A stretch of DNA of 64,000 nucleotides from an uncultured Erysipelotrichaceae bacterium (GTDB lineage Bacteria > Bacillota_I > Bacilli_A > RF39 > UBA660). The translations under genes and the position numbers were made by a program. The notes beneath the pieces were generated by a model, which worked only from the letters and a program-made list of their open reading frames with translations, searched no databases and was not told where the DNA came from. The stretch is taken from positions 687 through 64,686 of the forward strand of contig CADBUX010000001.1 of the NCBI GenBank assembly GCA_902797995.1, written 5' to 3'. Below are positions 1-64,000 of this stretch, in pieces (position 1 is the stretch's first letter; each line of letters starts with the position of its first letter).

Positions 1-371
1 CATATTTGATAATTGCAAGTGGAGTCTTCTATTATTTTCCTAAAGATCAAATAATAGAGTTTTTAAGAAAAGTAAAATCATTGGGGAATGTAGAAATATT
101 ATTTGATACAGTATCCAAAAGTGGAATGAAAAGAACTAAAAAGTATATGAAACAATTAGGCAAAGAAGATGCAACAATGTATTTTTATGTAGATAAAGGA
201 AAAGAATTAATTAATGAAATCGGAAATAATTGCAAATTAATTGATGAACATGATTTTTATGATTTTATTGAAGATAAAAGCAAATTTAAATTTAAAACAA
301 AATTATATATGATTATTTCAGATAAACTTCATATGGTTAAAATGATTCAATTAAAATATAAGAAAGAGTAA
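1..371 (+). CDS. SAM-dependent methyltransferase-like protein, C-terminal fragment (5' end lies left of the window)
   Basis: Reading frame is open to the window edge. IIASGVFYYFPKDQIIEFLRKV resembles the post-motif II/III segment of class I methyltransferases. Stop at 369-371. Confidence 0.4.
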   Translation, partial: YLIIASGVFYYFPKDQIIEFLRKVKSLGNVEILFDTVSKSGMKRTKKYMKQLGKEDATMYFYVDKGKELINEIGNNCKLIDEHDFYDFIEDKSKFKFKTKLYMIISDKLHMVKMIQLKYKKE

Positions 372-408
372 ACTCTCTTTTGTGATAAAATAGTTATAGG
401 TGATTTGT

Positions 409-909
409 ATGGAATTAATAAAATTAAGAGATAAAGATATAAATGAATTTAAAAGGCTTATGCAAGAATCGTTTCAATATGGATATGAATTAATATATGG
501 TAGTGATAAAGAACAAGTATTACCAGATAAGGATATTGATGAAAACTTAAATAATCCAAATAGTCATGCTTTTGAAATGATAGATAATAATGAGATTGTT
601 GGTGGAGTTATTGTAACTATTAATGAAAATAATATTAACCATTTAGATTTCTTATTTGTTAAAGTAAGAGTTCAAAGTAAAGGTATTGGTCAAATGATTT
701 GGAAAGAAATAGAAAAATTATATCCAAATACTGAAGTATGGGAAACTTGTACTCCATATTTTGATAAAAGAAATATTCACTTTTATGTAAATAGATTAAA
801 ATTTCATATAGTTGAATATTTTAATGAAAAACATCCAGATACAAATAGACCACTATATTGTTATGAAGAAGATGATGGTATGTTTAGATTTGAAAAAGTA
901 ATGAAATAA
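409..909 (+). CDS. GNAT family N-acetyltransferase
   Basis: AGGTGA RBS at 398-403, then ATG 409. GNAT motif A-like VKVRVQSKGIGQMIWKEIEK. Confidence 0.6.
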   Translation: MELIKLRDKDINEFKRLMQESFQYGYELIYGSDKEQVLPDKDIDENLNNPNSHAFEMIDNNEIVGGVIVTINENNINHLDFLFVKVRVQSKGIGQMIWKEIEKLYPNTEVWETCTPYFDKRNIHFYVNRLKFHIVEYFNEKHPDTNRPLYCYEEDDGMFRFEKVMK

Positions 910-917
910 GGTATTTT

Positions 918-1571
918 ATGAATATTAAAGTAAATAATGTTAATTTATATTATGAAGTTCAAGGAAAAGGTAATCCAATTATCTTATTGCATGGTAATAG
1001 AGAAAATAATAAAATCTTTGATAAACTAGTGGATTGTTTAAAAAATAAATATACTTTATATTCTATAGATAGTAGATGCCATGGTAAAAGTGAAGATACT
1101 AAAATAATATCTTATGATTTGATGTGTGATGATATAATTTGTTTTATAAAAGAACTTAAAATTAAGAAACCAATATTATATGGATTTAGTGATGGAGGAA
1201 TAGTAGGTCTTCTTATTGCTATTAAAGAACCAAACTTATTAAAAAAATTAATTGTAAGTGGACCTAATTTATATCCTAAAGGATTTAAATTATCTATGTT
1301 ATTGTATTGTAGATATGGATATTTTAAAACTAAAAATAAATTGTTTAAACTAATGCTAGAAGAACCAAATATCAAAATAGAAGAATTACATAAAATTAAA
1401 ACACCTACAGTATTAATTGTAGGATCAAATGATATTGTTAAAGAAAAACATACAAAACTAATAGTCGATAATATAAATAATTGTAAATTTGAAAGAGTAA
1501 AAAAAGCAACACATAGTAGTTATGTAGTTTGCAATAAAAAATTATATGAAATATTGAAAAAATACTTATAG
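918..1571 (+). CDS. alpha/beta-fold hydrolase
   Basis: ILLHGN oxyanion motif, GFSDGG nucleophile elbow, C-terminal ATHSS histidine region. Confidence 0.65.
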   Translation: MNIKVNNVNLYYEVQGKGNPIILLHGNRENNKIFDKLVDCLKNKYTLYSIDSRCHGKSEDTKIISYDLMCDDIICFIKELKIKKPILYGFSDGGIVGLLIAIKEPNLLKKLIVSGPNLYPKGFKLSMLLYCRYGYFKTKNKLFKLMLEEPNIKIEELHKIKTPTVLIVGSNDIVKEKHTKLIVDNINNCKFERVKKATHSSYVVCNKKLYEILKKYL

Positions 1572-1573
1572 AA

Positions 1574-1603
1574 TTAATATTAACAAATATTAATATAGTA
1601 TTA
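1574..1603 (+). promoter_or_regulatory. Box1 TTAATATTAACAAA (1574-1587) plus Box2 TAATATAGTATTA (1591-1603) upstream of the response regulator gene
   Basis: Both boxes recur exactly, in the same order, upstream of the dltA-like gene (3904-3917 and 3949-3961). Box2 contains the -10-like hexamer TATAGT. Confidence 0.4.
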
Positions 1604-1649
1604 ATAATATATTAATGTTTTAGTGATTAACTTATAGTAGGTGATTTAG

Positions 1650-2345
1650 ATGAAAAAGATATTAATAGTAGAAGATGAACAAGATATTGCAGAATTATTA
1701 AGACTATACTTAGAAAGTGAAAAATATTCTATAATAATTGCTGATGATGGAATTGATGCTTTAAAAATTATAAATACAACTAGCATTGATATGGCAATAG
1801 TAGATATTATGATGCCACAGATGAATGGATATGAATTAATAAAAAAAATAAGAGAAGAAGATAATAATTTACCAATAATTATTACTTCTGCTAAAAATAT
1901 GGATAATGACAAAATAGTTGGTTTAAATTTAGGTGCTGATATTTATATAACAAAACCATTTAATCCTTTAGAAGTAGTCGCAAATGTAAAAGCTTTATTT
2001 AGAAGATGTTCAACAGGCGAAGAAAAAAAGAACAATATTAAATATGACAATTTGGAATTGAATATTGATGAATTTAATCTAAAAAAAGATAATGAATTAG
2101 TAAATTTAACCATAACAGAATTAAAAATTCTTATTAAATTAATGAAAAACCCAAATAGAATATATACAAAATCACAATTATATGAATGCATTAGTGGAGA
2201 AAACTATGAAAATGTTGATAACTCAATGATGGTGCATATTTCAAATATTCGCTCCAAAATAGAGGATAACCCATCAAAACCGAAATATATTAAAACAATT
2301 AAAGGATTAGGATATAAATTTGCTTATGAAAAAGAATCAGAATAG
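1650..2345 (+). CDS. OmpR-family two-component response regulator
   Basis: Receiver domain (ILIVEDE, VDIMMPQMNG phospho-Asp region) plus C-terminal winged helix (IKTIKGLGYKF). RBS AGGTGA. Confidence 0.9.
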   Translation: MKKILIVEDEQDIAELLRLYLESEKYSIIIADDGIDALKIINTTSIDMAIVDIMMPQMNGYELIKKIREEDNNLPIIITSAKNMDNDKIVGLNLGADIYITKPFNPLEVVANVKALFRRCSTGEEKKNNIKYDNLELNIDEFNLKKDNELVNLTITELKILIKLMKNPNRIYTKSQLYECISGENYENVDNSMMVHISNIRSKIEDNPSKPKYIKTIKGLGYKFAYEKESE

Positions 2346-3888
2346 TTTTATCAAAACTTGTGTATTTTATCTGAGTATATATTCAATCATATTATTTTTA
2401 ACATTTTTATTAATCAGTACTATAATTGAAAAAAGTACACAGAATATCTATTTTGATATTGAAAATATAAAAGAATATCAAAAATACTTAAAAAAAGATC
2501 AATATAACAAAATTCCAATACGTAAATTTTTAAGAAATGACATAGTGGTTTTTAATGAAGAGAACAAAGTTATATATGAAACACATAATTATGAAAAATT
2601 ATATTTAAAACCAAAAGAATTTGATTTTATAGATGATACGTCATCAGATGCATATTTTATGGTACAAAAAGTTGATGATAACAATGAAGAAAAGTATATT
2701 ATAAGTAAAAATTATTATAATAATTATAATAACATAAGAGAAGAAGAAAAAGTTGAATATGCAATTATTGATCACAATTATAATATTATAGAAGGTAATC
2801 TATTTAATGATAAAAAGAAATTATCTAAGGAAGAATTTAAATTATTAAGATATGGTGGAAAAGGAAAAAAGTTTATTTCAAAATATGTATTTTATAACAA
2901 AGATAATTTAAAAAGAACGATCATTTTTTATCAAAAGAATTTGTCAACAAAATCATATATAAAAATTACCAATAGAATTAAAATAAAATGGCTTATTGTT
3001 ATACCTATTGTATTATTAGAAACTATTATAATAATACTTATATTTTATCGAAAAATTAGAAAATCAATAAAGTATACTAATAGAAAAATACTTAACCCAG
3101 AAATTGAAGACGACTATAATATACCAATCGAGTTTAATGAGTTATATATAAAAACTAGTAATTTAATAAATGATTTAAATTTAGAAAAAAAGAAAAGGGA
3201 AGAAGAAGAAAAAATAAGGAAAAATATTATCACTAGTTTAAGTCATGATATTAAAACTCCGTTAACAGTTATCCAAGGTTATACTAAAGCTTTTGAAGAT
3301 AAAATGGTTCCAAAAGAAAAAGAAGAACAATATTTGAAAGCTATTTATGAGAAATCTATATTGGCAACAGAAATCGTTAATTCACTATTTCAATATACTA
3401 AAATGGAACATGCTGAATTTAAACCTAAATATGAGCATGCTGATTTTACAGAGTTTTGTAGAGAGTATTTAGCAATAAAATATTCAGAAATAGAACTACT
3501 AAATTATAAAATTGAATACAAATTAGATGAAAGAAAAAATATTTTTAATTTTGATAAAATGTTAGTAACAAGATTATTTGATAATATAATTAGTAATAGT
3601 ATAAAATACAATAAAAAAGGAATAAAGATTTATTTTAATTATAAATTTACAAAAGATAATATTATTATTGATATTGCAGATAATGGTATAGGAATAAAAA
3701 TGGATAATCCAAACAAACTATTTGAACCATTTATAGTTGGAAATGAGTCTAGAACAAAAGGACTTGGAACAGGATTAGGACTATATATAGCAAAGCAAAT
3801 AGTTGACTTACATAATGGTGAAATATTAATAATAGATAAACCTAAAAGTCCTTATAAATTTCATATTAAAATAATATTCAAAAGGTAG
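2326..3888 (+). CDS. sensor histidine kinase with two TM segments flanking a ~190-aa extracytoplasmic region
   Basis: H-box SHDIKTPLTVIQGY, G1 DNGIGI, G2 GTGLGLYIAKQIV. Overlaps the end of the regulator gene. Confidence 0.85.
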   Translation: MKKNQNSFIKTCVFYLSIYSIILFLTFLLISTIIEKSTQNIYFDIENIKEYQKYLKKDQYNKIPIRKFLRNDIVVFNEENKVIYETHNYEKLYLKPKEFDFIDDTSSDAYFMVQKVDDNNEEKYIISKNYYNNYNNIREEEKVEYAIIDHNYNIIEGNLFNDKKKLSKEEFKLLRYGGKGKKFISKYVFYNKDNLKRTIIFYQKNLSTKSYIKITNRIKIKWLIVIPIVLLETIIIILIFYRKIRKSIKYTNRKILNPEIEDDYNIPIEFNELYIKTSNLINDLNLEKKKREEEEKIRKNIITSLSHDIKTPLTVIQGYTKAFEDKMVPKEKEEQYLKAIYEKSILATEIVNSLFQYTKMEHAEFKPKYEHADFTEFCREYLAIKYSEIELLNYKIEYKLDERKNIFNFDKMLVTRLFDNIISNSIKYNKKGIKIYFNYKFTKDNIIIDIADNGIGIKMDNPNKLFEPFIVGNESRTKGLGTGLGLYIAKQIVDLHNGEILIIDKPKSPYKFHIKIIFKR

Positions 3889-3905
3889 AAATATTTCTAC
3901 CTTTT
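3883..3905 (+). terminator. intrinsic terminator after the histidine kinase
   Basis: AGGTAGAA-ATAT-TTCTACCT stem-loop followed by a T run. It overlaps the TAG stop. Confidence 0.7.
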
Positions 3906-3961
3906 AATATTAACAAAAATTAAGGTTAGATTTAGATTATTTTAAAACTAATATAGTATTA
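3904..3961 (+). promoter_or_regulatory. second copy of Box1 (3904-3917) and Box2 (3949-3961) upstream of the dlt-like operon
   Basis: Exact 14-nt and 13-nt matches to 1574-1587 and 1591-1603. Confidence 0.4.
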
Positions 3962-3977
3962 TTAAAATGGTGATTTT

Positions 3978-5498
3978 ATGTTAAATGTTATAGACTATTT
4001 TGAAAAAACATGCGAAAAATATAAAACAAAAACAGCTATTATATGTGAAAAAGAAAAAAACACATATGAAGAGCTACTAATCAAATCAAAAACTATAGGA
4101 TCATGTCTAAAAAAAGACGTGACTATAACTAAACCTGTTATGGTTTTTATGGACAAAGGAATAGATACAATCGCATCATTTCTAGGAATCTTGTATGCTG
4201 GAGGATGTTATAGTTTAATTAATCCAGAGTTTTCAAAAGAAAGAATATTACAAATAAAGAAAGCATTAAATACTAATGTTGTTCTTACAAATAGTGAATT
4301 TTATGAACTGGCATGTAGTATTTTTAAAAAATGTACTATCATTGATGTTCAAAAAATAAATACAAGTATAGATGAAGATTTTATAAACAGTATCAAAGAA
4401 AGAAAAATTGATTTAGATCCAGTTTATATAAATTTTACATCTGGTTCTACAGGAGTGCCCAAAGGAGTTGTAGTATCAAATAGATCAATAGTTGATTTTA
4501 TAAATGAATTCACAAATTTATTTAATATTACAGATAAAGATATAATAGCAAATCAAGCTCCTTTCGATTTTGATGTATCAGTAAAAGATATATATTCATC
4601 ATTTTTCAAAGGAGCAACGTTACTGATAATACCGAGAAAATACTTTTCTGCTCCTTCTAACCTAATAGATTATATAATAGATAATAATGCTACAACTCTC
4701 ATTTGGGCAGTATCTGCATTATGTTTAATTACAACATTCCATGGATTAGATTATAAAGTACCAACTAAGGTAAATAAAGTAATATTTAGTGGAGAAGTTA
4801 TGCCTCTAAAACATTTAAAAATATGGATGGAAAAGCTAACTAATGCAACATTTATTAATGTCTATGGTCCAACAGAAATAACTTGTAATTGTACATATCA
4901 TATAATTGATAGAAAAAGAGATTATCAAGATGCAATTCCTATTGGAATACCATTTAGAAATGAAAGAGTATTTTTATTAGATGATAATAATAAAATTGTT
5001 TTAGAAGAAAACGTTCAGGGAGAAATATGTGTAAGTGGTACATGTTTAGCTCTAGGTTATTATAATAATAAAACTCAATCCAACCAACATTTTACTAAGA
5101 ATCCATTAAATGATAAATATTTTGAGAGAATATATAGAACAGGTGATTATGGAAAATATAATAGTGATAATGAATTATTATTCTGTGGAAGAAAAGATTT
5201 TCAAATAAAATATATGGGTCACAGAATAGAATTAGAAGAAATTGATAAAAAAATACAAGAGCAAGAAGAAATAGTAAGAAGTTGTACTTTGTTTGATCAA
5301 GAAAAAGAAAGGCTTTATACATTCTATATTGGAAATATAGATGGAAAAGAACTAAAGATAAAAATATCAAATAGATTACCGGTATATATGATTCCTAGCA
5401 AAATAATTCAAATAAAAGAATTTCCATTAACTAAAAATGGGAAAATAGATAGAAAAGAATTATTAAATAAGCTTAAAGGTGATAAAAATGGATTATAA
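3978..5498 (+). CDS. DltA-type carrier-protein ligase (ANL adenylating enzyme), substrate unknown
   Basis: 506 aa. Core motifs NFTSGSTGVPKGV, FDFDVS, YRTGDYG, LTKNGKIDRKEL. Size and context match DltA. Confidence 0.8.
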   Translation: MLNVIDYFEKTCEKYKTKTAIICEKEKNTYEELLIKSKTIGSCLKKDVTITKPVMVFMDKGIDTIASFLGILYAGGCYSLINPEFSKERILQIKKALNTNVVLTNSEFYELACSIFKKCTIIDVQKINTSIDEDFINSIKERKIDLDPVYINFTSGSTGVPKGVVVSNRSIVDFINEFTNLFNITDKDIIANQAPFDFDVSVKDIYSSFFKGATLLIIPRKYFSAPSNLIDYIIDNNATTLIWAVSALCLITTFHGLDYKVPTKVNKVIFSGEVMPLKHLKIWMEKLTNATFINVYGPTEITCNCTYHIIDRKRDYQDAIPIGIPFRNERVFLLDDNNKIVLEENVQGEICVSGTCLALGYYNNKTQSNQHFTKNPLNDKYFERIYRTGDYGKYNSDNELLFCGRKDFQIKYMGHRIELEEIDKKIQEQEEIVRSCTLFDQEKERLYTFYIGNIDGKELKIKISNRLPVYMIPSKIIQIKEFPLTKNGKIDRKELLNKLKGDKNGL

Positions 5499-6645
5499 AA
5501 AGTTAATAGGAAAATATAAAACACCTATGTTTTTATATGATTCTAATGTATTATGCAAAAGAATAAATTATATAAAAAGTAAACTAAATAAAGATTATAA
5601 AATTATATATGCCATAAAAGCTAATACATTTATCTTGAAAGAATTAGATGATTTAGTTGATGGATATGAGATTTGTTCATATGGTGAATATGAAATATGT
5701 AAACATCTAAGTCTTAATAATGAAAAATTTGTTATTTCAGGTGTTAACAAGGAAGAATACTATATAGAAGAAATGCTTAATGATAATGTTACTAAATATA
5801 CAATCGAATCATTAAATCACTATTTGTTATTTGAAAAATTAACAAAAAAACTTCATAAAAAAATAAAAATATTGATTAGATTAACAAGTGGTAATCAATT
5901 CGGAGTATCAAAAGAAGATTTTATAAAGGTTATAGAATTAAATAAAGATAATGAACTAATAAAAATAGTAGGAATTGAATACTTTACTGGAACACAAAAA
6001 TCATCAATAAAGAAGATAAATCATGAAATAGATTATATAGTTGATTTTATAAATGAAATTGAAAATAATTATAATCTTAAGATTGAAGAAGTTGAGTATG
6101 GAACCGGTTCACCAGTTTTCTATTTCCAAGAAGAATTTGATGAAAACAATTACTTTGATGAACTAAATAAGGCATTATCAAAAATAAAAGGAAAGAAGAT
6201 TTCCTTGGAGATGGGAAGAACAATTGCTTCATCATGTGGTCAATATATTACAAGTATAGCAGATATAAAAAGTAATAAAGTAGGTAATACTATCATATTA
6301 GATGGTGGAATAAATCACTTAGTTTATTATGGACAAACAATGGCCATGAGAATTCCAGAATTTGAAATATTTCCTACTAGAGAAGATGAAAAAAAGCCCT
6401 ATAATTTATATGGTTCATTGTGTACAATAAATGATATAATTTTAAAAAAAATTGAATTGAATAGTCCCCAAATAGGTGATTATATAGTATTTAAAAATAC
6501 AGGGGCATATTCTATTACGGAAGGAATAGCTTTATTTTTAAGTAGAGAACTTCCTTGCGTAGTTATATATGATAAAAATGGCAAAGATATTCTTGTAAGA
6601 GAACATCTTAGGACAAGCCTAATTAATTGTCCAAATATAAAATAA
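5488..6645 (+). CDS. fold-type III PLP-dependent decarboxylase (Orn/DAP/Arg decarboxylase family)
   Basis: TPMFLYD...YAIKAN PLP-lysine motif, LEMGR, LDGGINH, YGSLCTIND, NTGAYS. ATG 5488 follows AAGGTGA and overlaps the ligase stop by 11 nt. Confidence 0.75.
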   Translation: MDYKKLIGKYKTPMFLYDSNVLCKRINYIKSKLNKDYKIIYAIKANTFILKELDDLVDGYEICSYGEYEICKHLSLNNEKFVISGVNKEEYYIEEMLNDNVTKYTIESLNHYLLFEKLTKKLHKKIKILIRLTSGNQFGVSKEDFIKVIELNKDNELIKIVGIEYFTGTQKSSIKKINHEIDYIVDFINEIENNYNLKIEEVEYGTGSPVFYFQEEFDENNYFDELNKALSKIKGKKISLEMGRTIASSCGQYITSIADIKSNKVGNTIILDGGINHLVYYGQTMAMRIPEFEIFPTREDEKKPYNLYGSLCTINDIILKKIELNSPQIGDYIVFKNTGAYSITEGIALFLSRELPCVVIYDKNGKDILVREHLRTSLINCPNIK

Positions 6646-6657
6646 AGGAGTAATAAA

Positions 6658-6885
6658 ATGAATAAAATAATTGAAATATTAGAAGAATTAAAACCAGGGG
6701 TTGATTATAAAAATACAGAGAATTTAATAGATGGAAGATATTTAGATTCACTTACTATATTATCTTTAGTATCAGAATTAGAAGAAGAATTTGATATTGA
6801 AATTCCAACAGTTGAAATAATACCAGATAATTTTAATTCGGTAGAAAAAATAAATAGTTTAATAGAAAAACTTAAAGAAGATTAA
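6658..6885 (+). CDS. DltC-like acyl/aminoacyl carrier protein
   Basis: 75 aa. Phosphopantetheine attachment site GRYLDSLTILSLVSELEEEF. Confidence 0.8.
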   Translation: MNKIIEILEELKPGVDYKNTENLIDGRYLDSLTILSLVSELEEEFDIEIPTVEIIPDNFNSVEKINSLIEKLKED

Positions 6886-6887
6886 TT

Positions 6888-8468
6888 ATGTTGATATTTT
6901 TTACTAAATTTTATAATTTTTTCTTTTTAATAATAACATTTTTCTATAATTTATTTCCAAAGAAAGCTAGACCAATATTGTTATTATTAGTTAGTTTAGT
7001 CTTTTTCTATTTAATGAGTTCTAAACTAATAATATGTCTCTTTTCAACAATAACGTCTATATATTTATCAACCATACTTATGGGTAAATTGGATGAAAAG
7101 AAAAATGAATTGCTAGATGGAAAATCATCAGAAGAAAAAAAACAAATAAAAAAAATATATAATAGAAAAAAGAAAATAGTTTTAATCGCATGTATTCTAT
7201 TAAATTTCTCATTTTTATTTCTTTTTAAGTATTTGAAGTTTTTTACTATTAATTCAAATCACTTATTAAATTTATTAAACATAAATTATCAATTTAGTGT
7301 ATTAAAAATAATAGCTCCAATAGGTATTTCTTTTTATACATTACAAGCTTTATCATACCTATTTGATGTATATTATGGAAAAATAAGCGCAGATAAAAAT
7401 TATTTAAGAGTAGCCTTATTCATTTCATTCTTTCCTCAAATTGTTGAGGGACCTATGGCAAGATATTCTGATACAGCAGAGGATCTATATAAAGGGAATG
7501 ACATAACGTATGCTAATTTTACATCAGGAATGCAAAGAATATTATGGGGTTTATTTAAGAAAATGATAATTGCAGATAGATTAAATATCTTAGTAAAAAT
7601 GGTATTTAGTGGATATGCAGTCTATAGTGGTCCAATTTGTTTTATAGGAGCGTTAGGTTATACCATAATGTTATATATGAATTTTTCTAGTACTATGGAT
7701 ATCGTAATAGGAATAGGAGAAATATTGGGCGTAAAAATCCCAGAAAACTTTAGACAGCCATTCTTTTCTAAAAGTATATCAGAATTTTGGACAAGATGGC
7801 ATATTAGCTTAGGTTTATGGTTTAGAGATTATATTTATTATCCTATTTCTTTATCTAAGACAATGAAAAAATTAACCATAAATTCTAGAAAAATAGTTGG
7901 TAATTATTTTGGACCATTAATAAGTGGAACAATTGCTTTATTCGCTGTATGGTCTTTAAATGGATTATGGCATGGTGCAGGATGGACATTTATTATGTTT
8001 GGAATGTATCATTTTGTAATGATTTTTACAGGAAATCTATTTGAACCATTGATTCGAAAAACATTCGTAAAATTTAATTTAGATAGAGAAAATATATATT
8101 ATAGAATTTTTAGATCTATCAAAACATCTTTTTTAGTTATTATAGGAGAATTAATATTTAGAGCACCATCAGTAAAAGTTGCTTTAGTAATGTTAAAGAA
8201 AGTATTCACTGATTTTAATATAAAAATATCAGAAATGTCATCTTTAGGATTAGATATTTTAGATTATATAATATTATTTGTCGCATTAGTATTAGTACTA
8301 ATTGTAGGTATATTAAGAGAAAAAAATATTAGTATTAGACAAGAAATAGGAAAAATGAATATTATTGTCAGATGGGCTATATTCTACATAATGATTTTTG
8401 TAATACTAATATTTGGAGCATATGGAATAGGTTATCAACCAGTAGGTCCAATGTATGCAGATTTTTAA
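6888..8468 (+). CDS. MBOAT family membrane O-acyltransferase (DltB/AlgI type)
   Basis: Polytopic membrane protein. FYTLQALSYLFDVYYG and the conserved His block EFWTRWHISLGLWFRDYIYYP. Confidence 0.85.
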   Translation: MLIFFTKFYNFFFLIITFFYNLFPKKARPILLLLVSLVFFYLMSSKLIICLFSTITSIYLSTILMGKLDEKKNELLDGKSSEEKKQIKKIYNRKKKIVLIACILLNFSFLFLFKYLKFFTINSNHLLNLLNINYQFSVLKIIAPIGISFYTLQALSYLFDVYYGKISADKNYLRVALFISFFPQIVEGPMARYSDTAEDLYKGNDITYANFTSGMQRILWGLFKKMIIADRLNILVKMVFSGYAVYSGPICFIGALGYTIMLYMNFSSTMDIVIGIGEILGVKIPENFRQPFFSKSISEFWTRWHISLGLWFRDYIYYPISLSKTMKKLTINSRKIVGNYFGPLISGTIALFAVWSLNGLWHGAGWTFIMFGMYHFVMIFTGNLFEPLIRKTFVKFNLDRENIYYRIFRSIKTSFLVIIGELIFRAPSVKVALVMLKKVFTDFNIKISEMSSLGLDILDYIILFVALVLVLIVGILREKNISIRQEIGKMNIIVRWAIFYIMIFVILIFGAYGIGYQPVGPMYADF

Positions 8469-8480
8469 GGAGATTAAAAT

Positions 8481-9425
8481 ATGAAAAATACAATTAAAAT
8501 AATAATGTTCATAACTATTGCTGCAATTATTTATATGAGTCTTTCATATTTATTTATACCAAAATTAAATATAAAAAAATATGGAATGTACAATACCTCT
8601 ATGTATGAATTATTAGCAGAAAAACAAAATACTATAGACACAATTGTACTAGGCGATAGTTTGGTTTATTCAGCTATTTCTCCAATGGAAATATACTCTA
8701 AACATGGATATACAGTTTTTGATTGTGCTGAACCGGCTCAAATAATGTCAGATGCATATGAGTATTACAAGATAGCAATAGATTCTCAAAATCCAAAAAT
8801 TGTAATAATTGAACCAAATATGTTTTTTAGAGATCCAAAAGAAAAGCCATGGTTTAATAAAACACTTAAAATATTAAAGAATGTTTTTCCGTTAGTTAAA
8901 TATCATAATAATTGGAAAAATCTATTCTTCGGAAAGAATTGGGGTCATATAAATAAAGGATATATTAAAATTCTACATACAAAAAGTGGATTTGAATATG
9001 ATTATATGGCTGAAGAATTAAATGATAATCCATATGTTAAAGGAAAATATAAAGCTATAATACCATCTAAAAATAATATATATATCAAAAAAATAATAGA
9101 AGATTGCAAAAAAAGAAATATTAAAGTTCTATTATTAGGAGTTCCAAGTCAAAGATGTTGGAATTATGAAAAACATAAAGTAATTATGAAATTATCAAAA
9201 CAATATGGAGTAGAATACATAAATCTAAATCTAGATGATAGAATTGATATAGATTGGAAAAAAGAAACAAAAGATCGTGGAAATCATCTAAATTATTTAG
9301 GTGCAAAAAAAGTTTCTGAATTTCTCGGAAACTACTTGAATAGTACTAATATAGTTGAAAGTCATAAACATAAAAAAGGTTATGAAGGATGGGATCAAGT
9401 CCTTAAAACATATATGAAAAGTTAA
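8481..9425 (+). CDS. membrane-anchored SGNH/GDSL-type protein in the DltD position
   Basis: N-terminal TM anchor. Block I TIVLGDSLVYS. C-terminal DRGNHLN could be the Asp/His block. Confidence 0.5.
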   Translation: MKNTIKIIMFITIAAIIYMSLSYLFIPKLNIKKYGMYNTSMYELLAEKQNTIDTIVLGDSLVYSAISPMEIYSKHGYTVFDCAEPAQIMSDAYEYYKIAIDSQNPKIVIIEPNMFFRDPKEKPWFNKTLKILKNVFPLVKYHNNWKNLFFGKNWGHINKGYIKILHTKSGFEYDYMAEELNDNPYVKGKYKAIIPSKNNIYIKKIIEDCKKRNIKVLLLGVPSQRCWNYEKHKVIMKLSKQYGVEYINLNLDDRIDIDWKKETKDRGNHLNYLGAKKVSEFLGNYLNSTNIVESHKHKKGYEGWDQVLKTYMKS

Positions 9426-9772
9426 TAAACAATAATCATAGCTATTGCATAATCGCCATCATGAGAAATTGAAACATCAAAAGTTTTATTACCATAATCA
9501 TTTAAAATGCTATCATTAAGTTTAATAAAAGGTATTCCTGTCCCGTAATGAAGTATTTCTATTTCATTAAAAGGATAACTATCCATTCCAAGTTTTAAGG
9601 ACTTTAAAAGAGCTTCTTTAGCCGCAAAAATACCTGCAATAGTATTAGTATTATAATCTCTACTTTTTATATATTCTATTTCATTAGATGAAAACATTTT
9701 ATTAAATAAATGTTTTTTTTCTAATAAATTACTAAATCTTTTTATATATACAACATCAACACCAATATTCAT
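9422..9772 (-). CDS. acpS: holo-[acyl-carrier-protein] synthase (4'-phosphopantetheinyl transferase)
   Basis: 116 aa. MNIGVDVVYIKRF, FAAKEALLKS, ISHDGDYAIAMIIV. Its stop codon overlaps the stop of the convergent SGNH gene. Confidence 0.85.
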   Translation of the reverse strand: MNIGVDVVYIKRFSNLLEKKHLFNKMFSSNEIEYIKSRDYNTNTIAGIFAAKEALLKSLKLGMDSYPFNEIEILHYGTGIPFIKLNDSILNDYGNKTFDVSISHDGDYAIAMIIVY

Positions 9773-9938
9773 ATAAAATCACCTAATACTATTATAATAT
9801 ATTATCAATAAATATTATACAAAGTATTGATATTAATAGAATAAAAAAGCACACTATAATGTATAAATATAATTTGATAATTCAAATATTATCTTATATA
9901 ATATAAGTGAACAAAGAAAATATAGGATATGCTAGAAT

Positions 9939-9960
9939 TTGTGCACATTTTGTGCACATT
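9939..9960. repeat. exact tandem 11-bp repeat TTGTGCACATT x2, each with the palindrome TGTGCACA (candidate operator)
   Basis: Read directly at 9939-9949 and 9950-9960. Palindrome centres are 11 bp apart. Confidence 0.6.
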
Positions 9961-9982
9961 AGATGAATATTTTATATAAAAA

Positions 9983-10135
9983 ATGACAAAAATAGTACTT
10001 AAAATACAAAAAGTTATCTGTCCACAAACCATTGAAAATAAAGAAAATATCCATAATACTATAAATATGGAAAATATACTAATTTGGCTCGCATGTGGCA
10101 GTGGTAAGAAATATAAACAATGTCATGGTAAATAA
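9983..10135 (+). CDS. 50-aa ORF ending in a SEC-C-like motif (possible remnant or small protein)
   Basis: MTKIVLKIQKVICPQTIENKENIHNTINMENILIWLACGSGKKYKQCHGK. The tail matches the SecA/YecA-type motif CxCGSGKKYKxCHG, with the first Cys absent. Followed by a terminator. Confidence 0.35.
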   Translation: MTKIVLKIQKVICPQTIENKENIHNTINMENILIWLACGSGKKYKQCHGK

Positions 10136-10136
10136 T

Positions 10137-10175
10137 CTCGTTTTCCCTATAAATAAAGGGTTTACGAGTTTTTTT
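10137..10175 (+). terminator. intrinsic terminator after the small SEC-C ORF
   Basis: CTCGT..CCCT / AGGG..ACGAG interrupted stem followed by T7. Confidence 0.55.
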
Positions 10176-10242
10176 GTTAAATATTAATACATATGATAAA
10201 AATACTTATTTCATGCTATAATATGTGAAAAGGAGTGATTTT

Positions 10243-11742
10243 ATGTTTATGGCAATCAAAAGAGGTATTGTCGTTGTAATAGGTTTATCTTTGCAAATTC
10301 TGTTATTTTTATTTACTTATTTATATTTGGGAGATCATGTAACAGTTATTAGTATTATTTACCAAGTACTAGGATTTTTAATTGTTTTGTGGTTAATAAA
10401 GAATAGTAAAAGTTATGCTTATACTTTGCTATGGATAGTAATTATTCTATTGTTTCCTTTAGTAGGAACATTATTGTATTTAATTTTGGGATATAATAAG
10501 AAAATAAGTAGAGCATTAAAAAGCATAAAATCTAGCGAAAGCAATGCAAAAAAGTATTTAGTACAAGATAAAAATATTAGAAAAGAAATTGGAAATAATA
10601 GTAGGATTAAGTATATTACAGATTATTCTAATTATCCTGTAACTACTAATAATGATGTTACATATTATCCAATTGGTGAACTTGCTTTTGAAGAAATGTT
10701 AAAAGAGTTAAAGAAAGCAAAAAAGTTTATATTCTTTGAATACTTTATAGTAGCTAATGGTAAAATGTGGAATTCTATTTTAGAAATATTAAAGCAAAAA
10801 GTAAACGAGGGTGTTGAAGTAAGGGTTATGTATGATGATTTGGGATGTGTTACTACTTTAGATAGTTCTTATCCTAAATATTTACAGAGTTTTGGTATTA
10901 AATGTGTGGTATTTAATAAATTAAGTCCTCTTTCAGGAATTATTATGAATAATAGAGATCATAGAAAAATGCTTATAATAGATGGTAAGGTTGCTTTTTC
11001 TGGAGGAATAAATATTGCAGATGAGTATATTAATGAGATTGTAAAACATGGTCATTGGAAAGATAATGGAATAAAAGTGTCTGGTGATGCAGTTTGGAGT
11101 TATACAGTTATGTTTTTAACAATTTGGAATGCTTTTGATAAAATAGATAGTGATTTTACAAAATATAAGTATAGTTTTCCTAAGAGTAAGGGACATAAAG
11201 GTTATGTAGCTCCTTATGGCGAAACTCCTTTAGATGATGAAATAACTGGTCAAAATGTATATTTGAATATAATAAATCAAGCTAATGATTATGTATATAT
11301 TTTTACTCCATATTTAATAGTTGATACTGATATGATTAATGCTTTAACGCTTGCTGCTAAAAGGGGCGTTGATGTTAGAATAGTTATTCCTGGTATACCT
11401 GATAAAAAAATAGTTTATTCTGTTTCAGAAAGTTATGTAGAACCTCTTGTAAAGGGAGGGGTAAAAGTATATAAATATACTCCAGGTTTTGTTCATTCTA
11501 AAGTTTTTGTATCAGATGATAATGTTGCTACTGTTGGAACTATTAATCTAGATTATAGAAGTTTATATTTGCATTTTGAATGTGGTTTATATTTAGAAGA
11601 TGTAGAATGTGTTAAAGATGTAAAAAAGGATTTAGTAGAGACAATTACTAAAAGTAAAGAAGTATCTAAAGAAGAAGTAAAACCTTCAATAATAAAGAGC
11701 ATAAAACAAGCATTACTTAGATTAATTGCACCTTTGATGTAG
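10243..11742 (+). CDS. cls: cardiolipin synthase
   Basis: N-terminal TM pair plus two PLD HKD motifs (HRKMLIIDG, HSKVFVSDD). RBS AAGGAGTGA. Confidence 0.9.
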   Translation: MFMAIKRGIVVVIGLSLQILLFLFTYLYLGDHVTVISIIYQVLGFLIVLWLIKNSKSYAYTLLWIVIILLFPLVGTLLYLILGYNKKISRALKSIKSSESNAKKYLVQDKNIRKEIGNNSRIKYITDYSNYPVTTNNDVTYYPIGELAFEEMLKELKKAKKFIFFEYFIVANGKMWNSILEILKQKVNEGVEVRVMYDDLGCVTTLDSSYPKYLQSFGIKCVVFNKLSPLSGIIMNNRDHRKMLIIDGKVAFSGGINIADEYINEIVKHGHWKDNGIKVSGDAVWSYTVMFLTIWNAFDKIDSDFTKYKYSFPKSKGHKGYVAPYGETPLDDEITGQNVYLNIINQANDYVYIFTPYLIVDTDMINALTLAAKRGVDVRIVIPGIPDKKIVYSVSESYVEPLVKGGVKVYKYTPGFVHSKVFVSDDNVATVGTINLDYRSLYLHFECGLYLEDVECVKDVKKDLVETITKSKEVSKEEVKPSIIKSIKQALLRLIAPLM

Positions 11743-11786
11743 TGGTAACGTTGATAATATAATAAAATATTGTAAGGTTAAGATGT

Positions 11787-11808
11787 TAGGAACTAAAAAG
11801 TTCCTTTT
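11787..11808 (+). terminator. intrinsic terminator after cls
   Basis: AGGAAC-TAAAAA-GTTCCT stem-loop plus T run. Confidence 0.65.
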
Positions 11809-11811
11809 TGT

Positions 11812-11820
11812 GTGATATAA
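11812..11820 (+). promoter_or_regulatory. extended -10 promoter TGaTATAAT
   Basis: TTTTTGTGTGATATAATT lies immediately after the terminator. The same 18-mer recurs at 15736-15753. Confidence 0.5.
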
Positions 11821-11843
11821 TTATAATGAGAGTGAGTGATTAT

Positions 11844-12143
11844 ATGAGTCTTATAATAAATATTTATTATACTGGGGAAAATGGTAATGCAAGAAAGTTT
11901 GCTGAAGAAATGGTTTCTAGTGGAATAGTAGATAGAGTTCGAGCTGAGGAAGGTAACGAAAGATATGAGTATTTCTTTCCTATGGATGATCCTGAAACTG
12001 TTATGTTAATAGATAGATGGAAAAATGAAAAAGCATTAGATATTCATCATAAATCAGAGATGATGAAAGAGATAGCAGATTTAAGAAATAAATATAATCT
12101 TAGAATGATAGTAGATAAATTTGCCCAATTGGAGGATAAGTAA
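11844..12143 (+). CDS. antibiotic-biosynthesis-monooxygenase (ABM) domain protein
   Basis: 99-aa ferredoxin-like ABM pattern (LIDRWKNEKALDIHHKSEMM). Confidence 0.55.
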   Translation: MSLIINIYYTGENGNARKFAEEMVSSGIVDRVRAEEGNERYEYFFPMDDPETVMLIDRWKNEKALDIHHKSEMMKEIADLRNKYNLRMIVDKFAQLEDK

Positions 12144-12144
12144 A

Positions 12145-12651
12145 ATGAGTTTTGAAGAGATTATAAGAAAAAGAACTGCGGTTAGAAAGTTTAGTGATAA
12201 AAAGTTAGAAAAAGAAAAGCTTGATAAGATTTTGGAAGCAGGAAGACTTGCTCCTACTGCTAAGAATAGTCAACCTATTAAGATATATGTAATTAAAAGT
12301 GAAGAAGGAATATCTAACTTGGATAAAGCTACTAGATGTAGATATGGTGCTAGTACTGTTTTAATAGTTTGTGGTAATAAAGAAGAAGCATATCATAAAG
12401 GGGAGTACTCAACTTATGAAATGGATTCTTGTATTGTAGCAACCCATATGATGCTTGAGGCCACAAATGTTGGAGTAGATAATATATGGATTGAATCTTA
12501 TGATGAGAGTATCTTAAGAAAAGAATTTGATATACCTAATGAGTATATTCCTGTATGTATACTACCTTTGGGTTATAAAATAGATGATTGTCCTATAAAT
12601 CCAATGCACGATAAAAGAAAAAATATTGATGAATTGGTTGAATATAAATAG
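12145..12651 (+). CDS. nitroreductase family protein
   Basis: RTAVRKF...APTAKNSQP motif typical of NfsB/NfnB-like FMN nitroreductases. RBS GGAGG. Confidence 0.8.
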   Translation: MSFEEIIRKRTAVRKFSDKKLEKEKLDKILEAGRLAPTAKNSQPIKIYVIKSEEGISNLDKATRCRYGASTVLIVCGNKEEAYHKGEYSTYEMDSCIVATHMMLEATNVGVDNIWIESYDESILRKEFDIPNEYIPVCILPLGYKIDDCPINPMHDKRKNIDELVEYK

Positions 12652-12777
12652 TAGTTTTTTGTTTACAATCAATGGATTGTTATGATATGTTATTGATGGA
12701 AGGATATTGTTGAATGTAATACTTTTAGATTTTGGTTGTGTCTTGTATACTATTTATGGTAATTCTGACGACGATGT

Positions 12778-12786
12778 TGATATAAT
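12778..12786 (+). promoter_or_regulatory. extended -10 promoter TGaTATAAT upstream of the unknown six-gene block
   Basis: GTTGATATAAT read at 12776-12786. Confidence 0.4.
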
Positions 12787-12822
12787 AAAGTAGTAAAAAA
12801 GCATATTTATTTGGAGGTTAGT

Positions 12823-13302
12823 TTGAAAAAGAGTTCTATTATTGTTATTGTTTTACTAATTATAGTTATTATAATTGTATTGCTGTTACTAAAATTAAAA
12901 CATAATAGTAAAGCAGTCAATATTTCTAATATTGAAAATTTAGATTTTTATTATACACAAGGGTATATGGCTAATTCAGATGTTAGATATGAAATTAAGT
13001 GTAAAGAGGAGTGCGTTTTAATTTATAAACCTCTTGGTTTTTCAGATAAAGAATCTAAAAAATATAAAATTAGTTCTGATGTAATTTTAGAAGTCGAAAA
13101 TTTACTTAATAAATATAGGATTTATGAATGGAATGGTTTTCATGAAAGTGATAAAAATGTCTTGGATGGAGATTCTTTTGGCTTTTTTGTTACTATGAAT
13201 GATGGTGATAAGATTCAGGCTTCTGGTTATATGAGCTGGCCTAAGAATTATGGGAATGTAAAAAGGGGACTTGAATCTATATTTGAAAAAGTAATAAAAT
13301 AA
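12823..13302 (+). CDS. signal-anchored protein of unknown function
   Basis: GGAGG at 12813-12817, then TTG 12823. MKKSSIIVIVLLIIVIIIVLLLL anchor plus a ~130-aa soluble domain. No family recognised. Confidence 0.55.
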   Translation: MKKSSIIVIVLLIIVIIIVLLLLKLKHNSKAVNISNIENLDFYYTQGYMANSDVRYEIKCKEECVLIYKPLGFSDKESKKYKISSDVILEVENLLNKYRIYEWNGFHESDKNVLDGDSFGFFVTMNDGDKIQASGYMSWPKNYGNVKRGLESIFEKVIK

Positions 13303-13322
13303 TAGTGTGTGGAGGTTTTTAT

Positions 13323-13679
13323 ATGAAAGATTTATCTATAGTTGATAATTATATGGACGAAAGGGAATTTAGAAATTATGTTCAAGTTTTGCTAATAGAC
13401 AGAGGATATAAGTCTGTTACTATCGATGATGTGAGATTATCAGATGATACAAAGTTAAATGATAATGATATGCTTGCCCAAAAAGATGATATCACTTATA
13501 CTATTCAAACTTTTTTAAATGTTCCTGTTGGTAAAAATGAAATTGATGAAACTTATGATGATATGGATGCAGAAAGTGTTAGTGCGGGTATAATTATTAC
13601 TAATACTAAAGTTTATGATGAAATTAAGGACTATGCTAAAACTAAATCCATAGAAATTTGGGATAGAGATAATTTATAA
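13323..13679 (+). CDS. small standalone restriction-endonuclease-fold (Mrr_cat-like) protein, possibly with a degenerate active site
   Basis: EFRNYVQVLLIDRGYKSV..DNDMLA..YTIQTF..VSAGIIITNTKVYDEIKDYAKTKSIEIWDRDNL follows the Mrr catalytic-domain layout. The usual QxK reads QTF. Confidence 0.45.
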   Translation: MKDLSIVDNYMDEREFRNYVQVLLIDRGYKSVTIDDVRLSDDTKLNDNDMLAQKDDITYTIQTFLNVPVGKNEIDETYDDMDAESVSAGIIITNTKVYDEIKDYAKTKSIEIWDRDNL

Positions 13680-13759
13680 AATTTAGTAAAATGCATTTCA
13701 TAAATGAAATATATGTTGATAAAATTGTTTTATTCTAAATGGATATTTCTTCATAGTGG

Positions 13760-13768
13760 TGTTATAAT
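13760..13768 (+). promoter_or_regulatory. extended -10 promoter TGtTATAAT in front of a 16-codon mini-ORF and terminator
   Basis: GGTGTTATAAT read at 13758-13768. Confidence 0.35.
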
Positions 13769-13844
13769 GTTTTGTGATAGCTAAGGGTTGATGAAAATAT
13801 ATAGTTACATTTGTAACTTTTTTCTTGCTTTTTTTTAAAATTTG

Positions 13845-13853
13845 TGTTAATAT
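13845..13853 (+). promoter_or_regulatory. extended -10-like promoter TGtTAATAT for paralog 1
   Basis: TTTGTGTTAATAT read directly. Confidence 0.35.
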
Positions 13854-13870
13854 ATCGCCTAGGTGATTTT

Positions 13871-14464
13871 ATGCTTGAATTAAAAAGAGGTTATGATTCT
13901 AATTGTAAAGAAAAATTTATAATTAAGACAGATGAAGGGCCATTTAAGATTTATTATGGTTCTGATTTATGTTTATATTGGTCTTGTAGTGCATCTGATG
14001 ATATGAAAGATTTTTATCAATTTACGATTACTAATGAAAACAGACATGTTTATAATATGTTTGCAGCACTTTATGATTCTGTTGTCAGCAAAATGCCTTT
14101 TAAACATTTCTGTACTGATGAACCACAAAAGTATTATTCTTACAATGATAACAATTTAGTTAAAGATAATGCTATAGAATGGCATAGTGATGATTTTTCA
14201 TACGATGCTGCAAGTGTTTTAAAAATAGAAAAGAATAGCGAAACTGATAATTTTATAGTATCTTTTTATAAAAGTAAGCTTTCTTTTGATGATATTGGAG
14301 CTTTTTCTACTAATTCAGTTAAAATTGGTACTGGTGAATCTAGATATTCTCCATATAACGCTACATTTATAGATATGTATAAAAAGATGTGCAATTATTG
14401 TGAACAACGTGGTCATACATTTAGTAATAGTAAATTTGGGAGAAGAAGAGTTAGAACTAGATAA
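13871..14464 (+). CDS. unknown-family protein, paralog 1 of 4
   Basis: AGGTGATTTTATG start context. Shares the motifs LYD..(x)MPFK, IEWHSDD, F.KSK, RYSPYN.TF..MY.K and a basic C-terminus with the next three genes. Confidence 0.75.
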   Translation: MLELKRGYDSNCKEKFIIKTDEGPFKIYYGSDLCLYWSCSASDDMKDFYQFTITNENRHVYNMFAALYDSVVSKMPFKHFCTDEPQKYYSYNDNNLVKDNAIEWHSDDFSYDAASVLKIEKNSETDNFIVSFYKSKLSFDDIGAFSTNSVKIGTGESRYSPYNATFIDMYKKMCNYCEQRGHTFSNSKFGRRRVRTR

Positions 14465-14478
14465 GTTCTAACTTTTTT
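14450..14478 (+). terminator. intrinsic terminator after paralog 1
   Basis: GTTAGAACT-AGATA-AGTTCTAAC stem-loop plus T6. The left arm is coding. Confidence 0.7.
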
Positions 14479-14506
14479 GATTGACCCATAATTTATATGT
14501 TATTAT
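14477..14506 (+). promoter_or_regulatory. promoter for paralogs 2-3 (TTGATT, 18-nt spacer, TGtTATTAT)
   Basis: Hexamers read at 14477-14482 and 14501-14506, with TG at 14498-14499. Confidence 0.45.
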
Positions 14507-14524
14507 ATTTAAGTAGGTGATTTT

Positions 14525-15115
14525 ATGGTTGATATAAAAAGGTATAATAGTTCAGTTTGTGAAGTGTTTTCTATAACGAATAACTCTGGTAACCTAAAGC
14601 TTTTTACTTTTTATGATAATGACTTGCGTTTTACATGTGATGACCTTGAAAACTTTACTTATAGCATTGAAATATGTCCAGATGATTCATATTTTTATAC
14701 ACTCGTTGATGAAGTATATGATGCTGTTTCTAATCGTCAACCATTTAAATATCTTAAGTTTGATTTTGATGATAATGATTTAGTATTTTCTGAAACAGTT
14801 AGCAATTCTAAAAGCTTATTTAAAAATGGCGTAATAGAATGGCATAGTGATGATTCTGTTTATAATGTTGGTAGTGTTCTTTACATATTGAAAGAAGATA
14901 ATAGATATACTATGACTTTTCAAAAGAGCAAAGCACATTTAAATAGAGTTGACCCTTTTGCAGATTTTACTGTCACTATTGGAAATAATAGTAGATATAG
15001 TCCTTATAATATAACGTTTATGAACATGTTTAATAAACTTAGGGATTATTATGTTAATCAAATAAATATAAGTAATCATGTATCGAGAGAAATAGTTAAT
15101 GTTCGAAAAAAATAA
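14525..15115 (+). CDS. unknown-family protein, paralog 2 of 4
   Basis: Same AGGTGATTTTATG start context. Motifs VYDAVSNRQPFK, IEWHSDD, FQKSK, RYSPYNITFMNMFNKL. Confidence 0.75.
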   Translation: MVDIKRYNSSVCEVFSITNNSGNLKLFTFYDNDLRFTCDDLENFTYSIEICPDDSYFYTLVDEVYDAVSNRQPFKYLKFDFDDNDLVFSETVSNSKSLFKNGVIEWHSDDSVYNVGSVLYILKEDNRYTMTFQKSKAHLNRVDPFADFTVTIGNNSRYSPYNITFMNMFNKLRDYYVNQINISNHVSREIVNVRKK

Positions 15116-15132
15116 TAATAGTGAGGTGTTTT

Positions 15133-15711
15133 ATGGTTCAAGTAATTAAAAAAAATTTAGATAATACAGATGCTATTCTTATAAATGCAGATGAAGGAAT
15201 GTTTTATATTACTTTTGCAGGTAATCTGGATCTTTACATTGGTTATTACGGGGAAGATATAAGAAAAACTGATAAACATAGTTTTATTGTTTCGAAAGAT
15301 AATTATTTTTTGTATAGGTGTTTTGATGAGTTATATGATGCTATTATTTGTGAAATGCCTTTTAAAAATGGATTTGTATCTTTGGATAAGTACCCTCTTA
15401 AACATCTTTATTATCCGCTTATAAATAATAAAGTGATAGAATGGCACAGTGATGATGGTCTATATGATAAAGCTGCAATTCTTTTTATAGAAAAGATCGA
15501 TGGATCATATAGAATTACTGTTAAGGAAGGATTAGTAAGTGATATCAACATTCAGACTTCTTCTGTGAGATTTAGAAATCATGGTAGTATATACGATCCA
15601 TATAATTGTGCATTTATGGGCTTGTATAACCAACTTTGTACTCACAATTTTGACTATGAACAAATTACGATGGATGAGTATATAGATAGGATAAAAATTA
15701 AGAAAAGATAA
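15133..15711 (+). CDS. unknown-family protein, paralog 3 of 4
   Basis: GAGGTG RBS, then ATG 15133. Motifs LYDAIICEMPFK, IEWHSDD, IYDPYNCAFMGLYNQL. Confidence 0.75.
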   Translation: MVQVIKKNLDNTDAILINADEGMFYITFAGNLDLYIGYYGEDIRKTDKHSFIVSKDNYFLYRCFDELYDAIICEMPFKNGFVSLDKYPLKHLYYPLINNKVIEWHSDDGLYDKAAILFIEKIDGSYRITVKEGLVSDINIQTSSVRFRNHGSIYDPYNCAFMGLYNQLCTHNFDYEQITMDEYIDRIKIKKR

Positions 15712-15741
15712 AGACATTTCTTGTTTACTTTATCTTTTTTT
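15703..15741 (+). terminator. intrinsic terminator after paralog 3
   Basis: AAAAGATAAAG ... CTTTATCTTTT stem with T run. The left arm encodes the KKR-stop C-terminus. Confidence 0.6.
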
Positions 15742-15744
15742 GTG

Positions 15745-15753
15745 TGATATAAT
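15745..15753 (+). promoter_or_regulatory. extended -10 promoter TGaTATAAT for paralog 4
   Basis: TTTTTGTGTGATATAATT is identical to 11803-11820. Confidence 0.5.
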
Positions 15754-15775
15754 TTTATTGTAGGAGGATTTAGTT

Positions 15776-16363
15776 ATGACAAAAGTAACAAAAGAGAATA
15801 ATTGGGGAGAAAATGACGTTATCAACGTTCAAACAAATGAGGGAAACTTTTATATTTCATTTGAAAAAGACTTAAATTTATATTTTAGTTATTCAGGAAA
15901 CAATATTGAAGATGAAGATGAGTATAGTTTTACTATTGATAAAGAAAATGCTTTTTTATATGAATGTTTTGATGAATTATATGATTCCATAGAGAGTGAA
16001 ATGCCTTTTAAATATAGTGAAAATTTACCTAATACAGATTGCGTGTATCCACTTTCTAAAGTTTGTGTAGAACTTGATCATGGAGATGGCATAATAGATT
16101 GGCATAGTGAAGATGAATCAAATTATGATTTGGCTAGTGTTTTAGAAATAATGCCTTATATTGATTCTTATATTGTTACGTTTAAGAAAAGTAAATCTAA
16201 GATGGGGCATTCGGCTTACTCTGTTTGTATAAAGAATGGTGGTAGTGGATATGACCCATACAATGCTTCTTTTATGATAATGTATAATAAACTTCGCGGA
16301 CATAATTTTGAATTAGATAATAACTCTTTAGATAAAGGTTATATTAGAACTCTTAAAAGATAA
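15776..16363 (+). CDS. unknown-family protein, paralog 4 of 4
   Basis: AGGAGG RBS. Motifs LYDSIESEMPFK, IDWHSED, FKKSKSK, GYDPYNASFMIMYNKL. Confidence 0.75.
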   Translation: MTKVTKENNWGENDVINVQTNEGNFYISFEKDLNLYFSYSGNNIEDEDEYSFTIDKENAFLYECFDELYDSIESEMPFKYSENLPNTDCVYPLSKVCVELDHGDGIIDWHSEDESNYDLASVLEIMPYIDSYIVTFKKSKSKMGHSAYSVCIKNGGSGYDPYNASFMIMYNKLRGHNFELDNNSLDKGYIRTLKR

Positions 16364-16381
16364 TTTATTTTATCTTTTTTT
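16355..16381 (+). terminator. intrinsic terminator after paralog 4
   Basis: AAAAGATAA-TTTATT-TTATCTTTT stem-loop plus T run. The left arm is coding. Confidence 0.65.
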
Positions 16382-16426
16382 AATCTTTAATTTGTTATAT
16401 AATTATACTTATAATGGAGGTATTGT

Positions 16427-17519
16427 ATGGAACTTTCTCTAATTAAAAAAAAATTACTAGATTCTAATTTAAAAATCAAAGATTTATGGAGGTTACTTTG
16501 AAGTAGATTCTAAGCTTGAAGCGATTCGTTTATTAGAAGAAAAAAGTAATAATCCATCTTTTTGGGATGATAGTGAAAAGGCTCAAGAAGTATTAAAAAA
16601 GATTAATTATCTGAAGGAGATTACTTCAAATATAATTTCTGTTAAGGATATAGTAACTTCTGATTTAGAAATTGTATCTTTACTTGAAGATGAGTATGAT
16701 GAAGATTTATTTTCTTCAATATCTACTGATATTTTAAGTCTTGAAGAAAAAGTATCTTCTTTAGAACTTGAAGTATTACTTTCTGGTGAGTATGATCATA
16801 ATAATTGCATGCTTGAAATACATTCTGGTGCAGGCGGAACTGAAGCCCAAGATTGGGCTAATATGCTATATAGAATGTATGAAAGATGGTGTTTAAGTAA
16901 AGGATATAATGTAGAGGTTCTTGACATACTTGATGGGGAAGAAGCAGGTATAAAAAGGGTTACTTTGTTTGTAAAAGGAATTAATGCATATGGATATTTA
17001 AAATGTGAAAAAGGTATTCATCGTTTAGTAAGACTATCTCCTTTTGATAGTAATAATAAAAGACATACATCTTTTGCTTCTGTTGATGTTATACCTGAAA
17101 TTGATGATAGTGTTGATATTGAGATAAAAGATGAAGATTTAAAAATTGATGTATACCGTAGTAGTGGAGCAGGTGGACAAAGTGTTAATACTACGGATAG
17201 TGCTGTTAGAATTACCCATTTGCCTACTAAAATAGTGGTCACTTGCCAAAATGAGAGAAGTCAGTTAAAAAATAAAGAAAAGGCTCTTTCTATTTTAAAA
17301 GGAAAACTTAAACTTCTTGAGGAAGAAAGGAAAGAGGCAGAGCTTGCAACACTTAAAGGTAATGCTAAGAAAATAGACTTTGGGTCTCAGATTAGAAGTT
17401 ATGTTATGCATCCATATTCTATGGTGAAAGATCATCGTACCGGAGTAGAAACTAGTAATGTTTCTAAGGTTTTAGATGGCGATTTGGATATGTTTATAGA
17501 TGGATATTTAAGGAGTTGA
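16427..17519 (+). CDS. prfB: peptide chain release factor 2, expressed through a programmed +1 frameshift at 16496-16501
   Basis: Frame 0 encodes MELSLIKKKLLDSNLKIKDLWRLL and ends at CTT TGA. The +1 frame continues EVDSKLEAIRLLEE... into the tracked ORF 16809-17519, which has SPF and GGQ motifs. Confidence 0.9.
16488..16501 (+). other. RF2 autoregulatory +1 frameshift site: internal SD GGAGG, 3-nt spacer, CTT TGA
   Basis: GGAGGTTACTTTGA read directly. The SD-to-slippery-codon spacing equals that of the E. coli prfB site. Confidence 0.85.
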
Positions 17520-17523
17520 TTAA

Positions 17524-18378
17524 ATGGATATTGTTGCTAGTATATATAAGAAACATCAAATTGAAAGATATTTTTATTTAGTAATAGGTCTTATTATTTG
17601 TGCTTGTACTTATAATATTTTTATAGTTCCAAATGATATTGTATTTGGAGGAGTTGGAGGCATTAGTATTATTGCTAATCATTTTCTTGGAGTTAAGCCT
17701 TCAATATTTATGCTTGGTTGTTCCTTTGTTTTATGTCTTATAGGATTTGTATTTTTACCAAGGGAAAAAGTTTTAAGATCGATTGTTGGTGCAATTCTTT
17801 TGCCTATTTTTGTTGAACTTACTTCTTTTCTTGGTGATGTAATAGTTATAAAAGATGCTGATATGCTTACTATTTCTCTTTTTGGAGGAGTATTTTATGG
17901 TCTTGGACTTGGCATCGCTTATAAATATGGTTTTAGTTTAGGTGGAACTGACTTTTTAACGGAAATTGTTCATAAGTATTTTAGATTAACTATGGGCAGT
18001 TGTATGCTTATTGTAGAAGGTATTATTGTTGTTTGCGGTGCATTTGTTTTTGGGGTTACTAACTTTTTATATGCTGTTGTAATACTTTATTTAATAACAT
18101 TTTTAGTTGATAAAGTTATTCTTGGTATTTCTGATAAAAAGGCTTTTTATATAGTTACAAGTAAGAAAAAAGAGGTTTCTGACTATGTTATTAATACTTT
18201 AGGGCATACTATTACTGTTTTTTCTGCTACGGGAGGTTTTTCAAAGAAAAAAGTTTCAGTATTGTTTACTGTAGTACCTACTAGAGAATATTATAAACTT
18301 AAAGAAGGTATTAGTCATATTGATTCAGGAGCGTTTTTCACTGTTGTTGATGCTTATCAAGTTAGTGGTGGTGAATAA
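17524..18378 (+). CDS. YitT family membrane protein (DUF2179 C-terminal domain)
   Basis: Polytopic N-terminal part, GGxGG motifs, soluble C-terminal domain ending FFTVVDAYQVSGG. Confidence 0.7.
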   Translation: MDIVASIYKKHQIERYFYLVIGLIICACTYNIFIVPNDIVFGGVGGISIIANHFLGVKPSIFMLGCSFVLCLIGFVFLPREKVLRSIVGAILLPIFVELTSFLGDVIVIKDADMLTISLFGGVFYGLGLGIAYKYGFSLGGTDFLTEIVHKYFRLTMGSCMLIVEGIIVVCGAFVFGVTNFLYAVVILYLITFLVDKVILGISDKKAFYIVTSKKKEVSDYVINTLGHTITVFSATGGFSKKKVSVLFTVVPTREYYKLKEGISHIDSGAFFTVVDAYQVSGGE

Positions 18379-19250
18379 TGGATAATTCAAAGAAAAAAGT
18401 TTCAATTTCTTATAAGAGATATCTAAAATTTTTATTAGCTCTTGTTTTAATAGCAATATCATATAATCTATTTATCATTCCTATTAATTTAGTAGCAGGT
18501 GGTGCTGGGGGACTGGGTGTTCTTTTTAATAATTTGTTTGGAATTAATCCTTCTTTTATAATATTTATAGAATCTTTTATTACTTTTATTTTAGCTTATA
18601 TTTTTCTTGATTTGGATCAAGCGTGTTCAACACTTTTTGTAGCGGCCTTTTATCCTGTTTTAGTAAGAGTTACTAGTAATGTTTCTGATATATTTGTTAT
18701 TGATACACATCATGTTTTATTAATGGTTTTGTTTGGTGCAATTTTAACAGGAATTGGGCAAGGGCTGATATTTAAAGAGAATCTTAATATTGGAGGTTTT
18801 TCTGTTTTAGCTAAAGTTGTTTATAAATATACTAATATTTCTGTAACTTATACTAATGCTTTTATGAATGGTATTGTTATTATTCTTGGTGCCTTTTTTA
18901 TAAAATTTAGTATGATATTGTATGCAATTTTATTTATATTTATATTAAGGTATGTTAGTGAACGTATTATTCTTGGAGTAAGTAGCAATAAAACTTTTAA
19001 GATTATTAGTTCTAAATATCAAAGAATAGAAAAATATATACATTCTCTTGGACACGATGTTACCATTTATGATACCGTGGGTGCATATAAAGGGGGAGAT
19101 GCTAAGTTATTAATGACTGTAGTACCTACTTCGGAGTTTATTCTTTTAAGGGATTATGTTAGAAGCGTTGATAAAAAAGCATTTATTTTTGTTACAAATA
19201 CTTATGAAGTAGGTATGCAGGATTACTCTATACGTAAAGGAGCTAAATAA
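18378..19250 (+). CDS. YitT family membrane protein, tandem paralog
   Basis: Same architecture as the previous gene. Its start overlaps the previous stop (TAATG). Confidence 0.7.
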   Translation: MDNSKKKVSISYKRYLKFLLALVLIAISYNLFIIPINLVAGGAGGLGVLFNNLFGINPSFIIFIESFITFILAYIFLDLDQACSTLFVAAFYPVLVRVTSNVSDIFVIDTHHVLLMVLFGAILTGIGQGLIFKENLNIGGFSVLAKVVYKYTNISVTYTNAFMNGIVIILGAFFIKFSMILYAILFIFILRYVSERIILGVSSNKTFKIISSKYQRIEKYIHSLGHDVTIYDTVGAYKGGDAKLLMTVVPTSEFILLRDYVRSVDKKAFIFVTNTYEVGMQDYSIRKGAK

Positions 19251-19315
19251 TTTGTTCCTTTGCTTTTTTTTAGTTTCTTTTTGTGTTATAATGTAATATA
19301 AGTGAGGTGTTTGCT

Positions 19316-20014
19316 TTGGACATAATTAATATGAAAAATGTTTATAAAACTTATCCTAACGGTGTGGGTGCTGTATTTAATTTAAATCTTTCAGTTGAAA
19401 AAGGTGACTTTGTTTTCATTATTGGTGGCTCAGGAAGTGGTAAAAGTACTCTTATAAAAATGCTTTATCGTGAAGAAAAACCATCTCGTGGAGAAATTAT
19501 TTTAGGAGGAGTTAATGTAGGAAGACTTCGTAATTCTAAAGTATATAAACTTCGTAGATTGATTGGTGTTGTTTTTCAGGATTATAAATTATTACCAAAA
19601 CTTACTGTTTATGAAAATGTAGCATTTGCTTTAGAAGTAACAGGAGTTGATAGTAAGCAGATAAGAAAGAGAGTTATTGATGTACTTGATAAAGTTGGAC
19701 TTAAGCATAAGGCTAAAGAATATCCTGATAAGTTATCTGGTGGTGAACAACAAAGAGTTGCTATAGCAAGGGCTGTTGTAAATCTTCCAAAGATTCTTAT
19801 TTGTGATGAACCTACAGGTAATTTGGATCCTAAAATAAGCATGGAAATTATGGAAATACTTGAAAAAATAAATAAAGAATATGATACTACTATTCTAATG
19901 GTTACTCATGATCTTGATATTGTTAAGAGAATGAAGAAGAGAGTTATTGCTCTTAAAGAAGGAAGAGTAGTAAAAGATTATAAGGCAGGTGAGTTTGTAA
20001 GTGAAAAGTTGTAG
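19316..20014 (+). CDS. ftsE: cell division ATP-binding protein FtsE
   Basis: Walker A GGSGSGKST, signature LSGGEQQR, Walker B ILICDEPTGNLD. Start is probably TTG 19316, after GTGAGGTG. Confidence 0.85.
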   Translation: MDIINMKNVYKTYPNGVGAVFNLNLSVEKGDFVFIIGGSGSGKSTLIKMLYREEKPSRGEIILGGVNVGRLRNSKVYKLRRLIGVVFQDYKLLPKLTVYENVAFALEVTGVDSKQIRKRVIDVLDKVGLKHKAKEYPDKLSGGEQQRVAIARAVVNLPKILICDEPTGNLDPKISMEIMEILEKINKEYDTTILMVTHDLDIVKRMKKRVIALKEGRVVKDYKAGEFVSEKL

Positions 20015-20900
20015 AACTATTTATAGAAGTATGAGAGATGCTTTAAAAAGTGTTGTTAGAAATTTTAGCTTATCACTTGCTTCCATTACTTGTATTACAA
20101 TTACTCTTGTAATAATTGCGGCGGCTCTTCTTATTGCAGACAATGTTAAGAATTTTACTGATGAGATAGAAAAAGATGTTACAATTGTAGCTTTTCTTGA
20201 TTCTGATGTAGATGATCAAACAAAAGAAGATTTTGAAACTTCTATAAAGAAAAATACTAATATTGAAACTTTTGATTATAAATCTAAAGAAGATGTAAAA
20301 GAAGACATGATAAAAGAAAATGAAACATTTAGTAAAGTAATATCAGGATGGGATAAGGATAGTAATCCCCTTATGGATACTTATACTATAAAGGTACATG
20401 ATGTTAGTAAGATAAAGAGTACTGCTAAAGAGATAGAAAGTACTAAAGGAGTTAATTCTGTTCAATATGGAGAAGGTCTTGTTGAAAAGCTAGTTGGTGT
20501 ATTTAATGCTATTGAAAAGATAACTTTTATAGCAGCAGGAGCACTTATAATTGTTACAATTTTCTTGATTATAAACACTATAAAACTTACGATATTTTCT
20601 AGAAAAAGAGAAATTGGTATTATGAGACTTGTTGGTGCAAGCAATCTTAGAATAAAACTTCCATTTGTTATTGAAGGTATTATTCTTGGTATTATTGGAT
20701 CAATTATTCCAATACTTGTAGTTGTATTTGGATATAGTACGATGTATGATTATTTTAATGGAGTGCTTTTCTCTCCAGTTATTAAACTTGTTAAACCAAT
20801 GCCATTTGTTATGAATACTTCAATTATTGTACTTATTATTGGTATGATTGTTGGTATGATTGGTAGTGCTAGGGCTGTAAGGAGGTATGTAAAAGTCTAA
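20001..20900 (+). CDS. ftsX: cell division permease-like protein FtsX
   Basis: One TM, an extracellular domain, then three TMs. Overlaps the end of ftsE. Confidence 0.85.
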   Translation: MKSCRTIYRSMRDALKSVVRNFSLSLASITCITITLVIIAAALLIADNVKNFTDEIEKDVTIVAFLDSDVDDQTKEDFETSIKKNTNIETFDYKSKEDVKEDMIKENETFSKVISGWDKDSNPLMDTYTIKVHDVSKIKSTAKEIESTKGVNSVQYGEGLVEKLVGVFNAIEKITFIAAGALIIVTIFLIINTIKLTIFSRKREIGIMRLVGASNLRIKLPFVIEGIILGIIGSIIPILVVVFGYSTMYDYFNGVLFSPVIKLVKPMPFVMNTSIIVLIIGMIVGMIGSARAVRRYVKV

Positions 20901-22060
20901 TGAAAAAAAGTAGGGTTTTGATTATATTTGCTTCGCTTCTACTTTTAATTCCTTTTAGTGCTAATGCTCAAACTATTCAAGGTTATAGAAATAAAATTAA
21001 GGCTTTAGAACAAGAAAAATCAGAAAGTGAAAGTAAGAGTGAAGACGTTCAAAAGAAAATTGATGCTGCAGAAGCTAGGATAAATGAAATAACTAATCAA
21101 ATAGTTCAAGCAAGAAAGGATCAAGAAACAACTAAAAAAGAAATTGCAGAACTTGAAAAAGAAATTAAGGCTAAAGAAGAAGAAATAAAAGATTTAATCA
21201 CTTTTTATCAAGTGTCTGAAAATGATAATTTCTATTTAAAGTTTATATTTGGTGCTGAGAACTTTGAAGATTTGATTTATAGATTTTCAGTAGCAGAACA
21301 ATTAACGGATGCTAACGATAAGTTGGTTGATGAAATGAATGCTTTGGTTGCAAAGAATGAAAAGAAAGTAAAGGAACTTGAAGCACAAGAAAAGAAGCTC
21401 GATAATCTTAATGCAGAAATATCTAAAGAAATTGATAAGTTAGGGAATCAAAAGAAGAAATATACTGAAAATGCTTTAACAGTAGATGAACAAATAGAAA
21501 CGATTGAAAAACAAATAAAGTATTATAAGAGCAAAGGTTGCGGTGAAACAGAAGATGTTGCTGTTTGTTCTAGACCTGCTGCAAGTAGTTATGGACAAGC
21601 TTCTAGTAGTGCTGCTAATTTAGTGCCAAGTGCTAAAGGATTTATAAGACCACTTGCTTATGGATATATTACTTCATATTATGGTGGTAGAATCCATCCA
21701 ATATTTGGTACTGCAAGTTATCATAGTGGTGTTGATATTGCTGCAAGTACTGGTACTACAATCATGGCTTCTAACAAAGGTGTTGTAGTTGGTGCTGGAT
21801 GGTATAGTGGATATGGTAATGCAGTACTAGTTTATCATGGAGAAGCAGGATATGATTATACAACATTATATGGGCATATGAGTAGCATTAGTGTTTCTGT
21901 AGGACAAGCAGTATCTCGCGGACAAAAAATCGGAGAAGTTGGTTCTACAGGATGGTCAACTGGGCCACATTTACATTTCCAAGGTATGTATGGTAACGGT
22001 TATAATTTAAGTTCAACATTTGATCCATTTAATTTAGTATATATGCCACTTTCTTGGTAA
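20900..22060 (+). CDS. secreted coiled-coil M23 metallopeptidase (EnvC/PcsB-like FtsEX partner)
   Basis: Signal peptide, ~190-aa coiled coil, M23 motifs HSGVDIAA and GPHLHF. Confidence 0.8.
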   Translation: MKKSRVLIIFASLLLLIPFSANAQTIQGYRNKIKALEQEKSESESKSEDVQKKIDAAEARINEITNQIVQARKDQETTKKEIAELEKEIKAKEEEIKDLITFYQVSENDNFYLKFIFGAENFEDLIYRFSVAEQLTDANDKLVDEMNALVAKNEKKVKELEAQEKKLDNLNAEISKEIDKLGNQKKKYTENALTVDEQIETIEKQIKYYKSKGCGETEDVAVCSRPAASSYGQASSSAANLVPSAKGFIRPLAYGYITSYYGGRIHPIFGTASYHSGVDIAASTGTTIMASNKGVVVGAGWYSGYGNAVLVYHGEAGYDYTTLYGHMSSISVSVGQAVSRGQKIGEVGSTGWSTGPHLHFQGMYGNGYNLSSTFDPFNLVYMPLSW

Positions 22061-22061
22061 G

Positions 22062-22089
22062 AGACATTGGTTTATACCGGTGTCTTTTT
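22062..22089 (+). terminator. intrinsic terminator after the M23 peptidase gene
   Basis: AGACATTGG-TTTATA-CCGGTGTCT stem-loop (two G-U pairs) plus T5. Confidence 0.65.
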
Positions 22090-22143
22090 ATTGCATATTT
22101 CTATTTTTAGTGTATAATTTTATTAGTATAAGGGGTATGCAAT

Positions 22144-23451
22144 GTGAAAAGAGTATATTTAATTCTTGGATTATTTTTTGCTTTTTTGTCCTATATTTTT
22201 TTAGGATTTTTTGCGCACTTTTATAATTATAGTGTTGATAAAATATCTGTAAGAGATATATCTTATAAAGATAAAATTGTTAGAATAGGTTTTTCTAATT
22301 CTTATGGCAATATATATTGTGCTGTGGTCTACGGGGATAAAACTAATACTATAAAGTGGGAACGTGTTAAGGATGGCAATTGTAATTATAAAATAAAAGA
22401 TTTTGGTAATTATAACATTTATATAAAAAAGAATAATAGTATTAGAAAAGTTTATGGTATTAATAAAGTTTTATATGTTTCTATAGATAAAGATAAATAT
22501 TATTTAGCAGTTAATGATAGCAAAAAGATTGTTTATACTAGTATTAGTATTGGATATGATAGTTTACCTGTTAAGTCTGATGATGAATCTATTGCCTATG
22601 TAAAGAATGGTGTTATTAATGCTACAAAGAGTGGTACCACTAAGATTAGAGTTGGTGATAAAGAAATAACTGTTATTGTTACTGACTTAATTGATAAGAT
22701 GCCTAAAAAGTATAATTATAAAAGGCCATATTTATCGTGTGGTGTTTTTTCTAAGAAAGAAGCTGTTTTACTTGATGAAATACTTTTTGATAGGGTGAAA
22801 GATGCAGGTGAAGGGACTCGTGCTGGTGTTGTTTCTGCTGCAAGATTTTTAACACTTGAGTTTCCTTATAGAATAAGTTATTTTTCTGAAAATGGTAGAC
22901 TTGGCCCTCCTTATTCTAGAATAGCGGATGGTGAAGGTAGATATTACCATAAAGGGTTATATTTGAGTAGTGATAAGTACAAAGATATTAATCCTTCGAT
23001 TAAAGGACCTAAAATGTGGGGATGTTCTATGTATTCTAAACCTAGTGGTAAATATAGAAAAAATGGTTTAGATTGCAGTGGTTTTACAACATGGGCTATT
23101 TTAAATGGTGGTTTTGATATTGGTGATTTACCCGCTCATGCTGGTAATAATTCTGCTTATAATTTAAATGATATTGGTAAAGAAGTTAAATTAACTCGTA
23201 AAGTTGCGTTATCCGGAAAAATAAAAGCAGGTGATTTACTTGGTGAAGTTACTGTTTCTGAAGGACATTCTGCACTTGTTGTAGGAATAGATAATGATTA
23301 TTACTATGTTGCTGAGTCTTTATGGATCTTTCCTTTAGGAGTTAATATTAACAAGTATAAAAAGGGTGATGTTCATAAATATTTTGAAACAGTTAATTTA
23401 ATGGATAGTTATTATAAAAAGCAAGGGAACTATACTGCAATGTGGTATTAG
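22144..23451 (+). CDS. membrane-anchored NlpC/P60 (C40) peptidoglycan hydrolase with a Big_2-like domain
   Basis: N-terminal TM, Big_2-like segment IAYVKNGVINATKSGTTKIRV, catalytic GLDCSGFTTW and GHSALVVG. Confidence 0.7.
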   Translation: MKRVYLILGLFFAFLSYIFLGFFAHFYNYSVDKISVRDISYKDKIVRIGFSNSYGNIYCAVVYGDKTNTIKWERVKDGNCNYKIKDFGNYNIYIKKNNSIRKVYGINKVLYVSIDKDKYYLAVNDSKKIVYTSISIGYDSLPVKSDDESIAYVKNGVINATKSGTTKIRVGDKEITVIVTDLIDKMPKKYNYKRPYLSCGVFSKKEAVLLDEILFDRVKDAGEGTRAGVVSAARFLTLEFPYRISYFSENGRLGPPYSRIADGEGRYYHKGLYLSSDKYKDINPSIKGPKMWGCSMYSKPSGKYRKNGLDCSGFTTWAILNGGFDIGDLPAHAGNNSAYNLNDIGKEVKLTRKVALSGKIKAGDLLGEVTVSEGHSALVVGIDNDYYYVAESLWIFPLGVNINKYKKGDVHKYFETVNLMDSYYKKQGNYTAMWY

Positions 23452-23509
23452 TTTCTTTTTTCGTGTTTTTTCTTACTTTTTTGTGATATTCTAAATATGG
23501 GTGATGATT

Positions 23510-24718
23510 ATGGATGATAAGTACGTTGAATTATTAGTTAGTAAATGTACTAATTTAGAAAATAATAAATGTTTGTTTATTAATTATAATAAGGAAATTA
23601 AAGATTTTGTTTTAAAAATAGTATCTTATGCTAAAAGTATTGGTGTATCTGATATATATCTGGATGAAGAAGATATTCATTATACTCATGATTTACTTGC
23701 TAAACTTTCTTTGGAAGAGATTAAAACTTGTGATTATTTTAATAAAAAAATATGGGATACTTATGCTAAGAAAGGTGCAAGTTTTTTGATAATAGAAACC
23801 GAAGTTCCTCATGTTATGGATGATATTGATCCTGAAAAGATTGGACTTATGGGAAAATTAAAGCGCGAAACTAAGCCTTTATATAGAGAACTTCAAAGAA
23901 GATGTAAACTCGCTTGGTGTATTGCGGCTTACCCTGGTAAAGAATGGGCTAATGATGTTTTTAAAAATGATTCTAATTCTTATGAAAAGTTAAAAAACTA
24001 TATTTTTAAAACTTGTATGTTAGATAAAGAAGATCCTTGTTTGGAATGGGATAAATTTATAAATCGAAACACTGAGGTAATGAATAAACTTAATTCTTTA
24101 AAATTAAAAAAATTACATTATACTAATTCTTTAGGGACTGATTTAGAAATTTATTTACCATCTGGATATTTATATGCTGGAGGTAAAGATGAACTATGCA
24201 TAGTTAATATGCCTAGTTACGAGGTTTTTACAAGTCCTGTTTGGAATAAAACAAAAGGTATTGTATATAGTTCTAAACCTTTAATGTATAATGGCAGTCT
24301 TATTGATAATTTTTGGATAAAGTTTGAAAATGGAAAAGTAATAGATTATGATGCTCGTGTAGGTCTTGATGTTTTGAAAGAAATTATTGAAACTGATGAA
24401 TATTCTTGTTATTTAGGAGAGGCAGCGCTTGTTGAAAAGAACAGTCCTATAGCTTTTTTGGGATTTAATTTTGGTACTACTTTAATAGATGAAAATGCAT
24501 CTTGTCATTTAGCACTTGGTGCTGGTTTTTCTGAATGTATTATTGGTGGACTTGATATGAGTGCCAAAGAATTAAAAGAGCATGGTATAAATGATTCAAA
24601 ACAACATGTTGATTTTATGATAGGTACTGATGATTTAAATATAACTGGTGAAACTATAGATGGAGAACAAATAGTTATTTTTGAAAATGGTAAGTTTTCT
24701 TCGCTAATAGTTGATTAA
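23510..24718 (+). CDS. M29 family aminopeptidase (AmpS/PepS type)
   Basis: ~400 aa. GEAALVEKNSPI and ENASCHLALG blocks are typical of thermophilic metalloprotease M29. Confidence 0.75.
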   Translation: MDDKYVELLVSKCTNLENNKCLFINYNKEIKDFVLKIVSYAKSIGVSDIYLDEEDIHYTHDLLAKLSLEEIKTCDYFNKKIWDTYAKKGASFLIIETEVPHVMDDIDPEKIGLMGKLKRETKPLYRELQRRCKLAWCIAAYPGKEWANDVFKNDSNSYEKLKNYIFKTCMLDKEDPCLEWDKFINRNTEVMNKLNSLKLKKLHYTNSLGTDLEIYLPSGYLYAGGKDELCIVNMPSYEVFTSPVWNKTKGIVYSSKPLMYNGSLIDNFWIKFENGKVIDYDARVGLDVLKEIIETDEYSCYLGEAALVEKNSPIAFLGFNFGTTLIDENASCHLALGAGFSECIIGGLDMSAKELKEHGINDSKQHVDFMIGTDDLNITGETIDGEQIVIFENGKFSSLIVD

Positions 24719-24763
24719 TTTATATATTTGTGGTATAATTTATACTTGTTTAAGGGGGATATT

Positions 24764-25330
24764 ATGACAAAGTTTACTGAAAGAGACGTATATAATCATA
24801 TATATTGTAAAATATTTAATACTGATGTTTATGAAGTGTTTCCTGAATTAGGAGATTATATAAAAGAAGATTATGTTGCTGTTACGGGTTTTTTAGAGGA
24901 TTTTCTTATAGATTTATTTGATTTATCGAAAACTGTGGTTAAGCCTTTTTTAGATGAGCGCTCTACATATGCGTATAGATCTTTTTATGGTATTGGTAAC
25001 TTTGGACTTGCTCAATCTAAAGGTTATATAGGTAAACAATTGTCTTTAACTGGTGAAAGAATAGGACAATTAATTAAAGCTAGTGATATTTCTTTAATTA
25101 ATATGATTATTTATGAATATAAAACTTATAAAAATAACAATATTTTTTCAGACGAAGTTTTAATTGAGGAACTTAATCTTTCTAGAGACGTTTATAACAA
25201 ACTAAAAAGACAAGGCATTAATACTGTTAGTGAAATTGATTTGGATTATCTTAAAGATTTAAATAATGGTTTTGGAGAAAAAACTTGTAATGCGATAGAA
25301 AAAGGTATTTCTCGTATTAAAAATAGATAA
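24764..25330 (+). CDS. small protein combining a sigma-70 region 4.2-like HTH with an RNAP alpha-CTD-like helix-hairpin-helix
   Basis: LDERSTYAYRSFYGI..GYIGKQLSLTGERIGQLI parallels RpoD 4.2. IEELNLSRDVYNKLKRQGINTV parallels this window's own Rpo[23 protein letters not shown]. Confidence 0.55.
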   Translation: MTKFTERDVYNHIYCKIFNTDVYEVFPELGDYIKEDYVAVTGFLEDFLIDLFDLSKTVVKPFLDERSTYAYRSFYGIGNFGLAQSKGYIGKQLSLTGERIGQLIKASDISLINMIIYEYKTYKNNNIFSDEVLIEELNLSRDVYNKLKRQGINTVSEIDLDYLKDLNNGFGEKTCNAIEKGISRIKNR

Positions 25331-25335
25331 TTTAC

Positions 25336-25365
25336 TTGACAAATAAGCATTTCTTGTGCTATTCT
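25336..25365 (+). promoter_or_regulatory. promoter for secE-nusG (TTGACA, 18-nt spacer, TGcTATTCT)
   Basis: Hexamers read at 25336-25341 and 25360-25365. Confidence 0.45.
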
Positions 25366-25428
25366 TTAATCAAGAAGCACGGAAGTGTTTTTATTTTGAA
25401 AAAAAAGCATATAATTAAGAGGTGGGTT

Positions 25429-25653
25429 ATGAAGTCTAAAAATGATGTAAAAACTGATAAAAAGGTTAAAAAGACTAAGAAAAACGGATTTTTTAAGAAT
25501 GTTATTAATGAACTAAAAAAAGTTAAATGGCCAGATAAAAAGTATATGGTTAAATATTCGGTTGCAACATTTGGTACAATTATATTTACATGTGCATATT
25601 TTTCATTAGTTACTGCACTATTTGCACTTATTAAGAAAGGAATATTAGGATAA
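25429..25653 (+). CDS. secE: preprotein translocase subunit SecE
   Basis: 74 aa. Basic N-terminus, VKWPDKK motif, single C-terminal TM. RBS AAGAGGTGGG. The longer tracked ORF start was rejected. Confidence 0.85.
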   Translation: MKSKNDVKTDKKVKKTKKNGFFKNVINELKKVKWPDKKYMVKYSVATFGTIIFTCAYFSLVTALFALIKKGILG

Positions 25654-26186
25654 TGGATAAAAAGTGGTATGTTGTAAATACTTATTCTGGACATGAAAAA
25701 AAGGTTCAAGAAAAACTTTTAATGCGTGCAAGTTCTATGAATATGGAAGACTATATTTTTAGAGTTATTGTACCTGAAAGAACTGAAACTGAAATAAAAG
25801 ATGGTGTAACTAAGGAAAAGGTAAAAAAATTATTTCCTGGATACGTTCTTGTTGAAATGGTTATGACAGATGAAGCATGGTTTGTTGTTCGTAACACACC
25901 TGGGGTCACAGGATTTATTGGATCATCTGGAAAAGGTGCTAAACCTACACCTCTTCAACCATATGAAGTTGATAGAATACTTAATAGTATGGGTATGAGT
26001 AGACTTGAAGTTTCTACTGATCTTAAGGAAGGTGAAATTGTTAAGATTACTGGAGGACCATTTTCTGGTATGGAAGGTAAGATTTATTCACTTGACTTGG
26101 ATAACCAAAAACTTACAGTACTTCTTGATTTGTTTGGACAAGAAACTGATGTAGAGGTTGAAATTTCTCAAATAGAGAAAGCATAA
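25653..26186 (+). CDS. nusG: transcription termination/antitermination factor NusG
   Basis: KWYVVNTYSGHEKKV NGN domain and C-terminal KOW (GEIVKITGGPFSGMEGKI). Confidence 0.95.
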   Translation: MDKKWYVVNTYSGHEKKVQEKLLMRASSMNMEDYIFRVIVPERTETEIKDGVTKEKVKKLFPGYVLVEMVMTDEAWFVVRNTPGVTGFIGSSGKGAKPTPLQPYEVDRILNSMGMSRLEVSTDLKEGEIVKITGGPFSGMEGKIYSLDLDNQKLTVLLDLFGQETDVEVEISQIEKA

Positions 26187-26216
26187 GTTGTGTTTTTATA
26201 ATTGAGGTTTATGGTT

Positions 26217-26891
26217 ATGAAAGATTGGATTTTAGAAAATACTGTTGTTACACAACAACAATATGATTACTTTTTAGACAGAGTAATTAGTCATCAATCT
26301 AATGATGGATTAAAAAGAAAAAAATGGAGAAATGTTAAAAATCATCCAATGATTAAAATACAGAGTTTTACTGTGTATAATCCTAAACTTATTACTTCGT
26401 TATCAATTAAAAGAACTGCTAATAATATGTATGGTTATAAGGGCTTGGAATTTTTGCTAATAACTGATTATGCTGAACAAAATAATATTGAGTTGCCTGA
26501 AAAATTAAAAAATGATCTTTTAGATTCTAGATTAAGAGCTGGAAAGTGTGATTATTTAAGTATTGAGCTTATGAGTTTTTTTAAGAATTCTAGAGTTCTT
26601 ATTATCAGAATTGAGGATTGCTATATAGAAGATGAACCTGTTACTCATGTGGTGGTTGAAATTCAAACTGATAAGGGTAGTTATATTCTGGATGCTACTA
26701 AAAATCTGTTTATGGAAACCAAACAGTATTTTAATATGATGGGAAGAGTAGAAGTTTTAAATGTTGTTTCTTCAGAAAAAGCTAAAAAAGATATTGATGA
26801 ACTTATATCGTTAGGTTTAGGTTCAGAACTTCTTGGGGCAGAGTATTTTGCTTTTGATGAGGAAATTATGAATGCTGTTAATAGAAGATAA
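26217..26891 (+). CDS. unknown protein with a transglutaminase-like Cys-His-Asp core, inserted between nusG and rplK
   Basis: GKCDYLSIELMSFF ... THVVVEIQTDKGSYILDATKN matches the C / H.x.E / D.T spacing of transglutaminase-like cysteine peptidases. Confidence 0.4.
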   Translation: MKDWILENTVVTQQQYDYFLDRVISHQSNDGLKRKKWRNVKNHPMIKIQSFTVYNPKLITSLSIKRTANNMYGYKGLEFLLITDYAEQNNIELPEKLKNDLLDSRLRAGKCDYLSIELMSFFKNSRVLIIRIEDCYIEDEPVTHVVVEIQTDKGSYILDATKNLFMETKQYFNMMGRVEVLNVVSSEKAKKDIDELISLGLGSELLGAEYFAFDEEIMNAVNRR

Positions 26892-26936
26892 AAATTGTTT
26901 TATTGAGAACAAAAACATATATTTTAAAACAAACTA

Positions 26937-26965
26937 TTGATATTTTTAGCTAAAAGTGCTATTAT
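26937..26965 (+). promoter_or_regulatory. promoter for rplK-rplA (TTGATA, 17-nt spacer, TGcTATTAT)
   Basis: Hexamers read at 26937-26942 and 26960-26965. Confidence 0.5.
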
Positions 26966-27009
26966 TTAATACGTTTATATATATTTTGTATATATAATTA
27001 TAAATTTAA

Positions 27010-27038
27010 GTGGGAAGCAAAGCGGCTATTATTACCAC
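27010..27038 (+). ncRNA. candidate L1-binding leader hairpin, copy 1 (upstream of rplK)
   Basis: GUGGGAAGCAAAGCGGCUAUUAUUACCAC. The closing stem GUGG/CCAC and the GGGA..GCUA core are shared with copy 2. Confidence 0.4.
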
Positions 27039-27079
27039 TCGCGAAGAATTAAAACAAAAATAATATGGAGGTGTTTTTC

Positions 27080-27505
27080 GTGAATAAGGAAGTTGTTAAA
27101 GTAATTAAATTACAAATTGAAGCAGGAAAAGCTACGCCAGCTCCACCAGTTGGTACTGTTCTTGGACCTGCCGGAATTAATTTAGGAGAGTTTTGTACAA
27201 AATATAATGATGCTACAAGAGATAGAATGGGAGATGTTCTTCCTGTTGAAATTTCTGTATATGAAGATCGTTCATTTGATTTTGTAATTAAGACTCCACC
27301 TGCAGCATTTTTAATAAAGAAATATGCTAAGGTTAAAAAGGGATCTACAAAAGGCTCAAGTGAAATAGTTGGATCGCTTACAAAAGAACAACTTAAAGAA
27401 ATAGCAGAAACTAAATTACCTGATTTAAATGCTTATACTGTTGAAGAAGCAATGAAAATAGTTGCAGGTACTGCTAAAAACATGGGAATTGAAATAGTTG
27501 AATAA
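27080..27505 (+). CDS. rplK: 50S ribosomal protein L11
   Basis: GTG 27080 lies 8 nt after [21 protein letters not shown] motif, 141 aa. Confidence 0.95.
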
Positions 27506-27540
27506 TTAGTAATTAATAGTTAATACATAGACTTTGTTCT

Positions 27541-27570
27541 ATGTGGGAGGTAGAACCGCTAATACCACAT
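27541..27570 (+). ncRNA. candidate L1-binding leader hairpin, copy 2 (abuts the rplA RBS)
   Basis: AUGUGGGAGGUAGAACCGCUAAUACCACAU. The 3' arm ends 1 nt before AAGGAGG. Confidence 0.45.
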
Positions 27571-27584
27571 AAGGAGGAATTAAG

Positions 27585-28283
27585 ATGAAGTTTAGAGGAA
27601 AAAATTATAAAAACGAAGCTTCAAAAATTGAAAAAGGAAAACTTTATACTAAAGAAGAAGCAGTTAAATTAATTAAAGAAGTATCCAATACTAAATTTGA
27701 TGCTACTGTAGAAGTTGCAATGAATTTAAACTTAAATGTTAAAAAAGCTGATCAACAATTAAGAGGTGCTATAGTGCTTCCAAAAGGTACTGGTAAAAGT
27801 GCTAGAGTACTTGTTATAGCTAAAGGTGATGGGGCTAAAGCTGCTAAGGAAGCTGGGGCTGATTACGTTGGTGAAGCTGACATGATTGAAAAGATTCAAA
27901 AAGAAAACTGGTTTGATTTTGATACTTTAATTGCTACTCCTGACATGATGCCAGCTCTTGGTAAAATTGGTAAGATTCTTGGACCAAAAGGTCTTATGCC
28001 AAATCCTAAAACTGGTACAGTAACAATGAATGTTAAACAAGCTGTAGAAGATGCTAAAGCTGGTAAGCTTGAATATCGTACAGATAGTTATGGTAACGTT
28101 CATGGAATAATTGGAAAAGTTTCATTTAGTGAAGCAGATCTTTTAGAAAATTTAAATGCTTTTGTTAAAACAATACTAAGAGCTAAACCTCAAACTGCTA
28201 AAGGAACATATGTTAAGTCAATAAGTTTATCTGCTACTATGAGTCCTGCAGTTAAAGTAGATCAAAATAGTTTTGACAATTAA
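27585..28283 (+). CDS. rplA: 50S ribosomal protein L1
   Basis: 232 aa. Unmistakable L1 sequence ([28 protein letters not shown]). Confidence 0.97.
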
Positions 28284-28309
28284 TAATTTATAGTATATAA
28301 TACTGATAT

Positions 28310-28394
28310 CAAGTGCCAAAGACAGTAGGTAATAAGTAAATCCTACCGAGGACTTATACTTTGTATATAAGGAGTCTTTGCATAGACTCTTTTA
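28310..28394 (+). ncRNA. rplJ (L10) leader with mutually exclusive antiterminator and terminator hairpins
   Basis: GACAGUAGG..CCUACCGAGG element. GACUU(28351-55)/GAGUC(28372-76) competes with GAGUCU(28372-77)/AGACUC(28384-89), which is followed by a U run. Confidence 0.55.
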
Positions 28395-28438
28395 TCTTTT
28401 GCACTTATAAATATATATATTTTGAAAGGAGGATGTCT

Positions 28439-28933
28439 ATGCCTAGTGTTAAAGCTTTAGAACTTAAACAAGCTGTTGTGTCTGAAATCAAAGATAAGTG
28501 TGAAAATGCTAAATCACTTGTTTTGTTTGATTATCGCGGACTTACAGATAGTGAAATAAAAGATTTAAGGGTTAAACTTAGAGAAAATGATTCAGAATAT
28601 AAAGTTTATAAGAATACTCTTTTAAAACTTGCTTTTAAGGATATGAAACTTGATTTTGATGAATTCTTAAGTGGTCCTACTGCAATTGCATTTTCAAATG
28701 ATGATGTAGCTGCTGTTAAAGTTTTAAGCGATGTAAGTAAGAAAAACGAAGCGTTAGTGTTAAAAGCAGGATATATTGAAAAAAATATATGTGATAAAGC
28801 TAAACTTGATGAATTTGCTAAGATCCCATCTAGGGAAGGATTATATACAATGCTTGCTGGTGGTATGATTCAAATAGTAAAAGATTTATCTATTGCTTTA
28901 AATCTATATGCTGAACAAAAAGAAGGTGAGTAG
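28439..28933 (+). CDS. rplJ: 50S ribosomal protein L10
   Basis: AGGAGG, then ATG 28439. 164 aa, MPSVKALELKQAVVSEI... Confidence 0.93.
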   Translation: MPSVKALELKQAVVSEIKDKCENAKSLVLFDYRGLTDSEIKDLRVKLRENDSEYKVYKNTLLKLAFKDMKLDFDEFLSGPTAIAFSNDDVAAVKVLSDVSKKNEALVLKAGYIEKNICDKAKLDEFAKIPSREGLYTMLAGGMIQIVKDLSIALNLYAEQKEGE

Positions 28934-28934
28934 G

Positions 28935-29375
28935 TTGAATAGAAATGGTAGAATTAAAACTCTAGAAGAAGCTAAAAAAGAACTTGAGAGTTTGGAAGAA
29001 CTTCAAAAAAATGATCCTGCTGCTGCTAAAATAGTAGCGAAGGCTGCTCTTATTAGAACAGGGGTTCTTAATGAAGATGGAAGTTCTAAAGAACATATAG
29101 TTACAGAGTCTCTTATTGGTTATGAAGAAAATAATATGTCCTATGAAAGCATTGTTGACACTATGAAAAAGTGTATGAAAGGATTAAGAGATTTAGGTGA
29201 TGGAGATTATGAAAAAACTCGTAGTCTTATTAAAGATTCACTTATGGATAGTGGCTTTGTTACTAAAGATGGACATCTTATCGTGAGAGAAAAAAGAGCT
29301 CCACATGTAGAAGCGTTTTTCAAAAGAGTAGAAGATGAAATGAAGGCTTCAAGTAAACAAAGAGTGAGAAAATAA
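28935..29375 (+). CDS. unknown ~147-aa protein encoded between rplJ and rplL
   Basis: Open frame. TTG 28935 follows GAAGGTGAG (alternative ATG at 28908 lies inside rplJ). Codon style matches its neighbours. No terminator on either side. Confidence 0.55.
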   Translation: MNRNGRIKTLEEAKKELESLEELQKNDPAAAKIVAKAALIRTGVLNEDGSSKEHIVTESLIGYEENNMSYESIVDTMKKCMKGLRDLGDGDYEKTRSLIKDSLMDSGFVTKDGHLIVREKRAPHVEAFFKRVEDEMKASSKQRVRK

Positions 29376-29405
29376 AAAAATTAAATATAAGGAGGAAAAT
29401 AAATT

Positions 29406-29774
29406 ATGGCTAAAATAACAAAGGAAGATTTTATTAGTTCTTTAAAGGAAATGACATTATTAGAAGTAAAGGAATTAGTTGATGCAATGAAGGAAGAATT
29501 TGGTGTAGATCCAAGTGCTGTAGCAGTTGCTGCTGCTCCTGCTGGAGCTCAAGAAGAAGCTGCTCCAAGTAAGCAAACTGTAGTTTTAACAAGTGCTGGT
29601 GCTGCTAAAATTAATGTTATTAAGATTATAAGAGAAGTTACTGGTCTTGGACTTAAAGAAGCTAAAGATATTGCTGACAATGGCGGAAACGTTAAAGAAA
29701 ATATTCCTACTGAAGAAGCTAATGAACTTAAAGCTAGACTTGAAGAAGCTGGCGCTGAAGTTGAATTAAAATAA
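29406..29774 (+). CDS. rplL: 50S ribosomal protein L7/L12
   Basis: 122 aa. Ala-rich hinge, then IKIIREVTGLGLKEAKD. Confidence 0.97.
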   Translation: MAKITKEDFISSLKEMTLLEVKELVDAMKEEFGVDPSAVAVAAAPAGAQEEAAPSKQTVVLTSAGAAKINVIKIIREVTGLGLKEAKDIADNGGNVKENIPTEEANELKARLEEAGAEVELK

Positions 29775-29791
29775 TAATTAATTAAGTATTT

Positions 29792-29820
29792 AAAGCCGTT
29801 TGCTATGCATATGGCTTTTT
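29792..29820 (+). terminator. intrinsic terminator or attenuator after rplL
   Basis: AAAGCCGT-(9 nt)-ATGGCTTT stem-loop plus T run. Confidence 0.55.
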
Positions 29821-29842
29821 GTGCTATAAAGGGGAAGATAAA

Positions 29843-30427
29843 ATGAACCATTACTTTACTAATGAAGAAGTCAAAAGTGAGCTTAGAAGAATAAATGTTA
29901 ATATCTCTGATAAGAAGTTTGTTTTTAATGTAGATAACGGTGTTTTTTCTAAGAAAGGTCTAGATTTTGGGAGTCGCAGCATGATTGAGGCTTTACTTAC
30001 TGAATCACTTTCTGGTAAAGCTTTAGATGTTGGATGCGGATATGGTCCAATAGGTATCATTTTATCTTCTTTTTTTAATTTAAGTTTTGATATGATTGAT
30101 GTTAACAAAAGAGCAGTTCACTTATGTGAAATGAATATAAAAGAAAACAAAGTGAATTGTAATACTTTTGTAAGTGATATTTATGAAAATGTTAACAAAA
30201 AATACGATTTTATTGTAACTAATCCACCTATTAGAGCTGGTAAGGAAATAGTTTATAAAATACTCTTTGAAGCTAAGGATTATTTGCTACCGGGAGGAGT
30301 TTTATACTTTGTAGTAAACAAGAATCAAGGTGCTAAAAGTATGGTTCGTGATTTAAGTAAAGTTGCTAAAGTAGATGTACTTAAAAATAATAAAGGATTT
30401 TTTGTAATAAAATGTATTTTTGATTGA
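29843..30427 (+). CDS. class I SAM-dependent rRNA methyltransferase (RsmC/YbxB-like)
   Basis: Motif I LDVGCGYGPIG, motif IV VTNPPIRAG. Same position as Bacillus ybxB, between rplL and rpoB. Confidence 0.8.
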   Translation: MNHYFTNEEVKSELRRINVNISDKKFVFNVDNGVFSKKGLDFGSRSMIEALLTESLSGKALDVGCGYGPIGIILSSFFNLSFDMIDVNKRAVHLCEMNIKENKVNCNTFVSDIYENVNKKYDFIVTNPPIRAGKEIVYKILFEAKDYLLPGGVLYFVVNKNQGAKSMVRDLSKVAKVDVLKNNKGFFVIKCIFD

Positions 30428-30523
30428 CAAGTTGATATTTTTATGGTAATAATATAAGTTGGTTATTTGTCCGTTTTTAGGGATGAAGATTTTTGAAAAT
30501 TTGAAAGTAGGGGTGAATTTTTA

Positions 30524-33500
30524 GTGGCATACAAATTAATAAATTGTGGTGACCATCGCAAACGTAGAAGTTTTTCCAAAATCAAGAATACTTATGAATT
30601 AACTGATTTATTGGAAATTCAAAAGAAATCATATAATTGGTTTGTGGAAAAAGGTATTGAGGAAGTCTTTAGTGATTTGTTCCCCGTAGAAAATTTTGCA
30701 GGAACACTTTCGCTAGAGTTTGGTGATTATCATTTTGATGAACCAAGATATTCCGTAAAAGAGTGTAAAGAAAGGTATGCTACTTTTGCTGCGCCTTTAA
30801 AAGTTGATGTTAGGCTTTTTAACAATGAAACTGGTGAAGTAAAAGAGCAAGAAATATTCTTAGGAGATATGCCTCTTATGACTGACAGTGGAACTTTTGT
30901 CATAAATGGTGCAGAACGTGTTATTGTATCTCAACTTGTTAGATCTCCAAGTGTATATTTTAATAAGGAAATCGATAAGAATGGTAGGCTCTTAATTACA
31001 TCACAAATAATTCCTACTCGTGGTACTTGGCTTGAATTTGAAGCAGATGCTAGGGATATTTTATATGTAAGAATAGATCGTACTAGAAAAGTACCTTTAA
31101 CTACTATGCTTCGTGCATTTGGTTTATCTAGTGATGATGAGATAATCGATTTGTTTGGTAAGAGTGATTTTATTGAAAATACTATTGCTAAAGATTCTAC
31201 TAGAAATACAGATGAAGCTTTAATTGAAATATATGAAAAGTTAAGGCCAGGAGAACCAGCAACTTTAGATAGTTCTAAAAACCAAATTATTACTAGATTC
31301 TTTGATGAATTTAGATATGATTTAGCTAAGGTTGGTAGATATAAGTTTAATCTTAAACTTAATGTTATGGATAGACTTCTTGGACAAACACTTGCTGAGG
31401 ATATTAAGGTTGATAAGAACATAGTTTGTGCTAAAGGTACTGTTTTAACTAAAGATGTTTTGGAAGAACTTAAACCTGTATTTGAAGCTGGTTATGGTGT
31501 TAAGGAAGTTAAGATTAACGAAGAACTTGATACGTATAATAAAGTTCAAATAGTTAAGATTTATAAACCTGGTACTAAAGAAAAAATGGTTGTTATTGGT
31601 AATGATCAAACGATAGATAGTAAAAGACTTACTATATCTGATTTTTATGCATCTTGTTCATATTATTTAAATCTTTTACAAGGTGTTGGAAACTTTGATG
31701 AAATAGACCACTTAGGAAACAGAAGAATTCGTCAAGTAGGAGAACTTTTACAAAATCAATTTAGAGTTGGTGTTACTCGTATGGAAAGAGTTATTCGTGA
31801 AAGAATGACTACTCAAGATATAAATGAAGTAACTCCTAAAACACTTATTAATATAAGACCAGTTACTGCGATATTAAAAGAATTCTTTGGTAGTTCACAA
31901 CTATCACAATTTATGGATCAAAATAATCCAATTGCAGAACTTACACATAAAAGACGTCTTAGTGCATTAGGACCAGGTGGTCTTTCTCGTGATAGAGCAG
32001 GAATGGATGTACGTGACGTTAATGAATCACACTATGGTAGAATTTGTCCGATTGAATCTCCAGAAGGGCCAAACATTGGACTTATTACTACACTTGCTAG
32101 TTATGCTAAAATTGATGAATATGGATTTATTCAAACTCCATATCGTAAAGTTGTAGATTCAGTTATTCAAGATGATGTTCATTATTTAACTGCTAGCGAA
32201 GAAAACGATGTTATAATTTCACAATCTACAGTTACTACAGATGATAATAATAAAATAATAGATGAAAAAGTTGCAGCTCGTTATCGTGGTGAAAACTTAA
32301 TGGTTACTCCTGATAAGGTTGACTATATTGATGTTTCTCCACAACAAGTTGTATCTATTACAACAAGTTGTATTCCGTTCTTGGAACACGATGATGCAAC
32401 TCGTGCTTTAATGGGATCTAATATGCAACGTCAAGCAGTACCGCTTCTTACAACTGAAGCACCATTTGTAGGTACTGGTGTTGAACATATAGCTGCTCGT
32501 GACAGTGGTTCTACTATTGTAGCTAAGGCTGATGGTGTTGTAAGTTATGTTGATGGTAGAAAGGTAGTTGTTAAGAATAAAGGCGGAGAAGATACATATT
32601 ATTTATCTGACTTTGAAGCTTCTAACCAAGATACTTGTTTCCATCATAGACCTATAGTTAAAGTAGGAGATAAAGTTAAACGTGGTAAGACTATTCTTGC
32701 TGATGGACCTTCTACTGATATGGGAGAACTTGCTCTTGGTAAGAATATGGTTGTAGCATTCATGTTATTTAATGGATATAACTACGAAGACGCTGTAATA
32801 CTTAATGAAAGATTAGTTAAAGATGATGCATATACTACTATTCATATAGTAGATTATGAAATGCCTTGTCGTGAAACAAAACTTGGACCTGAAGAGATTA
32901 CTCGTGATATTCCTAATGTTAGTGAAGAATCACGTAAAAACTTAGATGCTGAAGGTATTATTAGAATTGGTACTGAAGTAAAAGAAGGGGATATTCTTGT
33001 TGGTAAAGTTACTCCAAAAGGAATGGCAGAACTTACTAGTGAAGAAAAATTACTTCATGCAATCTTTGGTGAAAAGACTCGTGAAGTTCGTGATACATCA
33101 CTTAGAGTTCCACATGGTGGAGATGGTATAGTTCACGATGTTAAAATATTTACTAAAAAGAATAGTGATGAACTTCCTAGTGGAGTATCAAAACTAATTC
33201 GTGTATATATAGTACAAAAGAGAAAAATACAAGTTGGGGATAAGATGTCAGGTCGTCATGGTAATAAAGGTGTTATTTCACTTATTTTACCTGAAGAAGA
33301 TATGCCATTTATGCCTGATGGTAGACCAGTTGATATCATGCTTAACCCACTTGGAGTTCCATCTCGTATGAACATTGGTCAAGTACTAGAACTTCATTTA
33401 GGTATGGCTGCTAAGAAACTTGGTGTTCACGTAGCAACTCCAGTATTTGATGGTGCTACTGAAGAAGATATAGCTGCTATGATGAAAGAAGCAGGTATGG

Positions 33501-34114
33501 CTGAGGATGGTAAGACTATTCTATATGATGGTCGTACAGGTCGTCCATTTGATAATAGGGTATCAGTTGGAGTTATGTACATGATTAAACTTCACCACAT
33601 GGTTGAAGATAAGATGCATGCACGTGCTACCGGACCTTATTCACTTGTCACTCAACAACCACTTGGAGGTAAAGCTCAATTTGGTGGACAAAGATTTGGA
33701 GAAATGGAAGTTTGGGCTCTTTATGCTTATGGTGCTGCTCATACACTTCAAGAAATTTTAACTGTTAAATCAGATGATGTTATTGGACGTGTTAAGGTTT
33801 ATGAAGCGCTTGTTAAAGGTCAAAAAGTAGATCAAGCTGGTGTTCCTGAATCATTTAGAGTATTAATTAAGGAATTCCAAGCTTTAGGACTTGATATTCA
33901 AATAATTAATGATAAGAATGAAGTTCTAGACTTAAAGGAAATAGAAAGAGAAGAAATTAGTGAAAATACTAGTTTTGCAATAGATGATATTGAATTTAAA
34001 AAATTATCAGATGAAGCTTCTACTGAAGAGGAACCTTTGGAGGAACATGAGGTAGATGAAGATGATGAACTTGATTTTTCGGATGAAGCTTTAGAAAGTG
34101 AGGTGGAATACTAA
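30524..34114 (+). CDS. rpoB: DNA-directed RNA polymerase subunit beta
   Basis: 1196 aa, GTG start, full set of conserved beta blocks. Confidence 0.98.
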
Positions 34115-37100
34115 TGTTGGAAGTAAATAAAGTTGAAGCTTTAAAAATTGGTATTGCATCTTCTGATAAGATACGTGAATGGTCTTATGGTGAAGTTAAA
34201 AAACCTGAAACTATTAACTATCGTACTTTAAAACCTGAAAGAGATGGACTATTCTGTGAAAAAATCTTTGGGCCTACTAAAGACTTTGAATGTTCATGTG
34301 GTAAATATAAAAGAGTGAAGTATAAAAATATAATCTGTGATAGATGTGGGGTTGAAGTAACTCGTTCAAAAGTTAGACGTGAAAGAATGGGACATATTGA
34401 GCTTGCTTCTCCTGTATCACACATTTGGTATTTTAAAGGAATTCCATCTCGTATGGGTACTGTACTTGATATGAGTCAACGTGACTTGGAAGAAGTTCTA
34501 TATTTTGTATCATATGTTGTTATTGATAAAGGTATTGCACCACTTGAAAACAAGCAAACATTATCTGAAAAAGAATATCGTGCATATTATGAAAAATATG
34601 GTGATGGATTCAGAGTAGGAATGGGTGCTGAAGCTGTTAAAGAACTTCTTAAACAAGTTGATCTTGAAAAGGAAATTGCTGATATACGTAAAAAGTTAGA
34701 AAATGCACAAGGTCAAAAGAGAACTTCTCTTTTGAAAAGACTTGATATACTTGATGCATTCTATAAATCTGGTAATAAGCCTGAATGGATGATTATGGAT
34801 GCTATTCCAGTTATTCCACCAGAACTTAGGCCAATGATTCAACTTGATGGTGGTAGATTTGCTACTTCTGATTTAAACGATTTATACCGTCGTGTTATTA
34901 ATCGTAATAATCGTTTGAAGAAACTAATTGATTTAGGAGCTCCATCTATCATTATTCAAAATGAAAAGAGAATGCTTCAAGAAGCAGTTGACGCTTTATT
35001 TGACAATGGACGCCGTGGTAAGAGCGTTACTGGTGCTGGAAATCGTCCTCTTAAATCACTTTCTAGTATGTTAAAAGGTAAACAAGGACGTTTTAGACAA
35101 AACCTTCTTGGTAAACGTGTTGATTACTCAGGACGTAGTGTTATTATTGTAGGACCTAGTCTTAAAATGTATCAATGTGGTCTTCCAAAAGGAATGGCAC
35201 TTGAATTATTTAAACCACATGTTATACATGGACTTGTTGAAAAAGGAATTGCTCATAATATTAAGGCTGCTAAGAAACTTATCGATAATCAAGATGAAAG
35301 AGTATGGGATATAGTTGAAGAAGTTATTAAAGAACATCCTGTTATGCTTAACCGTGCTCCAACTCTTCATAGACTTGGTATTCAAGCATTTGAACCAAAA
35401 TTAATTGGTGGTAAAGCTATTCGTCTTCACCCTCTTGTATGTCCTGCATTTAATGCAGACTTTGATGGTGACCAAATGGCTGTACACGTACCACTTTCTG
35501 AAGAAGCTCAAGCTGAAGCTAGACTTTTAATGCTTGGTGCTAATAACATTCTTCATCCAAAAAGTGGGGAACCGGTTGTTACTCCTGCTCAAGATATGGT
35601 TCTTGGTAATTATTATCTTACAATGGAAGAACAAGACGAAGATGAAGGACGTGTATTTAGAAACTCTAATGAAGCTTTAATGGAATATGAACGTGGAGAT
35701 CTTAAACTTCATACTAGAATAGCTTTAAGAGTTGATTCATTTAAACATAAATTGTTCTCTGAAGAACATAAAAATGATTATTTAGTTACTACTGTTGGTA
35801 AATTAATATTTAATGAAATACTTCCTGATACATTCCCTTATATTAATGAACCTACTAAAGAAAATATTGAAAAGATTACTCCAAGTAAATATTTCTTAAA
35901 ACCTGGTACTAATATAAAGGAAGCAATTAAGGAAATGCCAATTGTGGAACCATTCCCTGTTAAGACTTTAAAGCAAATAATTGCTCAAATATTTAAGCTT
36001 TATAAGACTACTGAAACATCAATTATGCTTGATAGGCTTAAAGATTTAGGATTTAAATATTCTACAATAAGTGGTACTACAGTATCAGCTCATGACGTTG
36101 CTACAAGTAGTAAAAAAACTCAAATAATTGCTGAAAGTAATAAGATGGTGGATAAGATCAATAAGCAATATGCACGTGGTCTTATTACTGAAGAAGAAAG
36201 ATATAATAGTGTTATCAATGTTTGGTATAAAGCTAAAGATGATGTTCAAGCTGAACTTCAAGAAATTGCAGATAATGCAACTACTAATCCAATCTTTATG
36301 ATGATGAAGTCTGGTGCTCGTGGTAAGATTTCACAATTTGTACAGTTATCTGGTATGCGTGGTCTTATGAGTAAACCAGGTGGACGTGTTATTGAAATTC
36401 CAGTTATTTCTTCATTTAAAGAAGGATTGTCTGTATCTGAATTCTTCTTATCTACGCATAGTGCTCGTAAAGGTAGTGCCGATACTGCTCTTAATACAGC
36501 ATCTTCTGGATACTTAACTCGTAGACTTGTAGATGTTTCTCAAGATGTTATTGTTAAAGAAGCTGATTGTGGTACAGACTTTGGAGTTACTGTGGAAGCA
36601 TTTATTAACGAAAAAGACGGAACTGTTATCGAAAACTTATATGATCGTATCGTTGGCCGTTATGCAAGTAAAAAGGTAATTAATCCGAATACTCGCGAAG
36701 TAATCGTTGAAAAAGATGAATTTATCGGAGAAAAAGAAGCTGAAAAAATAGTGGCTGCCGGAATAGAAAAAGTTGAAATTAGAAGCGTTCTTACATGTAA
36801 TACTCATAATGGTGTATGTCAAAAATGTTATGGTAAGAACCTTGCTACTGGTAACCTTGTTGAAGTTGGAGAAGCTATTGGTATTATGGCTGCTCAATCA
36901 ATTGGTGAACCTGGTACACAACTTACAATGCGTACATTCCATACTGGTGGTGTTGCTGGGGGAGAAGATATTACTCAAGGTCTTCCTCGTGTTGAAGAGT
37001 TATTTGAAGCTAGAACTCCAAAAGGTCAAGCTACAATTGCTACGATCGATGGAAAAGTTAAAGATATTAAAGAAGATCATGGTAAGTATAAAATTAAGAT

Positions 37101-37743
37101 TAAGAATAAACTTGAAGAAGTTGAACATGTTACTAACTATGGTGCTAAACTTAGAGTAGCTAAGGGCGATGAAGTTAAAGTTGGAGATAAACTTACTGAA
37201 GGTAATATTAGTCCAAAAGAACTTCTTGCAGTTACTGATCCTATTACAACTCAAACTTATATTTTAAAAGAAATTCAAAAGGCTTATAGAGCTCAAGGTG
37301 TTGATATATCTGATAAACATATTGAAGTTGTTGTAAGTAGAATGATTTCTAAGATTAGAATAAGAGAAGGTGGAGATACTGAATTATTAATAGGAAGTTT
37401 AGTTAATATTAAAGATTTCTCTGATATTAATAAAGAAGCAATTCTTAAGGGTAAAAGACCTGCTTCTGGTAAACCAATACTTCTTGGTATTACTAAAGCT
37501 TCACTTGAGACTGAATCATTCTTATCTGCTGCATCATTCCAAGAAACTACTAGAGTTCTTACTGATGCCTCAATTAAAGGTAAGATTGATACACTTCAAG
37601 GACTTAAGGAAAATGTTATTATTGGTAAACTTATTCCTGCGGGAACAGGTGCTAGACAATATAGAGATGTTTCTTATGAACTAAAAAGACAATTTATGTC
37701 TGATGAAGCTATGGATGCTTTAGAAGATGAATTAATGGAATAG
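34114..37743 (+). CDS. rpoC: DNA-directed RNA polymerase subunit beta'
   Basis: 1209 aa. Zn ribbon CSCGKYK..CDRCG, catalytic NADFDGDQM. Confidence 0.98.
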
Positions 37744-37767
37744 ACTTTGTTCTGTTCCTTTTTTTTT
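37737..37767 (+). terminator. strong intrinsic terminator after rpoC
   Basis: GGAATAGA-CTTTGT-TCTGTTCC stem-loop (one G-U pair) plus T9. It overlaps the TAG stop. Confidence 0.8.
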
Positions 37768-37800
37768 GATTTTAGCTTATAATATTTATAGGTGATTGCA

Positions 37801-38751
37801 ATGAATAAAAAAGTAGTAGTTTTTGGAGGAGGTACAGGAATTAGTTTTCTTCTTCGAGGCCTTAAAAACTTTCCTGTAGATATTACTGCCATCATAACAG
37901 TTTCTGATGATGGTTCCTCTACAGGTAAACTTCGTGAGGAATTTCTAATGCCGGCGATGGGAGACATTAGGAATGCTATTGTTAGTTTATCTGATGCAAA
38001 TGATAAGATAAAAGATCTTTTACAATACAGATTTGATACATATACTGATTTAAATGGCCATCCAATTGGTAATCTAATAATGGTTGCAATGTATAATATG
38101 ACTGGTAGTTTGAAGGAAAGTATAAAAGCTCTTAGTGGTTTTTTAAATGTTCGTCATAAGATTCTTCCTATTTCTGAAGATTACCTTACTCTTGTTGCAG
38201 AAACTGAATCAGGTGAGGTAATACATGGTGAAAGTGAAATTGGTCACTCTGGCAAACGTATTAAGAAATTATATTATGATGAAGATCCTTTGATTGATAA
38301 AGAAGTTATTGAGGAGATTTTGTCTGCGGATTTAATTATTTTTAGTATAGGTAGTTTATTTACTAGTATTATCCCTAATTTATTGTCTTCTGAAGTTATT
38401 GCTGCAATTGATAAAAGTAATGCCAAACTCTTATATACTTGTAATGCGGTTTGTCAAATGGGTGAAACCGAAGACTTTACTGCTGCAGATCATGTTGCTA
38501 CCATTAATAATTATCTTGGAAAAAGAAAGCTAGATGCTGTTATTGTGGCTGATAGTAATTTACCTAAAAATGTACTTGATAAATACATTTCATCAGAAAA
38601 TAAGAAACTTGTAAAATGTGATACTGCTAGATTAAAAGAATTGGGATGTAAAGTTATAAAAGATGATTTACTTGTTATAGAAAACAATTATATTAGACAT
38701 GATAACTTAAAGTTTGCTACGTGTATTTTTAATTATTTAATGAGGTGGTAG
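37801..38751 (+). CDS. YvcK-like gluconeogenesis factor (CofD/UPF0052 family)
   Basis: VVVFGGGTG N-terminus and the CofD-like fold signature. Confidence 0.85.
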   Translation: MNKKVVVFGGGTGISFLLRGLKNFPVDITAIITVSDDGSSTGKLREEFLMPAMGDIRNAIVSLSDANDKIKDLLQYRFDTYTDLNGHPIGNLIMVAMYNMTGSLKESIKALSGFLNVRHKILPISEDYLTLVAETESGEVIHGESEIGHSGKRIKKLYYDEDPLIDKEVIEEILSADLIIFSIGSLFTSIIPNLLSSEVIAAIDKSNAKLLYTCNAVCQMGETEDFTAADHVATINNYLGKRKLDAVIVADSNLPKNVLDKYISSENKKLVKCDTARLKELGCKVIKDDLLVIENNYIRHDNLKFATCIFNYLMRW

Positions 38752-38752
38752 T

Positions 38753-39685
38753 ATGTCTTTTACTACAGAAATAAAAAATGAAATATGTTCAAATGATTAT
38801 TCAAAGTTAGAGAATATATGTCTTCTTTCAGGATTCATCAGGAACAATGCCATTATAGAGGATAATGAGATTATAATTTTATCTGAAAACCTTAAAGTTG
38901 TTAGAAAAGTATTTTCTCTTTTTAAAGAACTTTTTGATGTTAGTCCTAGTTATTCTCAAATAAAGGGTAATAATCTTTCTAAAAAAAGTTATTATAATAT
39001 TTATATCGATGATAAACTTAATCTTATTTTGAGCAGCTTAATGTATTATGATGAAGAAGACAATGTTTTGAAAGTTCCTTCTGAGTATTTTTTAGATGGA
39101 GATGATTTAAAGAGAGCTTATCTAAGAGGTGCATTTCTTGCAAAAGGCAGTATCAATGATCCTAAAAAGAGTAGATATCATTTAGAGTTTTTAGTAGATT
39201 CCTCATCTGAAGCAGGGCTTATAAAAGATTTGCTTAATTATTTTGATTTACATGCTAAAACTATATCTAGAGATAAGGGTTATATGACTTATGTTAAAGA
39301 AGCTGAAAAAATTGGGGATTTTTTAAGACTTGTGTCTGCCAATAATGCTATTTTATATTATGAAGATATCAGAATTTATCGTGATCATAAGAACATGACA
39401 AATCGTCTTAATAATATGGAACAGGCCAATGTTGATAAAAGTATTAATGCTAGTCGTGAACAACTTGAAGATATAAACCTGATTAAGGAAAAAATTGGAC
39501 TTGATGCTGTTGATGATCGAATAAAGGTTGCTATAGAATATAGGGAAAAGTATCCTGAGGTATCTTTATCTGAGTTAAGTGAAATTATTTCTCTGGAGCT
39601 TGATAAAAAAATAACTAAGTCAGGGCTTAGTCATAGGTTTAGAAAAATTCGAGAAATTGCGGATAAATTAAGAAAAAATGATTGA
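38753..39685 (+). CDS. whiA: DNA-binding sporulation/cell-division regulator WhiA
   Basis: 310 aa. Degenerate LAGLIDADG domains (LRGAFLAKGSINDP) plus a C-terminal HTH. Confidence 0.9.
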   Translation: MSFTTEIKNEICSNDYSKLENICLLSGFIRNNAIIEDNEIIILSENLKVVRKVFSLFKELFDVSPSYSQIKGNNLSKKSYYNIYIDDKLNLILSSLMYYDEEDNVLKVPSEYFLDGDDLKRAYLRGAFLAKGSINDPKKSRYHLEFLVDSSSEAGLIKDLLNYFDLHAKTISRDKGYMTYVKEAEKIGDFLRLVSANNAILYYEDIRIYRDHKNMTNRLNNMEQANVDKSINASREQLEDINLIKEKIGLDAVDDRIKVAIEYREKYPEVSLSELSEIISLELDKKITKSGLSHRFRKIREIADKLRKND

Positions 39686-39706
39686 TGTTTAGTCAATCAT
39701 TTTTTT
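39673..39706. terminator. bidirectional terminator shared by the convergent whiA and lipid kinase genes
   Basis: AAAAAATGATTGA-TGTTTAG-TCAATCATTTTTT. Each arm encodes one of the two C-termini and its stop codon. Confidence 0.65.
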
Positions 39707-40624
39707 ATTATTTGTAAATAGTTTTGATATATTTTTCTTTGGTAATAGCATTCTTAAATCTTTATTAATAGTTATTTTATATGTTGTTTGTTCATCTTTT
39801 AGTTTTTCTCCATCAATAGTCCAGTTGTTTTTTATATTTTCTTTAAATTTTATTTCTATTTCATCACTTGTATGACAATATATACCTGGTACATTTGTTA
39901 TACCCGTTCTCATTAATAGCATTAACGTTTTTACTAAATCTTTTTTTCTTGTAATATTACAGAACATTATTTCAAATTGGTTATCGTCTAATTTTACATT
40001 TTTGTATATGTTATTAAATCCTGCGATTCTATTGGCGTTTGATATTAGAATTAATGAATATAATCCGTAATATGTTTCACCATTTACTTTGTATTCAAGT
40101 TCATATAATTTTGTTGTGTGGAAAAACTCTTTTACCCCATTTATAAGATATGCTAAATGTCCAATTTTCTTTTTTAGTTTTCTAGAAGTTTCGTATGGTA
40201 CATTAATAAATTTTCCAAAACCTGCGACGTAGGCAAATGGTTGGTCGTTGATTAATCCTAGGTCTACCTGTCTTATTTCTCCTTCTAGGATTTTTTCCAA
40301 GTTTTTGATTATATTTTTATTTAATCCAAGCATATGACCTAAATCATTTGTTGTTCCTACTGGAATATGAGATAAAACTAGTTTATCTTTTCTTTGATAG
40401 TTACCAGTTACTATTTCATTAAATGTTCCATCTCCTCCGATGGAAAGTACTAAATCTGTGTGTTTTAAGTTTTTCACATATGTTTTGGCGTCTCCACTTT
40501 TTTCTGTGTAGTAAATATTTGTTTTATAATTATATTTTTCTAATTTCTTTACTACTTCTTCTAGTTTTGTTCCTTTAATGCCTTTCCCACTTTCTTTGTT
40601 ACAAATAAGTTCACAGGTTTTCAT
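39689..40624 (-). CDS. diacylglycerol/lipid kinase (DagK/YegS family)
   Basis: GGDGTFNE motif and the DAGK catalytic-domain layout. Confidence 0.85.
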   Translation of the reverse strand: MKTCELICNKESGKGIKGTKLEEVVKKLEKYNYKTNIYYTEKSGDAKTYVKNLKHTDLVLSIGGDGTFNEIVTGNYQRKDKLVLSHIPVGTTNDLGHMLGLNKNIIKNLEKILEGEIRQVDLGLINDQPFAYVAGFGKFINVPYETSRKLKKKIGHLAYLINGVKEFFHTTKLYELEYKVNGETYYGLYSLILISNANRIAGFNNIYKNVKLDDNQFEIMFCNITRKKDLVKTLMLLMRTGITNVPGIYCHTSDEIEIKFKENIKNNWTIDGEKLKDEQTTYKITINKDLRMLLPKKNISKLFTNNKKMID

Positions 40625-40651
40625 AACATCACCATTTTAATTATACATAAT

Positions 40652-41233
40652 TTATTTTTTGTTTTCAATTATTTTATCTATTATGCCATAATTCTTAGCT
40701 TCTTTTGCTGATAAAAAGTAATCTCTTTCTGTATCGAGTTCTATTTTTTCTAGTGTTTGTTCTGTATTTTTTGCAAGTATGTTGTTTAACTTGTTTTTGA
40801 GTTTTAGTATTCTTTCTGCTGCAATTTTTATTTCTGTTGCTTGACCTTGGGCGCCTCCCAGTGGCTGATGAATCATTATTTCTGAATTTGGAAGGGCCAT
40901 TCGTTGTCCTTTTTCTCCACTTGAAAGTAAAAAGGCTGCCATAGATGCTGCCATGCCTATACATATGGTAGAAACTTTGCTTTTGATAAAATTCATAGTA
41001 TCGAAAATTGCCATTCCTGAGGTTATAGAACCACCTGGGGAGTTTATATATAAACTTATATCTTCGTTATTTAGAGAATCTAAATAGAGAAGCTGTGCCA
41101 CTACTATATTGGCAGTATTATCATCTATTTCACCATTTAATATAATTATTCTGTCTTTTAAAAGACGTGAATATATATCGTAACTTCTTTCACCATTTAT
41201 TTCTTTTTCTATTACTGTAGGAACTAGATTCAT
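40652..41233 (-). CDS. clpP: ATP-dependent Clp protease proteolytic subunit
   Basis: MNLVPTVIE start after GGTGA. Catalytic [11 protein letters not shown] Ser and MIHQP His. Confidence 0.95.
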
Positions 41234-41337
41234 TTTATCACCATTAATAAAATACGCATAAAAAAATGATAATATTCGTATCAAAAATTTACATTATGTG
41301 ATAAAATAGTAATATAGAATAATAAAGGGTGATATAT

Positions 41338-42987
41338 GTGGCAAAAATAAATGTACTTATAAATAATGAAAAATATGATTTTGATAAGGGAATTACTTTA
41401 TTTGAAATATCTAAAAAGGTTTATAAAGGTAAATTTCCTGTTTTGGCGTGTTATATGGACAATGAAATTCATTCTTTAGATGTTAAGGTTATGAAGAACT
41501 GTTCTATAAAATTTATTAATGTTATGGATTCTGAAGGAAACAGAATATATCAAAAGGCACTTTTGTTTATACTTGTATATTCTTTTAAAGAATTATTTGG
41601 ATATGGTTATAGTGTAAAAGCGTGCCATTCTATTGATAAAGCTATAAAAATGCGTACTAATTTAAAACTTAATAGTATTAGAATAAATGAACTAAAAAAG
41701 AAGATGCGTGAAGTAATTGATGCTGATATGCCTATTAAAAAATGTTTGGTTAGTAGAAAAGAAGCTAGAAAGTATTTTTTAGATATTGGTGATACTGCTA
41801 AGGCTGATACTTTTATTTATAATACTAATCATTATGTTAATCTTTATAAACTTGGTGATATGTATGATTATTATTTCTCTGATATGCCTATATCTACATC
41901 TGTAATAAAGGATTTTGATCTTTTTATGATTGATAACGGATCATTTTTACTTCAATTTCCTTATTTAAATTTCGACGGAAAAATTCCTGAGTATGTTGAT
42001 AGGGAAAAGATTATAAATGCTTTTGATGAAAATTATTCTTTAGCTAAGAAACTTGGTATTTTTAATAGCGCTGATCTTAATATGGCATGTGCTGATGGGA
42101 AAATATCTGATATTATTAAACTTACAGAAACTATTTCTAGTAATAAGCTGCTTGAGCTTGCTAAAGAAATATATAGTAAGCGTAGTACTTTGAAGATTGT
42201 TTTAATAGCAGGTCCTTCTTCAAGTGGTAAAACAACTACTGCTAAAAAGCTTGCTATGTTTCTTAAAAGTTTTGGCATGAATCCTAAATCATTGTCAATA
42301 GATGATTACTTTTTAAATAGAGAAGATACTCCAAAGCTTGAAAATGGTGAATATGACTATGAATCTATTAGTGCAATAAATATTGATCTGTTTAATGATC
42401 ATTTAACAAGACTTATTAATGGTGAAGAGGTTTCTATACCAACATATAATTTTATTAAGGGCAAGGGAGAATATCTTGGAAATAGAATAATGCTAAATAA
42501 TGACGATATCTTGATTATTGAAGGACTTCATGCGGTTAATGAAGATCTTACTAAGGCTGTTGCTAAAGATAGAAAATATAAAGTTTATATATCTCCGCTT
42601 TCTGATTTAAATATAGATAATCATAATATGATTTCTAATAGTGATGTTAGACTGCTTCGTAGAATAGTTAGAGATAATAGAACACGTGGATATAGTGCAG
42701 AGGACACTATTAAAACTTGGGACTCTGTTAGAGATGGTGAAGAAAAATATATTTTTCCATATCAAGGTGATGTTAATTATGTTTATAATTCTTCATTAAT
42801 ATATGAAATTGGTGTTTTGAAACTTTATGCTGAACCTTTACTTTATGGCATTGATAATACTTCAGTTTATTATGAAGAAGTTATTAGACTTTTAAACTTT
42901 TTAAATATGTTTGTAGGTATTCCAACAGATGAGATACCTAATGATTCTATACTTAGAGAATTTATTGGTGGAAGTTATTTTGAATAA
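41338..42987 (+). CDS. uridine kinase/phosphoribulokinase-family P-loop kinase with a ThrRS-like TGS N-terminal region
   Basis: Ubiquitin-like TGS start (INVLINNEKYDFDKGITLFEISKKV), Walker A AGPSSSGKTTTAKKL. Confidence 0.65.
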   Translation: MAKINVLINNEKYDFDKGITLFEISKKVYKGKFPVLACYMDNEIHSLDVKVMKNCSIKFINVMDSEGNRIYQKALLFILVYSFKELFGYGYSVKACHSIDKAIKMRTNLKLNSIRINELKKKMREVIDADMPIKKCLVSRKEARKYFLDIGDTAKADTFIYNTNHYVNLYKLGDMYDYYFSDMPISTSVIKDFDLFMIDNGSFLLQFPYLNFDGKIPEYVDREKIINAFDENYSLAKKLGIFNSADLNMACADGKISDIIKLTETISSNKLLELAKEIYSKRSTLKIVLIAGPSSSGKTTTAKKLAMFLKSFGMNPKSLSIDDYFLNREDTPKLENGEYDYESISAINIDLFNDHLTRLINGEEVSIPTYNFIKGKGEYLGNRIMLNNDDILIIEGLHAVNEDLTKAVAKDRKYKVYISPLSDLNIDNHNMISNSDVRLLRRIVRDNRTRGYSAEDTIKTWDSVRDGEEKYIFPYQGDVNYVYNSSLIYEIGVLKLYAEPLLYGIDNTSVYYEEVIRLLNFLNMFVGIPTDEIPNDSILREFIGGSYFE

Positions 42988-42998
42988 GGAGGAGTTTT

Positions 42999-44000
42999 AT
43001 GAGAGTTGCAATTAATGGATTTGGGAGAATAGGAAGACTTGTTTTTAGGATAATGAATGAAAGTGATGAGTTTGATATCGTTGCTGTAAATAGTTCTAAA
43101 GATGCGGAACATCTTACTTATTTACTTAAATATGATACTTGTCATAGGAGATACTTAGATGAAGAAGTTAGTCATGATGAAAGTCATATAATTGTGGGTA
43201 ATAAAAAAACATTAGTAATTTCGGAAGCTGATCCTGAAAAACTTCCTTGGAAAGATCTTGATATAGATATGGTATTTGAATGTACTGGTAAGTTTACTAG
43301 TGAAGAAGATGCTAATAAACATATAGTGGCTGGTGCTAAGAAGGTTATTATAAGTGCTCCAAGTAAAGGAAATGTTAAAACAATAGTGTATGGTGTTAAT
43401 GAAAATATTTTAATAGGTGATGAAAAAATTATTAGTGCTGCAAGCTGTACTACGAATTGTTTGGCACCAATACTAAAAGTAGTTAATGATAATTTTGGTA
43501 TTAGAAGAGGTTTCATGACTACTGTTCATGCTTATACAAATGATCAAAATACTTTAGATGGTTCTCATAAAAAAGGTATTAGATCAAGAAGGGGTAGGGC
43601 TGCTGCTGAAAATATCGTTCCAACATCAACAGGGGCTGCTGATGCAATTGGTAAGGTTATTCCAGAACTTGATGGTAAGATGAAGGGATCTGCAATGAGA
43701 GTACCTGTTGCGGATGGTTCCGTAATTGACTTAGTTCTTGAACTTGAACGTAATGTAAATGTTCCAATAATTAATAATATATTTAAGGCTGCAGAGAGTG
43801 AAGTTCTTGGAGTTACTGAAGATCCAATTGTATCAAGTGATGTTATTGGAGATACTCATGGAGGTATTGTTGATTTAGAGCTTACTGATGTTTTAGAAGT
43901 AAATGGTGAAAAACTTGTTAAAATAATTGGTTGGTATGATAATGAAATGGGTTATTCATATCAAATGGTAAGGACTGCTAAATATTTTGGAAATTTGTAA
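42999..44000 (+). CDS. gap: type I glyceraldehyde-3-phosphate dehydrogenase
   Basis: INGFGRIGR and the catalytic ASCTTNCLAP. Confidence 0.95.
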   Translation: MRVAINGFGRIGRLVFRIMNESDEFDIVAVNSSKDAEHLTYLLKYDTCHRRYLDEEVSHDESHIIVGNKKTLVISEADPEKLPWKDLDIDMVFECTGKFTSEEDANKHIVAGAKKVIISAPSKGNVKTIVYGVNENILIGDEKIISAASCTTNCLAPILKVVNDNFGIRRGFMTTVHAYTNDQNTLDGSHKKGIRSRRGRAAAENIVPTSTGAADAIGKVIPELDGKMKGSAMRVPVADGSVIDLVLELERNVNVPIINNIFKAAESEVLGVTEDPIVSSDVIGDTHGGIVDLELTDVLEVNGEKLVKIIGWYDNEMGYSYQMVRTAKYFGNL

Positions 44001-44005
44001 AAAAA

Positions 44006-44035
44006 AACAAAAGTAATTGTTACTTTTGTTTTTTT
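44006..44035. terminator. bidirectional terminator between gap and the FemAB-family gene
   Basis: AACAAAAGTAA-TTG-TTACTTTTGTT perfect 11-bp stem flanked by A and T runs. Confidence 0.75.
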
Positions 44036-45300
44036 GACTCATTATGTGATTTTTTCATGGCTTTTTTACCTAGTCTACTTTTTTTGTGAATATTATATAT
44101 AGTATTGTTTATTACTAAATCAAATTCTCCAATGTATTCAGTTACTTCAGCTCCAAAGCCTAATTTCATTTCATTTAGTCCTTGAAATTTATTATTGTTT
44201 GCAAAGTATCCAGTGATAGCATTTAAATCGAAATATACTGCTCCAAGCTTTGCATATTTTTCTATAATGGCCCATTTTGTTAAAAAGGTTGGATAATATA
44301 GTTTATAGGCATTGTTTTGACCTTCAATAACTAATGATACTCCATGCTTTTCAACAATGACTGCACAGGCACTTATAATTATACCTTGTGGATTCTTTGT
44401 AAAATATTCTGATGCAGTTTCTAATTCTTTTTTATAAATCGCTAAAACTTTGTCTGAAGTTATTTTTGAATTTGTTAGTTTTGTACTTATTTTATTTTGA
44501 AGACCTGCGTTTCTTATTTCATCGTTTAATTCTTCATTCTTTTGTAATTCTTTTTCGTATATTTGCTTGATGTTTGTTAAATACTTTTCAGTATTTAGTC
44601 TTGCAAAATATAGTTCGAAATTATCTCCAAAACTTTCTGCGAATTTTTTATAATAATCTAACTTTCTGTAGTGCTTTTTTGCTACAAATTTATAAAATGT
44701 TTCTATATCACCATGGTTACCTTGCAATATTTCTACTCCTCTTGACTGTGCTTTTCTTATTTTGTTTTTAACACTAGGATCAAAATGTTTAAATACTGTT
44801 TCAGATGATCCTGTAACCTTAAGAATTGCATTCCATCTTGGTTTTAATGTTCCGAAGAATTTATTATCTCCAAAATAACGATATCCTATTTTTTGAAGAA
44901 ATGGTATTAAATCATTTGTATATGGACTTTTTAAAATGTTACCTTCTTTATCTCTTTTGTTACTAACCACTGGTGGGTCTATTTTTAAGAATATAATACT
45001 ATTTCTTGCAAGGAATTTTTTCATGTTTTCAGTAATTTCAATTATTAGATCTTTGTTATCGTAATCAGTTAAAAATCCTCTTGGAGCATAAGCGTATTTA
45101 AATCCTAAAAATAATTTTTGTACTAATATTAGTGTAGCTCCAATTAACATATTTTGATCATTTAGAAAGCCGTAGTATTGTGGGATGAATCCTTCGCTAC
45201 TCATTAGGTTTCCATAATTTGATGATTGGTAGTATGTATGGAGTGGGTGGTTAAGTGAAAAGTTGTCAAATTGTTCAGGACTTAAATTTACTATTTTCAA
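44020..45300 (-). CDS. FemAB-family peptidoglycan interpeptide-bridge aminoacyltransferase
   Basis: 426 aa. Two GNAT-like lobes separated by a coiled-coil insertion (KQIYEKELQKNEELNDEIRN). Confidence 0.75.
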   Translation of the reverse strand: MKIVNLSPEQFDNFSLNHPLHTYYQSSNYGNLMSSEGFIPQYYGFLNDQNMLIGATLILVQKLFLGFKYAYAPRGFLTDYDNKDLIIEITENMKKFLARNSIIFLKIDPPVVSNKRDKEGNILKSPYTNDLIPFLQKIGYRYFGDNKFFGTLKPRWNAILKVTGSSETVFKHFDPSVKNKIRKAQSRGVEILQGNHGDIETFYKFVAKKHYRKLDYYKKFAESFGDNFELYFARLNTEKYLTNIKQIYEKELQKNEELNDEIRNAGLQNKISTKLTNSKITSDKVLAIYKKELETASEYFTKNPQGIIISACAVIVEKHGVSLVIEGQNNAYKLYYPTFLTKWAIIEKYAKLGAVYFDLNAITGYFANNNKFQGLNEMKLGFGAEVTEYIGEFDLVINNTIYNIHKKSRLGKKAMKKSHNESKKQK

Positions 45301-45417
45301 GTTTGTCCCCTCCTTTTTTTATTCTATATATATGATATCTTTTTTTTGTTAAAAAATCAATAAAAAGTTTGATTGTAGTTTAAATTATTATATAATTATA
45401 GTGTAGAGGTGATAGTT

Positions 45418-46635
45418 TTGATAAAAGATATAATTGCAAGGGAAATACTAGATTCGAGGGGCAATCCTACGGTAGAAGTTGATTGTATTTTAGAAAATGG
45501 TATTATGGGACGTGCTAGTGTTCCTAGTGGCGCTTCAACAGGAAGAAATGAAGCACTTGAGCTTCGTGATGGTGATGATAGATATTTGGGTCTTGGTGTT
45601 TTAAAAGCTGTCTGTAATGTTAATAGTGTTATAAAGCCTGCTTTAGTTGGTAAATCAGTGGATGATATTTCTTTTATTGATAAATTGATGATAGAACTTG
45701 ATGGAACAGATAATAAAAGCAGGCTTGGAGCAAATGCTATTTTGGGAGTTAGTCTTGCTTGTTTAAAGGCTGCTGCTATATCTAAAGGTAAACATTTATT
45801 TGAATATATTGGTAATGGAAAAGAACTTCCTTATGCTATGATGAATATTTTAAATGGTGGAGTACATGCAGATAACAATTTAGATTTTCAGGAATTTATG
45901 ATTATTCCTAAAGCTAGTACTATAAAAGAACGTATAAGGATTGGTAGCGAAGTTTTTCATACTTTAAAGAAAATATTAAAAGAAAAAGGATATCATACAG
46001 GTGTTGGTGATGAAGGAGGTTTCGCCCCAGACCTTAATGGTAATTATGAAGCACTGGATTTAATATGCAAAGCAATAGAAAAAGCTGGTTATGCTCTTGG
46101 TGAGGATGTAGCTTTATCACTTGACGTTGCAGCTTCTGAATTATATAAAGATGGTAAATATTTGATTGATGGAAAAACTTATACTTCTAATGAACTTATT
46201 TCTTATTACGAAGATTTGGTTAATAAATATCCAATTGTTTCTATTGAAGATCCTGTTTGGGAAGGCGACTTTGAAGGATTTAAAAAACTTACTGATTTGA
46301 TTGGTGATAGAGTGCAACTTGTTGGTGATGATTTGTTTGTTACAAATATTAAGTATTTAGAAAAAGGAGCTTCTATAGGGGCAGGAAATGCAATACTTTT
46401 AAAAGCTAATCAAATAGGTACTATTAGTGAAATGATTGATACTATTAATTTTGCTAAGGAACATGGTTATAAAACAATTATTTCACATAGAAGTGGTGAA
46501 ACTGATGATACATTTATTGCTCATTTTGCTGTAGGACTAAACCTTGGACAAATTAAGACAGGTTCTATGTCTAGAATGGATCGTATTTGCAAATATAATG
46601 AACTTATAAGAATTGAAGAATATTTAAATAAATAG
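45418..46635 (+). CDS. eno: enolase (phosphopyruvate hydratase)
   Basis: TTG 45418 after [34 protein letters not shown]. 405 aa, which is slightly short for the family. Confidence 0.93.
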
Positions 46636-46693
46636 TCGAAGAATTAAGATAATATTTTGTTTTTGAATAAGTATACTTTTATAGGTGATTATC

Positions 46694-47650
46694 TTGAACG
46701 AAATATTATTTTTATTTTTTGCTTTTTTTACAGTATTTCTTAGTATAAAACTTTCTTATTACGTTGATTACTTAAGTAAACATTCTAAAGTGAGTGGTGC
46801 TTTTCTTGCGGGAATTGTTCTTGCAGGTGTTACGTCTTTGCCTGAATGTGTTACCTGTTTTAGTGCTATTTTTGTTGATAATAACCTACTTGCGGTTGGG
46901 GATATTTTAGGGAGTAATATTTTTAATATTTTTATGATTTGTTTTTTTGATTTAGTTTTTATTAAAAAAATGATGTTTTCTAAAACTAATAAATCTCATA
47001 ATCTAATATTTGTTTTGTTACTTATTAATTATTTAGTTTTATATTTGTTTGTTAATAAACTGTCATTTATCTCATTTTCTTATGTGGGTTTTCCTACTTT
47101 AGTTATTATTGTTTCTTATTTTTATTATCTATTTAGAGTTTCTAAATCTAGTAGTGATACAGTAAAGATAAATGATAGTTCCTGTGATTATGTTGTTTTA
47201 AAACTTATTGTTACTGCGGTTTTTATGGTGTTTTGTAGTGTGACGTTAACAATAATTGTTAATAACTTAGCAAAACTTCATCCTTATTTTTCTAGTAGTT
47301 TTTTAGGGGCAATATTTTTGGGGATTACTACTTCTTTACCTGAGGTTATTACTTGTTATGCTTTAATTAATATGGATAGTTATGATTTGGCGCTTGATGA
47401 TATAATTGGTAGTAATTTATTTAATCTTATGATACTTGCTCTTGGAGACCTATTTATTAGGGATGCTTCAATTTATTTTTTTGCTGATAATGGTGTTATT
47501 GTTTTGATAGTTCTTGGACTTTTATTTACTTTAATGTGTTTTTTAAGTAATAATTTTAGAAATAGGTTTTTTGATAAAACATATGGCGTCTTTTCTTTAT
47601 TAATTGTTATTATGTATTTAGGATACTGGATTATAAATTTTCTTGGCTAA
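46694..47650 (+). CDS. Ca2+/cation antiporter (CaCA, YrbG-like sodium/calcium exchanger family)
   Basis: Two alpha-repeats, GDILGSNIFNIF and DDIIGSNLFNLMILALGD. TTG 46694 follows AGGTGA; the tracked GTG 46685 overlaps the RBS. Confidence 0.8.
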   Translation: MNEILFLFFAFFTVFLSIKLSYYVDYLSKHSKVSGAFLAGIVLAGVTSLPECVTCFSAIFVDNNLLAVGDILGSNIFNIFMICFFDLVFIKKMMFSKTNKSHNLIFVLLLINYLVLYLFVNKLSFISFSYVGFPTLVIIVSYFYYLFRVSKSSSDTVKINDSSCDYVVLKLIVTAVFMVFCSVTLTIIVNNLAKLHPYFSSSFLGAIFLGITTSLPEVITCYALINMDSYDLALDDIIGSNLFNLMILALGDLFIRDASIYFFADNGVIVLIVLGLLFTLMCFLSNNFRNRFFDKTYGVFSLLIVIMYLGYWIINFLG

Positions 47651-47714
47651 ATTTAGTTGCGTTTTAATTTTGTTTGTGTTATAATAACGCTTTGTGTGAA
47701 AGGGTGAAAGGAAT

Positions 47715-48182
47715 ATGAAAAACGTTAATAATAGTAATTGGAGATTAGAAAGAGCAAAGAAAATAGTAGAATTAATACATACTGGTATTGAGAATGAAGA
47801 TGGGGATATAAGAAAGTTTAATATTTTAGATTATTATATGATTATTAATATTTCTCCAAAAGCATTGTATGAGGGAACAGTTGCTGATTTAAGAGCGGAA
47901 TATAGTGAGTCAGAGGTAAATAAGTTTCGTTCATTTGTGTTAAAAAGTATGAGTGATAACAAGCTTACCGTTAAAGCAATTATGGAAGTTAAACATTCTG
48001 TAAAGGTTAACGATGAATTAAGGGAAATTACAGATTTTGAAAAGAAAGGTGTAATTGGATACTTGAAATCTAATAAATTACCTTTAACTTCTGATACATA
48101 CGCTATTGCGTTAAAGAGTTACTTAGATGGAGAACTTATTTTAGAAAATAATTTAGAAAAAAGTAAAACACTTGTTAAATAA
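47715..48182 (+). CDS. hypothetical protein, 155 aa
   Basis: Clean ORF with its own extended -10 (TGtTATAAT at 47677-47685) and a GGGTGAAAGG RBS. No family recognised. Confidence 0.5.
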   Translation: MKNVNNSNWRLERAKKIVELIHTGIENEDGDIRKFNILDYYMIINISPKALYEGTVADLRAEYSESEVNKFRSFVLKSMSDNKLTVKAIMEVKHSVKVNDELREITDFEKKGVIGYLKSNKLPLTSDTYAIALKSYLDGELILENNLEKSKTLVK

Positions 48183-48219
48183 AATAAGTGTTTTTTAATA
48201 AAAAAATCATAAAAAATGC

Positions 48220-48248
48220 TTGATTTTAATATAATATTGTGGTATTAT
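48220..48248 (+). promoter_or_regulatory. S10 operon promoter (TTGATT, 17-nt spacer, TGgTATTAT)
   Basis: Hexamers read at 48220-48225 and 48243-48248. Confidence 0.55.
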
Positions 48249-48282
48249 TTTGATGTTATGACTGCTGTGATGTGCGAGGTTG

Positions 48283-48322
48283 CCGATACACCAGGCGTAG
48301 TTGTTAGTGTTATCGGGTTTTT
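48283..48322 (+). ncRNA. S10-operon leader hairpin with U tract (candidate attenuator)
   Basis: CCGATACAC ... GTGTTATCGG stem followed by GTTTTT, inside a locally GC-rich ~120-nt leader. Confidence 0.45.
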
Positions 48323-48369
48323 GTACGGAGCAAGTCTATACTAGATATAGGCGAAGGGAGGATGGATTG

Positions 48370-48678
48370 ATGTCAAATGTTATACGTGTTAAGTTAAGAA
48401 GCTATGATCATAGAATTCTTGACAATGCTGCGAGTAAAATTGTTGAAGTAGTTAAACGTGCTGGTGGACAAGTAAGTGGACCTGTACCATTACCTACTGA
48501 AATTGAAAAAGTTACAATTTTAAGAGCAGTTCACAAGTATAAAGATTCTCGTGAACAATACGAAATGAGAACTCATAAAAGACTGATCGATATCAAAAAT
48601 CCAAGTAAGGAAATTATGGATGTGTTACAACGTCTAGATTTACCTAGTGGTGTAGATATCCAAATTAAACAAAAATAA
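48370..48678 (+). CDS. rpsJ: 30S ribosomal protein S10
   Basis: 102 aa. [27 protein letters not shown]. Confidence 0.96.
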
Positions 48679-48695
48679 GAAAAGGAGAAAGAAAG

Positions 48696-49481
48696 ATGAA
48701 AGGAATCTTAGGCAGAAAAGCTGGAATGACTCAAGTATTTGGTTCTAATGGTAAACTTGTTCCTGTTACTATCATTGAAGTTGGTTCTAACGTTGTTACT
48801 CAAGTTAAGACACTTGAAAACGATGGATATGAAGCAATTCAACTTGGTTTTGATGATATGCGTGAAAAAGTTACTAATAAACCAAATGTCGGTCATGCTA
48901 AGAAAGCTGGAACTACTCCTAAGCGCTTCCATAAGGAAATTCGAGGAGTAGACATGGAAGCTTATACTCTTGGACAAGAAGTAAAAGCTGACATATTCAA
49001 AGCTGGTGAAATGGTAGATGTTACCGGAATCAGCAAAGGAAAAGGTTATCAAGGGGTAATCAAAAAGAATAATCAACATCGTGGACCAATGGCACATGGT
49101 TCAAAATATCATAGAGGTGTAGGATCTCTTGGTACGATGAGGCCAATGAGGGTTATACCTGGTAAAGCACTTCCTGGTCATATGGGTGCTGAGCAAGTTA
49201 CTATTCAAAATTTAGAAATAATTCAAGTTGACATGGAAAACAATTGCATTTTAGTTAAGGGATCAATTCCTGGACCTAAAAAAGGATTTGTAGTTATTAA
49301 ATCTGCTGTTAAGACAGATAAGAAAAATGATGCTTTTGATTTAATTTCTTATGAAGAAGAAGTAGCTGAAGAAGAAGTTGCAGAAACAACTGAAGAAGTA
49401 GCTGAAGTAGCTAATGGAACTGCTGAAGAAACAGTAGTGGAAACTGAAACAAAAGAAGAAGCTACTAATGAAGAAGCATAA
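48696..49481 (+). CDS. rplC: 50S ribosomal protein L3 with a ~50-aa acidic C-terminal extension
   Basis: L3 core ([19 protein letters not shown]), then [19 protein letters not shown]... Confidence 0.95.
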
Positions 49482-49492
49482 GGAGGAAATAT

Positions 49493-50116
49493 ATGAAGAC
49501 TGAACTTATGGATCTTAATGGTAAAAAAGTAAAAGATGTTAACTTAGAAAAAACTATATTTGGAATAGAACCAAATGATGTTGCTTTAAAAGATGCTATT
49601 GTTTTAGGAAGAGCAGCACTTCGTCAAGGAACTCATAAAACTAAAACAAGAAGTGAAGTTTCTGGTGGTGGAAGAAAACCATGGAGACAAAAAGGAACAG
49701 GTAATGCTCGTCAAGGATCAATTAGAGCTGTACAATGGGTTGGAGGCGGAATCGCTTTTGGACCAGTTCCTAGAGATTATAGTAAGAAACAAAACAGAAA
49801 AGAAAGAAAACTTGCTTTAAAATCTGCTTATTCTTACAAAGCTAAAGAAAATAATATCGTAGTAGTAGAAAAACTTTCTGTTGCTACTCCAAAAACTAAA
49901 GATATGGTAAAAGTACTTAAATCTTTATCTTTAGAAAATAGCAAAACATTAATCATTGTTAAAGAATATGATGAAAATGTAATACTTGCTTCTCGTAACT
50001 TACAAAATGTAGCTATTGCTACTGCACCAGAAGTTAGTGCACTTGATATAGTAAGTTCACAAAAATTATTAATTGAAGAAGCGGCATTAGAAGTTATAAA
50101 GGAGGTGCTTAAATAA
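49493..50116 (+). CDS. rplD: 50S ribosomal protein L4
   Basis: GGGRKPWRQKGTGNARQGS motif. Confidence 0.96.
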   Translation: MKTELMDLNGKKVKDVNLEKTIFGIEPNDVALKDAIVLGRAALRQGTHKTKTRSEVSGGGRKPWRQKGTGNARQGSIRAVQWVGGGIAFGPVPRDYSKKQNRKERKLALKSAYSYKAKENNIVVVEKLSVATPKTKDMVKVLKSLSLENSKTLIIVKEYDENVILASRNLQNVAIATAPEVSALDIVSSQKLLIEEAALEVIKEVLK

Positions 50117-50397
50117 TGAATACTAAGTATTTAGACGTTATTAAGGCGCCAGTTGTTACTGAAAAGGCAGCTTATATGGGTCAAGAAAATATTTATCAAT
50201 TTTTTGTAGATCCTAAAGCTAATAAAACTGAAATCAAACTTGCTATTGAAAAGATTTTCAATGTTAAAGTTGAAGATATTAGAACAGTTAATGTTCATCC
50301 TAAAAAAAGAAGAGTGGGTCGTTATACAGGACTTACTAATCGTAAGAAAAAGGCAATTGTTAAACTTGCTCCAGGGCAAACAATTGAATTAAGTTAA
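50116..50397 (+). CDS. rplW: 50S ribosomal protein L23
   Basis: 93 aa. VIKAPVVTEKA. Confidence 0.95.
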   Translation: MNTKYLDVIKAPVVTEKAAYMGQENIYQFFVDPKANKTEIKLAIEKIFNVKVEDIRTVNVHPKKRRVGRYTGLTNRKKKAIVKLAPGQTIELS

Positions 50398-50411
50398 GGA
50401 GGTTTTAGAAT

Positions 50412-51245
50412 ATGGCAATAAGAAATATGAAACCTACCACTAATGGACAACGTGGAATGAGCAAACTTATTAATAGTGAAATAACTACTAATAAGCCTGA
50501 AAAAAGCTTACTTGAAGTTAAAAGTAAAAATGCCGGAAGAAATAATCAAGGCAAAATTACTGTTAGACATCAAGGTGGAGGAGAAAAAAGAAAATATCGT
50601 AAGATTGATTTCAAAAGAAATAAATTTGATATAGTAGGTACTGTTGCTACTATAGAATATGATCCAAACAGAAGTGCTAATATAGCTTTAATAAATTATG
50701 TTGATGGTGAAAAAAGATATATTATTGCTCCAAAAGGATTAAAAGTAGGAATGAAAGTGGTTTCTGGAGAAAAAGCCGACATTAAAGTTGGTAACGCTCT
50801 ACCGCTTATGAATATTCCTGAAGGTACTTTAGTACATAACATAGAACTTAAACCTGGAAAGGGAGCAGAACTTGCAAGAAGCGCAGGAGCTAGTGCTCAA
50901 ATTCTTGGTAAAGAAGGTAAATATGTTTTAGTTAGACTTTCATCAGGAGAAGTTAGAAAGATTCTTGGAACTTGTATGGCTACTGTTGGTGAAGTTGGAA
51001 ATGAAGATTATTCATTAGTTAAATTAGGAAAAGCTGGAAGAAAAAGACATATGGGTATAAGACCTACAGTACGTGGTTCTGTTATGAACCCTAATGATCA
51101 CCCTCATGGTGGTGGTGAAGGTCGTGCACCTATCGGACGTAGTGGACCAATGACTCCTTGGGGTAAACCTGCATTAGGTTATAAAACTCGTAAGAAAAAA
51201 GCGTCAGATAAACTAATTGTTCACTCAAGAAAGAGAAATAAATAA
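50412..51245 (+). CDS. rplB: 50S ribosomal protein L2
   Basis: 277 aa. [13 protein letters not shown]. Confidence 0.98.
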
Positions 51246-51262
51246 TAAGGAGGACTCTAAAT

Positions 51263-51535
51263 ATGGCAAGAAGTATTAAAAAAGGACCTTATGTATTTGA
51301 TAGACTTTTAACAAAGGTTCAAAAATTAAATGAAACTGGTAAAAAAGAAGTAATTAAAACTTGGTCACGCCGTTCTACAATATTTCCTGAATTTGTTGGT
51401 CATACATTTGCAGTTCATAATGGTAATAAATTTATTCCTGTTTATGTAACCGAAGATATGGTTGGTCACAAATTAGGTGAGTTCGCGCTTACTCGTACTT
51501 TTGGTGGACATGGCTCTGACAAGAAAAATAAATAA
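51263..51535 (+). CDS. rpsS: 30S ribosomal protein S19
   Basis: [11 protein letters not shown]...GHKLGEFA. Confidence 0.98.
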
Positions 51536-51550
51536 CAAGGAGGCTAAAAA

Positions 51551-51886
51551 ATGGATGTAAAAGCTGTTTTAAGAAATGAAAGAATTAGTCCGATAAAACT
51601 TCGTCTTATGGTTGATTTAATAAGAGGAAAAAATGCTAATGAAGCTTTAAATATTTTAACTAATTATAATAGTAAACCAGCAAGAATTGTTAAAAAAGTA
51701 CTTGATTCTGCAATAGCTAATGCTGTTAATAACAATAATTTAGATAAAGATAAATTATATGTTAAAGAAGCTATAGTTGATATGGGATCTACTTTAAAAA
51801 GAAGGGTACCAGGTAGTCGTGGTGGTGTTGATAAATTTTATCATAGAAGAAGTCACGTTACTATCGTGGTAGCAGAAAGAGCTTAG
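51551..51886 (+). CDS. rplV: 50S ribosomal protein L22
   Basis: 111 aa, position and sequence match. Confidence 0.95.
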   Translation: MDVKAVLRNERISPIKLRLMVDLIRGKNANEALNILTNYNSKPARIVKKVLDSAIANAVNNNNLDKDKLYVKEAIVDMGSTLKRRVPGSRGGVDKFYHRRSHVTIVVAERA

Positions 51887-51897
51887 GAGGTAAACAT

Positions 51898-52554
51898 ATG
51901 GGACAAAAAGTTAGTCCAACAGGACTTAGAATTGGTGTTAATAAAGATTGGGAATCAAAATGGATGGCTCCTAAAAAAGATTTTGCTAAGTATTTAAGTA
52001 ACGATGTTAAAATTCGTGCTTATTTAGAAAAAAATCTAAAAGATGCTGGTGTTTCTAAAATAGAAATTGAAAGAAATGATAAAAAATGTGAAGTTATTAT
52101 TCACACTTCTAAACCAGGTGTAATAATTGGCCGTGGTGGAGAAGAAATTAAAGTTTTAAAAGATAAACTTTCAAAACTTGTAGATGAAAACGTTACTGTT
52201 TCAATTATGGAAGTAAAAAATATTGATTTAAATGCAACATTAGTTGCTCAATCAATTGCTAAACAAATTGAAGCTAGACAACCTTTTAGAGCTGCTCAAA
52301 AGAAAGCTATTAGAGCTGCTATGAAAGCTGGAGCTAAAGGAATTAAAACTTTAGTATCAGGAAGACTTAATGGGGTTGAAATGGCAAGATCAGAAGGTTA
52401 TGCTGAAGGAAATGTTCCTTTACATACAATTCGTGCAGATATCGATTATGGATTTGCAGAAGCACTTACTACTTATGGTAAGTTAGGTGTTAAAGTATGG
52501 ATTAATAAAGGAGAAATATTACCTTCAAAGAGTAACAATGAAGGAGGTAATTAA
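51898..52554 (+). CDS. rpsC: 30S ribosomal protein S3
   Basis: [15 protein letters not shown] domain. Confidence 0.98.
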
Positions 52555-52556
52555 TT

Positions 52557-52988
52557 ATGTTAATACCGTCTAGAGTTAAATATAGAAGAGTTCATAGAAT
52601 TAAATATGAAGGAAAAGCTAAAGGTAATACTGAGCTTCATTTTGGTGAATATGGACTTATGGCTCAAGAAGGAGCTTGGATTACTAATAATCAAATCGAA
52701 GCTGCCCGTGTAGCTATGACTCGTTATATGAAACGTGGTGGACGTGTTTATATAAACATATTCCCACATATGCCTAAGACTGCTAAACCACTAGAAGTTC
52801 GTATGGGATCTGGTAAAGGTGCTGTAGATAAATGGGTTGCAGTTGTTAAAAAAGGAAAGATAATGTTTGAAATTTCAGACGTATCTGAAGAAGTTGCTAG
52901 AGAAGCTTTAAGACTTGCTTCACATAAATTACCAATAAAAACCAAATTTGTTAAGAAAGATGATAAAGGTGGTGCTTTAAATGACTAA
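52557..52988 (+). CDS. rplP: 50S ribosomal protein L16
   Basis: [14 protein letters not shown]. Confidence 0.98.
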
Positions 52989-53187
52989 AATGGAAGAATT
53001 TAGAAAGTTATCCACAGAAGAATTAAATAAGAAAATTAAAGAAAACAAGGAAGAATTATTTAATTTAAGATTCCAACAAGCAACAGGTAATCTTGAAAAA
53101 CCTGTAAGACTTAGAGAATTAAGAAAAGAAGTTGCGAAAATGAAGACTATCATTCGTGAACGTGAACTTGAAGAGGTGAATGAGTAA
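52981..53187 (+). CDS. rpmC: 50S ribosomal protein L29
   Basis: [15 protein letters not shown] motif. Overlaps the end of rplP. Confidence 0.9.
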
Positions 53188-53447
53188 TGAGAGAAACTGT
53201 TAAAAAAGAATTTATAGGAAGAGTTGTAAGCGATAAAAATGATAAGACAATTACTGTGCTAGTAGAAACATATAAGAAACATCCTAAGTATGGTAAAAGA
53301 GTTAAGTATAGTAAAAAATATACTGCTCATGATGAAACTAATAAGGCTAAAATAGGAGATAGAGTTAGAATAGTGGAAACTAAACCTATTTCAAAAACTA
53401 AGAGATTCTATTTAGCTGAAATAGTTGAAGAAAGTGTAATACTTTAA
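53187..53447 (+). CDS. rpsQ: 30S ribosomal protein S17
   Basis: [17 protein letters not shown]. Confidence 0.96.
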
Positions 53448-53460
53448 GGAGGGATTTGTT

Positions 53461-53829
53461 ATGGTTCAACAAGAAACTCGTTTAAAAGTTGCTGATAACT
53501 CTGGTGCTCGTGAACTTCTTGTAATAAGAGTGCTTGGTGGAAGTAAAGTTAAATTTGGTAATATTGGTGATGTTGTAGTTGGTACTGTTAAGAAAGCTAC
53601 TCCTAATGGTACTGTAGGAAAAGGTAAAGTAGTTAAAGCTGTTGTAGTAAGAACAGTTCAAGGTGTTCGTCGTGATGACGGATCATACATTAAATTCGAT
53701 GATAATGCATGTGTAATAATTAAAGATGATAAATCGCCAGTTGGTACACGTGTATTTGGACCAGTTGCTAGAGAAATTCGTGATGCAGGATATATGAAAA
53801 TAGTATCTCTTGCAAAAGAAGTATTATAG
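53461..53829 (+). CDS. rplN: 50S ribosomal protein L14
   Basis: [16 protein letters not shown]. Confidence 0.98.
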
Positions 53830-53839
53830 GAGGCTATTT

Positions 53840-54151
53840 ATGAAATTAAAAGTTGGAGATAAAGTAAGAGTAATGGCTGGGAAAGATAAAGGTAAAGAAG
53901 GAAGAATTACTCATACTTTTGCTAAAGAAAATAAAGTAGTAGTTGAAGGTGTTAATATGGTTAAAAAACATCTTAAACCTAATAACTCTAATCAAACTGG
54001 TGGAATAGTAGAACGTGAAGCTAAGATTGATGCTTCAAATGTAATGGTTTTAGATAAAAAGACCAATAAACCTACTAGAATTTATTCTAAAGTAGACGAA
54101 AAAACAAATAAAAAAGTTAGAGTGGGTAAATCTCACCAAAAACTTGATTAG
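53840..54151 (+). CDS. rplX: 50S ribosomal protein L24
   Basis: AGGAGG, then ATG 53840. [21 protein letters not shown] (KOW). Confidence 0.94.
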
Positions 54152-54168
54152 TTGGAAGGAGGGTATTT

Positions 54169-54708
54169 ATGAACCGCCTAAAAGAAAGATATGTTAAGGA
54201 AATAGTTCCAAGTTTAAAAGAAAAACATGGATATAAGTCTGTTATGCAAGTTGCAAAACTTGATAAAATAGTTATTAATATTGGAGCTGGTGATGCTTCA
54301 CACAATTCAAAAGTATTAGATGCTTGTATGAATGATTTAATGGCTATTACTGGACAAAAACCAGTTATAACTAAAGCTCGTAAATCAATCGCAGGATTTA
54401 AACTTCGTGAAGGCCAAAATGTTGGATGTAAAGTTACTTTAAGAGGAGAACAAATGTATAACTTTTTAGATAAGTTAATATCTGTTGCTCTTCCACGTGT
54501 TCGTGACTTTAGAGGACTTTCTCCAAAAGCATTTGATGGTAGAGGAAATTATACTATTGGTATAAAAGAACAACTTATTTTCCCTGAAATAGAATTTGAT
54601 AATGTAGTTAAAGTAAGAGGTATGGATATAGTCCTTGTTACAACTGCTCATTCAAATGAAGAAGCTTATGAACTTTTAAAGGAACTAGGAATTCCTTTCA
54701 GAAAGTAG
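54169..54708 (+). CDS. rplE: 50S ribosomal protein L5
   Basis: 179 aa, position and sequence match. Confidence 0.98.
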
Positions 54709-54718
54709 GGAGGCAATT

Positions 54719-54904
54719 ATGGCTAAAAAAAGTATGATAGCGAAAGCTAATAAAAAACAAAAATTTAAAGTACGTGAATATACTCGTTGTAATAGATGTG
54801 GTAGACCTCACAGCGTACTTAAGAAATACGGAATTTGTAGAATTTGTTTTAGAGAACTTGCTAACAAAGGACAAATTCCTGGAGTTAAAAAATCAAGTTG
54901 GTAG
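54719..54904 (+). CDS. rpsN: 30S ribosomal protein S14, zinc-binding type Z
   Basis: 61 aa with CNRCGRP...CRICFRE. Confidence 0.95.
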
Positions 54905-54925
54905 GCAAAGAAGGAGGAATTTATT

Positions 54926-55324
54926 ATGGTAGTAACTGACCCAATTGCAGATATGCTTACGAGAATTCGTAATGCTAATGCTATGAAATATAAAGAAGTT
55001 GCAATGCCTGCAAGTAAAACCAAAACTGAAATTGCTAGAATATTAAAAGATGAAGGGTTCATTGCTGATTATAAAATACGTAATGATAAACCTCAAAAGG
55101 CTTTAGTTTTAACACTTAAATATACAAATAAAAAAGAAAGGGTAATTACTGGACTTAAGCGTATTTCAAAGCCAGGTCTTAGAGTTTATACAAAATCTAC
55201 TGATGTACCTAAAGTACTTAATGGATTTGGTATAGCTATCATTTCTACTTCTAAAGGTATTATGACTGATAAAGAAGCTAGAAAAGAATCTCTTGGCGGA
55301 GAAGTAATGGCTTATATTTGGTAA
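54926..55324 (+). CDS. rpsH: 30S ribosomal protein S8
   Basis: [14 protein letters not shown]. Confidence 0.98.
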
Positions 55325-55336
55325 TAGGTGATTAAG

Positions 55337-55873
55337 ATGAGTCGTATAGGAAATAGACATTTAGCAATTCCAGAAGGTGTTACAGTAGAAGCTAATGATA
55401 GATTAGTTACTGTTAAAGGATCTAAAGGAGAACTTTCTTTAACTACTTCAGATCTTGTTACTGTAGAAGTAAAAGAAGGCATGGTTGTTGTAACTAGAAA
55501 AAACGAAACAATTCCTGCTAGACAAATGCATGGTACTACTAATGCTAATATAAGAAATATGATGATTGGTGTTTCTGAAGGTTATTCTAAAGCACTTGAA
55601 ATAATTGGTGTTGGTTATAGATTTAATCTAAAGGGAAACAAACTAGTAATAAATGCTGGATACTCTCATCCTGTTGAAGTTGAAGTACCTAGTGATTTAC
55701 AAGTTAAGCTAGAAGGAAACAATCAAGTTACTGTTTCTGGTATTAGCAAAGAAAGAGTAGGAGAATTTGCTGCTAATATTCGTAAGGTAAGAAAACCTGA
55801 ACCTTATAAAGGAAAAGGTATTCGTTATGTAGGCGAACATATTAGACGCAAGGAAGGTAAAAAAGCTAAGTAG
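55337..55873 (+). CDS. rplF: 50S ribosomal protein L6
   Basis: [15 protein letters not shown] after AGGTGA. Confidence 0.96.
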
Positions 55874-55887
55874 GTAGGAGGTTAATT

Positions 55888-56226
55888 ATGATAAAGAAAG
55901 AATCACGTAATGAAATGCGCATGATTAGACATGCAAGAATTAGAAAACAAATCATAGGAACTAAAGATATACCTAGACTTAATGTTTATCGTTCTAATAA
56001 AAATATTTATGTTCAACTTATTGACGATGAAAATGGAGTTACTTTAGCTTCTGCATCTGTTAAAGGGAAAAATATAGAAGCTGCTACTAAAGTAGGAGAG
56101 TCTATAGCTAAAGAAGCTAAGAAGTTAAAAATTAGCAAAGTAGTATTTGATCGTTCAGGTTACCTATATCATGGACGTGTTAAAGCGGTTGCTGATGCTG
56201 CCCGTGAAAATGGTTTAGAATTTTAA
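55888..56226 (+). CDS. rplR: 50S ribosomal protein L18
   Basis: [18 protein letters not shown]. Confidence 0.94.
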
Positions 56227-56242
56227 TAGGAGGTAAAGAGTT

Positions 56243-56824
56243 ATGGAAAAAGAAAATAACAAAACTAATTCTGAAAGAAAAGATAACAATCAAAGAAATC
56301 ATAACAGAAAAGATAACAGAAGAAGACAAAATAACCGTCCTACTAAAATGTATGATGAAATCGTATTAGATACTAAAGCTGTTGTTAAGGTAACAAAAGG
56401 TGGACGTCAAAGAAGATTTCAAGCTGTTGTTTTAGTAGGAGATAAAAAGGGTCTTGTTGGTTTAGGTATAGGAAAAGCTAATGAAATTTCAGAAGCTGTT
56501 AAAAAAGCAAGACAAGATGCTGGGAAGAATATTGTTAGAGTTTCTATCGTGGATAATAGAACTATTGCTCATGAAGTCACAATGGATGAAGGAGCAACTA
56601 AAGTTATTATTAAACCTGCAAGTGCTGGTACAGGACTAGTTGCAGGTAGTGCTGTTAGATCAGTACTTGAAATTGCTGGATATCATGATATTATTTCTAA
56701 GTCTTTAGGAGCTAGAAGTAAAATTAATATGGCTAGAGCTACTATTAATGCACTTTTATCTATTAAGACTATAGAACAAGTCCAAGAAGAACGTGGAAAA
56801 ACTAGAGAGGAGATTTTAGGATAA
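56243..56824 (+). CDS. rpsE: 30S ribosomal protein S5 with an Asn/Arg-rich N-terminal extension
   Basis: S5 core [14 protein letters not shown] strong AGGAGG supports the upstream start. Confidence 0.93.
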
Positions 56825-57267
56825 TGGAACTTAATAATTTACCTAAAAATGCAGGATCTACTCATAGAGGTAAAAGAGTAGGACGTGGACCTGGATCTGG
56901 TCTTGGAAAAACTAGTGGACGCGGAGAAAACGGACAAAAATCAAGAAGCGGTGCTTCTATTCCAGCAGTATTTGAAGGTGGACAAACTCCACTATTTAGA
57001 AGACTTCATAAAAGAGGATTTTCTAATGCTAAATTTAAAACTAGATATGCTAGTATTAATGTTAGTGATTTAAATAGATTTAAAGATGGAGAAGTTGTTA
57101 CTCCTGAACTATTAAAAGAACTTGGAATGGTTAAAAAACAACTTTCTGGTATTAAAGTTCTTGGTAATGGTACTTTAGAAAAGAAACTAACAATAAAAGC
57201 ACATAGATTTACACAAAGTGCTCTTAAGAAAATAGAAGAGTCAGGAAGTAAAGCTGAGGTGATTTAA
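56824..57267 (+). CDS. rplO: 50S ribosomal protein L15
   Basis: [20 protein letters not shown] overlap with rpsE, so there is no rpmD gene here. Confidence 0.96.
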
Positions 57268-57268
57268 G

Positions 57269-58570
57269 ATGTTTAAAACACTTAAACAGCTATTTACTAA
57301 AAAGAATAATAAAGATTTAAGAAAAAGATTATATTTTACAATAGCAGTACTTACTCTATATATAATAGGTATAGGAATACAGGTTCCAAATATTAATTTA
57401 AATGACCAAATTGGTGCTCTAGGTTTCTTGGAACTACTTGATGTAATGGGTGGTGGAGGACTTAAGAGATTTTCAATCTTTGGTCTAGGAGTTGTTCCTT
57501 ACATCACTGCTTCAATCGTTATTCAATTATTACAAATGGATATAATTCCATATTTCTCTGATCTTGCTAAACAAGGTCATACAGGAAAACAAAAACTTAA
57601 TCAAATTACAAGATTCTTAGGTATTGCTTTTGCATTATTCCAAGGATTTGCAATGAGTTATATTTTCCTAAATCAAGGATATTCAATTATTGAAAGACTT
57701 GAAGTAGCATTTATTATGACTGCAGGTACAGCATTTCTATTATGGTTAGGTGATCAAGTTACTCAGAAGGGATTTGGTAATGGTACATCTCTAATCATCA
57801 TGGCTGGTATCTTGTCATCACTACCTTATACTATGAAGACTGCATTTACTACTTTGATTGATTTAGGTGGCAGTAAAAGTGCTATTATATCAGGAATAGC
57901 AAGTTTTGCATTGTTCCTATTAGTATGTATTCTAGTAGTTATAGCTGTTATATTTGTAGAAGGTGCTGCAAGAAGAATAAGTATTCAATATGCTAATAAG
58001 TCTACTGCTAATTTAGGTAAACAGACTTATATGCCTATTAAGATAAATTCTGCAGGTGTTATACCAGTAATCTTTGCATCAAGTTTATTGGCAGTACCTG
58101 TAACTATTGCACAGTTTGTTAAGAATGAATCTTTCTCTAATTTTGTTAATACTTATATTAGTTATACAACTCCAGTAGGACTTATACTTTATATAATATT
58201 TATCGTATTCTTTGATTACTTTTATACTTTTATTCAAATGAAACCTGAAGATATGGCTAAGAATTTAAAAGATAATGGTGGTTATGTTCCAGGTATTAGA
58301 CCTGGTAAGGATACTGAAAAGTATTTTTCTAGTATGTTAATTAAGTTAACTACTGCAGGTTCAGTATTTTTAGCGATAATTGCTGCTTTCCCAATACTTC
58401 TTAATATGCTTACTAAGTTACCATCATCAGTATCTATTGGTGGTACAAGTTTATTAATAGTTGTTGGTGTTTCTGTTGAAACATATAAACAAATGGAAAG
58501 TGCATTACTTTCAAGAGAATATACCAGTAGTAATACAAGTACTAGAGGCAAGAGGAGAGCAAGAAGATAA
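57269..58570 (+). CDS. secY: preprotein translocase subunit SecY
   Basis: 433 aa, 10 TM segments, position and sequence match. Confidence 0.98.
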   Translation: MFKTLKQLFTKKNNKDLRKRLYFTIAVLTLYIIGIGIQVPNINLNDQIGALGFLELLDVMGGGGLKRFSIFGLGVVPYITASIVIQLLQMDIIPYFSDLAKQGHTGKQKLNQITRFLGIAFALFQGFAMSYIFLNQGYSIIERLEVAFIMTAGTAFLLWLGDQVTQKGFGNGTSLIIMAGILSSLPYTMKTAFTTLIDLGGSKSAIISGIASFALFLLVCILVVIAVIFVEGAARRISIQYANKSTANLGKQTYMPIKINSAGVIPVIFASSLLAVPVTIAQFVKNESFSNFVNTYISYTTPVGLILYIIFIVFFDYFYTFIQMKPEDMAKNLKDNGGYVPGIRPGKDTEKYFSSMLIKLTTAGSVFLAIIAAFPILLNMLTKLPSSVSIGGTSLLIVVGVSVETYKQMESALLSREYTSSNTSTRGKRRARR

Positions 58571-59211
58571 TGCAAAACATTATATTACTTGCGCCCCCTG
58601 CTGCTGGTAAGGGAACACTTGCTAATTACTTATGTGAAAAGTTTGGTTATGTTTCTATATCTACTGGTGATCTTCTAAGGGAAGAGGCTAAAAAGAATAA
58701 AGAATTAGAGAAGCTTATGCATAGTGGAAAGCTTATTGATGATAACATAGTTTTTGAACTTTTAAAGGCTAAGCTAAATAAATTAGGAAATACTCCATAT
58801 ATTTTGGATGGTTTTCCTAGAACAGAAAGTCAAGCTGTTATGTATGGTGAACTTATTCAAAATATGAGTAAAAAGCTTGGAGTTGTAATTTATTTAGATG
58901 TAGATAAGAATGAGTTAAAAACTAGAGTTACAACTAGACTAATTTGTCCGAATTGTAAAGCAACTTATTCTATTAGAGAAAAAAGACTTGCTCCAAAAAA
59001 AGATTTTGTGTGTGATAAGTGTGAATCTAAACTTATACAAAGAGAGGATGATAAGGAAGAAATTTTTGATAAGAGGTATGAAGAGTATTTAACTAGTACT
59101 TCTCCTTTAATAGATTATTATGATTCTAAAGGTGTACTTGTTAAGATTAGTGATACTGATATGTCTTTAGTTTTTGAAAAGGTTTCTTCTTTGGTGAATA
59201 ATAATGATTAG
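58570..59211 (+). CDS. adk: adenylate kinase (zinc-lid type) with an atypical P-loop
   Basis: [13 protein letters not shown], lid CPNC...CDKC. The P-loop reads APPAAGKGT instead of GPPGAGKGT. Confidence 0.9.
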
Positions 59212-59968
59212 TATAAAAAGTGAAAGAGAAATTGAACTTTTAAGAATTGCTGGTAATATTGTTTATCAAACTCATCAATATTTAAAGCAATATATTAAAC
59301 CTGGAATTACTACAGAAGAACTTGATAAACTTGCTGAAGAGTTTATTAGAAGTAAGGATGCTTATCCATCATTTAAAGGTTATGAAGGTTTCCCTGGTTC
59401 TATATGTACAAGTGTTAACCATCAAGTGGTACACGGTATACCTGGTAAGCTTAAACTTAAAGAAGGAGATATAATCTCTGTTGATATTGGAGCTTGTTAT
59501 AAAGGATATCATGGAGATAGCGCTTGGACTTATGCAGTAGGTAAGATTTCAGAAGAAAAAGAATATTTAATGGAACACACAGAAAATGCTTTGTTTGCAG
59601 GACTTGCTCAAATCAAACCTGGAAACAGAATTGGAGATATATCTCATGCAGTAGAAGAATATGCTAATGAATTTGGGCTTGGGGTTGTAAAAGAGTTAGT
59701 AGGACATGGAGTTGGCTCTAATGTCCATGAAGATCCAGATATTCCAAATTATGGAGAGGCTGGAGTTGGTCCTAGAATAAAAAAGGGTATGGTCTTTGCG
59801 GTTGAACCAATGCTTAATCTAGGTACTGCAAATATTGTTATGTTAGATGATAACTGGACAATTGAAACCGAAGATTATAGTCCATCAGCACACTTTGAAC
59901 ATACAGTAGTAGTTACTGATGATGGATATGAAATATTGACAGGAGTGATGCAAAATGGCAAAGAGTGA
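59204..59968 (+). CDS. map: type I methionine aminopeptidase
   Basis: Metal ligands within VDIGA..YHGD, VGHGVG and FAVEP. Confidence 0.96.
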
Positions 59969-60170
59969 TGTAATCGAAGTGGAAGGAAAAGTTTTAGAAG
60001 TTATACCTGGAGGTAACTTTAAGGTAGAATTATCTAATGGTCATACTATTGAAGCTCACGTCTCTGGTAAAATGAGAATGAATTATATTCGTATTGCGCC
60101 AGGGGATAAAGTAATGATCGAACTTTCTCCATATGATTTAACACGTGGGCGTATAACCTATAGAAAGTAG
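59955..60170 (+). CDS. infA: translation initiation factor IF-1
   Basis: [15 protein letters not shown]... Confidence 0.98.
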
Positions 60171-60180
60171 GAGGGATAAA

Positions 60181-60294
60181 ATGAAAGTTAGTGCTTCAGT
60201 AAAGAAGATGTGTCCTAAATGTAGGATAATAAGACGTAAAGGAAAAGTAATGGTAATTTGTGAAAATCCAAAACACAAACAAACTCAAGGTTAG
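60181..60294 (+). CDS. rpmJ: 50S ribosomal protein L36
   Basis: Below the ORF-track size cutoff, so translated by hand: [46 protein letters not shown]. Confidence 0.94.
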
Positions 60295-60309
60295 TAAGGA
60301 GGAATATTA

Positions 60310-60675
60310 ATGGCTCGTATTAAAGGTGTTGAAATACCAAATGATAAAAAAGTAGTTGTATCTTTAACTTATATTTATGGAGTTGGTCCTACTACTGCTA
60401 AAAAGGTTCTTGAAGCAGTTAAGATTGATGAAAGTAAAAAAACTAAAGATTTAACTAATGAAGAATTAGGTAAAATTCGTGAAGAATTAAATAACTATGT
60501 CACTGAAGGTGATTTAAGACGTGAAGTTTCTATGAATATTAAAAATAAGATGGAAATTGGTTCTTATGAAGGACATCGTCATAGAAGAGGATTACCTGTA
60601 AGAGGACAAAGAACTAACAGAAATGCTCGTACTCGTAAAGGTAAGGGTAAAGTTGTTGCTAATAAAAAGAAGTAA
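60310..60675 (+). CDS. rpsM: 30S ribosomal protein S13
   Basis: [15 protein letters not shown]. Confidence 0.98.
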
Positions 60676-60713
60676 TATTAATAATATAATTTTAAGTTTA
60701 AGGAGGTTAAACT

Positions 60714-61097
60714 ATGGCTTATAAACAAAGAAAAAGAAAAGTTAAAAAGAACGTTCCTGAAGGTGTAGTTCATGTACATGCTACATTTAATAATACAGTA
60801 ATTACTGTAACTGATAAAGAAGGGAATGCTCTTACTTGGGCTGCTGCTGGAGCAGTTGGTTTTAAAGGTAGTAAAAAATCTACTCCATATGCTGCAGGAG
60901 TTGCTGCTGAAAAAACTGCAAAAGAAGCATATGATATGGGTATGCGTAAAGTAAACGTAGTTGTTAAAGGTGTTGGACCTGGTAGAGACACTGCTGTTAG
61001 ATCGCTTGAAGTTGCAGGACTTGAAGTTATGTCGATTTCTGACGTTACTCCAATTCCACATAATGGATGTCGTCCACCTAAGAGACCACGTAACTAA
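60714..61097 (+). CDS. rpsK: 30S ribosomal protein S11
   Basis: [15 protein letters not shown]. Confidence 0.98.
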
Positions 61098-61114
61098 TGA
61101 GGGGAGGATATAGT

Positions 61115-62065
61115 ATGATTCAATTTGAAAAACCAAATTATAAAATTACAGATTATGTAGAAAATAATAATTATGGAAAATTTGAACTAGAACCACTTGA
61201 AAGAGGTTTTGGTTATACTATTGGGAATGCTCTTAGAAGAGTAATGTTATCTTCACTTCCTGGTAGTGCAATTACAAGTGTTAAAATTGACGGAGTACTA
61301 CATGAATTTCAAACTATCGAAGGTGTTATCGAAGATGTTACATGTATAGTTTTAAATTTAAAAAGTATTGTAATTAAAAAGCATTGTAAGGAAGATAAAA
61401 CAATTAGACTTTCTGCTAAAGACGCAGGTGTTGTTACTGCAGGAGATATCGTTTGTGATGCAGATGTTGAAATTTTAAATAAAGACCAAGTAATTTGTAC
61501 ACTTGCTGAAGGTGGAAAAATTGATATGGAAATGACTGTATCTTCAGGAAGAGGATATGTTCGCGCAGAAGAAAATAAAAAGAAACTTGAGGATAAAAAA
61601 ATTGGAATTATAGCAATAGATTCGCTTTATTCTCCAATTGAAAGAGTTGCTTATGAAGTGCAAGATGCACGTGTTGGCCAAGATGAAAGTTATGATAAGT
61701 TAGTAATTGAAGTTTGGACTAATGGATCAATTAAACCCGAAGAAGCAATTGCACTTGCTAGTAGAATTTTAATTGAACATTTAGAACTTGTAACAAAACT
61801 TGATGATATAGCAGATGTTTCTGGAATGATGATCGAAAAGAAAGAAGATCCAAAACAAAAAGCACTTGAAACTGCAATAGAAGATTTGGATTTCTCAGTT
61901 CGTGCATATAATTGTTTAAAAAGAGCAGGAATTCATACTTTACAAGATTTAGTTAATAAATCAGACGCAGAAGTAATGAAAATTAGAAATTTAGGTAAGA
62001 AATCATTAAAAGAAGTTCTTGATAAAGTTAAAGAATTAAATCTTACTTTAAGAGACGACGATTAA
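61115..62065 (+). CDS. rpoA: DNA-directed RNA polymerase subunit alpha
   Basis: GGGGAGG, then ATG 61115. NTD plus CTD ([20 protein letters not shown]). Confidence 0.97.
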
Positions 62066-62082
62066 ACGAAAGGAGTATTATA

Positions 62083-62418
62083 ATGAGAAAGTTAGGTGTT
62101 GATAATAAGCATAGAAGAAGCATGCTTGCTAATCTTACTATGGATCTTATTATGAATGAAAAAATAGAAACTACTGAAGCTAGAGCTAAAGAAGCTAGAA
62201 GAATGGTAGAAAAAATGATTACCTTAGGTAAAAGAGGAACACTCGTTTCTCGTAGAAATGTAGCAGCATTTCTTATGAACAATGAAGAAGCTACTAAAAA
62301 GGTATTTGAAGATCTTGCTCCTCGTTACAAAAATCGTAATGGTGGATATACAAGAATATTAAAACTTAATGAAAGACGTGGAGATGACGCGTTAATGGTA
62401 ATATTGGAATTAGTGTAA
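62083..62418 (+). CDS. rplQ: 50S ribosomal protein L17
   Basis: 111 aa. [18 protein letters not shown]. Confidence 0.96.
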
Positions 62419-62434
62419 TACTAATTCTTTTTTT
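62407..62434 (+). terminator. intrinsic terminator after rplQ
   Basis: GAATTAG-TGTAATA-CTAATTC stem-loop plus T7. It overlaps the stop codon. Confidence 0.65.
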
Positions 62435-62435
62435 G

Positions 62436-62444
62436 TGTTATAAT
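62436..62444 (+). promoter_or_regulatory. extended -10 promoter TGtTATAAT
   Basis: TTTTTTTGTGTTATAAT lies directly after the terminator. Confidence 0.5.
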
Positions 62445-62459
62445 GAATATGGTGATTGT

Positions 62460-63218
62460 ATGTATAAATATAATGAAAATACTTTGATACATAGTCCAGG
62501 TGTAGATTTTGCTGCTATAGAAAGTATTATGAAAAATGGGATAATGTCGTCCAAATACGGTAGTGAACATGGCATAGAAGTTAATAGAAATTATTATGGT
62601 AGTAATTTAGATGATACTATATCTTGTATAAGATATTTATATGTTAATAAAGATGTAGAAGATTCTGCATATAATAGATATGTTCCAAACGGTGTGTCAT
62701 TTTTAATTGAGGATGTTCCCTTTATTTCTGATAAGAATGAAAGATTTATTCATCGTAGTGATGAGGTTCTTGTTAAGGATTTTATATCTAAGGAAAATAT
62801 AAAGGGTATTCTAGTACCTGAAGATCTTATTAATACTGACTTAGAGGACTTATCTTATATCAGGGAAGATTCTAGTTCATATGCCCTTATTAAGAATAGG
62901 GCTGATAATATAAGTTCTTATATAAAGGATAATAGTGGTATTATTTGTGATTATAACGATTTTTATCGTGAACTTTATTATTTAAGTGAAGATGCTAAAA
63001 ATGTTTCTGATATGACTTTAGAAGAACGAAAAGAAGAATTTAGAGATGTTATTAGTGATTTAAATTATGAAATTGGCTCAAATTTTCATGATTGTTTTTC
63101 TAAGGTTCTTGGTAAGGATGATATAAATATTTTAGATATTGTAAAATATATTAATAGTAAGACACTTAACTTACCTATTTATGAGATAAAAGGTAGGTCA
63201 CTTAGAAAAGGAAGATAG
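62460..63218 (+). CDS. hypothetical protein, 252 aa
   Basis: GGTGAT RBS, then ATG 62460. Followed by the terminator GAAAAGGAAGA..TCTTTTC plus T run. No family recognised. Confidence 0.5.
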   Translation: MYKYNENTLIHSPGVDFAAIESIMKNGIMSSKYGSEHGIEVNRNYYGSNLDDTISCIRYLYVNKDVEDSAYNRYVPNGVSFLIEDVPFISDKNERFIHRSDEVLVKDFISKENIKGILVPEDLINTDLEDLSYIREDSSSYALIKNRADNISSYIKDNSGIICDYNDFYRELYYLSEDAKNVSDMTLEERKEEFRDVISDLNYEIGSNFHDCFSKVLGKDDINILDIVKYINSKTLNLPIYEIKGRSLRKGR

Positions 63219-63269
63219 TTTTCTTTTCTTTTTTATTTGTGATATAATACGGGTGAAGTAGGTGATAAT

Positions 63270-64000
63270 ATGAAAGCACTTATAACTGGGGCATCTTCTG
63301 GTATTGGAAAAGAAATGGCTATTTATTTATCTTCTTTAGGATGGGATTTGGTTTTGGTTTCGCGTAATAAGGAAAAACTTGAAGAACTTTCATCTAGACT
63401 TAAAACTAAAGTTAAACTTGTAGTTATTGATTTATCTAGTGAAAAAGGCGCTAAAGATTTGTATATGATAACTAAGAATGAAAATATTGATTTTCTTATT
63501 AACAATGCAGGTTTTGGACTTTTTGGTGATTACAAAGATGTTAGTTTATCCACTGAACTTGATATGATTGATCTTAATATTAAAACGGTTCATATTCTTA
63601 CGCGTATGTTTTTAAAAGATATGGAAAAGAGAAATTCTGGTTATATCCTTAATGTTGCAAGTAGTGCAGGTCTTTTAAGGGGTGGTCCTTTAATGAGTAC
63701 ATATTATGCTACTAAAGGTTATGTTGTTGATTTTACTTTAGCTACTTATGAAGAGCTTAGAAGAAATAAGTCTAAAGTAGGAATAAGTGTTTTATGCCCT
63801 GGACCAGTAAAAACTAATTTTAATAATGTTGCAGGTGTTAAATTTAATTTATCATCACTAGATGCAAAATATGTTGCAAGGTATGCAATTGATGAAGTAC
63901 TTAAAAAAAGAAAGTTAGTTATTGTACCTGGTTTTAAAGTTAGAATGGGTATATTCTTTAGTAGATTTCTATCAATTAAGAGACTACTTAAAACTACTTA
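63270..64000 (+). CDS. short-chain dehydrogenase/reductase (SDR), 3' end beyond the window
   Basis: Absent from the ORF track because it has no stop in the window. ATG 63270 after AGGTGA. TGASSGIG, NNAG, and the YxxxK motif (YYATK). Confidence 0.85.
   Translation, partial: MKALITGASSGIGKEMAIYLSSLGWDLVLVSRNKEKLEELSSRLKTKVKLVVIDLSSEKGAKDLYMITKNENIDFLINNAGFGLFGDYKDVSLSTELDMIDLNIKTVHILTRMFLKDMEKRNSGYILNVASSAGLLRGGPLMSTYYATKGYVVDFTLATYEELRRNKSKVGISVLCPGPVKTNFNNVAGVKFNLSSLDAKYVARYAIDEVLKKRKLVIVPGFKVRMGIFFSRFLSIKRLLKTT

Follow-up and report, generated by a model that had tools for sequence, protein, structure and literature searches.

Positions 3978–9772 of the window, which is the whole stretch of 64,000 nucleotides analysed, encode an adenylating ligase, a fold-type III PLP decarboxylase, a 75-aa carrier protein, a 526-aa MBOAT acyltransferase and a membrane-anchored protein with an SGNH fold, with acpS converging on them (Table 1). 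All six open reading frames listed in the initial annotation were found at its coordinates, every motif that it cited is present in the translations, and profile searches matched the families that it had named (PF00501, PF02784 with PF00278, PF00550 and PF03062). The two gene overlaps that it described are also present. The decarboxylase gene starts with an ATG at 5488, so that its first 11 nt are shared with the ligase reading frame, which ends at 5498, and the stop codons of the fifth gene (9423–9425) and of acpS (9422–9424, minus strand) share the letters TTAA. Upstream of this cassette lie an OmpR-type response regulator, which is probably its regulator, and the partner histidine kinase. 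Orthologues of the response regulator with 55–61% identity occur upstream of the cassette in loci L059, L062, L069 and L072–L075, in the same loci together with the kinase, and the kinase cluster is present in 10 loci. The hairpin between kinase and ligase is a possible terminator that would divide the two into separate transcription units. The window also encodes FtsEX-PcsB and FemAB, and the host therefore has a wall.

Table 1. Features of the cassette and its upstream region (positions in the window).
Feature	Position	Strand	Evidence or detail
OmpR-type response regulator	1650..2345	+	PF00072 and PF00486
Histidine kinase, partner of the response regulator	2320..3888	+	HisKA and HATPase_c
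Hairpin, 13-bp stem, between kinase stop and ligase start	3878..3907	.	terminator-like site, called on minus strand
Stand-alone amino-acid adenylating ligase, loads carrier	3978-5498	+	PF00501, 202 bits; TIGR01733, 320.9 bits
Fold-type III PLP decarboxylase, DAP-decarboxylase clade	5488-6645	+	PF02784 and PF00278
75-aa phosphopantetheine carrier, Ser in LDSL	6658-6885	+	PF00550, 24.4 bits (cut-off 20.8)
MBOAT acyltransferase with two extra C-terminal TM helices	6888-8468	+	PF03062
Fused tyrosine "acyl shuttle" hexapeptide P-M-Y-A-D-F (FXYXXF type)	8448..8465	+	MBOAT C-terminus
Membrane-anchored SGNH-fold protein	8481-9425	+	GDS at residues 58-60; D265 and H269 invariant
Holo-ACP synthase AcpS	9422-9772	-	PF01648; TIGR00516, 73.5 bits (cut-off 59.8)

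The cassette was surveyed in 85 related loci, in which the decarboxylase is 39–66% identical and the flanks are unrelated. The decarboxylase gene adjoins the ligase gene in all 85; 82 of the loci have the carrier, 79 the MBOAT and 76 the SGNH gene, and those that lack one of these three mostly lie at contig ends. The decarboxylase start overlaps the ligase stop in 59 of 84 loci, and the ligase, decarboxylase and carrier genes overlap or lie no more than about 30 nt apart in most. The acpS gene recurs near the cassette in 41 loci, converging on it in 40, and any further neighbouring gene family is found in 14 loci at most. The ligase–decarboxylase–carrier trio is the constant core of the cassette: it is kept without adjacent MBOAT and SGNH genes in L078, L080 and L082, and with two MBOAT/partner pairs in L076. 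No ligase–decarboxylase or decarboxylase–carrier fusion proteins were seen. The gene arrangement is far beyond chance, and the constant position beside the ligase bears out the earlier suggestion that the decarboxylase is an integral part of the cassette. The hosts are uncultured gut Bacilli, Erysipelotrichaceae, Sharpea and Lachnospiraceae, and no published description of a ligase–decarboxylase–carrier–MBOAT–SGNH cassette was found in the literature.

Among named cell-envelope families, three of the genes come closest to DltA, DltB and DltC, as would be expected of an ordinary D-alanylation (dlt) operon standing beside a housekeeping lysA by chance. However, all the relevant NCBI equivalog cut-offs are failed by wide margins, by the ligase (DltA model TIGR01734, 286 bits against 559.85), the MBOAT (DltB, 140.5 against 375), the carrier (DltC, 35.9 against 68) and the decarboxylase (lysA model TIGR01048, 169 bits against 297.9). 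The decarboxylase is also kept in the cassette whatever the flanks. Such a chance pairing is contradicted by both the synteny and the cut-offs, and the replaced D-alanine contacts described below leave it extremely improbable.

The ligase passes the cut-off of the amino-acid adenylation domain model TIGR01733 (317.4). Its designation as DltA-type needs correction, as it scores higher with NRPS adenylation domains (387 bits with LgrA, 230 with GrsA) than with DltA (186); it is 28–29% identical to the B. subtilis and B. cereus DltA proteins. Extraction of the specificity code (GrsA positions 235, 236, 239, 278, 299, 301, 322, 330, 331 and 517) gave D-V-K-I-I-S-V-C-N-K, which differs from the D-alanine pocket of DltA, and residues D199, V200, K203, S271, C303, N304 and K489 are invariant in all 82 orthologues. 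The DltA residues L198, M201 and C269, which touch the methyl group of D-Ala (PMC11253843), are replaced by invariant Val, Lys and Ser in the ligase, with K203 (position 239) at M201 and S271 at C269. Together with the low TIGR01734 score, these replacements agree with the view that the enzyme is not a D-alanine DltA. The pocket is like the small pocket of DltA: positions 278, 299 and 322 carry Ile, Leu or Val, and there is no acidic residue besides the equivalent of the conserved Asp235. The invariant Lys points to an acidic amino acid as the probable substrate, as the dicarboxylic substrate of the initial annotation would require.

Glutamate-activating NRPS domains that use the alpha-carboxyl (code DAKDLGVVDK) likewise have Lys at position 239, and we take these domains to be the closest to the ligase in code. 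The beta13–beta14 loop of the ligase is equal in length to that of DltA and is not shortened. VinN-type beta-amino-acid domains, which bind the beta-amine with the same conserved Asp, have a loop one residue shorter and basic residues at 330/331 (PMC11253843), whereas the ligase has Cys and Asn at these positions. These features count against side-chain tethering, which the pathway favoured below requires, as an alpha-decarboxylase would find no substrate on a carrier loaded through the alpha-carboxyl. In addition, the decarboxylase scores 26 bits with the Pfam model of the alanine racemase N-terminal domain, a weak match with a cut-off of 24.1. The code, the loop and the racemase match would suit a scheme in which the alpha-carboxyl of Asp or Glu, in D or L form, forms the thioester, as with ordinary A domains, and the PLP enzyme catalyses a reaction other than alpha-decarboxylation, for example epimerisation or beta-decarboxylation of aspartyl to alanyl. 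We consider this scheme quite unlikely, since all characterised members of the clade are alpha-decarboxylases. The C-terminal domain of the decarboxylase is present, the Cys of "GSLCT" is kept, and no fold-type III enzyme is known to carry out beta-decarboxylation.

The catalytic residues of the decarboxylase are intact: the PLP Lys, the Glu and Arg of LExGR, the Cys of GSLCT (presumably the proton donor) and the GAY motif are conserved in 86 of 86 sequences. The LysA motifs "RPxxY" and "CE", which we take to bind the distal end of DAP, are changed to "YYGQT" and "CT"; BtrK likewise has "CT", and also "TGTQ". These replacements, with the failed TIGR01048 cut-off, support the earlier conclusion that the enzyme is not an ordinary LysA. 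BtrK was the best PDB match by phmmer, profile and Foldseek, with only a small lead over LysA, SbnH and DokD in each of the three comparisons, and its identity to BtrK (25%) and to LysA (27%) is about the same. BtrK decarboxylates Glu-S-BtrI on the carrier (PMC7857480). It had been put forward as the single precedent for such a reaction, but there is a second in the 3-methylaspartate route of VinN/VinL/VinO, where VinO decarboxylates 3-methylaspartyl-VinL; FlvN acts on Asp (PMC11284099). The enzyme is proposed to be an aminoacyl-S-carrier decarboxylase.

Most characterised members of the family work on free small molecules, and enzymes that supply a substrate are often clustered with the enzyme that consumes it. 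The decarboxylase might thus act on a free amino acid and supply the ligase with its substrate, for example DAP-derived lysine, Asp-derived beta-alanine or Glu-derived GABA. This is unlikely, as Lys 239 in a pocket with no acid beyond the Asp235 equivalent favours a substrate with a second carboxylate and disfavours lysine, the supply of which had been offered as an alternative. The failed LysA cut-off, the loss of the LysA motifs and the conservation of the tightly spaced trio as a core also argue against it. Very unlikely is a route in which meso-DAP is tethered by the carboxyl of one stereocentre, a LysA-like enzyme removes the distal carboxyl and a lysyl group is exported. The decarboxylase does fall within the DAP-decarboxylase clade (PMC7857480), the Asp235 equivalent would bind the alpha-amine beside the activated carboxyl in the normal way, and Lys 239 could bind the distal carboxylate. 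However, the small, DltA-like ligase pocket has no acidic residue for the distal amine of DAP, "RPxxY" and "CE" are absent, and lysine could be activated directly, so that the extra step has no obvious benefit.

The carrier orthologues are 38–79% identical, and AcpS is likely to activate the carrier. The best PDB match of the MBOAT is DltB (6BUG, 78 bits), and its H305 and H362 are conserved in 77 of 77 sequences. So is the Tyr of the C-terminal hexapeptide (77/77), for which the family consensus is PIYADF and the Butyrivibrio form FIYGGF. The role of the tyrosine acyl-shuttle motif has been demonstrated for PatA and DltX, and the mechanism has been established for DltB/DltX/DltD and PatA/PatB (PMC12148441). 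Of the original "DltB/AlgI-type" label, the PatA/AlgI-type architecture stands but the DltB type with a separate DltX does not, as the shuttle Tyr is fused C-terminally and a separate DltX is therefore not needed. The SGNH protein has one N-terminal TM segment (residues 3–29) and an invariant GDS motif. It gave no sequence match in Pfam, NCBIfam or the PDB, and its AlphaFold model (pLDDT 89.8) matches TesA and SGNH/GDSL hydrolases with a Foldseek probability of 1.00. The fifth gene product is thus a membrane-anchored GDS(L)-type protein, as first described, and it is proposed to be the final transferase. With a carrier-dependent MBOAT and an SGNH protein, the system is Dlt-like, in keeping with its original description.

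The SGNH protein and DltD share no sequence similarity, polymer-synthesis genes seldom adjoin the cassette, and the three loci that carry the trio alone were noted above. The aminoacyl-carrier could accordingly serve a membrane lipid, a protein or a metabolite that is released, in place of a wall polymer, in which case the likeness to Dlt would mislead as to the acceptor. This seems improbable given that the trio is followed by MBOAT and SGNH genes at 76–79 of the 85 loci and that 5 loci have an LtaS-like gene next to the cassette. In addition, the characterised bacterial MBOAT–SGNH pairs with a C-terminal Tyr motif all acylate extracellular polymers (PMC12148441).

The sequences show the families, a conserved gene order with overlaps, complete catalytic sites, a ligase pocket unlike that of DltA and a shuttle motif fused to the MBOAT; the substrate, the carboxyl by which it is tethered, the timing of decarboxylation and the acceptor are inferred. 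The reading we favour, with a probability of about 0.5, is that the carrier holds Asp or Glu by the side chain, that decarboxylation in this bound state gives a thioester of the beta-alanyl or GABA type, and that the group is then exported to a polymer of the envelope. AcpS would turn the 75-aa carrier into its holo form, and the ligase would adenylate the acidic amino acid, in all likelihood aspartate or, failing that, glutamate, and join it to the carrier thiol via the side-chain carboxyl. The conserved Asp of the ligase would hold the amine and the invariant Lys at 239 the free alpha-carboxylate. The PLP decarboxylase would then strip the alpha-carboxylate from the still-tethered residue, like BtrK and VinO, to give beta-alanyl-S-carrier from Asp or gamma-aminobutyryl-S-carrier from Glu. 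Free GABA thioesters form lactams by cyclisation, which explains the protecting gamma-glutamyl group of the butirosin pathway. The cassette encodes no comparable protection, and beta-alanine is therefore favoured. A conserved His of the MBOAT may pass the group across the membrane to the Tyr of its own C-terminal PMYADF, from which the Ser of the SGNH protein would receive it and transfer it to a polymer of the envelope, which may be lipoteichoic acid, yielding a cationic ester. The LtaS-like neighbour hints at such an acceptor, but is found in only 5 of the 85 loci. The upstream two-component system probably governs expression.

As a carrier-dependent MBOAT–SGNH system, the cassette would work like Dlt, except that the group to be transferred would be formed on the carrier itself. 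MBOATs of the PatA/AlgI-type class were previously believed to be independent of carrier proteins, and here one is found in a cassette with a carrier. If the proposed pathway is true, it would represent a wall decoration not previously described, in many gut Firmicutes.

The initial annotation described a Dlt-like operon with an extra decarboxylase at 3978–9772. Five co-directional ORFs and one converging ORF are found there as described, and profile searches have confirmed their families (see table). The decarboxylase ORF (ATG at 5488) overlaps the ligase ORF by 11 nt, a TTAA is common to the stop codons of acpS and the fifth gene, and intergenic gaps elsewhere in the cassette are ≤13 nt; the gap 5' of the ligase is 90 nt. 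The reading preferred here is a tentative one, with a probability of about 0.4: an envelope polymer of gut Firmicutes is esterified with beta-alanyl or gamma-aminobutyryl groups made by on-carrier PLP decarboxylation of aspartate or glutamate, a decoration not described before. The carrier would be activated by AcpS, as in Dlt, and an acidic amino acid would most likely be loaded on it via the side-chain carboxyl. The tethered residue would then be alpha-decarboxylated on the carrier and exported via the Tyr of the MBOAT and next the Ser of the SGNH-fold protein.

Coordinates of the cassette, of other features in the window and of features in related loci (L handles)
Locus	Feature	Position	Strand	Family or remark
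Window	Two-component system	1650-3888		OmpR-type response regulator and histidine kinase
Window	Adenylating ligase	3978-5498	+	PF00501; TIGR01733 amino-acid adenylation domain, 320.9 bits (cut-off 317.4)
Window	PLP decarboxylase	5488-6645	+	PF02784, PF00278
Window	Carrier protein	6658-6885	+	PF00550
Window	MBOAT	6888-8468	+	PF03062
Window	SGNH-fold fifth protein	8481-9425	+	AlphaFold/Foldseek; GDS motif
Window	AcpS	9422-9772	-	PF01648, TIGR00516
Window	ORF, 206 aa	13844-14464		No significant Pfam match
Window	prfB (release factor 2)	16427-17519		Slip site 16488-16503
Window	Two tandem YitT/DUF2179 membrane paralogues	17524-19250		284 and 290 aa
Window	FtsE, FtsX, PcsB-like coiled-coil M23 peptidase block	19307-22060
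Window	ORF, 435 aa	22144-23451		No significant Pfam match
Window	FemAB-family peptidyltransferase	44020-45300	-
L003	Second AMP-binding protein	12414-14429		671 aa
L006	LtaS-like protein	12577-14643
L067	LtaS-like protein	6419-8410	-
L068	LtaS-like protein	12226-14205	-
L072	LtaS-like protein	223-1956
L074	LtaS-like protein	158-1924
L076	Trio (ligase, decarboxylase, carrier) and two MBOAT/partner pairs	2396-7976

Relatives of the decarboxylase number more than 2,000 in a large protein collection, and a scan of one genome per species across 185,579 species has confirmed 178 places that encode it. Cassette carriers are mostly gut and rumen Bacilli and Lachnospiraceae. Eighty of the confirmed places were kept and, with five metagenomic loci, gave 85 loci for comparison. 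The 80 kept loci belong to uncultured Bacilli of gut and rumen (some carrying the label Tenericutes or Erysipelotrichaceae), to Sharpea and 'Mycoplasma sp. CAG:956' and, within the Lachnospiraceae, to Butyrivibrio, Eubacterium, Lachnospira and Lacrimispora among others; cultured organisms with the cassette are Sharpea azabuensis DSM 18934, Sharpea porci and Butyrivibrio sp. M55. The ligase adjoins the decarboxylase in all 85 loci, and the carrier (82/85), the MBOAT (79/85) and the SGNH gene (76/85) are absent mostly at contig ends. Ligase stop and decarboxylase start overlap in 59 of 84 loci and are ≤30 nt apart in 78 of 84. Gene order is kept down to 39% decarboxylase identity to the window, and in Butyrivibrio it is permuted to decarboxylase-carrier-ligase-MBOAT-SGNH. 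Flanks vary: apart from acpS (41 loci), clustering of all neighbouring ORFs found no other neighbour family in more than 14 loci. The initial annotation had set a chance association of the decarboxylase with the other genes against its own proposal, and this is ruled out by the 85/85 synteny and the neighbour census. No ligase-decarboxylase or decarboxylase-carrier fusion was found among the decarboxylase homologues, whose lengths were about 385–395 aa in one set and 372–423 aa in another. In one locus group (L003, L004, L005) a second, longer AMP-binding protein is encoded just past the converging acpS.

In Eubacterium sp. CAG:248, an uncultured Eubacteriales MAG and Lachnospira (L078, L080 and L082), ligase, decarboxylase and carrier have neither an MBOAT nor an SGNH gene next to them. 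At L078 the trio is followed by unrelated genes for a FliD-like protein, a SEC-C motif protein, a methyltransferase, Hsp33 and GlnS/GltX. These three loci may depend on a transferase gene at another site, or the trio may serve a different purpose. In a Lachnospiraceae locus (L076) the trio is followed by two successive pairs, an MBOAT of 529 aa with a 365-aa protein and an MBOAT of 534 aa with a 447-aa protein, and one aminoacyl-carrier might there serve two acceptors. Trio-only loci, the locus with two pairs and the synteny thus identify the trio as the constant core and the MBOAT-SGNH pair as its usual output.

A canonical Dlt operon joined by LysA is ruled out by curated equivalog models, all of which were failed widely. 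The window ligase failed both DltA models (TIGR01734, 286.1 bits against a cut-off of 559.85; NF003417, 303.7 against 476), the MBOAT failed DltB TIGR04091 (140.5 against 375), the carrier DltC NF003464 (35.9 against 68) and the decarboxylase the lysA model TIGR01048 (169 against 297.9). The ligase is 28–29% identical to DltA of B. subtilis and B. cereus, and among solved structures it matched the NRPS adenylation domains LgrA (387 bits) and GrsA (230) better than DltA (186). The two DltA sequences were checked against PDB 3E7W and 3FCC and then aligned with 82 orthologues of the window ligase, and the specificity positions 235, 236, 239, 278, 299, 301, 322, 330, 331 and 517 (GrsA numbering) were read. 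The A-domain code extracted in this way, as the initial annotation had suggested, is D-V-K-[T/I]-[L/I]-S-[L/V/I]-C-N-K, in which every unbracketed residue is invariant, against D-L-M-T-L-C-T-V-A-K in DltA. A review of A-domain structures gives L198, the neighbouring Met (M201 here, numbered 200 in the review) and C269 as the contacts of the D-Ala methyl group in DltA (PMC11253843). The pocket D197 of B. cereus DltA is kept in the window family, and L198, M201 and C269 are replaced by V, K and S, each invariant in 82/82 orthologues. The pocket comparison and the curated cut-offs rule out an ordinary DltA. An invariant Lys at position 239 and a small pocket whose sole acidic residue is the amine-binding Asp argue against D-alanine and against lysine; as judged from these residues, they point to a substrate that carries a second carboxylate, and the dicarboxylic substrate predicted in the initial annotation would fit such a pocket. 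As a less likely alternative, the decarboxylase may supply a free substrate to the ligase; lysine in that role is disfavoured by the same pocket.

NRPS domains activating glutamate at its alpha-carboxyl also have Lys at position 239. Loading via the alpha-carboxyl would leave nothing for an alpha-decarboxylase to remove, and another PLP reaction on an alpha-tethered residue would be a less likely alternative to side-chain loading. For side-chain loading the reference is VinN, which has D230, F231 and S299, a beta13-beta14 loop that is one residue shorter, and Lys330/Arg331 (PMC11253843). VinN was compared from this published description, the alignment being with DltA. D199, V200 and S271 are invariant in the window ligase family, so the equivalent of Asp235 and the bulkier residues at 236 and 301 agree with VinN. 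The loop length and residues 330/331 disagree: aligned with DltA, the window ligase shows no gap from the GPTE motif to position 331, it has Cys and Asn at 330/331, and its basic residue is at 239 instead.

In LysA, the motif RPxxY and the Glu of CE(S/T)GD bind the distal end of DAP. Across the window decarboxylase family RPxxY is replaced by YYGQT and the Glu by Thr (CT(I)ND). BtrK likewise has Thr (CTPED), and a TGTQ motif is common to BtrK and the family. In 86/86 family members the catalytic set is complete: the PLP Lys in A(I/V)KA, Glu and Arg in LExGR, Cys in GSLCT, and the GAY motif. The motif comparison and the curated cut-off rule out an ordinary LysA. Conversion of a tethered DAP to lysine would be a less likely alternative; the enzyme belongs to the DAP-decarboxylase clade, and the motifs that it has replaced are those for the distal end of DAP. 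BtrK, annotated as L-glutamyl-[BtrI acyl-carrier protein] decarboxylase, led the PDB matches with each of three methods: phmmer (106 bits; best LysA, 96.5), the family profile (135 bits; SbnH 131, LysA 129) and Foldseek with the AlphaFold model, pLDDT 80 (E 3.6e-25, TM 0.77). All these margins over LysA are small, and global similarity failed to separate BtrK-like from LysA-like enzymes, identity being 25% with BtrK and 27% with A. aeolicus LysA, and TM-scores ~0.77 for both. It is best to regard the family as a separate branch of the DAP-decarboxylase clade, encoded beside a ligase in 85/85 and a carrier in 82/85 loci. The clade also has the conjugate-specific SbnH, FigC, MccE and BtrK (PMC7857480).

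Decarboxylation on the carrier is supported by two biochemical precedents, BtrK and VinO. In the butirosin system of Bacillus circulans (BtrI/BtrJ/BtrK), a PLP enzyme of the same clade also acts on a side-chain-tethered acidic amino acid on a small carrier. Its ligase BtrJ is an ATP-grasp enzyme, not an adenylation domain, and its product enters an aminoglycoside side chain, not the envelope. Unprotected GABA thioesters cyclise readily, hence the protecting group in the butirosin pathway. No protecting enzyme is encoded in the cassette, and aspartate, giving a beta-alanyl thioester, is therefore favoured over glutamate, giving a GABA thioester. The substrate of BtrK is gamma-Glu-S-BtrI (PMC7857480). 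In actinomycetes, the A-domain enzyme VinN loads 3-methylaspartate on VinL via the beta-carboxyl, VinO decarboxylates 3-methylaspartyl-VinL, and the VinN relative FlvN uses aspartate (PMC11284099). The Asp that binds the beta-amine in VinN is the one conserved in the window ligase (PMC11253843). The vicenistatin (VinN/VinL/VinO) and fluvirucin (FlvN) systems resemble the cassette in passing from a stand-alone A-domain ligase to a stand-alone carrier and on-carrier PLP decarboxylation, with the Asp235 equivalent binding the amine and Asp or 3-methylAsp becoming a beta-amino acyl thioester. They differ in feeding a polyketide synthase and in needing a protecting aminoacylation.

The export half of the cassette combines characters of two classes of acyltransferase. 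The closest solved relative of the MBOAT is DltB (78 bits), and both conserved MBOAT histidines are invariant. The window MBOAT has 526 aa, against 415–440 aa in solved DltB chains, with two extra hydrophobic segments after residue 415. It ends in a hexapeptide that is kept in 77/77 full-length orthologues (PIYADF in most, PMYADF in the window, FIYGGF in Butyrivibrio), in which the Tyr is invariant; both H362 and Y523 are found in 77/77 orthologues. Anderson et al. have described the FXYXXF "acyl shuttle", which in Dlt is carried on a separate microprotein, DltX, and in PatA, AlgI and their MBOAT relatives is a C-terminal fusion borne on two further TM helices; its Tyr accepts the acyl group, then passes it on to the Ser of the partner SGNH protein (PMC12148441). 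The fused-motif pathways are stated to be without a carrier protein because acyl-CoA is used (PMC12148441). The window MBOAT has the catalytic His and the C-terminal Tyr on extra TM helices, as in PatA/PatB and AlgI/AlgJ (NgPatA, FIYANF), and a separate dltX-like small ORF was not found in the 90-nt gap 5' of the ligase. Unlike those systems, the cassette encodes its own ligase and carrier (82–85 of 85 loci) and decarboxylase, which makes an aminoacyl-S-carrier the expected donor. With its fused motif and its dedicated ligase and carrier the cassette thus bridges the carrier-fed and the acyl-CoA-fed classes.

The description of the fifth protein as membrane-anchored and of GDS(L) type holds: it has one N-terminal hydrophobic segment, an invariant GDS and an SGNH fold (AlphaFold pLDDT 89.8; Foldseek probability 1.00 to TesA and other GDSL/SGNH hydrolases). 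A Ser-His-Asp triad is predicted from GDS 58–60, D265 and H269, which do not vary across 29 sequences. The window protein matched no Pfam or NCBIfam model, and neither these nor a profile against PDB sequences linked it to DltD; a per-member Pfam scan gave sub-threshold GDSL matches in 10/29 members, and the fold search returned generic SGNH hydrolases, not DltD. The single TM helix is shared with the partners in PatA/PatB and AlgI/AlgJ. With DltABCD/DltX of Firmicutes the cassette shares an adenylating ligase that loads a small carrier, AcpS for carrier activation, an MBOAT with a conserved His leading to the Tyr of an FXYXXF-type motif, and a membrane-anchored SGNH-fold protein that would finish transfer. 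It differs in the PLP decarboxylase between ligase and carrier, in V/K/S for L198/M201/C269, in unmet DltA, DltB and DltC cut-offs, in a Tyr motif fused to a longer MBOAT in place of DltX, and in an SGNH partner without detectable sequence similarity to DltD.

Two further systems have part of this equipment. The nearest catalogued analogue is the exosortase-A-associated pair TIGR03098/TIGR03099, an AMP-forming ligase and a DAP-decarboxylase-like PLP enzyme in a surface-polymer context. The window ligase matched TIGR03098 with 174 bits and the decarboxylase TIGR03099 with 145, far below the cut-offs of 592 and 478. To our knowledge, that pair is proteobacterial and uncharacterised and has no known link to an MBOAT-SGNH pair. 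The lipid A glycine system of Vibrio cholerae (AlmE/AlmF/AlmG) is not known to include a decarboxylase, and transfer there is by a lipid A acyltransferase in place of an MBOAT-SGNH pair. Alm resembles the cassette in that a Dlt-like ligase and carrier are turned to another amino acid on an envelope molecule (PMC11253843).

Orthologues of the two-component system directly upstream of the cassette are likewise placed in seven further loci (L059, L062, L069 and L072–L075), the regulator being 55–61% identical. The system may be a dedicated regulator of the cassette and might respond to cationic peptides or envelope stress. An LtaS-like membrane protein, with a multi-TM N-terminus and a PF00884 sulfatase domain, is encoded in five loci (Pfam was run on three of the five), where its gene adjoins the cassette or its acpS or lies upstream of the cassette's two-component system. 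These neighbours are a weak hint to lipoteichoic acid as the acceptor. No other acceptor clue was found in the flanking genes, and a non-polymer acceptor would be a less likely alternative to the envelope polymer. The FtsEX-PcsB block and the FemAB-family protein in the window indicate a walled Firmicute host, with a putative Gram-positive-type wall carrying interpeptide bridges. The host DNA is low in GC (21–35%), and a promoter scan was uninformative in the AT-rich window (91 sites against 86.5 expected). The prfB gene has a classic programmed +1 frameshift at GGAGG TTA CTT TGA AG, a Shine-Dalgarno-like GGAGG followed by CTT TGA, and the site shows that the organism reads UGA as stop (genetic code 11); the ORF listing gives only the downstream 236-aa piece. 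The two YitT/DUF2179 paralogues follow directly, and of the two ORFs without a significant Pfam match the 435-aa one has a sub-threshold match to a hyaluronate lyase beta domain.

Full-text searches for dlt or MBOAT with decarboxylase, carrier and exosortase have found no papers on a Dlt-like cassette with a decarboxylase. What would be new here, going by the encoded proteins, is Dlt-like MBOAT-SGNH acylation that includes a decarboxylase on the pathway and whose fused-shuttle MBOAT is fed by a carrier. If true, it would be the first BtrK/VinO-type on-carrier chemistry outside antibiotic biosynthesis, moving on-carrier decarboxylation from secondary metabolism into cell-envelope biogenesis, and the first fused-tyrosine-shuttle MBOAT fed by a carrier protein and not by acyl-CoA. 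The cassette would link two classes that are kept separate in current reviews, carrier-fed Dlt and acyl-CoA-fed PatA/AlgI. The hypothesis is directly testable because cultured Sharpea and Butyrivibrio strains carry the cassette. D-alanylation is the textbook Gram-positive route to lower surface charge and resistance to cationic antimicrobial peptides, and is a drug target. The cassette appears to install a different, decarboxylated amino acid, which, if true, would widen the known chemistry of envelope charge modification. Beta- and gamma-amino esters should be far more resistant to hydrolysis than alpha-amino esters at gut pH, and the stability of the ester could affect host-peptide resistance and immune recognition by these abundant commensals.

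Follow-up and report, generated by a model that had tools for sequence, protein, structure and literature searches.

Within the 64,000-nt stretch of DNA analyzed here (the window), four consecutive open reading frames on the forward (+) strand were confirmed between positions 13871 and 16363, encoding products of 192–197 aa that we call p1 to p4 in order: p1 at 13871..14464 (197 aa, tail RRRVRTR, family HMM E = 2e-50), p2 at 14525..15115 (196 aa, tail VNVRKK, E = 2.5e-41), p3 at 15133..15711 (192 aa, tail IKIKKR, E = 2.4e-57), and p4 at 15776..16363 (195 aa, tail IRTLKR, E = 5.7e-48). The start of p3 is an ATG at 15133 with a GAGGTG ribosome-binding site 7 nt upstream; in the mechanical ORF list the same gene begins earlier, with a GTG at 15121. 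Pairwise identity among the four is 29%–44%, and tblastn between different paralogs returned E-values of 1e-16 to 1e-36, which, together with family-HMM E-values of 1e-41 to 1e-57, place their likeness far beyond chance, in keeping with the first-pass annotation, which had described them as diverged paralogs of one family. It had also taken the products to be soluble and without a signal peptide, and this held, as the maximum Kyte-Doolittle 19-residue mean is ≤1.0 in p1–p4 (vs. 3.9 in a neighboring membrane protein) and no hydrophobic N-terminus was found in the same profiles. The body of each paralog is acidic (pI 4.3–5.2). The longest stretch of identical DNA between paralogs is 22 nt, and there was no sign of gene conversion tracts among them.

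Promoter-like sites precede p1 (13740..13768, +; TGGATA-17-TATAAT with an extended -10 TG, a consensus match only), p2 (14481..14509, +; TTGACC-17-TATATT), and p4 (15724..15753, +; TTTACT-18-TATAAT, extended -10 TG). These are the top-scoring sites of the region, where promoter-like sites in total are in no excess over shuffled sequence (36 vs. 33.8). A terminator-like hairpin overlaps the p1 stop codon (14449..14479, +), with a 10-bp stem and 5-nt loop (14449–14473) followed by a T-run (T5), and the gap between p2 and p3 is 17 nt. After p3, a weak AT-rich inverted repeat could be read from the sequence (15704..15741, +; 10 bp at 15704–15713 and 15728–15737, 14-nt loop, then a T-run). Division of the array into units of p1, p2-p3, and p4, as first proposed, is plausible at the level of sequence; the repeat after p3 fell short of the terminator criteria of our scan. 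No riboswitch or leader was found upstream of the array.

Alignment of the four paralogs recovered most of the motif skeleton originally reported: I[ED]WHS[DE]D, [SA][VI]L.I, Y[SD]PYN..F, and the basic C-terminal tails occur in all four, whereas F.KSK is missing from p3, which reads VKEGL there, and p1 deviates at a few positions of the first and last motifs (VY..FA.LYD; MYKKM). Across the wider family, the conserved elements are GNLDLYW, I-x-W-H-S-D-D, and R-x-R-N-S-G-S-R-Y-x-P-Y/F-N, the conserved polar residues are D34, Y36, Y64, D123, N164, S167, Y169, and N173 (P0295 numbering), and the last eight residues contain a mean of 4.2 K/R (331 proteins). All family-invariant residues are retained in p3, which also keeps most of the ancestral signature loop (RFRNHGSIYDPYN) and is the closest of the four copies to single-copy homologs (37.5%). 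The remaining three are derived copies: p1 has replaced two family-invariant residues (D34 to C and N164 to T) and carries the loop KIGTGESRYSPYN, p2 has replaced Y36 with R (loop TIGNNSRYSPYN), and p4, in which the WHSDD motif reads IDWHSED, has replaced D34 with N (loop CIKNGGSGYDPYN). These loop variants are specific to p1, p2, and p4, and each is kept across the orthologs of its own paralog.

Conserved polar residues of this kind could belong to an enzyme, such as a small hydrolase or transferase using the conserved Asp, Ser, Tyr, and Asn, with paralogs diverged in substrate, and the Arg/Ser/Gly-rich loop could bind phosphate. We nevertheless consider catalysis improbable, because none of His, Cys, Lys, or Glu is invariant in the family (many members have Y, R, V, or I in place of the WHSDD His), and because p1, p2, and p4 each lack one or two near-invariant residues and are nonetheless still constrained. 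Neither a likeness to any enzyme family or fold nor a metabolic operon context was found.

Searched as single sequences, p1–p4 returned only noise from Pfam, NCBIfam, PADLOC, and PHROGs, and searches of PDB sequences with the A1 and A3 profiles gave nothing below an E-value of 0.09. When 62 diverse members and consensus sequences were searched, weak and scattered Pfam/NCBIfam matches appeared (DUF6392, MoaF_N, I-set, DUF4847, and MGMT_N), all falling in the beta-meander around WHSDD. An exhaustive search (E ≤ 1e-3) recovered ~860 representative clusters at 50% identity; among the 150 listed of these 860, the proteins are single-domain and 165–248 aa long. The four paralogs are full-length members of this family (E = 2.5e-41 to 2.4e-57 against the A3 profile of metagenome homologs). 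In L034 and L050, an alternative genetic code or pseudogenes were considered and rejected; both genes are intact, the ORF calls having been trimmed to a later Met. Two AF2 models were confident (pLDDT 87.8 and pTM 0.82; pLDDT 92.5 and pTM 0.88), and Foldseek searches of both against PDB and BFVD gave no match at E ≤ 1e-3. Matches to lipocalin, Bet v 1, TCTP, eIF4E, RnlA, and KA1 were treated as noise, and eIF4E-like and Whirly/PUR-like readings were dropped, because TM-scores were ≤0.36 and E-values ≥0.09. This ~200-residue family of gut and rumen Firmicutes is therefore undescribed in the databases searched, as its unrecognized status in the first-pass annotation implied, and its predicted fold has no match among the solved structures of PDB. 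Despite some 860 clusters in gut and rumen Firmicutes, the family is missing from Pfam and NCBIfam, and since its high-confidence models lack a detectable PDB counterpart, it lends itself well to a new domain entry and to structural genomics. Single-copy homologs are carried on human-gut metagenome contigs, and these may point to organisms that are easier to study experimentally.

The array is situated in a core chromosome region, on the same strand as an M29 peptidase gene and a gene pair of rpoB/rpoC size, and on the strand of ribosomal-protein operons as well (assigned by one Rfam leader match and ORF sizes). Of the flanks initially described, a nuclease-fold gene upstream and prfB downstream were confirmed; the other is a putative nitroreductase gene. 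In L014 and L018, a distant lineage whose flanking genes are only 33%–69% identical to those of the window, one copy of the family lies two genes upstream of prfB-yitT-yitT-ftsE-ftsX-pcsB, the same block as in the window. One-to-one orthologs of p1–p4 occur in unchanged order in four related lineages (L019/L020, L001, L006, and L021–L023), with the loss of p2 in L021–L023 as the sole loss, and the p1–p4 clades are monophyletic relative to single-copy members. Ancestrally, one copy stood upstream of the prfB-yitT-ftsEX block; tandem duplication then took place in two old rounds, producing the topology ((p1,p2),(p3,p4)), and inheritance of the copies has been vertical ever since, with their order fixed and purifying selection acting on them (omega = 0.08–0.39 vs. 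0.05–0.26 in flanking genes).

Across 54 lineage groups, the family is present as a single copy in nearly all, the neighbors, where annotated, are housekeeping genes, and no recurrent neighbor or consistently large upstream gene was detected. Most loci are short metagenomic contigs, so copies or partners farther off would be missed, and a peptide-pattern search of genome contigs yielded just one locus, the pattern being narrow. ABC ATPases, which seemed to recur as neighbors (12/54 groups), proved to be a single-linkage artifact mixing FtsE, ABC-F, and other ATPases. Translation-related genes also neighbor family loci (prfB, prfA, rpsP, tyrS, rplS, rplQ, gltX, smpB, and dtd); this did not, in our judgment, exceed expectation for small Firmicute genomes, and the prfB cases go back to one event by descent.

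The nuclease-fold gene is a small ORF at 13305–13679 with a Mrr_cat fold (PF04471, E = 1.3e-10) and a weak match to the nuclease region of ZorD (PADLOC, E = 9e-4). Its position directly upstream would fit an anti-phage defense system or a set of prophage-derived anti-defense genes, as would the location of two copies in one lineage (L016/L017) within an island of unannotated genes that include Panacea-type antitoxin domains and ORF6N. Such an origin is nonetheless highly improbable, given that all related arrays lack the Mrr_cat gene and have a beta-elimination lyase upstream instead, that the array is located in the core genome and its annotated flanks contain neither an integrase nor phage genes, and that p1–p4 have no match in PADLOC or PHROGs. 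Nor were relatives found in IMG/VR (two narrow peptide patterns derived from A1) or in PLSDB and INPHARED (tblastn with the single member P0295 as query), which cover viral, plasmid, and phage sequences.

Immunity genes are typically multiplied in tandem and encode small, acidic, cytoplasmic proteins, and for the four genes a collection of immunity, anti-defense, or rapidly evolving host-interaction proteins had first been suggested. A tandem array of small diverged proteins, however, is by itself no evidence of immunity or of a defense island. That annotation had itself held that a conserved single-copy gene in relatives would speak against its reading, and this is largely what we found, as related genomes carry one copy of the homolog in a conserved place on the chromosome. 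Rapid turnover likewise does not agree with one-to-one orthologs kept in fixed order across four lineages at the omega values given above. The observation that no toxin, secretion, or phage gene lies nearby was correct, and as regards toxins it extends to the Pfam-annotated loci of the family, in which no copy was found to have a toxin, LXG, WXG, Rhs, or PAAR domain nearby. Reading the array as a toxin-immunity or anti-phage collection is thus poorly supported.

A more specific form of this idea is that p1–p4 are orphan immunity proteins, each neutralizing a different variant of an interbacterial toxin (T7SS/LXG or a bacteriocin nuclease) from competitors, the array providing four fixed specificities and being a distant relative of the proteobacterial pyocin/T6SS immunity family DUF6392. 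We regard this as unlikely, although several observations agree with it: the paralogs lie in tandem, are diverged, small, acidic, and cytoplasmic, and each have their own conserved signature-loop variant, and within its neighborhood the family member evolves fastest or nearly so (76% identity between L014 and L018 vs. 79%–99% for neighbors; 77% between L014 and L024 vs. 84%–88%). Such a pace would likewise fit a gene with an accessory or conflict-related role. Against orphan immunity stand the absence of an adjoining toxin gene, of a consistent large upstream gene, and of a recurrent neighbor in the surveys above, the mostly single-copy state of the family and its conserved position in a core chromosomal region, and the stable orthologs under purifying selection with no sign of gene conversion. 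In addition, polar motifs strongly conserved over ~860 clusters argue for one common target.

The link to DUF6392 (PF19929) merits separate consideration, as this toxin-adjacent family is named "pyocin immunity protein" by several sources, and its genes, which occur in up to three copies, overlap the stop codon of genes for PAAR-Pyocin_S polymorphic toxins. One member of the present family, P0164, reaches the DUF6392 gathering score exactly (25.9 bits, E = 8.7e-6, profile positions 5–58), and a second, P0070, aligns in the same register. When the C-terminal half of P0164 was compared by tblastn with 7.3 Gb of plasmids (E ≤ 10), three of the five matches fell on CDSs annotated as DUF6392, and hhalign of the two families gave a P-value of 5e-4. 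The hhalign probability, however, was 30% over only 57 of ~200 columns, falling to 0.07% with the window paralogs alone, and DUF6392 matches at E ≤ 1 were obtained for only 4/62 family members (P0164 being the best), spanning profile positions 5–58 or 14–93 of 151. None of p1–p4 shows similarity to DUF6392 (no match at E ≤ 1), and neither family contains the motifs that define the other (FPNELP.PL and MSR.WVH..IG.P in DUF6392; WHSDD, RNSGSRY, and GNLDLYW here). Moreover, DUF6392 adjoins a PAAR-Pyocin_S toxin gene in L078 and L079, an arrangement seen neither in the window nor at any family locus; the C-terminal region of the partner toxin had no tblastn match in either. We think it improbable that the family is a new-fold Gram-positive branch of an immunity-type inhibitor superfamily including DUF6392, with the four paralogs as a vertically inherited, hard-wired inhibitor set against the toxins of gut or rumen competitors. 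If true, this would be a case of "domesticated" immunity, in which the core genome retains the inhibitors although no cognate toxin is present.

The explanation we favor, to which we give about an even chance of being right, combines the expansion in tandem, within one lineage, of a single ancestral chromosomal gene to four copies with a particular view of the product. Our best guess is that this product is a stand-alone binding protein of the cytoplasm with specialized copies, rather than a toxin-linked immunity factor. The GNLDLYW, I-x-W-H-S-D-D, and R-x-R-N-S-G-S-R-Y-x-P-Y/F-N elements may together form a putative site on a protein whose acidic body is followed by a conserved basic C-terminal tail. 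The target of this site would be a conserved, probably anionic, ligand or partner, with a nucleotide, nucleic acid, or acidic protein surface as candidates. After duplication, p3 may have kept the ancestral specificity, while p1, p2, and p4 may have specialized toward other ligands or partners or may act together with p3. The array can be seen as a natural experiment in which one copy with the ancestral signature is set beside three variant copies, and since p3 carries the ancestral signature and the three loop variants are fixed, the functional site should be easy to probe once the ligand or partner is known.

Like DUF6392, the array consists of small cytoplasmic proteins in a tandem multi-copy set, and the two families share weak local profile similarity over ~57 columns (Y..L.D.G.I.[WY] ... 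h.L.F), in the same register in two members and by hhalign. DUF6392 proteins, unlike the present family, are 155 aa long, proteobacterial (Enterobacterales), and often encoded on plasmids, and their translation is coupled to that of a toxin gene. The EsaG/DUF600 immunity arrays of Staphylococcus aureus and the SUKH/Imm arrays of polymorphic toxin systems likewise comprise diverged, same-strand genes for soluble paralogs of 150–200 aa in Firmicutes. Those arrays adjoin their own toxin or secretion locus, and their copy number varies between strains, whereas the present array has no nearby toxin, has fixed one-to-one orthologs, and has no such Pfam match. From ordinary tandem expansions of conserved hypothetical ("DUF") genes, it differs in that domain libraries have no entry for the family and its predicted fold lacks a detectable PDB counterpart; in common with them, it arose by in-place duplication of a single ancestral gene, and its copies are under purifying selection with signs of sub- or neofunctionalization.

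The window has a G+C content of about 27% and a positive GC skew throughout, and nearly all of its genes lie on the + strand, including four consecutive genes numbered here 5' to 3' in the ORF listing (p1, 13871-14464; p2, 14525-15115; p3, 15133-15711; and p4, 15776-16363). The start of p3 was placed at the ATG at 15133 because a ribosome-binding site, GAGGTG, lies 7 nt upstream. A MAFFT alignment of the four products has 25 invariant columns and pairwise identities of 29%-44%, and tblastn of paralog against paralog gave E values of 1e-16 to 1e-36. Judged from their sequences, the paralogy of these genes is real, and the first-pass annotation correctly placed and described them as diverged tandem paralogs. 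Its description of the products as soluble also held, as none contains a hydrophobic segment (19-residue Kyte-Doolittle mean, maximum <=1.0), compared with a maximum of 3.9 for the membrane protein encoded just upstream of the array. The shared motifs that it listed are present overall, although F.KSK is absent from p3 and p1 departs from the first and last motifs at a few positions. Modular transcription of the array, as originally proposed, is plausible on sequence grounds: a 10-bp hairpin with a trailing T-run overlaps the stop codon of p1, the three top promoter-like matches of the region precede p1, p2, and p4, and only 17 nt separate p2 from p3. However, promoter-like sites are no more numerous than in shuffled sequence, and the repeat downstream of p3 is weak.

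In four related lineages the same array immediately precedes prfB: a "Bacilli bacterium" MAG from goat omasum (L001), L006, the closest relative (L019/L020), and L021-L023, where it has only three genes. Based on tblastn and a neighbour-joining tree, the genes fall into four clean ortholog groups in unchanged order, with p2 lost in L021-L023. The tree has the form ((p1,p2),(p3,p4)), and the four groups are monophyletic relative to single-copy family members. Orthologs are 54%-63% identical with L001 and 61%-89% with L019, compared with 62% to 93% for flanking genes. Nei-Gojobori omega values, rough because dS is near saturation, ranged over 0.08-0.39 among the paralogs and 0.05-0.26 among the flanking genes. 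We saw no sign of gene conversion among the paralogs, since no two share a DNA stretch longer than 22 nt, the maximum being reached over the codons for IEWHSDD. A protein from an 802-bp ENA contig (P0003) switches from p2 sequence in its N-terminal half to p1 sequence in its C-terminal half precisely at IEWHSDD, where p1 and p2 are identical over 22 bases (window 14174-14195 and 14834-14855, ATAGAATGGCATAGTGATGATT). The most probable source is a chimera from k-mer assembly, with a real unequal crossover less likely.

Among relatives, prfB (release factor 2; 16427-17519 in the window) is the constant downstream border of the array. It has a classical programmed +1 frameshift, with an ATG at 16427, GGAGG at 16488-16492, and CTT TGA at 16496-16501, the frame running on in +1 into the ORF listed from 16809. 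The upstream border is a beta-elimination lyase in relatives, and in the window a membrane protein and a small stand-alone 124-aa ORF of restriction-endonuclease fold (Mrr_cat, 13305-13679; PF04471, E 1.3e-10). The latter has recently taken the place of the lyase at the variable left border, as every related array lacks it and carries the lyase there. Read by eye, its catalytic Q-x-K lysine is replaced (YTIQTF), and it may be inactive. A membrane-anchored protein of ~160 aa without family assignment is syntenic with the array in the window (12811-13302), L001 (7730-8203), L006 (6438-6911), and L021 (7737-8204), at 48%-51% identity. Further downstream, a ribosomal-protein leader of the S10-Clostridia type (RF03136, 40.5 bits; 48259-48354) precedes what ORF sizes alone suggest is an S10/spc/alpha ribosomal-protein operon run, and two ORFs at 30869-37740 match rpoB and rpoC in size (1081 and 1209 aa). 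If the ORF sizes are read correctly, ~15 kb would separate the array from the rpoB/rpoC pair downstream of it, placing it where the chromosome is most conserved.

A far more distant lineage (L014/L015, L018, and L024; prfB 69% and pcsB 33% identical to the window) has one family member, located between LysR and radical-SAM genes, and this copy and its flanks lie just upstream of prfB-yitT-yitT-ftsE-ftsX-pcsB, as in the window. Its nearest window paralog is p3 (37.5%), the only one in which no family-invariant residue is replaced and the RFRNSGS signature loop is mostly retained. Of this loop, p1 and p2 retain just SRY, and p4 neither RFRNSGS nor SRY; D34 is replaced in p1 and p4, and Y36 in p2 (numbering of the single-copy homolog P0295). 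These variants are each conserved inside their own ortholog group, the pattern expected if p3 retains the ancestral role and p1, p2, and p4 are specialised derivatives.

Genomic contexts were surveyed at 23 loci from a protein look-up and 54 found by scanning metagenomes for R[FI]RNSGSRY, which at 85% identity form 54 lineage groups. Nearly all groups have one copy within the available DNA; three lineages have two (L002, L012/L013, and L016/L017), which in two of the three are orthologous pairs. No neighbour recurs among the 54 groups, save the prfB block in related lineages; an ABC-ATPase candidate was rejected as a clustering artefact. The neighbours that carry annotations have housekeeping roles (prfA/prmC and tyrS, LytR and rpsP, RNase HII, MGMT, M29 peptidase, uvrB, and others), with the exception of L016/L017, where two copies flank four unannotated genes, an island with ORF6N and Panacea-type domains. 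This island of unannotated genes (L016 1965-9068, equivalent to L017) pairs a CHC2 zinc-finger-like gene (413 aa) with one of 189 aa that has a Panacea domain, and a gene of 246 aa with a weakly Panacea-like one of 179 aa; it also includes two paralogous genes (206 and 210 aa), and may contain PanA-type toxin-antitoxin pairs. In two metagenomic contigs the family gene is interrupted by frameshifts (L052 1726-2437 and L077 3407-4060), reflecting either sequencing or assembly errors or pseudogenes; true pseudogenes would mean that the gene is dispensable.

As reported for the window, no toxin, secretion, or phage gene adjoins any family copy in the annotated loci. Searches of IMG/VR with two narrow peptide patterns from the p1-p4 alignment, and of PLSDB and INPHARED by tblastn with P0295 as the only query, found no relative. 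The conserved core-region position, single copy in most lineages, purifying selection on orthologs, strong conservation of polar motifs, absence from the mobile-element collections searched, and lack of a toxin partner point to a chromosomal, vertically inherited gene of conserved molecular function, multiplied once in the window's clade. Counting against this picture, the family member evolves faster than all or nearly all of the genes around it (76% identity between L014 and L018, compared with 79%-99% for other genes). The first-pass suggestion of an immunity, anti-defence, or rapidly evolving host-interaction family fared mostly poorly, as core position, single copy, stable orthologs under purifying selection, and missing toxin partners do not fit an immunity or anti-defence collection of rapid turnover, and a defence or anti-defence role is unlikely.

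The family was rightly flagged as unrecognised. Pfam, NCBIfam, PADLOC, and PHROGs gave zero matches for p1-p4, and family profiles matched no PDB sequence. An indexed search returned 73 relatives, every one unnamed and without Pfam domains, and a second with a broader profile returned 743 proteins, the few source names being "hypothetical protein". At E<=1e-3, an exhaustive profile search of 1.84 billion representatives yielded 860 clusters, of which 221 passed E<=1e-30 and the top 150 are single-domain proteins of 165-248 aa. AlphaFold2 models of p1 (57 sequences; pLDDT 87.8, pTM 0.82) and P0295 (74 sequences; pLDDT 92.5, pTM 0.88) share a predicted architecture of an N-terminal five-strand meander, a long helix, a second, roughly four-stranded meander, and a helix at the C terminus, the basic tail being modelled as an additional helix in P0295. 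Foldseek found no match at E<=1e-3 in PDB (both models) or BFVD, with top TM-scores <=0.36; the family is undescribed and structurally unmatched, and provisionally a new fold as judged against PDB and BFVD. Near-invariant elements are GNLDLYW (strand 4), F.ITKENY..Y.LF.ELY (strand 5 through helix 1), L....I.W[H]SDD..Y..A....I., and a loop and helix, [SI][VI]R[FI]RNSGSRY.P[YF]N..FM.MYN.L. Such conserved polar motifs could belong to an enzyme, yet the WHSDD His is unlikely to be catalytic because it is frequently exchanged for Y, R, V, or I, and we consider an enzyme quite improbable. A basic C-terminal tail is family-wide (mean of 4.2 K/R in the last 8 residues, n = 331 proteins), and the bodies of p1-p4 are acidic (pI 4.3-5.2). 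Our best inference is a putative stand-alone cytoplasmic binding module, in which the conserved Trp/Asp motif and the loop rich in Arg, Ser, and Gly would bind an anionic ligand or partner, assisted by the basic tail.

That the proteins confer immunity is somewhat more probable than that they are enzymes, while still a minority reading next to a binding module; the absence of toxin partners speaks against it, and its lead is DUF6392 (PF19929). Among 62 diverse members scanned singly, four matched DUF6392 at E<=1, the best (P0164) at 25.9 bits, exactly the gathering threshold, and over profile positions 5-58 of 151 only; P0070 matched in the same register. When all PLSDB plasmids were searched permissively by tblastn with the C-terminal half of P0164, five weak matches appeared, three of them on "DUF6392 family protein" CDSs. 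On plasmids of Chimaeribacter and Pantoea, a DUF6392 gene (155 aa) shares 4 nt with the end of a PAAR-Pyocin_S toxin gene, up to three consecutive copies occur in plasmid loci, and many sources name the proteins "pyocin immunity protein"; DUF6392 is thus an array-forming family of the immunity type. The three copies of the Chimaeribacter plasmid are 40%-44% identical to one another, and the same 1 + 3 arrangement is described in Klebsiella (preprint, 10.1101/2025.04.03.646950). At L078 2471-6456 and L079 4271-6456, PAAR-Pyocin_S toxins of ~565 aa are each followed by a DUF6392 gene at the 4-nt overlap; their C-terminal ~135 aa have no Pfam match, and this toxin domain appears uncharacterised. 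By hhalign, the family matched a 40-sequence DUF6392 profile with 30.5% probability (P 5e-4, 57 columns), and p1-p4 alone with 0.07%. Each family lacks the hallmark motifs of the other, and the sequence comparison suggests a thin link between them, a lead to an array-forming immunity family rather than membership in it.
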